Virus record (IMG/VR): IMGVR_UViG_3300044724_009564
Location: 1-29,353 of that record
Direction: 5' to 3' (one strand)
Length of the DNA: 29,353 nucleotides
From: a virus
Taxonomy: Duplodnaviria > Caudoviricetes
Every line of letters begins with the position of its first letter. Positions within the stretch are counted from its first letter, which is position 1. A program made the translations under genes and the position numbers. Positions 1 to 29,353 of this stretch are shown in pieces. The notes under the pieces were generated by a model, which saw only the letters and a list, made by a program, of their open reading frames with translations, was not told where the DNA came from and ran no database searches.

Positions 1-266
1 GGTATGTCCCACTCCACTGGGTCCACATCTGTTATGCCCAATAGGTAACAGACCAATGACGAACCTGCACTACCACGTGTCATGTGTGGTATGTCCCTTG
101 TCATTGCTATGATATCACATATTTGGATGAAGTAGTCTACGAAACGTAGTTGAAGGATGATGCGAGTCTCCTCGGCTAGCCTATGCGTGTATTCTTCTGT
201 GCCTGGACATTGCCTAATGAATCTATCGTACAGCCTTGTTATGTCGTTCAGTTCTTGGTCTTTCAT
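1..266 (-). CDS. dnaE: DnaE (DNA polymerase III alpha)-like protein lacking the PHP domain; 3' end runs off the window (not in the ORF track)
   Basis: Manual translation from ATG at 266: MKDQELNDITRLYDRFIRQCPGTEEYTHRLAEETRIILQLRFVDYFIQICDIIAMTRDIPHMTRGSAGSSLVCYLLGITDVDPVEWDI... It matches the DnaE segments Y..RL..E...I....F..YF and RGS.A.SLV.Y.LGIT..DP. Confidence 0.85.
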   Translation of the reverse strand, partial: MKDQELNDITRLYDRFIRQCPGTEEYTHRLAEETRIILQLRFVDYFIQICDIIAMTRDIPHMTRGSAGSSLVCYLLGITDVDPVEWDI

Positions 267-300
267 TTGCCTATGCTTTTATGTTTGCCTGTTATTGCCT
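267..300 (-). repeat. Three AGGCAA direct repeats in the leader of the DnaE-like gene
   Basis: ttgcct on the + strand at 267-272, 285-290 and 295-300; the last repeat in the minus-strand reading (267-272) abuts the ATG. Confidence 0.7.
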
Positions 301-310
301 TGAGCAAGTA

Positions 311-318
311 TATTTATC
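311..318 (-). promoter_or_regulatory. T4-late-like promoter element GATAAATA
   Basis: tatttatc at 311-318 in the intergenic gap, 44 nt upstream of ATG 266; one mismatch to the T4 late consensus TATAAATA. Confidence 0.45.
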
Positions 319-326
319 TGCGTAGA

Positions 327-1010
327 TTATGAAGCAGAAACTTTTTGACGTAATTTATTTTTTGGAATCTCAATATCTCTCTTATCGCATGCGGCACTGA
401 TCACACAAGTGTCGCACAGAGGTGATCTTGATTTACAAACAAGTTTTGCATGTGTTATCAACCACATGTGAGCACCGTATTTGTATTTGCTTGGTGTGGT
501 GTCATTGACCGTAATAGATGCTTTGCCTTCGTCGAGGCTGTCTGCCCAACCAAGACGCCACAACATCCTGAACACGTGGGTGTCCACTGCTATGTGTGGT
601 TCGCCAAAAACGAACCTCATCACTATGTCAGAACTCTTACGTCCAACTCCTGGCAGTGTCATCAGTTCTTTCTGTGTGCTTGGCACACGACCATCAAACT
701 TCTCCAAAAGCATTTTACTTGTGGCAAGTATGTTTTTAGATTTTGCATTGAACAAGCCTGCAGGTTTGATTGCTTCTATGATCTCATCCTGTGATAGTTT
801 GAGCATGTCTTCAGGCGTGTCTGCCAGTGCAAAAAGTTGTCTACAAGCGACCGCTGTCCTTTTGTCTTGCGATTGTGCAGATAACATCACTCCTATTAGG
901 CTTGTGTATGCCTTGGAGTATATTTTTGCTTTAGGTTTTTTGTTTGAGTAGTTTGGATATAGAGAACTTAATTTCTCGTATATATGGTTGATGTCATTAC
1001 TGTTCTTCAT
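327..1010 (-). CDS. nth: Endonuclease III (HhH-GPD DNA glycosylase/AP lyase with 4Fe-4S cluster)
   Basis: LSAQSQD, HhH motif LPGVGRKSS with catalytic Lys, VDTHVFR with catalytic Asp, C-x6-C-x2-C-x5-C cluster (CKSRSPLCDTCVISAAC). Confidence 0.95.
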   Translation of the reverse strand: MKNSNDINHIYEKLSSLYPNYSNKKPKAKIYSKAYTSLIGVMLSAQSQDKRTAVACRQLFALADTPEDMLKLSQDEIIEAIKPAGLFNAKSKNILATSKMLLEKFDGRVPSTQKELMTLPGVGRKSSDIVMRFVFGEPHIAVDTHVFRMLWRLGWADSLDEGKASITVNDTTPSKYKYGAHMWLITHAKLVCKSRSPLCDTCVISAACDKRDIEIPKNKLRQKVSAS

Positions 1011-2436
1011 CTGAGTGCAGTTCGTTTAAGAGTTGTCTCAGTTTACCGCCCTCGACTGTGGCTTTCACTTTTCCTATTGTGTCACCTTTTGTTGGATCAG
1101 GAACTTCTGGCCTAGCGTCTGTTGGTGTGCCCCCTCCTGTTACCTTAGATGTCTTTTTGAGATTATCGTATATTGTACTTCTCTGTTTGTCAAACTGTTT
1201 GTATTCTGGATCATCCGCCAAGTCTCTGATACGTAAACTGTCCACGTCAAACTCTAGATCCACTTTCTGTCCAACACCAGAACTTGATCTTGTTTTCATG
1301 AACTGTATCTGATACCTGCCACGTTCTTTCATTGCTCTTGATGTGAATATACCTATCACATTGTCAGCAGTCTGTATCTTAGAGAGTCCACCTGAGATGT
1401 GACTGTGATCAAACTCTATCTCTTCAACCGATGCCCTGTTCAACTGTGATGCAGTTGCCAACACGCATTGTTTCTCCACGACCAAGTTTCTCAGTTCTTC
1501 AGACACGTACTTGTCCTTGATAAACAAGTCCGCTGGCGATATCTTTTTACTCTTTGGCATCATGAGATCCAGGTAGTCAATCAGTATACAATCAATTTTT
1601 TTCTTGTTCTTAAGTTCTAGTTCTTTCAGATAAGTTCTCACATCCAACACGTTGCTACCACTTGGCAAGTATTTGATCTGCAAGTTTCCTGCTTTCTTCT
1701 TCAACATCTTGACTTTCATCTCAACGTTCTCTATCTCAGGAAACACTTTCTTTGTTGGAATGTTTGTCATCATCGCATCAAGCCTCATCGCTGTCAGTTG
1801 TTCACTCAATTCAAAAGAAATGTAACAAACGTTCAGACCAGCCAGTGCCCAATTAACCGCAAGATTCTGCAAGAACAAACTCTTACCTGCGCCTGATCCA
1901 CCTGCAAAGATGTTTAGTTCTCCGCGGTTGAAACCGCCAAACAGTTTCTTGTCTAGGTTATTCCAGCCTGTGCTGATCTGTCCGTTGTTTGCCTTGAGTG
2001 CCTCAAGTCTTCCCTTGGGATCCTCAAAGTAGTCTGTACCGAGATCACGTGTGAGTCCCACGTTGACTGCGTCCTTGACCATGTCCTCGACCGGAGCATA
2101 GTCGCCCTTCTCCAACATGTCTGCCGACTGTAGTATCGCACGTTCAAGTGCCTTATGTCTCGAGAATGTTTCAAATTCATCCAACAACCAATTGAAATGG
2201 CTTGGGTCCAAGTCCTTTGCTGACTTCAACTTGATGTCATGTTTTGCGTTCACCTGTTCTACGTCAGGCATCACTTTGTATTCATCCATGTAGTCCTTGA
2301 CGAACTTTGCGATTGGTTGCAGTTTACGATCAAATGATTCAGGTTTGAATATGTTCTGTGCCCGTGCGAAAGATTCCGCATCTGCTAGAAGCATCTCTAT
2401 ATAAAGTTTCTGTACATCAAAAGTATATTCAGACAT
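997..2436 (-). CDS. gp41: DnaB-family replicative helicase (T4 gp41-like)
   Basis: Walker A GGSGAGKS, YISFELS, Walker B ILIDYLDL, TASQLNR, KTRSS; adjacent to primase. Confidence 0.92.
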   Translation of the reverse strand: MSEYTFDVQKLYIEMLLADAESFARAQNIFKPESFDRKLQPIAKFVKDYMDEYKVMPDVEQVNAKHDIKLKSAKDLDPSHFNWLLDEFETFSRHKALERAILQSADMLEKGDYAPVEDMVKDAVNVGLTRDLGTDYFEDPKGRLEALKANNGQISTGWNNLDKKLFGGFNRGELNIFAGGSGAGKSLFLQNLAVNWALAGLNVCYISFELSEQLTAMRLDAMMTNIPTKKVFPEIENVEMKVKMLKKKAGNLQIKYLPSGSNVLDVRTYLKELELKNKKKIDCILIDYLDLMMPKSKKISPADLFIKDKYVSEELRNLVVEKQCVLATASQLNRASVEEIEFDHSHISGGLSKIQTADNVIGIFTSRAMKERGRYQIQFMKTRSSSGVGQKVDLEFDVDSLRIRDLADDPEYKQFDKQRSTIYDNLKKTSKVTGGGTPTDARPEVPDPTKGDTIGKVKATVEGGKLRQLLNELHSDEEQ

Positions 2437-3328
2437 TTAAATTCCCACAGTGTATTTTACAACATTCATGAGCAGAAGTAAATTGTTTTGTTGACTCGTA
2501 AAAGTCTTTTACCGCTTTGTCATCCAGTATATCTTTAAGATTATGGTTTTTGATGTTGTATTTTTTGTTTGTTGGTTTGAACACACTTTTATATTTGTAC
2601 CTGTATGTTCCCATGTAACAGCAAGGATAAAAATCACCTTCGCTGTCTATGTACATTTCTATGCAGTCCTTTTTAAGGAGACAAGCAGGGATCATTTTAC
2701 CATTTGTTTCGTTTGGGTCAACTTCTTTCTGTCTGATCTTATCTTGTGTGTATTCCTTGTCTGGCATTAGGTCTTTTCGGTCATCCCACCTATGACTGTG
2801 TACTATTTTGAATTCATCAAAGCCAAGTTCTTTACTAAGACTCCTAGCCTGATCTATTTGATGTTGGTTGTGTTTGAAAACTATAAATTTCCAAATCGTT
2901 TTGAAACCTTTCCCGGTGGTAGAGTCTACTGCTGTCATTATACTTTTCCATTTTGCATTCTTACGATAAATGTGGTTTGTATCCTCAAGACCGTCTATTG
3001 CGAATGTGATAGAATCTTTATCATCCAGTATTGCTACTAACTTTTCCCACCACGCCTTGGTCTTAGCACTGCCGTTGGTAGCAATGTCTAGTGTGTTTTT
3101 GTTCGTTTTTAATCTAGAACAAAGTTCAATGAATCGCGAATGATAAATTGGATCTCCTCTGTTGCCGCATATCTGCAAAGTGTTGTTGTTGCCTAAAAAT
3201 CTCACGATATCATCTACATCAATTTCGTGCAGTAATCTTTTATTAAATTTTTTTTCAAACCAAGTACGGTCACAAAGAGGACACTCCAAAGTGCATTTAC
3301 TGGTTGGTTCAATATGAAATCTAGCCAT
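2429..3328 (-). CDS. Radical SAM protein with SPASM/twitch-like C-terminal region
   Basis: CxxxCxxC (CTLECPLC), GNRGDP, ATNGS, FAIDG, and C-terminal YIDSEGDFYPCC ... CCKIHC. Confidence 0.88.
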   Translation of the reverse strand: MARFHIEPTSKCTLECPLCDRTWFEKKFNKRLLHEIDVDDIVRFLGNNNTLQICGNRGDPIYHSRFIELCSRLKTNKNTLDIATNGSAKTKAWWEKLVAILDDKDSITFAIDGLEDTNHIYRKNAKWKSIMTAVDSTTGKGFKTIWKFIVFKHNQHQIDQARSLSKELGFDEFKIVHSHRWDDRKDLMPDKEYTQDKIRQKEVDPNETNGKMIPACLLKKDCIEMYIDSEGDFYPCCYMGTYRYKYKSVFKPTNKKYNIKNHNLKDILDDKAVKDFYESTKQFTSAHECCKIHCGNLNV

Positions 3329-4334
3329 ACATTTTTTTCTTGAGATCTATCTTCAATTTGCTGTCTTCTGTAGTCTTCAATATTGATTGCAAAACAAATA
3401 ATCTACCAAATTTTGCAACTGCATCCGCCACGTCGTTCACTCCATTTGGCCATTCAGGAAATGCAACACTCCAACCAAATTCTTTTGCTTGGTCAATCAG
3501 TTTGTCTCCGGGTGCATCTCTGTCCGGTACAACTATCACTTTTCTACCCAACCCATCTATGAGATCTCGTTGTGTATCATTTATCTCACTACCAAGTATG
3601 CTCACACCAGAAACGGCTATTGCATCAAACGGCCCTTCGGTGACGATCACAAATTTACGTGTCCAATCCTGTGCATCCATGTTGAACACATAGCCTGGCC
3701 AAACATCTGTGTAGTACTTGACACTATCAGACTCCTCAAAGATTCTTCCTGTGAACCCTACCACCTCGCCCTTCCAGTAGAACGGAATCAACAGTCTCTG
3801 ATTCACGTCCCACACCTTGTCTGGCGAGTACATGAAATCATACCAGTCAGCGCCTATACCCCTGCTCTCAAGATACTTCAGTAGTGCGTCTATCTTTTTC
3901 CATTGTGGTTCTGTCAAGTCATTTGCCACGTACTTTTCTAACCACACGTCTAGTTTGTGTGTGTTCTTTGGTAGAGTTTTCTTGTTGAATGTTACAAATT
4001 TCTTTTTCTCATACTTGACATCACTCTCTTCTTCACGCAGTGCTTCTATGGCCAACTTACGTATTGTGTCCTCGGGTATTCCAATGTAACTCATGAACTG
4101 CCTCATCTTATAGGTAAGTTTACGTCCTATGATGTAACTGGCCTTGAATCCACAATTGAAACAGTGATAACTCACAGTGCCGTCAGCACTGGTCATTATA
4201 CCGCCACGTTTTTTCTTATCTGCTGTCTCTCCGTTGTGAACGCAACAAGGAGCATTGAAACTAGTCCAACCGCTAGGAGTCTTTTTCCTACCCGTAGGCA
4301 GGCTCGTCAGAATAGTAGATTGGATCAGGTTCAT
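3321..4334 (-). CDS. gp61: DNA primase (T4 gp61/DnaG-like; Zn finger + TOPRIM)
   Basis: N-terminal CCVH...HCFNCG zinc-binding region, IPF...GFTGR, KY, TOPRIM motifs EGPFDA and PDRD. Confidence 0.9.
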   Translation of the reverse strand: MNLIQSTILTSLPTGRKKTPSGWTSFNAPCCVHNGETADKKKRGGIMTSADGTVSYHCFNCGFKASYIIGRKLTYKMRQFMSYIGIPEDTIRKLAIEALREEESDVKYEKKKFVTFNKKTLPKNTHKLDVWLEKYVANDLTEPQWKKIDALLKYLESRGIGADWYDFMYSPDKVWDVNQRLLIPFYWKGEVVGFTGRIFEESDSVKYYTDVWPGYVFNMDAQDWTRKFVIVTEGPFDAIAVSGVSILGSEINDTQRDLIDGLGRKVIVVPDRDAPGDKLIDQAKEFGWSVAFPEWPNGVNDVADAVAKFGRLFVLQSILKTTEDSKLKIDLKKKMYG

Positions 4335-4341
4335 ACCCTAT

Positions 4342-4370
4342 ATTTTACTGTCTATAAAGGATTTTGTCAA
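4342..4370 (-). promoter_or_regulatory. Sigma70-type promoter TTGACA-N17-TAAAAT for the primase operon
   Basis: Minus strand TTGACA (4365-4370), 17-nt spacer, TAAAAT (4342-4347), 7 nt before primase ATG (4334). Confidence 0.75.
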
Positions 4371-5142
4371 TACGGCCTGTTGTGTCCGCAGTTCTTACCG
4401 CAATAAATCTCACGTTTTGGTAAACACCCGTGAAGTTGAGAGACGACACAGCAGACGAACTTGAAAGATCTGTGCTGGTAACTGCAAAGTAGTCATCATC
4501 GGTCGGACTGGTACCAACCATTGTTGCTTCAACCCTCACAGTGCCTGAAAAGTTATTTGGGTAAATTGCAATGGTATGCAATGCCTTGTTGTTGTTGATT
4601 CCTGGTTTGGCTGGTATATCGCTTGAAGTAAAAGTTTCTCCTGATAGAGTGAAAGTGGACACTGACGTGCTTGGTATAAATTGTGGATAGGCACCGTCGA
4701 GTAGTTCCATGCTACCTGAAGCAGAATATCCTGTGTCTGAATAGGTTACTTCTCGTGAACCGTCAGTTTTTACCTCACGCACCGCATAGTTGTAAAATTT
4801 TGCGTCCAATGGTAGCAAATCACCCTCGGTGATTGTGCAGGTGGCCTGTCCCTTGGTGGACAACGTACTCCCGTCGTCCAAAGGCGTCAACGTCTTTGTT
4901 ATCACTGATTTGCTTGTTTCACTGTCGATAATGTTCAGTTCGTAGTAGTTTCCGCTGGCAACTGTTTTGGATGAGATGTCCTGTGCCTTCTGATCTTCGT
5001 TCTTGAACGTAAAAGTTATAGGGTTTGACACCCCTCTGTGTAGTGTTAAACGTCTATCGTACACTTTAGAATTCCTCCCGTGGTAACCACTTACGTAGGC
5101 CATTACCAACTGTGATAGTAAATACCTTGATACTGTTTGCAT
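4345..5142 (-). CDS. Hypothetical protein, probably virion structural (beta-rich; BppU-like N-terminal pattern)
   Basis: 265 aa, Ser/Thr/Gly-rich, pattern LHRG...ITFTFKN...G.A..TI; preceded by late-type TAAATA motifs. Function is inference. Confidence 0.55.
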   Translation of the reverse strand: MQTVSRYLLSQLVMAYVSGYHGRNSKVYDRRLTLHRGVSNPITFTFKNEDQKAQDISSKTVASGNYYELNIIDSETSKSVITKTLTPLDDGSTLSTKGQATCTITEGDLLPLDAKFYNYAVREVKTDGSREVTYSDTGYSASGSMELLDGAYPQFIPSTSVSTFTLSGETFTSSDIPAKPGINNNKALHTIAIYPNNFSGTVRVEATMVGTSPTDDDYFAVTSTDLSSSSAVSSLNFTGVYQNVRFIAVRTADTTGRIDKILYRQ

Positions 5143-5148
5143 AGTACA

Positions 5149-5166
5149 TATTTAACAGTATTTATA
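5149..5166 (-). promoter_or_regulatory. Tandem T4-late-like promoter elements TATAAATA and TAAATA
   Basis: Minus strand reads TATAAATA-ctgt-TAAATA-tgtact-ATG (5159-5166, 5149-5154, ATG at 5142). Confidence 0.65.
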
Positions 5167-5174
5167 GATAGAGC

Positions 5175-5549
5175 ATGAACGAAATTTTTAACACACTTAG
5201 GGACAAGTTCCCGTTTCTCAGCCTTATACGAAAGGGTGATCTGGAGTATGTGGGCATAGTGCAGAATGAAGATGTCAATGTCATCAGTTTCTATGATTAT
5301 GGCAGGTTGATGATGCCACAAGACAAGATGAGATTCCTCAAATGCGGTGAGACTTGGTGGCATGAATCCAACCGTAAATTACCAATTAATATATTCCTAA
5401 AGGGTGAATTCCGTTATTTTAGATCTACATTGGTCACATTGAACTCCAAGGATGTTGAAATAGTCCACGGACCCACAGTCAAACTATCTGATATTTCAAA
5501 GAAACGGGTAAAACGAAGAACAATCCAATTAGTTCGTAGACCTACTTAG
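5175..5549 (+). CDS. Hypothetical protein (possible Sm/Hfq-like fold)
   Basis: 124-aa ATG ORF filling the gap between minus-strand genes; basic C-terminus. The fold suggestion is speculative. Confidence 0.7.
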   Translation: MNEIFNTLRDKFPFLSLIRKGDLEYVGIVQNEDVNVISFYDYGRLMMPQDKMRFLKCGETWWHESNRKLPINIFLKGEFRYFRSTLVTLNSKDVEIVHGPTVKLSDISKKRVKRRTIQLVRRPT

Positions 5550-5701
5550 GCTTTTTTGTAATTTATCCCACAAACTTTTTCAACATATTTTGTCAAGTCG
5601 TTATTAGGTTGATAGGATAACATTTCTGATCTTAAGGCTGAACTACGATTGGATTTCTTACGTTTTTTGGTGATTGTTTTCTTAGGTTTTTGATGTTGCA
5701 T
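5546..5701 (-). CDS. Small basic hypothetical protein, 51 aa (not in ORF track)
   Basis: MQHQKPKKTITKKRKKSNRSSALRSEMLSYQPNNDLTKYVEKVCGINYKKA; fills the only gap, and its stop overlaps the stop of the convergent gene. Confidence 0.5.
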   Translation of the reverse strand: MQHQKPKKTITKKRKKSNRSSALRSEMLSYQPNNDLTKYVEKVCGINYKKA

Positions 5702-6272
5702 CAAAACTATATTTACCTCTAGATATCAAATTCATCTGCACCACTATCGCCTGTGCGTATGCGACTGCGTGTGATTTCTTGAAGAAGTAGGATCCATCCG
5801 TGGGTTTGATCCAAACCTCTTTCATGATGTCCACCCAGTCCTTGTGCATCAGGTGTCTCTTCGCAGGACGTATGATAGCCAATACAGCCGCAAGTTGTTC
5901 TATTGTCCTTGGTTCAAGTTTGGACACTATGTTGAAATGGCCATTTAGGTGGAAAAGGTTTTCCACTGTCTTTGGATCTTTCAGCATGTCCCAATCTGGC
6001 TCCTGGATCATCAGTTCAACTAATTCCTGCTCTGATTTCACATCCTTGTATATGTTAACATTGAGGCAGTCTACCTTGAAGTAGCCTCTGTCCTCTGCCT
6101 GTTTGTAATCAAGTGTCGCGTGCCCTGTCACAGGGTGTTCTGGCACTGCATGGAAGTATACTCCTGTTTTGTGCTTCTCTGACTTACCCTCTTTGATTAT
6201 AGACGCCGGCGTGTGTTTGAATAACTTCAACGTGTTGTCTCTGTCATAGAAATCTATATCCACATCAGGCAT
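5682..6272 (-). CDS. dnaE: Miniature DnaE (C-family polymerase) catalytic-core protein, 196 aa
   Basis: Collinear DnaE motifs: MPDVDIDF, KHKTGVYF, GYFKVDCL, LEPRTIEQLAAVLAIIRPA, YFFKKSHAVAYA. Confidence 0.85.
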   Translation of the reverse strand: MPDVDIDFYDRDNTLKLFKHTPASIIKEGKSEKHKTGVYFHAVPEHPVTGHATLDYKQAEDRGYFKVDCLNVNIYKDVKSEQELVELMIQEPDWDMLKDPKTVENLFHLNGHFNIVSKLEPRTIEQLAAVLAIIRPAKRHLMHKDWVDIMKEVWIKPTDGSYFFKKSHAVAYAQAIVVQMNLISRGKYSFDATSKT

Positions 6273-6436
6273 TATAATTCCTCAGCAATTCCTAAAAGTT
6301 CTGCAATTAATAATCCACCTGCAAGCCAAACGATTCCTCCCCCTAATAGTACTGCGGCACATCCGGCAATACGAACAATGCTTTTTACCATGCTTATGTA
6401 AAAATGTTTTTTGCTTATGTCAACTGGTTCAGGCAT
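6272..6436 (-). CDS. Small membrane protein, 54 aa (not in ORF track)
   Basis: MPEPVDISKKHFYISMVKSIVRIAGCAAVLLGGGIVWLAGGLLIAELLGIAEEL; TAATG stop/start overlaps at both ends; long hydrophobic stretch. Confidence 0.8.
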   Translation of the reverse strand: MPEPVDISKKHFYISMVKSIVRIAGCAAVLLGGGIVWLAGGLLIAELLGIAEEL

Positions 6437-6669
6437 TAGTGTACGCTTCCTTTCTCTTTTGAATCATGTTTGATAAATTCTTCTTTGGCTCCAGGAGACA
6501 ATAGTTCGACCACATCAAGCATCTTCCTATAACCTTCACTGCTTCTTATCTCTTCAGTCATCTTGGGCATTATGATCTTTCCTATAGCACCATCTGGTTT
6601 GATTGTTATTGCTATGTCTCCGTCGTCAAACTCTAGGTTCTCTGCTATCTCTAAATTCACTTTAGACAA
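6436..6669 (-). CDS. Hypothetical protein, 77 aa
   Basis: ATG ORF translationally coupled to both neighbours. Confidence 0.7.
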   Translation of the reverse strand: MSKVNLEIAENLEFDDGDIAITIKPDGAIGKIIMPKMTEEIRSSEGYRKMLDVVELLSPGAKEEFIKHDSKEKGSVH

Positions 6670-7345
6670 TCTTGGCCTCTCTTGCTGTGTCCTGTACCAA
6701 CATTAGATCCGCTGGATAACTTTTCAACTTGCTTGGCCAGAAACTTGGGTTGATAAATTTTTCTATCATTTGTAATTGTTCGTCGTTGAATGATTTTAAC
6801 ATCCTTTTGCCTGCGTTGCAACCTAACAGCAACCAAGGACTTATCTTGCCCTGTTGGATGTGTGCCACTGCCCTGTTGGTGTTGACCAGTCTGAAGTAAT
6901 CTGACCACTGTGCGTTCTGTTCTGTGGCCCAGTCCATCATTGTGGCTATGCTTCTCTGTAATGCGGCCTCAACAGGTTCCGTCTTCAGTGCTTCAACGAG
7001 ATACAACTCGTATAGGTCATCCCTCGACCAATGATCCAGTTTGACCTTTGATCGTAACACATAGTCTATGTACTTGTCTGGGTACAAGGGGTTGATGTGC
7101 ATGATGAATCTACCAAACTTGACAAACGCATTGTAGTAGGCACTCTTGACAAAATCATCATATGTCTTTGGTTTTGAATTGTGTTGGTGTATCTGATAGA
7201 ATCTCTGGAACACCATGAATGCATTCACCACCCATTTCTCATCACGTTGCAGATATCTACGTTTTGGTTCGCACAGGTGCACTTGCAGTGTCCGTGCCTT
7301 TGCGAACTCCTTGTCACAGTATGTGCATTTATTTGTTGTGGCCAT
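6662..7345 (-). CDS. Hypothetical protein with N-terminal C2HC/C2H2-like zinc finger
   Basis: CTYCDKEFAKARTLQVHLC (C-x2-C-x3-F-x8-H-x-C); 227 aa in the replication operon. Confidence 0.7.
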   Translation of the reverse strand: MATTNKCTYCDKEFAKARTLQVHLCEPKRRYLQRDEKWVVNAFMVFQRFYQIHQHNSKPKTYDDFVKSAYYNAFVKFGRFIMHINPLYPDKYIDYVLRSKVKLDHWSRDDLYELYLVEALKTEPVEAALQRSIATMMDWATEQNAQWSDYFRLVNTNRAVAHIQQGKISPWLLLGCNAGKRMLKSFNDEQLQMIEKFINPSFWPSKLKSYPADLMLVQDTAREAKIV

Positions 7346-8552
7346 TTTGTCCTGTCATGTAATTTAATAAGTTTATATGTTGTTGATTTTCTTTAAGTGT
7401 TTTCTGATTGTGTTTCAAAATTGGTATCATCTGCGCATACATCGAATTGATCTCCTCCAATGACTTTGAACAGATAGTCTCTATTATTTTTGTTATCATC
7501 TGTATTCGATCATACCCGTCATAATTATCATAACTTTCATCCCAAAATTTATCAAAACTTTTATATCCCATGTCGTGCAAGTAACTCAACGATCCTACAT
7601 TTCCGTTAATGCAAAAAGGAGAACCGTGGGCGATCGCCTTCCATGTTTTTTCTGTGATATGAATGCCGTCATTGTGAATTTTTGTTTCTGATGATATCCA
7701 AAGGAAAGCATTATCAAAAATATTTTTTTCATTGTACTGATCTATTTCCCAGTGCTGATTTACTTTGTTATCAAATGACAATGGCAACATGTTGGTAAAT
7801 TTTTTTTTGTTTTGATGCCAACTTTTGAAGTTTTGCATGAATTCCTCTGAAGTAATTGCGTCATCTACCCAGTTCGAATTTTTTGATTCAACTATCTCTT
7901 CGTATTGTTCACAACTGACATTGCCTTTGTCTAGTAACCGGGTATTCCATAAATTGTAAATTATTCCATATCTGTGATTTTTTAAGTTTCCCCTACAGAG
8001 GCAATTGTAATGTTTTACAAATTTTTTTTCTTGTATGTCGATCTTATTGGCTACCAATTTCATGATTTCTATGAAGTAACAATATTGTATAAAAGTTGCT
8101 TTTATTTTGTATCCTCTTTGCTCAAGGAAACTGATTTGTCTTTCGTGTATGTTGTTTGGTACGACCCACGTTAGGTTCTCTTCGGGCACGCCTCTTCCAG
8201 TAAAATGTCTTACCATGGTCGAATATTTGATCTCTCCAAAATCCGGAGTAATGTTAAATTTATTTTTCTCCCAAGCGAAGGTGTCAAAAAGATCCCATGC
8301 TTCTGTGGTTTGGAAAATTATGGGTTTGACAATACCCTGTTGCATATATAAAAAAATTTTATTGGGAATTTTTTCGATTACATGCTTTATGTCAAAGGGT
8401 CTGCATATAAAAAGTGCGAGGAATGTGGATGATTGACCGTCAAACTGTTCGGCTTTAACGAAGTTGAATTCTTTGAACAGTTGTTTGCTTGGGTCAACGA
8501 ATATTTTTTCAATTCCATTTAGATCCGGCTCTATGATGTTAATTGTTTCCAT
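7329..8552 (-). CDS. Putative GT-B glycosyltransferase (GT10/fucosyltransferase-like C-terminal motif)
   Basis: SSET...ITEKTWKAIAHGSPF..G resembles the alpha-1,3-fucosyltransferase motif EN....YITEK...A...G..P...G. Confidence 0.5.
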   Translation of the reverse strand: METINIIEPDLNGIEKIFVDPSKQLFKEFNFVKAEQFDGQSSTFLALFICRPFDIKHVIEKIPNKIFLYMQQGIVKPIIFQTTEAWDLFDTFAWEKNKFNITPDFGEIKYSTMVRHFTGRGVPEENLTWVVPNNIHERQISFLEQRGYKIKATFIQYCYFIEIMKLVANKIDIQEKKFVKHYNCLCRGNLKNHRYGIIYNLWNTRLLDKGNVSCEQYEEIVESKNSNWVDDAITSEEFMQNFKSWHQNKKKFTNMLPLSFDNKVNQHWEIDQYNEKNIFDNAFLWISSETKIHNDGIHITEKTWKAIAHGSPFCINGNVGSLSYLHDMGYKSFDKFWDESYDNYDGYDRIQMITKIIETICSKSLEEINSMYAQMIPILKHNQKTLKENQQHINLLNYMTGQNGHNK

Positions 8553-8988
8553 GAGCTTCTATTAACTCCTCTAGTTCTCTGTCAGTGATCACTTTGTCTA
8601 ATGTTTCAAGATCTGATTCCTTCCATGTTGGATAAATCTGTTGTAATTGCTTCAAACTTTTATTTGGAACACGTTTCATTGGCTTCAACCATGGATGAAA
8701 CTGCTGTTGCAGTGCACCGCACATAGCAGTCAGTATCCAAAGTAATTTTTTGTGTTTACCCAGCGTAAAGCAGTGTTTGTTGACACACTCATTGACCATT
8801 TCCACGTAGTGCTCCACAAAGAACTTGTCCTTCGATGACACATTTGATGCATATCTCATCAACATGTATGGTGAATACAAAGACCTTTCTTTATCATCAA
8901 TCCTGTCAAAGTAATCTTTGTTTCGGAAGTCCACTGCCTTAAGGCCATTCCTTAGATCAAAAAATTTCCTGTGATTATCTTTTGTCAT
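8539..8988 (-). CDS. Putative clamp-loader small subunit (T4 gp62-like)
   Basis: YSPYMLMRY.S...EMVNE...HKKLLW...FHPWLK pattern and size resemble gp62-type proteins. Start moved to ATG 8988 (MTKDNH), which gives a short overlap with the upstream gene. Confidence 0.55.
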   Translation of the reverse strand: MTKDNHRKFFDLRNGLKAVDFRNKDYFDRIDDKERSLYSPYMLMRYASNVSSKDKFFVEHYVEMVNECVNKHCFTLGKHKKLLWILTAMCGALQQQFHPWLKPMKRVPNKSLKQLQQIYPTWKESDLETLDKVITDRELEELIEAHGNN

Positions 8989-9736
8989 AAAACTTCTTGA
9001 GTATAAACTCATTTTCAACAACACTCAACCAATTCATGCCACCTGCGTACTTGTAGTGCACCTGATCGTCCTCTAACCAGTCTGGGTTGGTGGAAGTGAT
9101 ATGGTTAATCAACTGTGTCTTAATTTTGTTTGTTTTGTCTAACTTGTCGTATATCTCGCTTGTTATCTCGTCGAGCATACCATCTGCCTTTATGTGCGGG
9201 GTGGGAGGTTTATGGTAATCGTAGTATGTGTTCCAATTGAAAGGAATCTTCTCAGTGGACAAAAAATTAATTGCATTATTGATTTCAAAGAGATTTTGTA
9301 TTACGATATTTGTTTGATCATGTGTGTCGTATAAATTGGTAAACATTTTCTGCGTCTGCACGTTGTTGAGCCAACTGCCTGCCATGCCACCACTGTGTAT
9401 CCAGTTACTGAACTCTGAGCGTCTTTGGAAATTATAATTTTCAAAGACTGTTGTTTTTGAACAACTCACATCTATTCTGTTCAGTCCACTGTATTGCAAG
9501 TAGACATAATCTGGATTGCCATTTACTTTTGTCCATTCTAATAACCTGTTTGTAATGTATCTGTTTCCAGCACCCCCGGATGACAAGTTGTAATAGATAT
9601 CTGATTGATCACGCCATATCTCGTCATTGGGATCACCAGACATACACAAAAATTCATCTCTGTTTTTTGACAGACAATCTCTGATGACATGGTGCAGTCC
9701 TAGGCCGTTGCTACAGCCAATGATTAAAATCTTCAT
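8975..9736 (-). CDS. SGNH/GDSL hydrolase-like protein (possible O-acyl esterase/transferase)
   Basis: IGCSNG (block I), NLSSGGAGN (block II), DQVH (DxxH). Confidence 0.65.
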   Translation of the reverse strand: MKILIIGCSNGLGLHHVIRDCLSKNRDEFLCMSGDPNDEIWRDQSDIYYNLSSGGAGNRYITNRLLEWTKVNGNPDYVYLQYSGLNRIDVSCSKTTVFENYNFQRRSEFSNWIHSGGMAGSWLNNVQTQKMFTNLYDTHDQTNIVIQNLFEINNAINFLSTEKIPFNWNTYYDYHKPPTPHIKADGMLDEITSEIYDKLDKTNKIKTQLINHITSTNPDWLEDDQVHYKYAGGMNWLSVVENEFILKKFYDKR

Positions 9737-9975
9737 TCACCTTTACTCGAAAATCTCAAACTAAAGGCAGTGCAATCTTTAGGTGACACAAAGGTCAATT
9801 TGATCCTATTGTGCATGTATTGTATGCCGGCTAGTTTTTTGTTCAATTTCACCTCTGCCAACCAATCAAAAAAATTCATTGCCCATTCTCCGTTGTCCAT
9901 CCAGACAGGGGGACCATCTGCTGTAACCATAATTGGCGCATCTATTTTTATTGTTTTCCTACCAGACTGAGCCAT
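9733..9975 (-). CDS. Hypothetical protein, 80 aa
   Basis: ATG ORF with an ATGA overlap to the downstream gene. Confidence 0.65.
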   Translation of the reverse strand: MAQSGRKTIKIDAPIMVTADGPPVWMDNGEWAMNFFDWLAEVKLNKKLAGIQYMHNRIKLTFVSPKDCTAFSLRFSSKGE

Positions 9976-10462
9976 AATCTACTTGTTCACATTGTCGTGA
10001 TATGTCTTTTACAAAGTAAGCACACATCGGTTTAGGACCGTTTTGTAATGGTACTGCTAACATTTGCCCAGATTTTATTTTTGGGAAATACCACTTGACT
10101 TCTGTGTAGATGTCAACAACATCGATGGGCATGAAGTCAGGTTTGGAACTAGACAACGGATTGAATGTGAATGCGTCAAATCCTCGATCATTCAAACTAG
10201 TTATTGGTAACACATGCATTTCGGATTGCCCTGCTTCACCTATCAACATCTTCCAGTCTAGAGGCATCTTTATCTTGTGATTGCCTATTTCCAATACGGC
10301 CGCTGGAGCGTTGAAGCTCTCCAGGAATATCAATGGTATGTAGAAGAAATCAGGATTGGCTGGATCTGAATTGTCAAGCACAGCAAATCGCAGTTTATCA
10401 TCGACCCATTCGGGTATCTTCTCCAACTTGTATGTTCTGTTATCCAGTGTAAGGATTTTCAT
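9959..10462 (-). CDS. Hypothetical protein, possible inactive Hint-fold
   Basis: 167-aa beta-rich ORF overlapping the end of uvsW; see findings for the Hint-like pattern. Confidence 0.7.
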   Translation of the reverse strand: MKILTLDNRTYKLEKIPEWVDDKLRFAVLDNSDPANPDFFYIPLIFLESFNAPAAVLEIGNHKIKMPLDWKMLIGEAGQSEMHVLPITSLNDRGFDAFTFNPLSSSKPDFMPIDVVDIYTEVKWYFPKIKSGQMLAVPLQNGPKPMCAYFVKDISRQCEQVDYGSVW

Positions 10463-11906
10463 AATTTATCTTTTCTATATTATACGGGTAATTGGCCTCT
10501 TTGTAAAACTTTTTCCTTGCCCCGAGGTGTCTTTTCGCGAACTTGCAACTGCTGGTAATGTCCCAAATCTGTACACTGTCCTTGTCCTCTGCTTTCCTTA
10601 TACCACGTCCTATGCTCTGTATGACCCTGACAAATGACTTGCCTGGTTCTATAAGGACAAGATTAAAAATCCTAGGAATATTAATGCCAACAGCGGCAAC
10701 TCCATATGTGGCAATAATAACTTTATTTTGGCTAGTAGATACTTCATCGTATTGCTCCTTCCTGTCTGTGTTTTTAGTAGACCCTGACACGAACACAGCG
10801 TCTTTTATTTTCTTTTCCAAGATCTCACCTGCTGATATCCTATCAACTAGTATCAGTGTGTTTCCTGAAGTTGCAATGTCCTGTATCGTGTTTGCAACCC
10901 AAGTCATTCTGGTTGTGTCAGTAGTTAACCATTTCAATTCTTCGCCATAAGTTTTGAACTGTGGGTGGTCTTGTGTTTGTAAAACGTTGACATGACAGTT
11001 TGCAAGAACTCCCTTGTCCTGTAGTTCACTGGCCTGTATCCTGTTTGCTACTTCTCCTATACTGCATTTCAATCCCATGAATTCATAATCCGCCTTTGGC
11101 ACAGTGCCCGTCAGTCCCCAACGTATACCGCAGTGTGCGAATGGCCCGGTTAGCAATCTCTTCAACACATCTGCTTTTGCCATGTGTACCTCATCTATGA
11201 TGACTGTGTTGATTCCTTGTATTGCTTCCAAGAAGTCTGTTGTGTGTTCGTCCTTGCTTTTCTTTTCCAGCACGTTCAGTGACTGCCAGGTTGCAATAGT
11301 GTTGTATCTCCCCAGTTCCTTCCTGTCTCCGTAGTACACACCAACATCGAGGTTGCAGGCAAGGAAGTCCTCCTCCGTCTGTGTCACAAGACTTTTGTTT
11401 GGAACAATGGTCAGCGTCCTACCGTATGGTTCTACAAGTTGACACAAGGCCGCGGTTATTATTGTCTTTCCTGCGCCCGTGGCTATTTCCTGTATGCACT
11501 GTGGATTCTCAATGAACTTGTTTATTGTCTCTACTTGGTAGTCTCGCAACTGTATTGGCTGTCCTGCACAAGGATGTTTATCTGGCCAGGTGATGTGTGC
11601 GAGATAATCTTTGTCTACTGCCTTAAATTCAAAATTGTGTTGTGGTCTTTTGTCTTCGAAGTCCACATACACACCTCCCTCTTCTAGTATTGGCAGTATC
11701 TGGTCAACAAGGTTGAGATATGTTGTACCACCCAGACCAAAGAAACTAACCTTACCGTCCCATCTGCCCAGTTTCACAGCAGGCAAATGTCTCGCATATG
11801 GGATCTCGTATTTGAATTTGTTGGAGAGTCTCTTACGCCATTCGAGGCTAAGGTTCTCAAACTTCACGTTGACTTCGTCTTTTATTACTAGTTTACAACT
11901 GCTCAT
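10440..11906 (-). CDS. uvsW: UvsW-like superfamily 2 DNA helicase
   Basis: GRWDGK, LRDYQ, ATGAGKT, DEVH, GLTGT, VGINIP, QSIGRGIR. Confidence 0.9.
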   Translation of the reverse strand: MSSCKLVIKDEVNVKFENLSLEWRKRLSNKFKYEIPYARHLPAVKLGRWDGKVSFFGLGGTTYLNLVDQILPILEEGGVYVDFEDKRPQHNFEFKAVDKDYLAHITWPDKHPCAGQPIQLRDYQVETINKFIENPQCIQEIATGAGKTIITAALCQLVEPYGRTLTIVPNKSLVTQTEEDFLACNLDVGVYYGDRKELGRYNTIATWQSLNVLEKKSKDEHTTDFLEAIQGINTVIIDEVHMAKADVLKRLLTGPFAHCGIRWGLTGTVPKADYEFMGLKCSIGEVANRIQASELQDKGVLANCHVNVLQTQDHPQFKTYGEELKWLTTDTTRMTWVANTIQDIATSGNTLILVDRISAGEILEKKIKDAVFVSGSTKNTDRKEQYDEVSTSQNKVIIATYGVAAVGINIPRIFNLVLIEPGKSFVRVIQSIGRGIRKAEDKDSVQIWDITSSCKFAKRHLGARKKFYKEANYPYNIEKINYENPYTG

Positions 11907-11907
11907 T

Positions 11908-13242
11908 CTAAAGTTTTATTATAATATGATCATGCCAATCCCAACTACTTGGTTGGTGATCACTATAATACAACTTTTTTGGAAGATTTTCAAGAAGTCT
12001 TTTAAGGTTGTCTGTGCCAGTAGCGTAATAACCACCACCCAGTGCAACCAAAGATGCTTTTGGTTTTATTTTGCTTTTAATCAGTGCTCTTGGTATTCTA
12101 TTTCTAACAAAAATTATTTTGGTATCTTGGTTTATAAGTTTGAATTGTTTACTCATTTGATGCAACTCATATAGGTTTTCAAAAAACTCTTGTGACTTTT
12201 GATTGTCTAACAAGTAGGTCTTGTCGTTGTGTTTATCGATATCTTTCTTGAATATTGGCTCTTTGACATCAAATCCCCAACTGCATTGATTCAATAAATC
12301 TATGCCGTGTGATTTAAATGCGTTCAGCCATTCCCAAAAATCTTTGACGTCTGCCTCCATGTGTATGTCACCACTTACAGGCATGATTATTGGAAAACAA
12401 TCTAATTCAATTAATCCTTTTACAACTTCTTTTTTTGAAAATGCTTTTGAATCTATCCATAACTTATGATATTTGTTATGTGCAATTTTTTTACCAATTG
12501 ACGTGTCTGCATGTACATCTATTCCAGCAGTCGATATGTTAAAATTTTTCAATAAGTCGACTTGTGCCAACGGCGCTTTGCCTTTAAGGTGTATGTCCCA
12601 GTACTCTTGCAGTGATTGTGGGGCATCAACTAACACAATCTCTCCACCGATTAATTTTGCAGATGTCTGTTTGTGTCCTATCACTTCTTTTTTGATCGTT
12701 TCGTAGTCCTCAAGTAAACTGTCATCTGTAAATTTGAAATCATATCTGGCCGCAATCAATGTTAAGTAGTATGCCGTGACATCCGTGTGCAAGAAAGTCC
12801 ACTTCTTGGCTTCCCCGTCGTATTGGCTATAACCTGCTGGAAAGTCTCTGTGATCTTTCAGACATCTTATCAATTGAATGACTTTCTTGTTGTATGGGAA
12901 CCTTAGTTCTATCTTGTCAACTCCTTCCTCGTCCGTGTACTTCTCTATGACTTTGTCAAAACTGATCACCCTGAATTCATCCTCGTACTTGGGGTTGTCA
13001 AGCAAAGGTTTTATGTCCATACCATGTGCCTGGAACTTTGTGAGGTATCTCTTCAGTATCACGAGTGCTAGTCTGCCCTGCTTCTCTGTCCAGGCGTACT
13101 GAGATTCTGCCAGCGATCTCACAGTCTCATGATCCTTTGGATGTGGCTTTATCTGTGTGTTTGGTGCTTGAGCCCACAAATAATCATTATATGCTAGTAT
13201 TTTAAGTGCTTCGTTAATTGTTTTTGGCAAATCTGTGTGCAT
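11908..13242 (-). CDS. Hypothetical protein with HARP-like motif
   Basis: 444 aa; IELRFPYNKKVIQLIR...YDGEAKKWTF; first gene downstream of a consensus promoter. Confidence 0.65.
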   Translation of the reverse strand: MHTDLPKTINEALKILAYNDYLWAQAPNTQIKPHPKDHETVRSLAESQYAWTEKQGRLALVILKRYLTKFQAHGMDIKPLLDNPKYEDEFRVISFDKVIEKYTDEEGVDKIELRFPYNKKVIQLIRCLKDHRDFPAGYSQYDGEAKKWTFLHTDVTAYYLTLIAARYDFKFTDDSLLEDYETIKKEVIGHKQTSAKLIGGEIVLVDAPQSLQEYWDIHLKGKAPLAQVDLLKNFNISTAGIDVHADTSIGKKIAHNKYHKLWIDSKAFSKKEVVKGLIELDCFPIIMPVSGDIHMEADVKDFWEWLNAFKSHGIDLLNQCSWGFDVKEPIFKKDIDKHNDKTYLLDNQKSQEFFENLYELHQMSKQFKLINQDTKIIFVRNRIPRALIKSKIKPKASLVALGGGYYATGTDNLKRLLENLPKKLYYSDHQPSSWDWHDHIIIKL

Positions 13243-13275
13243 TTTATCTATGGTATTTTAGGTAATTATTAGTAT

Positions 13276-13303
13276 ATTATAGCATAATTGGTAATACTGT
13301 CAA
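13276..13303 (-). promoter_or_regulatory. Consensus sigma70 promoter TTGACA-N16-TATAAT with extended -10 (TGn)
   Basis: Minus strand TTGACA gtattaccaattaTGc TATAAT (13298-13303; 13276-13281), in the divergent intergenic region and pointing into the uvsW operon. Confidence 0.85.
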
Positions 13304-13305
13304 CC

Positions 13306-13782
13306 ATGAAAAAGGTAAAGAATAAAGCGGTAAATGTAAGGAAGCAACTTAAGGTCAAGTTGGAAAACACCGCGACCAGATACAAGAACACAAAAGGATT
13401 CAAGCCAACAGAACAACAGGCCTATCAATGGTTTAGATACATCAATAGATGTCTGTTCAATGGTAGATTACCAATAGTTCCATTGCATGTTAGGAAATTG
13501 CACAAGGATTGGGGAAGATGTGTAGCAAATTGGGACAATAGGAAAACACCAAAAGGTAAATTTGATCAAAGGGTTATCCCTTATCATATAGATGTTGATT
13601 ACTATATTGAACTACATTGTAAGTTTCCAAGATGGAGAGATTTCGTAGAAACACTGGCCCATGAGATGGTACATCTATATCAGATGACCTGGATAAAAGA
13701 TCCATACGCCAATCATAATGCAAACTTCTTTGCTTGGAAAAATAAATTTAGGATGGCGGGCTTAGGCCTATCAAGGTGTTAA
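13306..13782 (+). CDS. SprT-like zinc metalloprotease
   Basis: N..LFNG.L, WGRC, TLAHEMVH (HExxH), downstream NH...F..W; start moved to ATG 13306. Confidence 0.8.
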   Translation: MKKVKNKAVNVRKQLKVKLENTATRYKNTKGFKPTEQQAYQWFRYINRCLFNGRLPIVPLHVRKLHKDWGRCVANWDNRKTPKGKFDQRVIPYHIDVDYYIELHCKFPRWRDFVETLAHEMVHLYQMTWIKDPYANHNANFFAWKNKFRMAGLGLSRC

Positions 13783-14520
13783 CACCTGCTCAAATTCAGC
13801 ATAATTGATTACTTTGCTATTACCTAGGTCTGTTCCTGTCTGTAGGTATTTCAAGTATTCCGGAGGATTATCGTGAACAACTGTGTAATTCACGTATGGA
13901 CGCATCTTCAACATGTCTCTGAATTGTTTAAGCCATCCTTCAAAAATTTTATCATCGTTACGTTCACCATAGCAATCGGTATCTTGGTAGATGTTGTTGA
14001 GTTCGCCTTTACCATATTCTCTGAAATCAAAACCAATCAAGTAAATGTTTTTATGTCCATGTACACCTGCTGTCCAGAATGCGGCATTTCCTGATATCCA
14101 GTGGGGGTTGTTTGGTATGAGGTGTAACATTCCTTTACTCTGCTTCCTATTGACTTCAAGGGATGGTGCGTAGTGGATTGTTTTTGTGCCCACCTTGTCT
14201 GCCACCATTTGTTGAGTCATCTTTGTGTCAACGGAAAATATGAAATCGGGCATGAAGTCTCTGTACAAAGCATTGCATCCGTATGTTTGTCCTGACGATT
14301 TTAATCGACTGAGATCAAAATCCTTACGCGATGGTCCGTTTCCTATGCAATATGCGTTACCCCTAGGCACGGCTTTCACCCTGTCTTCAAACCACTCTTC
14401 TTCTTTGATTCTTTTTCCATTTCTAATAATTGTCCTAACAATTACAGTTTCTCCTTTGTAAGGTTCAAATTTAATTGTCTCTACTAGCCTTTGGCCTCCT
14501 AATTTAATTTCTTGCATCAT
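13771..14520 (-). CDS. CstII/Maf (sialyltransferase-like) glycosyltransferase fold protein
   Basis: CIGNGPSR, GCNALYR...PD....VD, SG..A, IYLIGFDF motifs typical of GT42/GT29/Maf-like nonulosonate transferase folds. Confidence 0.6.
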   Translation of the reverse strand: MMQEIKLGGQRLVETIKFEPYKGETVIVRTIIRNGKRIKEEEWFEDRVKAVPRGNAYCIGNGPSRKDFDLSRLKSSGQTYGCNALYRDFMPDFIFSVDTKMTQQMVADKVGTKTIHYAPSLEVNRKQSKGMLHLIPNNPHWISGNAAFWTAGVHGHKNIYLIGFDFREYGKGELNNIYQDTDCYGERNDDKIFEGWLKQFRDMLKMRPYVNYTVVHDNPPEYLKYLQTGTDLGNSKVINYAEFEQVLTP

Positions 14521-15389
14521 CGTAAGTATTTCTCCTGTAATCTTTTTTTAATCCTTTTCCATGGTAGACCAGCGGCAATTTCATCTTCAAACCATTCCGT
14601 GTATGCAAGTTTGTGTGCCCACGAGTGTCTGTTTGGCATCGCTGGTGTGTTTATGTCCGTTAAATTTAGATTGCCAACATCGTGGCACAAACTAGATTCT
14701 GACACAAACACCGGAATGCCTTGTATCACTGCCTCCATGGCAGGATTGCTAGAATGATTTACCACAGCCCATGTTCGACCTAGAGTGGCCTTGAAATCAG
14801 TATCATCATATGTCCTGTAATCTCGTTTTGGCAGTCTAATTTTGACATTGGTAAATTTATTTTCGTCAAAGGTGATGTGATTCCTAGGGTGCGGTCTCAC
14901 TAATATTGGTCTTGTTGTGTATTTTCTGATTTCACGTATTTGTTGTTCTATCCATGTTGACATTTTTGGCAGTCCCTTCCATTGCTCTGATGAGTCATGT
15001 TGTCCACATATTACAATCATATCTCCGGTGGGGTTCCAAGGTCTCAGTTCGTGATCAAATAATGGCCAACGCTTGTCATCAAAATCTTGATTGGCGAAAT
15101 CAGCATTTCTGTTTATGCCGTTGATACCAACTTTGAAACTCTTATTCCTACGTAGGCCACCGACCTCAAGCACAATTACAGGTTTGCCTTTTGATCTGTA
15201 TTCGTTCCATATCTGTTGGTATCCCATCATTCTGCCTCGCCACAGCACACTCCAGATCACAGCCACGTCTGCATTAGCAGATCTGTTGACCACAACATCC
15301 TCTCCGGCATCTCGCAAACCTTTTATGAATGCTTTGAATATTTCTTTACTGTTCAGAGGTCCGTATTCCGTCCATACCTCAACTTTCAT
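14517..15389 (-). CDS. KpsS/KpsC-like (capsule synthesis-type) glycosyltransferase, paralog 1
   Basis: LEVGGL, CGQ, VRPHP, VVNHSSNPAMEAVIQGIPVF. Confidence 0.6.
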   Translation of the reverse strand: MKVEVWTEYGPLNSKEIFKAFIKGLRDAGEDVVVNRSANADVAVIWSVLWRGRMMGYQQIWNEYRSKGKPVIVLEVGGLRRNKSFKVGINGINRNADFANQDFDDKRWPLFDHELRPWNPTGDMIVICGQHDSSEQWKGLPKMSTWIEQQIREIRKYTTRPILVRPHPRNHITFDENKFTNVKIRLPKRDYRTYDDTDFKATLGRTWAVVNHSSNPAMEAVIQGIPVFVSESSLCHDVGNLNLTDINTPAMPNRHSWAHKLAYTEWFEDEIAAGLPWKRIKKRLQEKYLR

Positions 15390-16285
15390 TACACTTTTTT
15401 CCAGTATTCGAGATCGTGTACACTTTTAGTGGCCTCTAGTGTTTGGGGACGGAAATCGTTGCGTTTGCTTTTTCCTGCTGATTTACGATTGCCCTTCATG
15501 TGATCCATGTATAGTCCTAGTTCGCTGTTGATGAAAACGTGATGGCCTTTGACACCTTTCCAATAACCTATGTCATTTATTTTGATATTTTTTTCTCTTT
15601 GATATTTTTTTGCGAGGTGCCATAGTGTAGAACAATCAGTCCATTCCAGTAGTTTGAACATCTCATCTGTGATGTACATGTCCTCCCATTCATTACAAAG
15701 GTTTTGTATCTCCGGATTCCTCAGATTGTACCCCACGAATCCGCATTCTGGATACTTGCCTCCGTCTTTGAGATTTGGATTTTCACGTCCTAGGTATGTC
15801 ACCATTGTGTCCTGAGGAAGTAGGCCTTCTAGGAAACTTTTTGGCATTGGTCGAAAAGTGTATGTGTCGGCGTCTAGCCATACCACATAATCATAATCGG
15901 CGGAATTCTTAAGAGCATGGGTGACGCAGAAAACTTTGTTGGCGAACCTTACGGCATTCCACAAGAAAGATCCTTTGTTTTTGTCGTTACCGCCTTTGAC
16001 CTGTAGTTCTGCGGGACGCCTGACACCACCCGGTATTTCTTGCAATTCTCCATTTGCAACGGGATCATCCTTGTGTCTGGTCTTGAATTTCAAAAGTTCC
16101 GGCTGTACGCTGTGGACGTCATGCCATTCAACTCGAGGATGATCAAACACGTCTTGTTGTTGTGCTTCATGGTAAACTGCAAGGGTGATGTCCTCGGGCC
16201 AGTATTTGAGGACGCTTTCGACCGCCCGCTTGGCGTATTGATTCCATGTGCCTGGTTTATACGATGTCAATACTTTGATCTTCAT
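15389..16285 (-). CDS. GT-A fold glycosyltransferase
   Basis: AVRFANKVF, VWLDADT (DxD), ECGFVGY, DHMKG.RK. Confidence 0.7.
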   Translation of the reverse strand: MKIKVLTSYKPGTWNQYAKRAVESVLKYWPEDITLAVYHEAQQQDVFDHPRVEWHDVHSVQPELLKFKTRHKDDPVANGELQEIPGGVRRPAELQVKGGNDKNKGSFLWNAVRFANKVFCVTHALKNSADYDYVVWLDADTYTFRPMPKSFLEGLLPQDTMVTYLGRENPNLKDGGKYPECGFVGYNLRNPEIQNLCNEWEDMYITDEMFKLLEWTDCSTLWHLAKKYQREKNIKINDIGYWKGVKGHHVFINSELGLYMDHMKGNRKSAGKSKRNDFRPQTLEATKSVHDLEYWKKV

Positions 16286-16291
16286 TTGTCC

Positions 16292-16297
16292 TATTTA
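16292..16297 (-). promoter_or_regulatory. Late-type TAAATA element 6 nt before ATG
   Basis: Minus strand TTAAATA-ggacaa-ATG (ATG at 16285). Confidence 0.55.
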
Positions 16298-16298
16298 A

Positions 16299-18059
16299 TT
16301 AAAAACTCATTTCGTATTTTTTTATCCAATCGTTCACGATCCATGCTGGCACCAAAGCCTTTCCTGCTTTTTGACTAGCCTTAATCATGTCTAATTTGCT
16401 TTTATCTTGCATTGCATCATTGTAGAATTTTTTTAATTTTTCGTCAACATTTGTTGTAAGCCAAATTCCTATAGGGACGGTCCATCCGGTTTTTCCTTTG
16501 TTGATTATTTCATTTGGTAGGAGGCCATTGTAGGCTTTTTTTGTTAGGATTTTTGTGTCAGATTTATCTGATCCCATTTTGATATTGGTGTGCATACTCA
16601 TGCAATATTTCATGAAACTTTTTGTTGCTAAAGGGAAACGTCCCTCCATGCCATATGCCATTCCGTACTTGTCATTCCTATTGAACATCTCTTCAGGCAC
16701 CTGTGCAACACAATCTAAGGCCATGTAAGAGCCAATGGGATCGTCAGGATTCCAAAGTTCGTCACTAAAGCATTTTCTGAATTCTTCTATAACAACTTCA
16801 TCGCTGTACGAACTTTCGGTGAGTCGTAAAGGACGCTTGATTCGTTTCAACCACAGGCGAAGCACGTCGTCCCACGATTCTAATTTTGTCTTGCCAATTT
16901 GTTTTGACAGCCATTCCGGATTTTTCATTTTCCAGTATTTTGGATAGCCTGCAAGTATTTCGTCTCCCATGTCTCCGGCCAGTGTTACTATTATTTCTTT
17001 GTCAGAAATAAATTTGTTTGTGTAACAATACATACTCATACTTGGATTATAGATGGGTTGTTCCATGAAATAAATCGAGTCATCCCAACTGTTCATAAAA
17101 TTTTCTGGTGTAATTTTAATTTCCGTGTGATTGAAATTATTCTGCTTCGCAAGTATTTCTGCACACCTGGCATCCTCATTATAATCTTCATCAGACACAA
17201 CACTTGGATACATTTTGTTTGTGAAGGAGTTTACTTTGCCTTTTATCTTGTTAAGTTCATAAGCCACCAGGCTTGAATCTAAACCACCACTCAAAAAGAC
17301 CCCGATCTTTCTCTGGCCTATACTGCACATCTTCACTGTCTTGTTTGCCTCTTGCCTGAACTCTTCTGGGTTGAAAGTACGTGTATTGGAGCATTTGATA
17401 TATTGCCTGTGTTTACTTTTTATTCTCTTTGTAGGTATGTCCCACACAATGGTCTCTCCTGGGAGCATTTTCTTTATACCAGAAAAGAAAGTGTGGCTGA
17501 GAGCGTTTATTCCTGTCCTCTGCATGAAACTTACAGACATCTTGTCAATCTTCTGACATCCGGGCACTTTGTCTATCATACCTTTGATTTCTGAGCCAAA
17601 TACTAGACCTTCTTTTATTTGAGCATAGAATAATGGTTTTATGCCCGCGTGATCTCTAGACAACCACAGTTCCTGTATTTTTGGTTTGTAGTAGGCAAAA
17701 CCGTGCATGGAATCGATCTCTTCAATAAATTTCAGTCCGTATGTGTCGAGGCCCCATGCAAGTAGTTCAGTGTCTGTGCCTGTAGTGTCTACGAAGCCTT
17801 GTGATCTGTATTTCTCTTTGAGCTCGTAATAGTTGAAAATTTCTCCATTGTACACAAGAGTATTACCTGCAGGTGTGTGCCATGGTTGTAATGACAGTTT
17901 AGGATCGCTCATTATTGAAAGGAGATTATGTCCAAACGTGACTTGTTTTAGAGGATCTTCCCATACCTGTTCACCGTCGGGACCTCTGTGTCTACACCAG
18001 TTTATAAAGTTTGAGATATAGTAAGGATCCCATGATGTGATTCCATAAATTCCACACAT
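16299..18059 (-). CDS. asnB: Asparagine synthase (glutamine-hydrolysing)-family amidotransferase
   Basis: N-terminal MCGI (Ntn Cys), HRGPD, YNGEIFN, RDHAGIKPLFY, LSGGLDSS, GDMGDE, EGRFP, K.GW; GGAG RBS upstream. Confidence 0.92.
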   Translation of the reverse strand: MCGIYGITSWDPYYISNFINWCRHRGPDGEQVWEDPLKQVTFGHNLLSIMSDPKLSLQPWHTPAGNTLVYNGEIFNYYELKEKYRSQGFVDTTGTDTELLAWGLDTYGLKFIEEIDSMHGFAYYKPKIQELWLSRDHAGIKPLFYAQIKEGLVFGSEIKGMIDKVPGCQKIDKMSVSFMQRTGINALSHTFFSGIKKMLPGETIVWDIPTKRIKSKHRQYIKCSNTRTFNPEEFRQEANKTVKMCSIGQRKIGVFLSGGLDSSLVAYELNKIKGKVNSFTNKMYPSVVSDEDYNEDARCAEILAKQNNFNHTEIKITPENFMNSWDDSIYFMEQPIYNPSMSMYCYTNKFISDKEIIVTLAGDMGDEILAGYPKYWKMKNPEWLSKQIGKTKLESWDDVLRLWLKRIKRPLRLTESSYSDEVVIEEFRKCFSDELWNPDDPIGSYMALDCVAQVPEEMFNRNDKYGMAYGMEGRFPLATKSFMKYCMSMHTNIKMGSDKSDTKILTKKAYNGLLPNEIINKGKTGWTVPIGIWLTTNVDEKLKKFYNDAMQDKSKLDMIKASQKAGKALVPAWIVNDWIKKYEMSF

Positions 18060-18075
18060 TAGTCTATTATCTCCA

Positions 18076-19056
18076 TTATAATCCTAACTTCGCTTTAAAT
18101 CTTTTGAACACAGTGCCGTCACGTATTTCTTTCTCGCTCCATAACTTGTAGCCTAGGTCGTGTACCCACTGAGTCCTGTCTGGGTATTCCGGATTTTCTA
18201 TTTTTGTGAGATCTTTGTTCGCAACTGGCCAACTGAGTGCCAGATCTGAAGTATTGAAAGTTGGAATACCACGGATGCAAGAATCTACACCGGCTGTAGA
18301 ATTATGTGTAACCACAGCGTGTATGTTCGTGATTGCTTCCTGGAAATGGAATCTATAATATTTTTTTTCTTCGCCGTTGAAATATTTTTGACCTATTACA
18401 ACTTCAACATCATCTGGAAATTCGCCCATCCTGTTTTCCATTGCAACAACATGATTAGGATGTGGTCGCACTATGAATTTTCTTTTAGTAAGTGGTCGTA
18501 ATATTTTATAAACGTTCAAAAACCAGTGGATTGGATCCAGTTCGTTCATGCTCCAGTTGTCGCTAGGTTGTAACACAAACATTATTGGATCGTCTGGTTG
18601 AGACTTCCTCCATGGTTCGTATCTCACCTTGAACATATTTCTCAACATCTCCCACCTGTCTCCCGGTGAATTGTCACTAAGAAAATTTCCGTTGTTCATT
18701 GGCGAGTAGAGGGAAACTCTCCAGTGATGGTTAGGTCCATGCACGTTTCCAAAACTGCTCATTAGTCCTCCGTCAAAGGTTATAATGAATATGCCTTTCT
18801 TTTTGGCACGTTCTACAAGATCTCTTCTCCTGCCTTTGGTGTGGTGTTTTTGTTTATCTCCACCATAACCAAACATGCATCCTATTGGTGCTGTAGGTTC
18901 CATCTCGTCCTTCCGCCAATCTCCTGTCATGTGTTCGTTAACCATGATGGGATTGTCACCACATGCTGTGATACCTTCAGCCATGTGTTTCAAAAGGTCG
19001 TAACTTGCCCCTCGCCTTCGATCTTTAACAGTCCTCCTAAATATTTCAACGTCCAT
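18076..19056 (-). CDS. KpsS/KpsC-like glycosyltransferase, paralog 2
   Basis: FDGGL, VLQPSDN, VRPHP, VVTHNSTAGVDSCIRGIPTF; start moved to ATG 19056 (MDVEIF) to remove a 185-nt overlap. Confidence 0.6.
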   Translation of the reverse strand: MDVEIFRRTVKDRRRGASYDLLKHMAEGITACGDNPIMVNEHMTGDWRKDEMEPTAPIGCMFGYGGDKQKHHTKGRRRDLVERAKKKGIFIITFDGGLMSSFGNVHGPNHHWRVSLYSPMNNGNFLSDNSPGDRWEMLRNMFKVRYEPWRKSQPDDPIMFVLQPSDNWSMNELDPIHWFLNVYKILRPLTKRKFIVRPHPNHVVAMENRMGEFPDDVEVVIGQKYFNGEEKKYYRFHFQEAITNIHAVVTHNSTAGVDSCIRGIPTFNTSDLALSWPVANKDLTKIENPEYPDRTQWVHDLGYKLWSEKEIRDGTVFKRFKAKLGL

Positions 19057-19861
19057 CCAATATGCTCCATGCGTAGCCGTTTTTAAGTTCGTCGGCAGTG
19101 AATTGTCCGTAAGCCATCGAATAGTACAATGGTTCACGCTCCGTGTATTTAGGTGTTTCAATTTTAGAAAAATCTGTTTCTGAAATCGGAGCACAGGCGT
19201 TGTGAATGTCCGTAAAACAAGGGATTCCACGTGTAGTGGCCTCGAGACTTATATTAGAGTTGTAGGTAACTATGGCGTATGCATCGTCCCAGTCTATGGG
19301 AGGACTGGGAGGAGTGTTGTCCTTACCAGTAACAATGTATCCACCGTTAATGTCTTTTCCTATGATTGGATTGTAACCTTTGTTTTTAACAAGTATTGGA
19401 CGATCTGTGTTGGCCTTTAATGTGCGAAGTGTGTTGTCCAGCCAATCGTGGACTCCAAAAAATTCTTGCATGGCATTTGATGGAGGGCACACAACAATGT
19501 TCCTTCCATCTTTTTTCCATGGTTTAATAGGCCATGGAAAACTTTTTTCAAATCTGTCACTGGGACGTTTCTCATACCAGTTTTTCAAATGATTGTTCTT
19601 TACAACTTTTACATAGTATGGAGCATTACGGGTTTCTCCCCAGTAAGGTCTGTCCATGTAGTAGAAATCAATATTATTTTTCTCCGCCCATCTGTAAACC
19701 AAGTGTGTCCCACGCAGTACACCAAACATTACTGCCTTGGTACAGTCTTTGGTTTTGATTATTTCCTGTGGTTGTAATTTTTTTGAATTTGACAGCCCAT
19801 GCACTGCCCAATCAACATATTTTTCTGTGAGTTGTCTGTTGGTTGAACTAACGTAAATCAT
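19046..19861 (-). CDS. KpsS/KpsC-like glycosyltransferase, paralog 3
   Basis: MDRPYW, VCPPS, IVTYNSNISLEATTRGIPCF, IETP, MAYGQFT.DEL.NG. Confidence 0.55.
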   Translation of the reverse strand: MIYVSSTNRQLTEKYVDWAVHGLSNSKKLQPQEIIKTKDCTKAVMFGVLRGTHLVYRWAEKNNIDFYYMDRPYWGETRNAPYYVKVVKNNHLKNWYEKRPSDRFEKSFPWPIKPWKKDGRNIVVCPPSNAMQEFFGVHDWLDNTLRTLKANTDRPILVKNKGYNPIIGKDINGGYIVTGKDNTPPSPPIDWDDAYAIVTYNSNISLEATTRGIPCFTDIHNACAPISETDFSKIETPKYTEREPLYYSMAYGQFTADELKNGYAWSILDGR

Positions 19862-20831
19862 TTGACAGCCGTTTGATATCTTCCTGCACCATCAAGGCGA
19901 TCATGTCTTTGAATGAAGTTTTTGGTTCCCAGCCAAGGGTTTGCTTGGCTTTCGCGTACGATCCGTGCAGTGCGTGTAGTTCAGCAGGACGTTTGAAACG
20001 TGGATCTGTCTCGATGTATTTCTCCCAATCTTCAATACCTGCTGTCTCAAATGCGTGGGTCAACAGTTCTCGAATAGAATGCTGTACCCCTGTGCATATC
20101 ACATAATCACCTGGTTCTGGTTTCTGCACCATTGTGTACATTGCTTCTACAAAATCTCCTGCAAAACCCCAATCTCTTTTTGCATCTAGGTTTCCTAATG
20201 TTAATTTTTTAGCAAGTCCTAACTTGATTTTTGCAACACCGTCTGTGATTTTTCTTGTGACAAATTCTTTGCCACGTATTGGAGATTCGTGATTAAAAAG
20301 CACGCCGTTGGACGCATGGACGCTGTAACTTTCTCTGAAGTTCACTGTCATCCAGTATGCATAAAGTTTTGAAACACCATAGGGACTCCTAGGATGGAAA
20401 GGGGTATTTTCATCTTGCACTCCATTAACGTTGGAGTTGCCATATAATTCACTGGTGCTCGCCTGATAAAATTTAGTTGTTGGGTTATGTCCTACTATGG
20501 CATTTAGTATGTTCAATACACCCATTGCATTCACTTCACTAGTCTGTTTGTTCAGATCCCAACTGGCTCCAACAAAACTCTGTGCCGCTAAATTGTAAAA
20601 TTCATTTGGACGTATTGTTCTTACTAGGTGGTTCATGTTGGCATCGTCTGTGATGTCGCCTGTAATCAATTCGACGTCGTTTTCTATGCCAAGGTAATTT
20701 AAATTAGCAAGGTTAGGGTTGCTGTAACGTTTTACCAAACCATAAACTTTGTAATTTTTTTCTAGAAGATGTTTTGCAAGGTAAGGACCGTCTTGTCCTG
20801 TCATTCCGGTAACAAATGCAATTTTTTTCAT
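19848..20831 (-). CDS. gmd: GDP-mannose 4,6-dehydratase
   Basis: TGMTGQDG, YNLAAQSFV, QASTSELYG, PRSPYGVSK, LFNHESP.RG.EFVTRKIT, LGNLDAKRDWG. Confidence 0.96.
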   Translation of the reverse strand: MKKIAFVTGMTGQDGPYLAKHLLEKNYKVYGLVKRYSNPNLANLNYLGIENDVELITGDITDDANMNHLVRTIRPNEFYNLAAQSFVGASWDLNKQTSEVNAMGVLNILNAIVGHNPTTKFYQASTSELYGNSNVNGVQDENTPFHPRSPYGVSKLYAYWMTVNFRESYSVHASNGVLFNHESPIRGKEFVTRKITDGVAKIKLGLAKKLTLGNLDAKRDWGFAGDFVEAMYTMVQKPEPGDYVICTGVQHSIRELLTHAFETAGIEDWEKYIETDPRFKRPAELHALHGSYAKAKQTLGWEPKTSFKDMIALMVQEDIKRLSNDLR

Positions 20832-20837
20832 TCCAAG

Positions 20838-20870
20838 TAGTTATGCCTTATTTTGTGCCACCTATAAATA
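20838..20870. promoter_or_regulatory. Divergent late-type elements: TATAAATA (+, 20863-20870) and TAACTA (-, 20838-20843), each 6 nt from an ATG
   Basis: + strand TATAAATA-ttggcg-ATG(20877); minus strand TAACTA-cttgga-ATG(20831). Confidence 0.6.
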
Positions 20871-20876
20871 TTGGCG

Positions 20877-21635
20877 ATGGCAAACTTGATAATTCAATAC
20901 TACATCGATACAAAAAAATATTCACATCCAACTTTCAACAACCTTGGCGCCAGTCCCATGGAGGAGTACAGCAGATACAGTCTCCAACTTTATTGTAAAA
21001 AATATGACATCGAGTACCTCAGAGTCACTGAGCCAAAATTAGGATTCAAACATCCAACTTGGGAAAGATTTGATTTATGGACTGACAGAAGTTGGTGGGA
21101 CAAATATGATCAGATCATGTATGTTGACAGTGATGTGATTGCTTTTGAACACGCACCAAACATATTTGAAAAATATCCAACAATCGATAATGACCTGAAA
21201 ACAGCATACTATCCTAAATTCAGAGATGCAGGTCCCACTGGGGCAAAATATAACCAACGTGTCAACCCACTTGCAGATTTGTACACAGGAGAGACAATCT
21301 CACAAAGATTTGTCCAACCTGGAGTCATGTTGCTTAACAAGGTAAACACAAAGTTCATGCTACCGTGGATCAGCAAATACAAAGATATCACCGACGACAG
21401 GATAGATGATGGTATGTTTCTAAATCACTGCATAGTAGAAAGTGAGGTGCCTCTACTCGACATGGATCGGAAATGGAATCACAAAAACAATGGCGAACGT
21501 TATGATTACAACAATGTTTACTTCTTACATTGTGCTGGCGGAAAGAAACACAAAAAAGGTGTTAAGATTTGGCCAAAACTTGCAAAATTATTCCCAGAAG
21601 TCAAAGTTGATCTTTCCGTGTTGAAGGACGATTAA
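20877..21635 (+). CDS. GT-A glycosyltransferase (GT8-like), paralog A
   Basis: MYVDSDV (DxD), APNIF, PGVMLL, DDG..LN, KWN, FLHCAG; start moved to ATG 20877. Confidence 0.75.
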   Translation: MANLIIQYYIDTKKYSHPTFNNLGASPMEEYSRYSLQLYCKKYDIEYLRVTEPKLGFKHPTWERFDLWTDRSWWDKYDQIMYVDSDVIAFEHAPNIFEKYPTIDNDLKTAYYPKFRDAGPTGAKYNQRVNPLADLYTGETISQRFVQPGVMLLNKVNTKFMLPWISKYKDITDDRIDDGMFLNHCIVESEVPLLDMDRKWNHKNNGERYDYNNVYFLHCAGGKKHKKGVKIWPKLAKLFPEVKVDLSVLKDD

Positions 21636-22714
21636 TCTAAAATTTTTATAAGTTTATCAATGTCTATCTTGAGATCCACCATGTCTTTAGATTTTTTGTT
21701 TCTTGGTTTCACTGCGGTAACTTTTTCTGTATCACACTTGAATACGTAATGATCAAGTCCTAAACAATGTGACAGAACAGGGTAAACTTTTTTACCGTAA
21801 AAGGCATCATGGGTGAGCTCATAAACTTTTGTTCCAGGACGCATCCAAAGGCAATTGGTCAATCCTGCGCCGTGTGGCGACACTATATGGCTGGCAGTGG
21901 CAAAAGTTTTTACCTGGTCCTTGATCGACAGATCTTCCAGTGTGATTGTTTCCCAGCCTTTCAAGGCCAATAACAATTCCTGTTGGTTCCTTATATTCCT
22001 GTTTTGGGCATCTTTCCTCGTGATTATTACTTTCCTGTTTGGATCTATGTCTTCTCCTACTACCAAGTTAGCAAGATATCTCAACCAACCAGGCATGTTT
22101 GGGGTCAATATCCCGTCATTGTAATTGCTCATCGATGGAACAATAAGGTGACTGAATCGCCATGTTTCGTTCTTTGGGATCACCAGATAGTTGAGATCAG
22201 GAAAAAAAGTTTTGCAGACTTTTTCAAAATATCTACTTGGATTAGATAGGATGAAAGTGTATTTCTCAAAATTTGTTGACCAACGTTTTTCTATCAGACG
22301 GAATTTTGATATTATATCTATCCATATGTGCCATGGGTTCTCAGAACTGTACTCATCGATAGGCAACCATACGTACTTCCAAGTGCCGTTGAATTGCTGT
22401 GTGATAGGAGGCATCTCGACATTGACTTGCTCTCCCCATTCTTTAAAAACATCATGCACCTTGTGGGGTTTGTTCCTGTATTTAGATATCAACGGCCAGA
22501 CGTGGTTTGTAATTATTTTCCTATCCTCCGTGACAAGCACCGGCAAACTGTTTACGCTACAATTATTGAAGTCTGCCACAAACGTTGGCATTGTGCTGTA
22601 ATGAACTTTGATGTTAGTTGGCTTCCACGTGATATCGTATGAAAATGACTGATCGATGATGTCCCATTGATTTGTAAAATATTTTATGTCGTTTATATTC
22701 TGGACTGTTTGCAC
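21632..22714 (-). CDS. GT61 (DUF563)-family glycosyltransferase
   Basis: N.WH, ITRKDA..R.I.N, DQV..F..A..IVSPHGAGLTN..W...G..V.EL; GTG start. Confidence 0.8.
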   Translation of the reverse strand: MQTVQNINDIKYFTNQWDIIDQSFSYDITWKPTNIKVHYSTMPTFVADFNNCSVNSLPVLVTEDRKIITNHVWPLISKYRNKPHKVHDVFKEWGEQVNVEMPPITQQFNGTWKYVWLPIDEYSSENPWHIWIDIISKFRLIEKRWSTNFEKYTFILSNPSRYFEKVCKTFFPDLNYLVIPKNETWRFSHLIVPSMSNYNDGILTPNMPGWLRYLANLVVGEDIDPNRKVIITRKDAQNRNIRNQQELLLALKGWETITLEDLSIKDQVKTFATASHIVSPHGAGLTNCLWMRPGTKVYELTHDAFYGKKVYPVLSHCLGLDHYVFKCDTEKVTAVKPRNKKSKDMVDLKIDIDKLIKILD

Positions 22715-22737
22715 AATAATAATTATACTATAATATT
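22715..22737. promoter_or_regulatory. 23-bp AT-rich divergent promoter region
   Basis: Minus strand TATAATTA-ttatt-GTG(22714); plus strand TATAAT (22729-22734) 3 nt before ATG 22738; no convincing -35. Confidence 0.4.
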
Positions 22738-23400
22738 ATGGTTTTGTTTTCAAATGGTTGTAGTTTCCTTAGTATGCGCCCCAAGGATGGAGTGATGACG
22801 TTCACATCCGAAATACTGGCCAAGGAATATGGTATGCAGATGGTAAATCTTGCCATGGGAGGCAGGGGCAACAACAGGATTAGTTTCACTACAAAACACT
22901 GGTTGGACAAGTTTCAGACCAAAGATGTATTTGCTGTAATTGGTTGGTCAAGTTATTTCCGTAACGATTACGTGACCAATGACGGATGGAAAAAAGGTAG
23001 GATAAAAGGCACTGATTCAACTTGGAGAACATGGAAGACTTTAGACAATCTTAGATTTGTTCATGGTAATAAAGGTTGGGATATTGAAGATGATGCTGTT
23101 GTAAAATTTCTAGATCAAGTCTATAATTTGCAGACATACTTTAAACAGAAAAAGATACCATACTTGATGTACAATGCACTTCCCAACAACCTAGATTCTA
23201 AATTACAGGACGTTTCAGATTTCAAAAAACACATTGACTGGAGGAGATTTTATGAACCAAATTACAGTCATCTGAATTACATACAAGAAAAAAACTTCAT
23301 AGTGAGTCCAAACGATCCTCATCCTTCGCTGGAGGGACATCAAGGATGGGCACAATTACTCAAAGGCTTTATAGATGCTAACAATTTACGCACCATTTAA
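22738..23400 (+). CDS. SGNH hydrolase-like protein
   Basis: NGCSF, NLAMGGRGN, IGWS...R, DPHPS..GH. Confidence 0.7.
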   Translation: MVLFSNGCSFLSMRPKDGVMTFTSEILAKEYGMQMVNLAMGGRGNNRISFTTKHWLDKFQTKDVFAVIGWSSYFRNDYVTNDGWKKGRIKGTDSTWRTWKTLDNLRFVHGNKGWDIEDDAVVKFLDQVYNLQTYFKQKKIPYLMYNALPNNLDSKLQDVSDFKKHIDWRRFYEPNYSHLNYIQEKNFIVSPNDPHPSLEGHQGWAQLLKGFIDANNLRTI

Positions 23401-24187
23401 AAACAAGACCAGCAAAGCATGGGAAGTTTTTAACGGAGTTGAGCAATCCTGGCCAGATCAGATTACAAAACTAGATAACGCTACGGAGATCGAACCAGTG
23501 AGCAACAGCATGTTCTGGGGATTTGTTGGAAACAATCGTGAGATGGTAAAGAAACTGGAGTCTCGGAACCACAACTATTGGTTCACGGATACTCCTTACT
23601 TTGGTAGATTTGACAACAACAATCTCCAGCCAGACAATCATTATTGGCGTGTTTGTAAGAATTCTATTCACGCATCTTACATAAAAAATTGCAAACCTGA
23701 CAGATTTGAAAAGTTTGGTCATAAAATAAAAGCGCCTAACTTCGCAGGAAAACACATTTTAATTTGTCCTAGTTCATCTGGCATTCATGGATATCTGGGC
23801 AGGCCCAATTGGACCAACGAGACCATAGAACAGATCAAAAGGTACACGGACAGGCCAATCAGACTTCGACACAAGCCTAGGGGAAGGGGTACTTCAGGAC
23901 CAAGTGAAGCAAAAGTACCCCTATCCGAGGATTTGAAAGAGGCATGGTGCCTGGTAACCAGTTGTAGTATTGCGGCAGTGGAGGCCATTTGTGAAGGTAT
24001 ACCTGTGTTCTGTGACAACAAGAGTTTTGCTGTGGACGTGGGCAACGTTGAATTGTCAGATATTGAAAATCCTTATTACGGTGGTCCTGAACCTTGGTTG
24101 TATAGTCTAGCCTATCAGCAGTTTACTCCCGAAGAGTTACAGAACGGAACCGCTGTGGAGATATTAATGGACAAAGGAATCTTGTAA
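23375..24187 (+). CDS. KpsS/KpsC-like glycosyltransferase, paralog 4
   Basis: TDTPYF, ICPSS, LRHKP, LVTSCSIAAVEAICEGIPVF, IENP, LAYQQFT.EEL.NG. Confidence 0.55.
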   Translation: MLTIYAPFKNKTSKAWEVFNGVEQSWPDQITKLDNATEIEPVSNSMFWGFVGNNREMVKKLESRNHNYWFTDTPYFGRFDNNNLQPDNHYWRVCKNSIHASYIKNCKPDRFEKFGHKIKAPNFAGKHILICPSSSGIHGYLGRPNWTNETIEQIKRYTDRPIRLRHKPRGRGTSGPSEAKVPLSEDLKEAWCLVTSCSIAAVEAICEGIPVFCDNKSFAVDVGNVELSDIENPYYGGPEPWLYSLAYQQFTPEELQNGTAVEILMDKGIL

Positions 24188-24888
24188 TGCCGAAATTGAA
24201 AAGTTTTGACAATGATTTTTTTACCTTTTCGGTTAGAAACAAATCTTTGAAGTTTTCAAATGTTAAAGGACAGAAGACTTACATCAAAAACAGAATTGAT
24301 AGGATATTAAGCAAGGAACCAGAAACAATTAAATGGATTGATAGTTTTGAAAAAGACAGTGTCTTTTTTGATGTTGGTGCCAACATAGGTATCTACACTA
24401 TTTACAGTGCCGTATTAAGAGGTAACACGGTTTATGCATTTGAACCACACTCGGCAAGTTATAAAAATTTGCTGGATAGCATCAACATCAACAACCTTGA
24501 TAACTGTAGTGCGTTCTGTGTGGCTTTAAGTGATCGCATAAATTTAAGCACGATCAATGTTAAGAACATGCACGAAGGTGTGGCTGAGAACAAGGTAGGC
24601 GAGCGAGGAGATTACTATCATGGCTGTACAGAAATTCATCTGGACTACCTTGTTGGCAAAGGTATAATACCGAAACCAGACTATATTAAAATAGATGTCG
24701 ATGGCTTTGAAGACAAAGTTCTAAACGGTGCGGTAGCAACACTGCAACAATGTAAAAGTTGTCTGGTAGAAATAAACGACAAGCATATAGGCATGGTAGA
24801 AAAACTAAATGACATAGGAATGGTTTTAGTTTCAAAACACAGGCGTAATTCAGAAGAATTCAATTATATTTTTAGAAATGCAAATTGA
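24187..24888 (+). CDS. FkbM-family SAM-dependent methyltransferase
   Basis: KEPET..WI, FFDVGANIG, YAFEP, YIKIDVDGFE..VL.GA. Confidence 0.88.
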   Translation: MPKLKSFDNDFFTFSVRNKSLKFSNVKGQKTYIKNRIDRILSKEPETIKWIDSFEKDSVFFDVGANIGIYTIYSAVLRGNTVYAFEPHSASYKNLLDSININNLDNCSAFCVALSDRINLSTINVKNMHEGVAENKVGERGDYYHGCTEIHLDYLVGKGIIPKPDYIKIDVDGFEDKVLNGAVATLQQCKSCLVEINDKHIGMVEKLNDIGMVLVSKHRRNSEEFNYIFRNAN

Positions 24889-25507
24889 TAGCGAATCAAA
24901 AATAATTTTTGTGCATATACCTCGCACAGGTGGTAGTTGGTTTACTTACAGGTGGCCGAGTCATCGAGGTGTTGGTAAAATTCTCCTCAAAGGTAAAGAA
25001 ATTGTTAACGTTGAAACTGGAAGACGCATAGCAACTGGCAGGCACGGCAGATTGTCTGGCATAAAAGAAAAATTGGAACAAATTGATTACGATCACAAAG
25101 ACCATAAAATTATAACTTTAGTCAGAGATCCATACGACAGGGCAGGCAGTAGTTGGGTATGGTTTAGCAAAGTTAAGGGCACTGCCGAGAAGCACGGATG
25201 GAAAACAATAGACGACATGCTAGACGAGTTTGAAGGAGGTGGTTTCAGAGTGAACTATTTGCCACAGACATACTGGTTGGAAGAACAAGGTGCTAAATTT
25301 GACCACATTTATCGTTTTGAAGATTTACTCGGCGACAGCTCTATGATTTTAAAGGATTTTCCTAAATTTAATTTTGGTAAACGTAATACGGATAACCTAG
25401 GACGTATGGGACAGGTCCGGTCTAATATGTTGACTCCGAAACAAAGACAACGTATACAACTGTTGTACAAAGATGATTTTAGGTATCTGAAGGAATTTTA
25501 TGAATAA
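24878..25507 (+). CDS. Sulfotransferase (Sulfotransfer_2-like), paralog 1
   Basis: 5'-PSB FVHIPRTGGS, 3'-PB VRDPYDR..S, LPQ, RFEDL, Y..DF. Confidence 0.8.
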   Translation: MQIDSESKIIFVHIPRTGGSWFTYRWPSHRGVGKILLKGKEIVNVETGRRIATGRHGRLSGIKEKLEQIDYDHKDHKIITLVRDPYDRAGSSWVWFSKVKGTAEKHGWKTIDDMLDEFEGGGFRVNYLPQTYWLEEQGAKFDHIYRFEDLLGDSSMILKDFPKFNFGKRNTDNLGRMGQVRSNMLTPKQRQRIQLLYKDDFRYLKEFYE

Positions 25508-26201
25508 TTGTTTAATAGTTCAATTTTTTGTATCTGTTGAAAATTATGCGGAGCCATCTTACAATCAGATAGGGGTCAACCAGGAGTTGTACAAATACAG
25601 TACATTATCTGTTGAACAATATGCAAAACGTATAGATGCTGATTACAAGTTAGTAAGCCAGCCAAAGTTGAATTGGGTACATCCAACTTTTGAAAGATTT
25701 GACTTATTTTTCAACGATGATTGGTGGGAAAATTATGATCATATACTTTATTTAGATACTGATGTTATTGTCTGGCCAAACGCTCCTAACATCTTTGTCG
25801 AGTACCCATCAAAAGATAATTTCAAACCTGTGTATGACAGGATAGCAAGAAAAAATAGTCTAAGTTTCCATAAAAATTTAGCGAAGGGAACATGTTTAGA
25901 AAAATTTGCACCTGAAATCTTAAGAACAAGTAGATTTAATGCCGGAGTATTCATGTTGAATAAAAAGTCAGTTGATAAAATTAAGTCACATCTGGATTAC
26001 AAGAATTTACAAGGCGATGATAATGAACAATTAATATATGCAATGCTGGAGTCTGGTGTGAAGATTGAAACAATGGACTGGAAGTACAATAAAAAGAATG
26101 GCACAAATTGTTATTTTGGTCATGCCATGGGACAGAAAAAATTTGAAGATGATTATGAAATGTTAAGAGTAGCAAAGGAGACCTTTAGTGCCTCTGTATA
26201 A
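25500..26201 (+). CDS. GT-A glycosyltransferase (GT8-like), paralog B
   Basis: LYLDTDV (DxD), APNIF, FNAGVFML, KYN, FGHAMG; collinear with 20877-21635. Confidence 0.75.
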   Translation: MNNCLIVQFFVSVENYAEPSYNQIGVNQELYKYSTLSVEQYAKRIDADYKLVSQPKLNWVHPTFERFDLFFNDDWWENYDHILYLDTDVIVWPNAPNIFVEYPSKDNFKPVYDRIARKNSLSFHKNLAKGTCLEKFAPEILRTSRFNAGVFMLNKKSVDKIKSHLDYKNLQGDDNEQLIYAMLESGVKIETMDWKYNKKNGTNCYFGHAMGQKKFEDDYEMLRVAKETFSASV

Positions 26202-26772
26202 GAAAAACAACGAATCATTGTTGCACATCCATGTGCCTAAAACCGGTGGTACATCTGTTATGTCAGCACTGAAAGAGCACAATGTTGAAACTTCGTTCAT
26301 ACAAAAAGCATCAAATGACAAGTATGGCGGTGTGCCACCTCAACACATGGATATTGGTTATACAAAAATGTTTTTTGATCTGTCTCAAGTTGAGACTTTT
26401 GCTGTTGTGAGAGATCCGTGGCACAGGACTGTAAGCGAATACGTGTGGAGGACAAGGAGCATAAATTTTACGAAAATAAATCAGTGGTTGGCCGATGCAC
26501 TTACAAATTTACAGCACCGAGATTATCAAAATCATTTACTACCACAATGCAAATTCATCAACGAAGATGTAACTGTCTTTTCCTACAATGACTGGAATAA
26601 AATGTGTCACTATGTCGGTAATCGGTTAAAGATCAAAGACTTTAAAGTCAAGCATTGGCGCCAAAAACGTTTTGATTACAAGGTTCCTCAAATGGATCTA
26701 TTAGATAAAGATGTTCAAATTAAATGGCAACAAATGTATAATGATGATGTTGAATTATATCATTCGCTATAG
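26188..26772 (+). CDS. Sulfotransferase (Sulfotransfer_2-like), paralog 2
   Basis: HIHVPKTGGTS, FAVVRDPWHRTVSEY, NHLLPQ, Y..D..L; GTG start. Confidence 0.82.
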   Translation: MPLYKKNNESLLHIHVPKTGGTSVMSALKEHNVETSFIQKASNDKYGGVPPQHMDIGYTKMFFDLSQVETFAVVRDPWHRTVSEYVWRTRSINFTKINQWLADALTNLQHRDYQNHLLPQCKFINEDVTVFSYNDWNKMCHYVGNRLKIKDFKVKHWRQKRFDYKVPQMDLLDKDVQIKWQQMYNDDVELYHSL

Positions 26773-27374
26773 AAACACTTATTGTGCCTGTGCTTCATAA
26801 TGAAGATATTAAAAGTTATTCGATTGGTGTTTTGATTACTTTCGTAACTGTGCCAAGTTTTGTTTTGATTACCACAAAAAATAAAAGTTGAATTTGGTTT
26901 CCATTCTGCTTCTTTCACAAATGCCCTTTCATCCTGTCGTGTGTACATCTTGGTGCCAATGTTTTGTTGTGGAGCGATGTATGTCACTGAACTCCAAGTT
27001 TTTTCTAAACCTTCTTGATGTATGTAAAACTTGTATGGCAATGGAGGAGTGATACTTATGTGAGCATTAATGCCAAGTTTGTTGTACTTTCTATAATTTG
27101 GATACATCTCGTGAATAGATTTCAAATTTGCAAAAAGATTTTCGCATATGTCTAAGGTTTCGTCATAAAAATCTATTCCGTAGTCATGATAATCTTTTGG
27201 ATGAATATGTATAAGGTCCTTTGTTATGATGTGAGATAATTTGCCTACGCACACATCTTGCAATTTTTGAAAAGTGTTGGTGTCAAATGTGTCATTAATT
27301 ATTTGGTGCGGCCATGGATCCGACATGACCTCTGTATTCATACATTTTTCTACAAATCTTTTCCCTTGGGTCAT
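26760..27374 (-). CDS. 2OG-Fe(II) oxygenase-like protein
   Basis: DPWPH N-terminal motif, HxE (IHQE), GT..Y, distal His (TWHSY) and Arg (NRITFN). Confidence 0.7.
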   Translation of the reverse strand: MTQGKRFVEKCMNTEVMSDPWPHQIINDTFDTNTFQKLQDVCVGKLSHIITKDLIHIHPKDYHDYGIDFYDETLDICENLFANLKSIHEMYPNYRKYNKLGINAHISITPPLPYKFYIHQEGLEKTWSSVTYIAPQQNIGTKMYTRQDERAFVKEAEWKPNSTFIFCGNQNKTWHSYESNQNTNRITFNIFIMKHRHNKCFYSE

Positions 27375-27808
27375 TTTAGCCCTTTACAAATATTGTTGAA
27401 TGTGGCCAATGGCAGATCTAACTGTAGCACAGGTCTGTTTATCCATTTTCTCTTCTGTGGGGTGTTGAATTTTATGTCCTTGCAAGTAGTAAGCAAGAGC
27501 GTATTAGGTGTGTAAGTTATCTCTTTGCCCGATAAAGAAATGTTTTTTGTCCCCGCACTCTTATCATTTCTATCTTTGAAAAACCAAAGTGCTATGACTT
27601 CCTTGTGATAGTTGACTTCTTGAAGATTATCAAACAGTTCATATCCCACCTTGTATTTCGCATCAAAGTCTTGCCATGCATGGTGCTTAAGGTTCCCTTG
27701 GTTCTCATACAGTTTTTCATAATCATCTTTTGGGAAGAAATTTTGTACATAGATATGTTCTACAGGATCTTTGTAAAAATGATTAGGCTTTAGGTTTTTC
27801 CAATCCAT
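27371..27808 (-). CDS. Hypothetical protein, possibly degenerate 2OG-Fe(II) oxygenase fold
   Basis: DPVEHI...NFF....Y..L, Y.PN and C-terminal R..LQL echo the neighbouring oxygenase, but no Fe-binding triad is visible. Confidence 0.55.
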   Translation of the reverse strand: MDWKNLKPNHFYKDPVEHIYVQNFFPKDDYEKLYENQGNLKHHAWQDFDAKYKVGYELFDNLQEVNYHKEVIALWFFKDRNDKSAGTKNISLSGKEITYTPNTLLLTTCKDIKFNTPQKRKWINRPVLQLDLPLATFNNICKGLK

Positions 27809-28482
27809 TATGCACTAAAAAGATTAATGAGTTCCTTTTTCCAGTCATCGGCGTACTCACAATTTCTGTAGCCATCAAACCACGGACCCCCTTCGGTGTA
27901 ATGCAGTATCTTTGGAGATCCATCAGTTGGTTCCTTGTACCAGCCCACTAACCAATTGTATTCCAACGGTAAGGTTCCTATTTCATTGTCTTCTAGCCAA
28001 CCGAATCTGTGTAAAAATTTTGCTGATTCGGTGTTGAGAAGATCTGGCGTGAGTATTTTATTTTTAGGATGTCCGCAATTCCAAAGAACCATGCTAGACC
28101 AATTCTTTCTAGGGTACACTGTCTGTACCTGTCCGTCCATTTTCGTTGTCTCTTTTGGAGTGTGGTCGTGTTGTACGCACACAACTGCCTTGGAGTTATC
28201 ACAATATCTTGTTAATTCGTGTGAAGGAATTTTCCAAAGGAAATCACAATCACAGAACACCGCCCAACCTGTAAAATCGTTCATGTATGGTACAAAGAAT
28301 CTTGTAAAAGTGAATTCTGTAGAAGCCAGTTTGTCTACTGGGCGTGTGTACAGTCCTTGATCACGCATTTGTTTTTGTTTGAGAGGTATTACTTCAGCAG
28401 ACGGATCCCTTCTTTTTATTGAGTGTTCGCAAACTTGGTAAGCAATATCCTCTCTGCTGTCGTGGCCTACGTAAATTTTCAT
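27808..28482 (-). CDS. GT-A glycosyltransferase (YPRKNWSS type)
   Basis: KIYVG.D.RE, STEFTFTRF, FCDCDFL (DxD), YPRKNWSS, YNWLVG, LHYTEGGPW; start moved to ATG 28482 (ATGA overlap). Confidence 0.8.
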   Translation of the reverse strand: MKIYVGHDSREDIAYQVCEHSIKRRDPSAEVIPLKQKQMRDQGLYTRPVDKLASTEFTFTRFFVPYMNDFTGWAVFCDCDFLWKIPSHELTRYCDNSKAVVCVQHDHTPKETTKMDGQVQTVYPRKNWSSMVLWNCGHPKNKILTPDLLNTESAKFLHRFGWLEDNEIGTLPLEYNWLVGWYKEPTDGSPKILHYTEGGPWFDGYRNCEYADDWKKELINLFSA

Positions 28483-29105
28483 TTTCTTCCTGAAACTATT
28501 TTGTGTATGTCTTTCCAATTACTTACACGGATAACGTCAGGATGATCAAAGTCTTGATTGTATGGATGGTCTATTAATATAGGCTTTAAACCGTATTTGA
28601 GCCCTGCTACAGCGTTGTTTGGCTTGTCCTCGACCCAATACAGCCCGGTATCGTGAAACTCCGCTAAAGCACCGTCTTTGTCGGCACCTGTGCCCAGTAT
28701 GTGGTAATTTGTAAACACATGATCACCAAATAGTTCTCCTAGTCTTCTTTTACGCAACTGCTGTGCTGGTATATCTGATGTCTGCGATGTTATTGGTATG
28801 AATGTCCACCCTTCGGCCGCCAACAGTTTTACCCAAGTCTGTGATTCCAGCATCGGTCTCTGTGTTCCCATCCAAGCACTCCTGTTGAACTCTCTTATAT
28901 GCTTCCTAATCTCGTCTTTCGTCACACCAAAACGATCTGCCATCTCGTATGTATTCTGTTTGTCTGGTAATAGTCTGTGTGGATGATATCTTGCACCTCT
29001 CTCGTCAAACAGTGTTTTCTGCAACATCCATTTGGTGAAGTGATGTTCCCACTCCAACAGCACACCGTCTACGTCTGTGAGTATAATCCTATTTGATGTC
29101 GGCAT
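28479..29105 (-). CDS. HAD-superfamily 5'(3')-nucleotidase-like phosphatase
   Basis: Motif I DVDGVL, ITS, K, WVEDK..N, HPYN, RV.NW; start moved to ATG 29105. Confidence 0.82.
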   Translation of the reverse strand: MPTSNRIILTDVDGVLLEWEHHFTKWMLQKTLFDERGARYHPHRLLPDKQNTYEMADRFGVTKDEIRKHIREFNRSAWMGTQRPMLESQTWVKLLAAEGWTFIPITSQTSDIPAQQLRKRRLGELFGDHVFTNYHILGTGADKDGALAEFHDTGLYWVEDKPNNAVAGLKYGLKPILIDHPYNQDFDHPDVIRVSNWKDIHKIVSGRK

Positions 29106-29353
29106 CTTCCATTCCCGCAACCCTCAGTTTGACAATGTTTGTGATCTGCCATTGTTTCTGATCCAGTCCTTTGGTTATGCCCAACCATTGATTTCTGATT
29201 AGTGCGAAGTCGTTCATGATCTTGTCCATGTCAACAACATCGTCCTCACCGTCAACATACTTCTCTGCATCTCTGCTTGACAGTGCCCTGTTGTAGTTCT
29301 CTAGATATTTCCTGAAAGTCTTTGATCTCAGTCTCCTCAACTCGATGTTTAAG
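29089..29353 (-). CDS. uvsY: UvsY-like recombination mediator (5' end outside window)
   Basis: Frame open to the window edge (LNIELRRLRS...); KYVDGEDD, KGLDQKQWQITNIVKLR.AG match the T4 UvsY C-terminal pattern. Confidence 0.75.
   Translation of the reverse strand, partial: LNIELRRLRSKTFRKYLENYNRALSSRDAEKYVDGEDDVVDMDKIMNDFALIRNQWLGITKGLDQKQWQITNIVKLRVAGMEDADIK

Follow-up and report, generated by a model that had tools for sequence, protein, structure and literature searches.

A 196-residue phage protein that is very probably the C-terminal unit of a split, minimal DNA polymerase III alpha

The closest described system to the gene studied here is the split, minimal DNA polymerase III alpha (Pol III alpha) of jumbo phages, whose members include RaK2 YP_007007279.1, Atu_ph07 YP_009611739.1 and PA5oct EST35_0220. 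The division of this polymerase into two separately encoded units was reported, from sequence, by Iyer et al. in 2021 (PMC7824862, section 3.4.1). In their account, a stand-alone protein of ~190 aa provides the Mg2+ and template binding of Pol III alpha, the NTP-binding N-terminal unit comes from a distant gene in the same genome, and the phages, of group 2.2, have a family B replicase. Within the open-licence literature, we found no biochemical or genetic test of the split mini-DnaE, and the accessible portions of PMC12926913, PMC12619734, PMC3919608 and PMC7318152 do not describe it. PF07733 has been recorded in 51.9% of PGC_A jumbo phages, its form not being specified in the accessible part of that paper (Weinheimer and Aylward, PMC9123017).

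In this study, we analyzed a 29,353-nt stretch of viral DNA, the complete record IMGVR_UViG_3300044724_009564, which we refer to as the window. The two-gene arrangement being already published, one gene of the window adds a further member to a known family: it very probably encodes the C-terminal unit (C unit) of the split mini-polymerase that group 2.2 jumbo phages carry, the other half of this enzyme being here called the N unit. The gene was assigned to the minus strand because the plus frame is full of stops. The first-pass annotation had described a 196-aa open reading frame that starts at MPDVDIDF and carries four further motifs in order, and all were found on the minus strand, MPDVDIDF forming the first residues and being followed by KHKTGVYF (33-40), GYFKVDCL (63-70), PRTIEQLAAVLAIIRPA (121-137) and YFFKKSHAVAYA (162-173). 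The gene and its motifs are as follows.

5682..6272, minus strand: putative C-terminal (metal/template-binding) unit of a split minimal Pol III alpha, 196 aa (P0001)
6252..6266, minus strand: D3-x-D5-x-D7, read as E. coli D401/D403/D405 (numbering from the accessible part of PMC3919608 and from the start of the structural range)
6069..6077, minus strand: K66-x-D68, matching E. coli K553/D555, with D68 as the third catalytic Asp (HMM alignment)
5859..5870, minus strand: R135-P136-x-K138, of which R135-P136 matches E. coli R639-P640 (HMM alignment)
5757..5780, minus strand: K165-K166-S167-H168...Y172, matching E. coli N757-K758-S759-H760...Y764 (HMM alignment)

Three kinds of search agree on the C-family assignment. 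The protein matches PHROG 11778, "DNA polymerase", over residues 3-186 with an E-value of 6.5e-65. A 92-sequence C-unit profile searched against the PDB retrieved C-family Pol III alpha chains only (best E 1.3e-5), aligning to E. coli residues 539-641 and 740-769. The AlphaFold model, with a mean pLDDT of 94.9, bore out the structural comparison with DnaE that the first-pass annotation had called for, since C-family chains ranked first: the best seven chains in VIA-align were all of this family (Z 6.1-9.5, rmsd 4.2-5.0, 192-195 residues aligned), the next unrelated chain having a Z of 4.0. The first 18 rows of the Foldseek output were likewise C-family chains, at weak E-values of which the best was 1.3e-3, with no match at E<=0.001. 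Pfam gave a sub-threshold finger-domain match only, and a PDB search with the single sequence gave chance MutH matches only.

Relatives of the C unit are numerous. Those of similar length form 7083 clusters at 90% identity, and the window protein's own cluster has 2534 members; a quick tree was mostly unresolved and identified no sister with a known N unit. Among cultured phages, 96 records matched at E<=1e-3, the matches listed at that threshold being RaK2/Atu_ph07/PA5oct-like jumbo phages, partial records of such phages and two Alishewanella phages of 141 kb, Slicko01 (H100) and Slickus01 (H101), the former also with a weak N-unit match (E 1e-4). As the C unit is present in these 141-kb genomes, the system may not be restricted to genomes of more than 200 kb. 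One seawater metatranscriptome contained contigs that cover the gene at an identity of at least 85%, from which strand and expression cannot be read. A scan of 10 of the 64 parts of GTDB returned one match, on a contig of a metagenome-assembled genome titled Legionellales bacterium (PBLX01000009.1; L197) that bears the whole phage block, the C unit and an opposite-strand compact DnaE, and which is likely binned phage DNA.

The catalytic residues were assessed in the best 150 representatives of 50% clusters, of which 82 full-length sequences were retained. As the first-pass annotation had proposed, all three catalytic aspartates are kept: D3, D5 and D68 are invariant in these distant homologs (82/82), as are K66 and P136. 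D7 is found in 80 of the 82, H34, R135 and H168 in 81 each, K/R at position 165 in 81, K138 in 74 and Y172 in 71; K138 is a basic residue peculiar to the split family. Motif conservation among 80 close loci was not counted as evidence, because motif patterns had retrieved them. These loci together with the window yielded 70 distinct ungapped coding sequences, none with a stop codon, and the median dN/dS was 0.038 (maximum 0.061; 69 pairs against the window, which are non-independent and of which 9 are saturated). That the gene is a decaying piece of a full-length dnaE, for which its short length and nothing else speaks, is therefore close to impossible, being refuted by a dN/dS of about 0.04 and the lack of stops; the many clusters of similar length, and deletions that are internal and common to the family, point the same way. 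The earlier rejection of decay is thus supported, the aspartates being constant as well, and the C unit is not a frameshifted remnant of a full-length dnaE.

The loss of the thumb, much of the fingers and the PHP, clamp-binding and OB regions was also described in the first-pass annotation, and the C unit is indeed without these. The thumb is reduced to 23-32 residues in C units, as against the 107 that lie between D467 and H575 of the Taq enzyme, and the stretch from P640 to K758, 117 residues in E. coli, measures 27-36. The C unit is also without the PHP and (HhH)2 domains, which are nearly universal among bacterial C-family members according to the accessible part of PMC3919608. The claim of intact palm motifs, on the other hand, has to be withdrawn. 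The C unit starts at about residue 399 of E. coli DnaE, and its structural match in VIA-align begins at E. coli 401, Taq 461 and PolC 971, so that everything preceding the DxD strand, including GRGS, is absent. The front half of the palm, which spans E. coli ~321-393 and carries GRGS, is missing from the 196-aa chain, leaving it with half a palm.

This bears directly on the possibility that the 196-aa protein is a whole mini-polymerase able to work alone. It carries the three aspartates on a single chain, its single-chain model is confident, and the N unit was not found in fragments of its clade. However, it has no GS motif: the triphosphate contacts of PolC given in the accessible part of PMC9224347 are two finger arginines, a tyrosine, K970 and the palm serine S895, and the match of our model starts only at 971. 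Moreover, the missing piece is a conserved gene of its own in complete relatives. We therefore regard a self-sufficient enzyme as very unlikely, and the stripped enzyme with an intact palm that the first-pass annotation had put forward gives way to its other suggestion, one subunit of a multi-gene split polymerase.

The N unit, of about 170 aa, constitutes its own PHROG, 11127, and a profile of N units aligns with E. coli 321-392 (E 0.009). By alignment and model, the halves are complementary, the N unit covering E. coli 321-392 and the C unit continuing from 401. Atu_ph07 and RaK2, which were chosen through their C units, both contain an N unit, and all four complete or closed environmental genomes chosen through their N units (G040, G050, G051 and G089) contain a C unit. 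PolB is present in all six of these genomes (6/6). In the phage collection, the C and N queries gave matching genus counts for Escherichia (34/34), Pseudomonas (11/11), Salmonella (8/8), Erwinia (8/8) and Xanthomonas (4/4), and nearly so for Klebsiella (11/10), the comparison being one of counts and not record by record. A C unit was held by 8 of 55 N-bearing contigs, most of which are fragments, and the N-bearing G078 (289 kb, estimated to be 80% complete) had none at E<=0.001. In the supplement on PA5oct, the first 12 places for each term contained no rows for the N or C gene. A chaperonin-like gene lies two genes after the N-unit gene in Atu_ph07 (L003), RaK2 (L004) and PA5oct (L473); the PA5oct annotation calls it so, and we read the genes of Atu_ph07 and RaK2 as GroES-like.

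Searches of the 29-kb window recovered no N unit and no PolB, so the check for a PolB replicase that the first-pass annotation had suggested is borne out by the complete and closed relatives and not by the contig itself. A stand-alone N unit was likewise absent from 39 contigs of the window clade searched with one N query, from 21 searched with the N profile and from five longer contigs, the largest of 122 kb; PolB was not found in the clade fragments tested, which included the five longer contigs and two more. All N-like matches in clade fragments were to a compact DnaE. Such absences are expected of fragments, because the two halves lie about 34-180 kb apart in relatives that have both; close relatives of 42 kb are rated 12% complete, and a metagenome scan showed no contig above 44 kb among the 80 matches listed. 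A search for contig overlaps that might tie the N unit or PolB to the clade revealed no core genes shared at high identity. From the relatives, we infer that the window clade has N-unit and PolB partners.

The compact DnaE is a second C-family polymerase, and its start lies at one edge of the window.

3..266, minus strand: second, single-chain, PHP-less DnaE, first 88 codons, cut by the contig end

Close relatives encode it as a chain of 563-576 aa without PHP, complete copies lying at L027:8606-10309, L010:6680-8377 and elsewhere; it keeps the RFLNP-R, DxD and RR motifs. Of 25 close relatives with sufficient DNA, 10 have the gene after that for DnaB, often together with an endonuclease III gene, and it was unmatched in Atu_ph07, RaK2, G040 and the 122-kb G096. 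Its likeness to the split halves is distant (HHalign probability 71% and 92%), and it is an accessory enzyme, neither parent nor partner of the 196-aa gene. Because it is accessory (10/25), it marks a variant genome and not a different protein family; some of these phages thus hold two unrelated-looking C-family enzymes. That the C unit of the window clade borrows its front half from this enzyme or from the host DnaE is highly improbable. The compact gene does start only 5.4 kb downstream in the window, but its product is complete in one chain and brings aspartates of its own, and the gene is not beside DnaB in 15 of the 25 close relatives and unmatched in three of the genomes named above (Atu_ph07, RaK2 and G040). 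Between DnaB and the compact DnaE lies an endonuclease III-like HhH-GPD glycosylase gene (327-1010, minus strand), which 9 of 25 relatives share and one metatranscriptome contig omits. The 35 bases preceding the compact DnaE start contain three AGGCA words (268-300, minus strand), three copies also being seen in 7 of 8 relatives, and a second cluster of three such words occurs near 17350-17408 (minus strand).

One putative natural fusion of the two halves was encountered. P0190, a protein of 375 aa from an ENA contig of 2.4 kb, carries N followed by C in frame with a 10-residue linker, and a full-length DnaE profile spans the junction. As a singleton from so short a contig, it may be an assembly chimera, and no relatives of it were found in viral contigs; it lends weak support to the reading of the two genes as split halves. 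A search for longer proteins is weak evidence on fusions, because it missed P0190. Its sole match, P0122, a singleton resembling a bacterial-phage chimera, was rejected.

The active site of the split enzyme departs from that of DnaE in the residues around the triphosphate. We take R390 and R396 of E. coli and R766/R767 of Taq to be triphosphate-binding arginines of DnaE; a literature search on R390 and R396 found nothing. The R390 position is occupied by E in 64 and by D in 1 of 65 N units. As 58 of the 65 terminate one residue past L392, R396 is without a counterpart; the residue past L392 is K or R in 64 of the 65. The helix of Taq R766/R767 is within the finger stretch deleted from the C unit, and the alignment has no conserved basic residue ahead of the first Asp of the C unit. 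With these presumed triphosphate-binding residues lost, ordinary polymerase chemistry is not guaranteed. N units have H161 and K/R162 in 65 of 65 cases, a count to which the search pattern partly contributed by selection, and the new basic residues may stand in for the lost arginines. H760 of E. coli acts as a sugar steric gate in modelling, according to the accessible part of PMC8485763, and the retention of the S759-H760 pair in the C unit favors dNTPs and speaks against a primase.

These residues are also the ground for considering that the heterodimer now serves as a non-canonical nucleotidyltransferase with a re-wired phosphate pocket, acting independently of a template, on a modified nucleotide or on a non-DNA acceptor. 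The uniformly acidic R390 position (65/65), the missing counterparts of R396 and R709/R710, the new near-invariant residues (H161, K/R162 and the C-terminal K/R in the N unit, K138 and K165 in the C unit) and a thumb cut to less than a third of that of Taq would all fit such a change. We nevertheless consider it unlikely, since the basic residues may do no more than make up for the lost arginines, the sugar gate, RP motif and O-helix motif are retained, and the gene lies among replication genes, away from the glycosyltransferase genes of the window. Were it correct, a heterodimer of about 370 residues with such an activity would be kept in every complete genome tested of the group, and in the window clade it would work alongside up to two other polymerases. 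The residue map, with its lost triphosphate contacts, new basic residues and kept steric gate, makes an activity test of N plus C concrete, and the closed genome G040 supplies a cognate pair.

The gene neighborhood places the protein among replication genes. A conserved block runs from UvsW through three conserved genes, the C unit, a convergent small gene and a virion protein to the primase and DnaB, and is syntenic in Atu_ph07 and RaK2, and in PA5oct for the annotated primase. The relevant features of the window are as follows.

10440..11906, minus strand: UvsW-like helicase of the conserved block
6662..7345, minus strand: 227-aa conserved neighbor, phrog_11058, with a weak C2H2 zinc finger; syntenic in Atu_ph07 and RaK2
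6436..6669, minus strand: 77-aa gene, the usual upstream neighbor in the close clade (39/39 relatives with enough upstream DNA)
6272..6436, minus strand: 54-aa variable insert, its stop overlapping the C-unit ATG (TAATG); 1/39 relatives
5175..5549, plus strand: 124-aa convergent neighbor, phrog_11637; syntenic in Atu_ph07 and RaK2
3321..4334, minus strand: DnaG-type primase, phrog_47, of the conserved block
997..2436, minus strand: DnaB/gp41 helicase of the conserved block

The translational coupling noted earlier stands as far as the junction is concerned: 59 of the 61 different upstream contexts among close relatives preserve the 1-nt overlap of stop and start at the C-unit ATG; the upstream gene that provides it in the window is itself an insert seen in one relative of 39. 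Further variable inserts within the replication block, both on the minus strand, occupy 7329-8552 (2/39 relatives) and 8975-9736 (0/39), and a radical SAM/SPASM gene (2429-3328) lies between primase and DnaB. Positions 13771-28518 form a large and variable island of genes for sugar and surface modification, arranged in blocks on both strands, among them an asparagine-synthase-like amidotransferase, a GDP-mannose dehydratase, GT61, a GT8-like gene, an FkbM methyltransferase and two sulfotransferase-like genes.

The fixed place of the gene between UvsW and primase-DnaB suggests work at the replication fork. Our preferred reading, to which we give about even credence, is that the C half pairs with the GRGS half of about 170 aa for distributive primer extension and hand-off to PolB. 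The N and C chains would meet where residues 393-399 link them in E. coli, rebuilding one Pol-beta-type palm in which two metal ions would be bound by D3, D5 and D68 and the triphosphate by the GRGS loop of the N unit, while H168 would keep ribonucleotides out. A few deoxynucleotides would be added per binding event, without proofreading; synthesis is expected to be short, non-processive and unproofread because the thumb, clamp-binding, OB and PHP domains are absent. Primers made by the primase would be extended and then handed to PolB, the least certain step, which was picked among several fork roles. The non-replicase role predicted in the first-pass annotation gains support from the PolB of all six complete or closed relatives.

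Primer extension and repair cannot be told apart by gene order, and a heterodimer devoted to gap filling, lesion bypass or the extension of UvsW/UvsX D-loops at restarted forks is possible, if doubtful. A heterodimer without proofreading or processivity domains would suit such work, UvsW is within the conserved block, and repair is one option named by Iyer et al. (PMC7824862). However, the nearby endonuclease III gene is variable, and a core function seems to fit better than optional repair because the pair occurs in 6/6 complete relatives and its catalytic residues are invariant. If the N and C units together polymerize DNA in primer extension or otherwise, they would reveal the minimum of Pol III alpha that is needed for catalysis and show why a phage with PolB retains a C-family helper.

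In comparison with the split minimal Pol III alpha of Iyer et al. (PMC7824862), with whose C unit we equate the window protein by the text description, size, motifs, DxD start and gene block are the same, and identity is 54% to the Atu_ph07 protein and 38% to that of RaK2. The window clade is a distinct and abundant part of the group 2.2 family, in whose tested fragments neither an N unit nor PolB was found. It also differs in that a genome with no further Pol III alpha domains is a trait given by Iyer et al., whereas the window has a second DnaE (3-266); part of the clade adds this PHP-less enzyme, which Atu_ph07, RaK2 and G040 do not match.

Like bacterial DnaE (E. coli 2hnh/5m1s, T. aquaticus 2hpi, M. 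tuberculosis 5lew) and PolC (3f2b), the C unit has the DxDxD, K-x-D, RP and F-x-K-S-H motifs, and its equivalent of D405 is kept, as in the DnaE groups and unlike PolC in the accessible part of PMC3919608. In contrast to these enzymes, it has one sixth of their length and is without PHP, N-terminal palm half, thumb, most of the fingers, clamp-binding and OB regions, and the split enzyme has replaced or lost the arginines that we presume to bind the triphosphate. Primer extenders such as B. subtilis DnaE3 and eukaryotic Pol alpha are large, multi-domain, non-proofreading second polymerases that work beside a main replicase. By analogy with them, the C-family helper proposed here would be paired with a B-family replicase.
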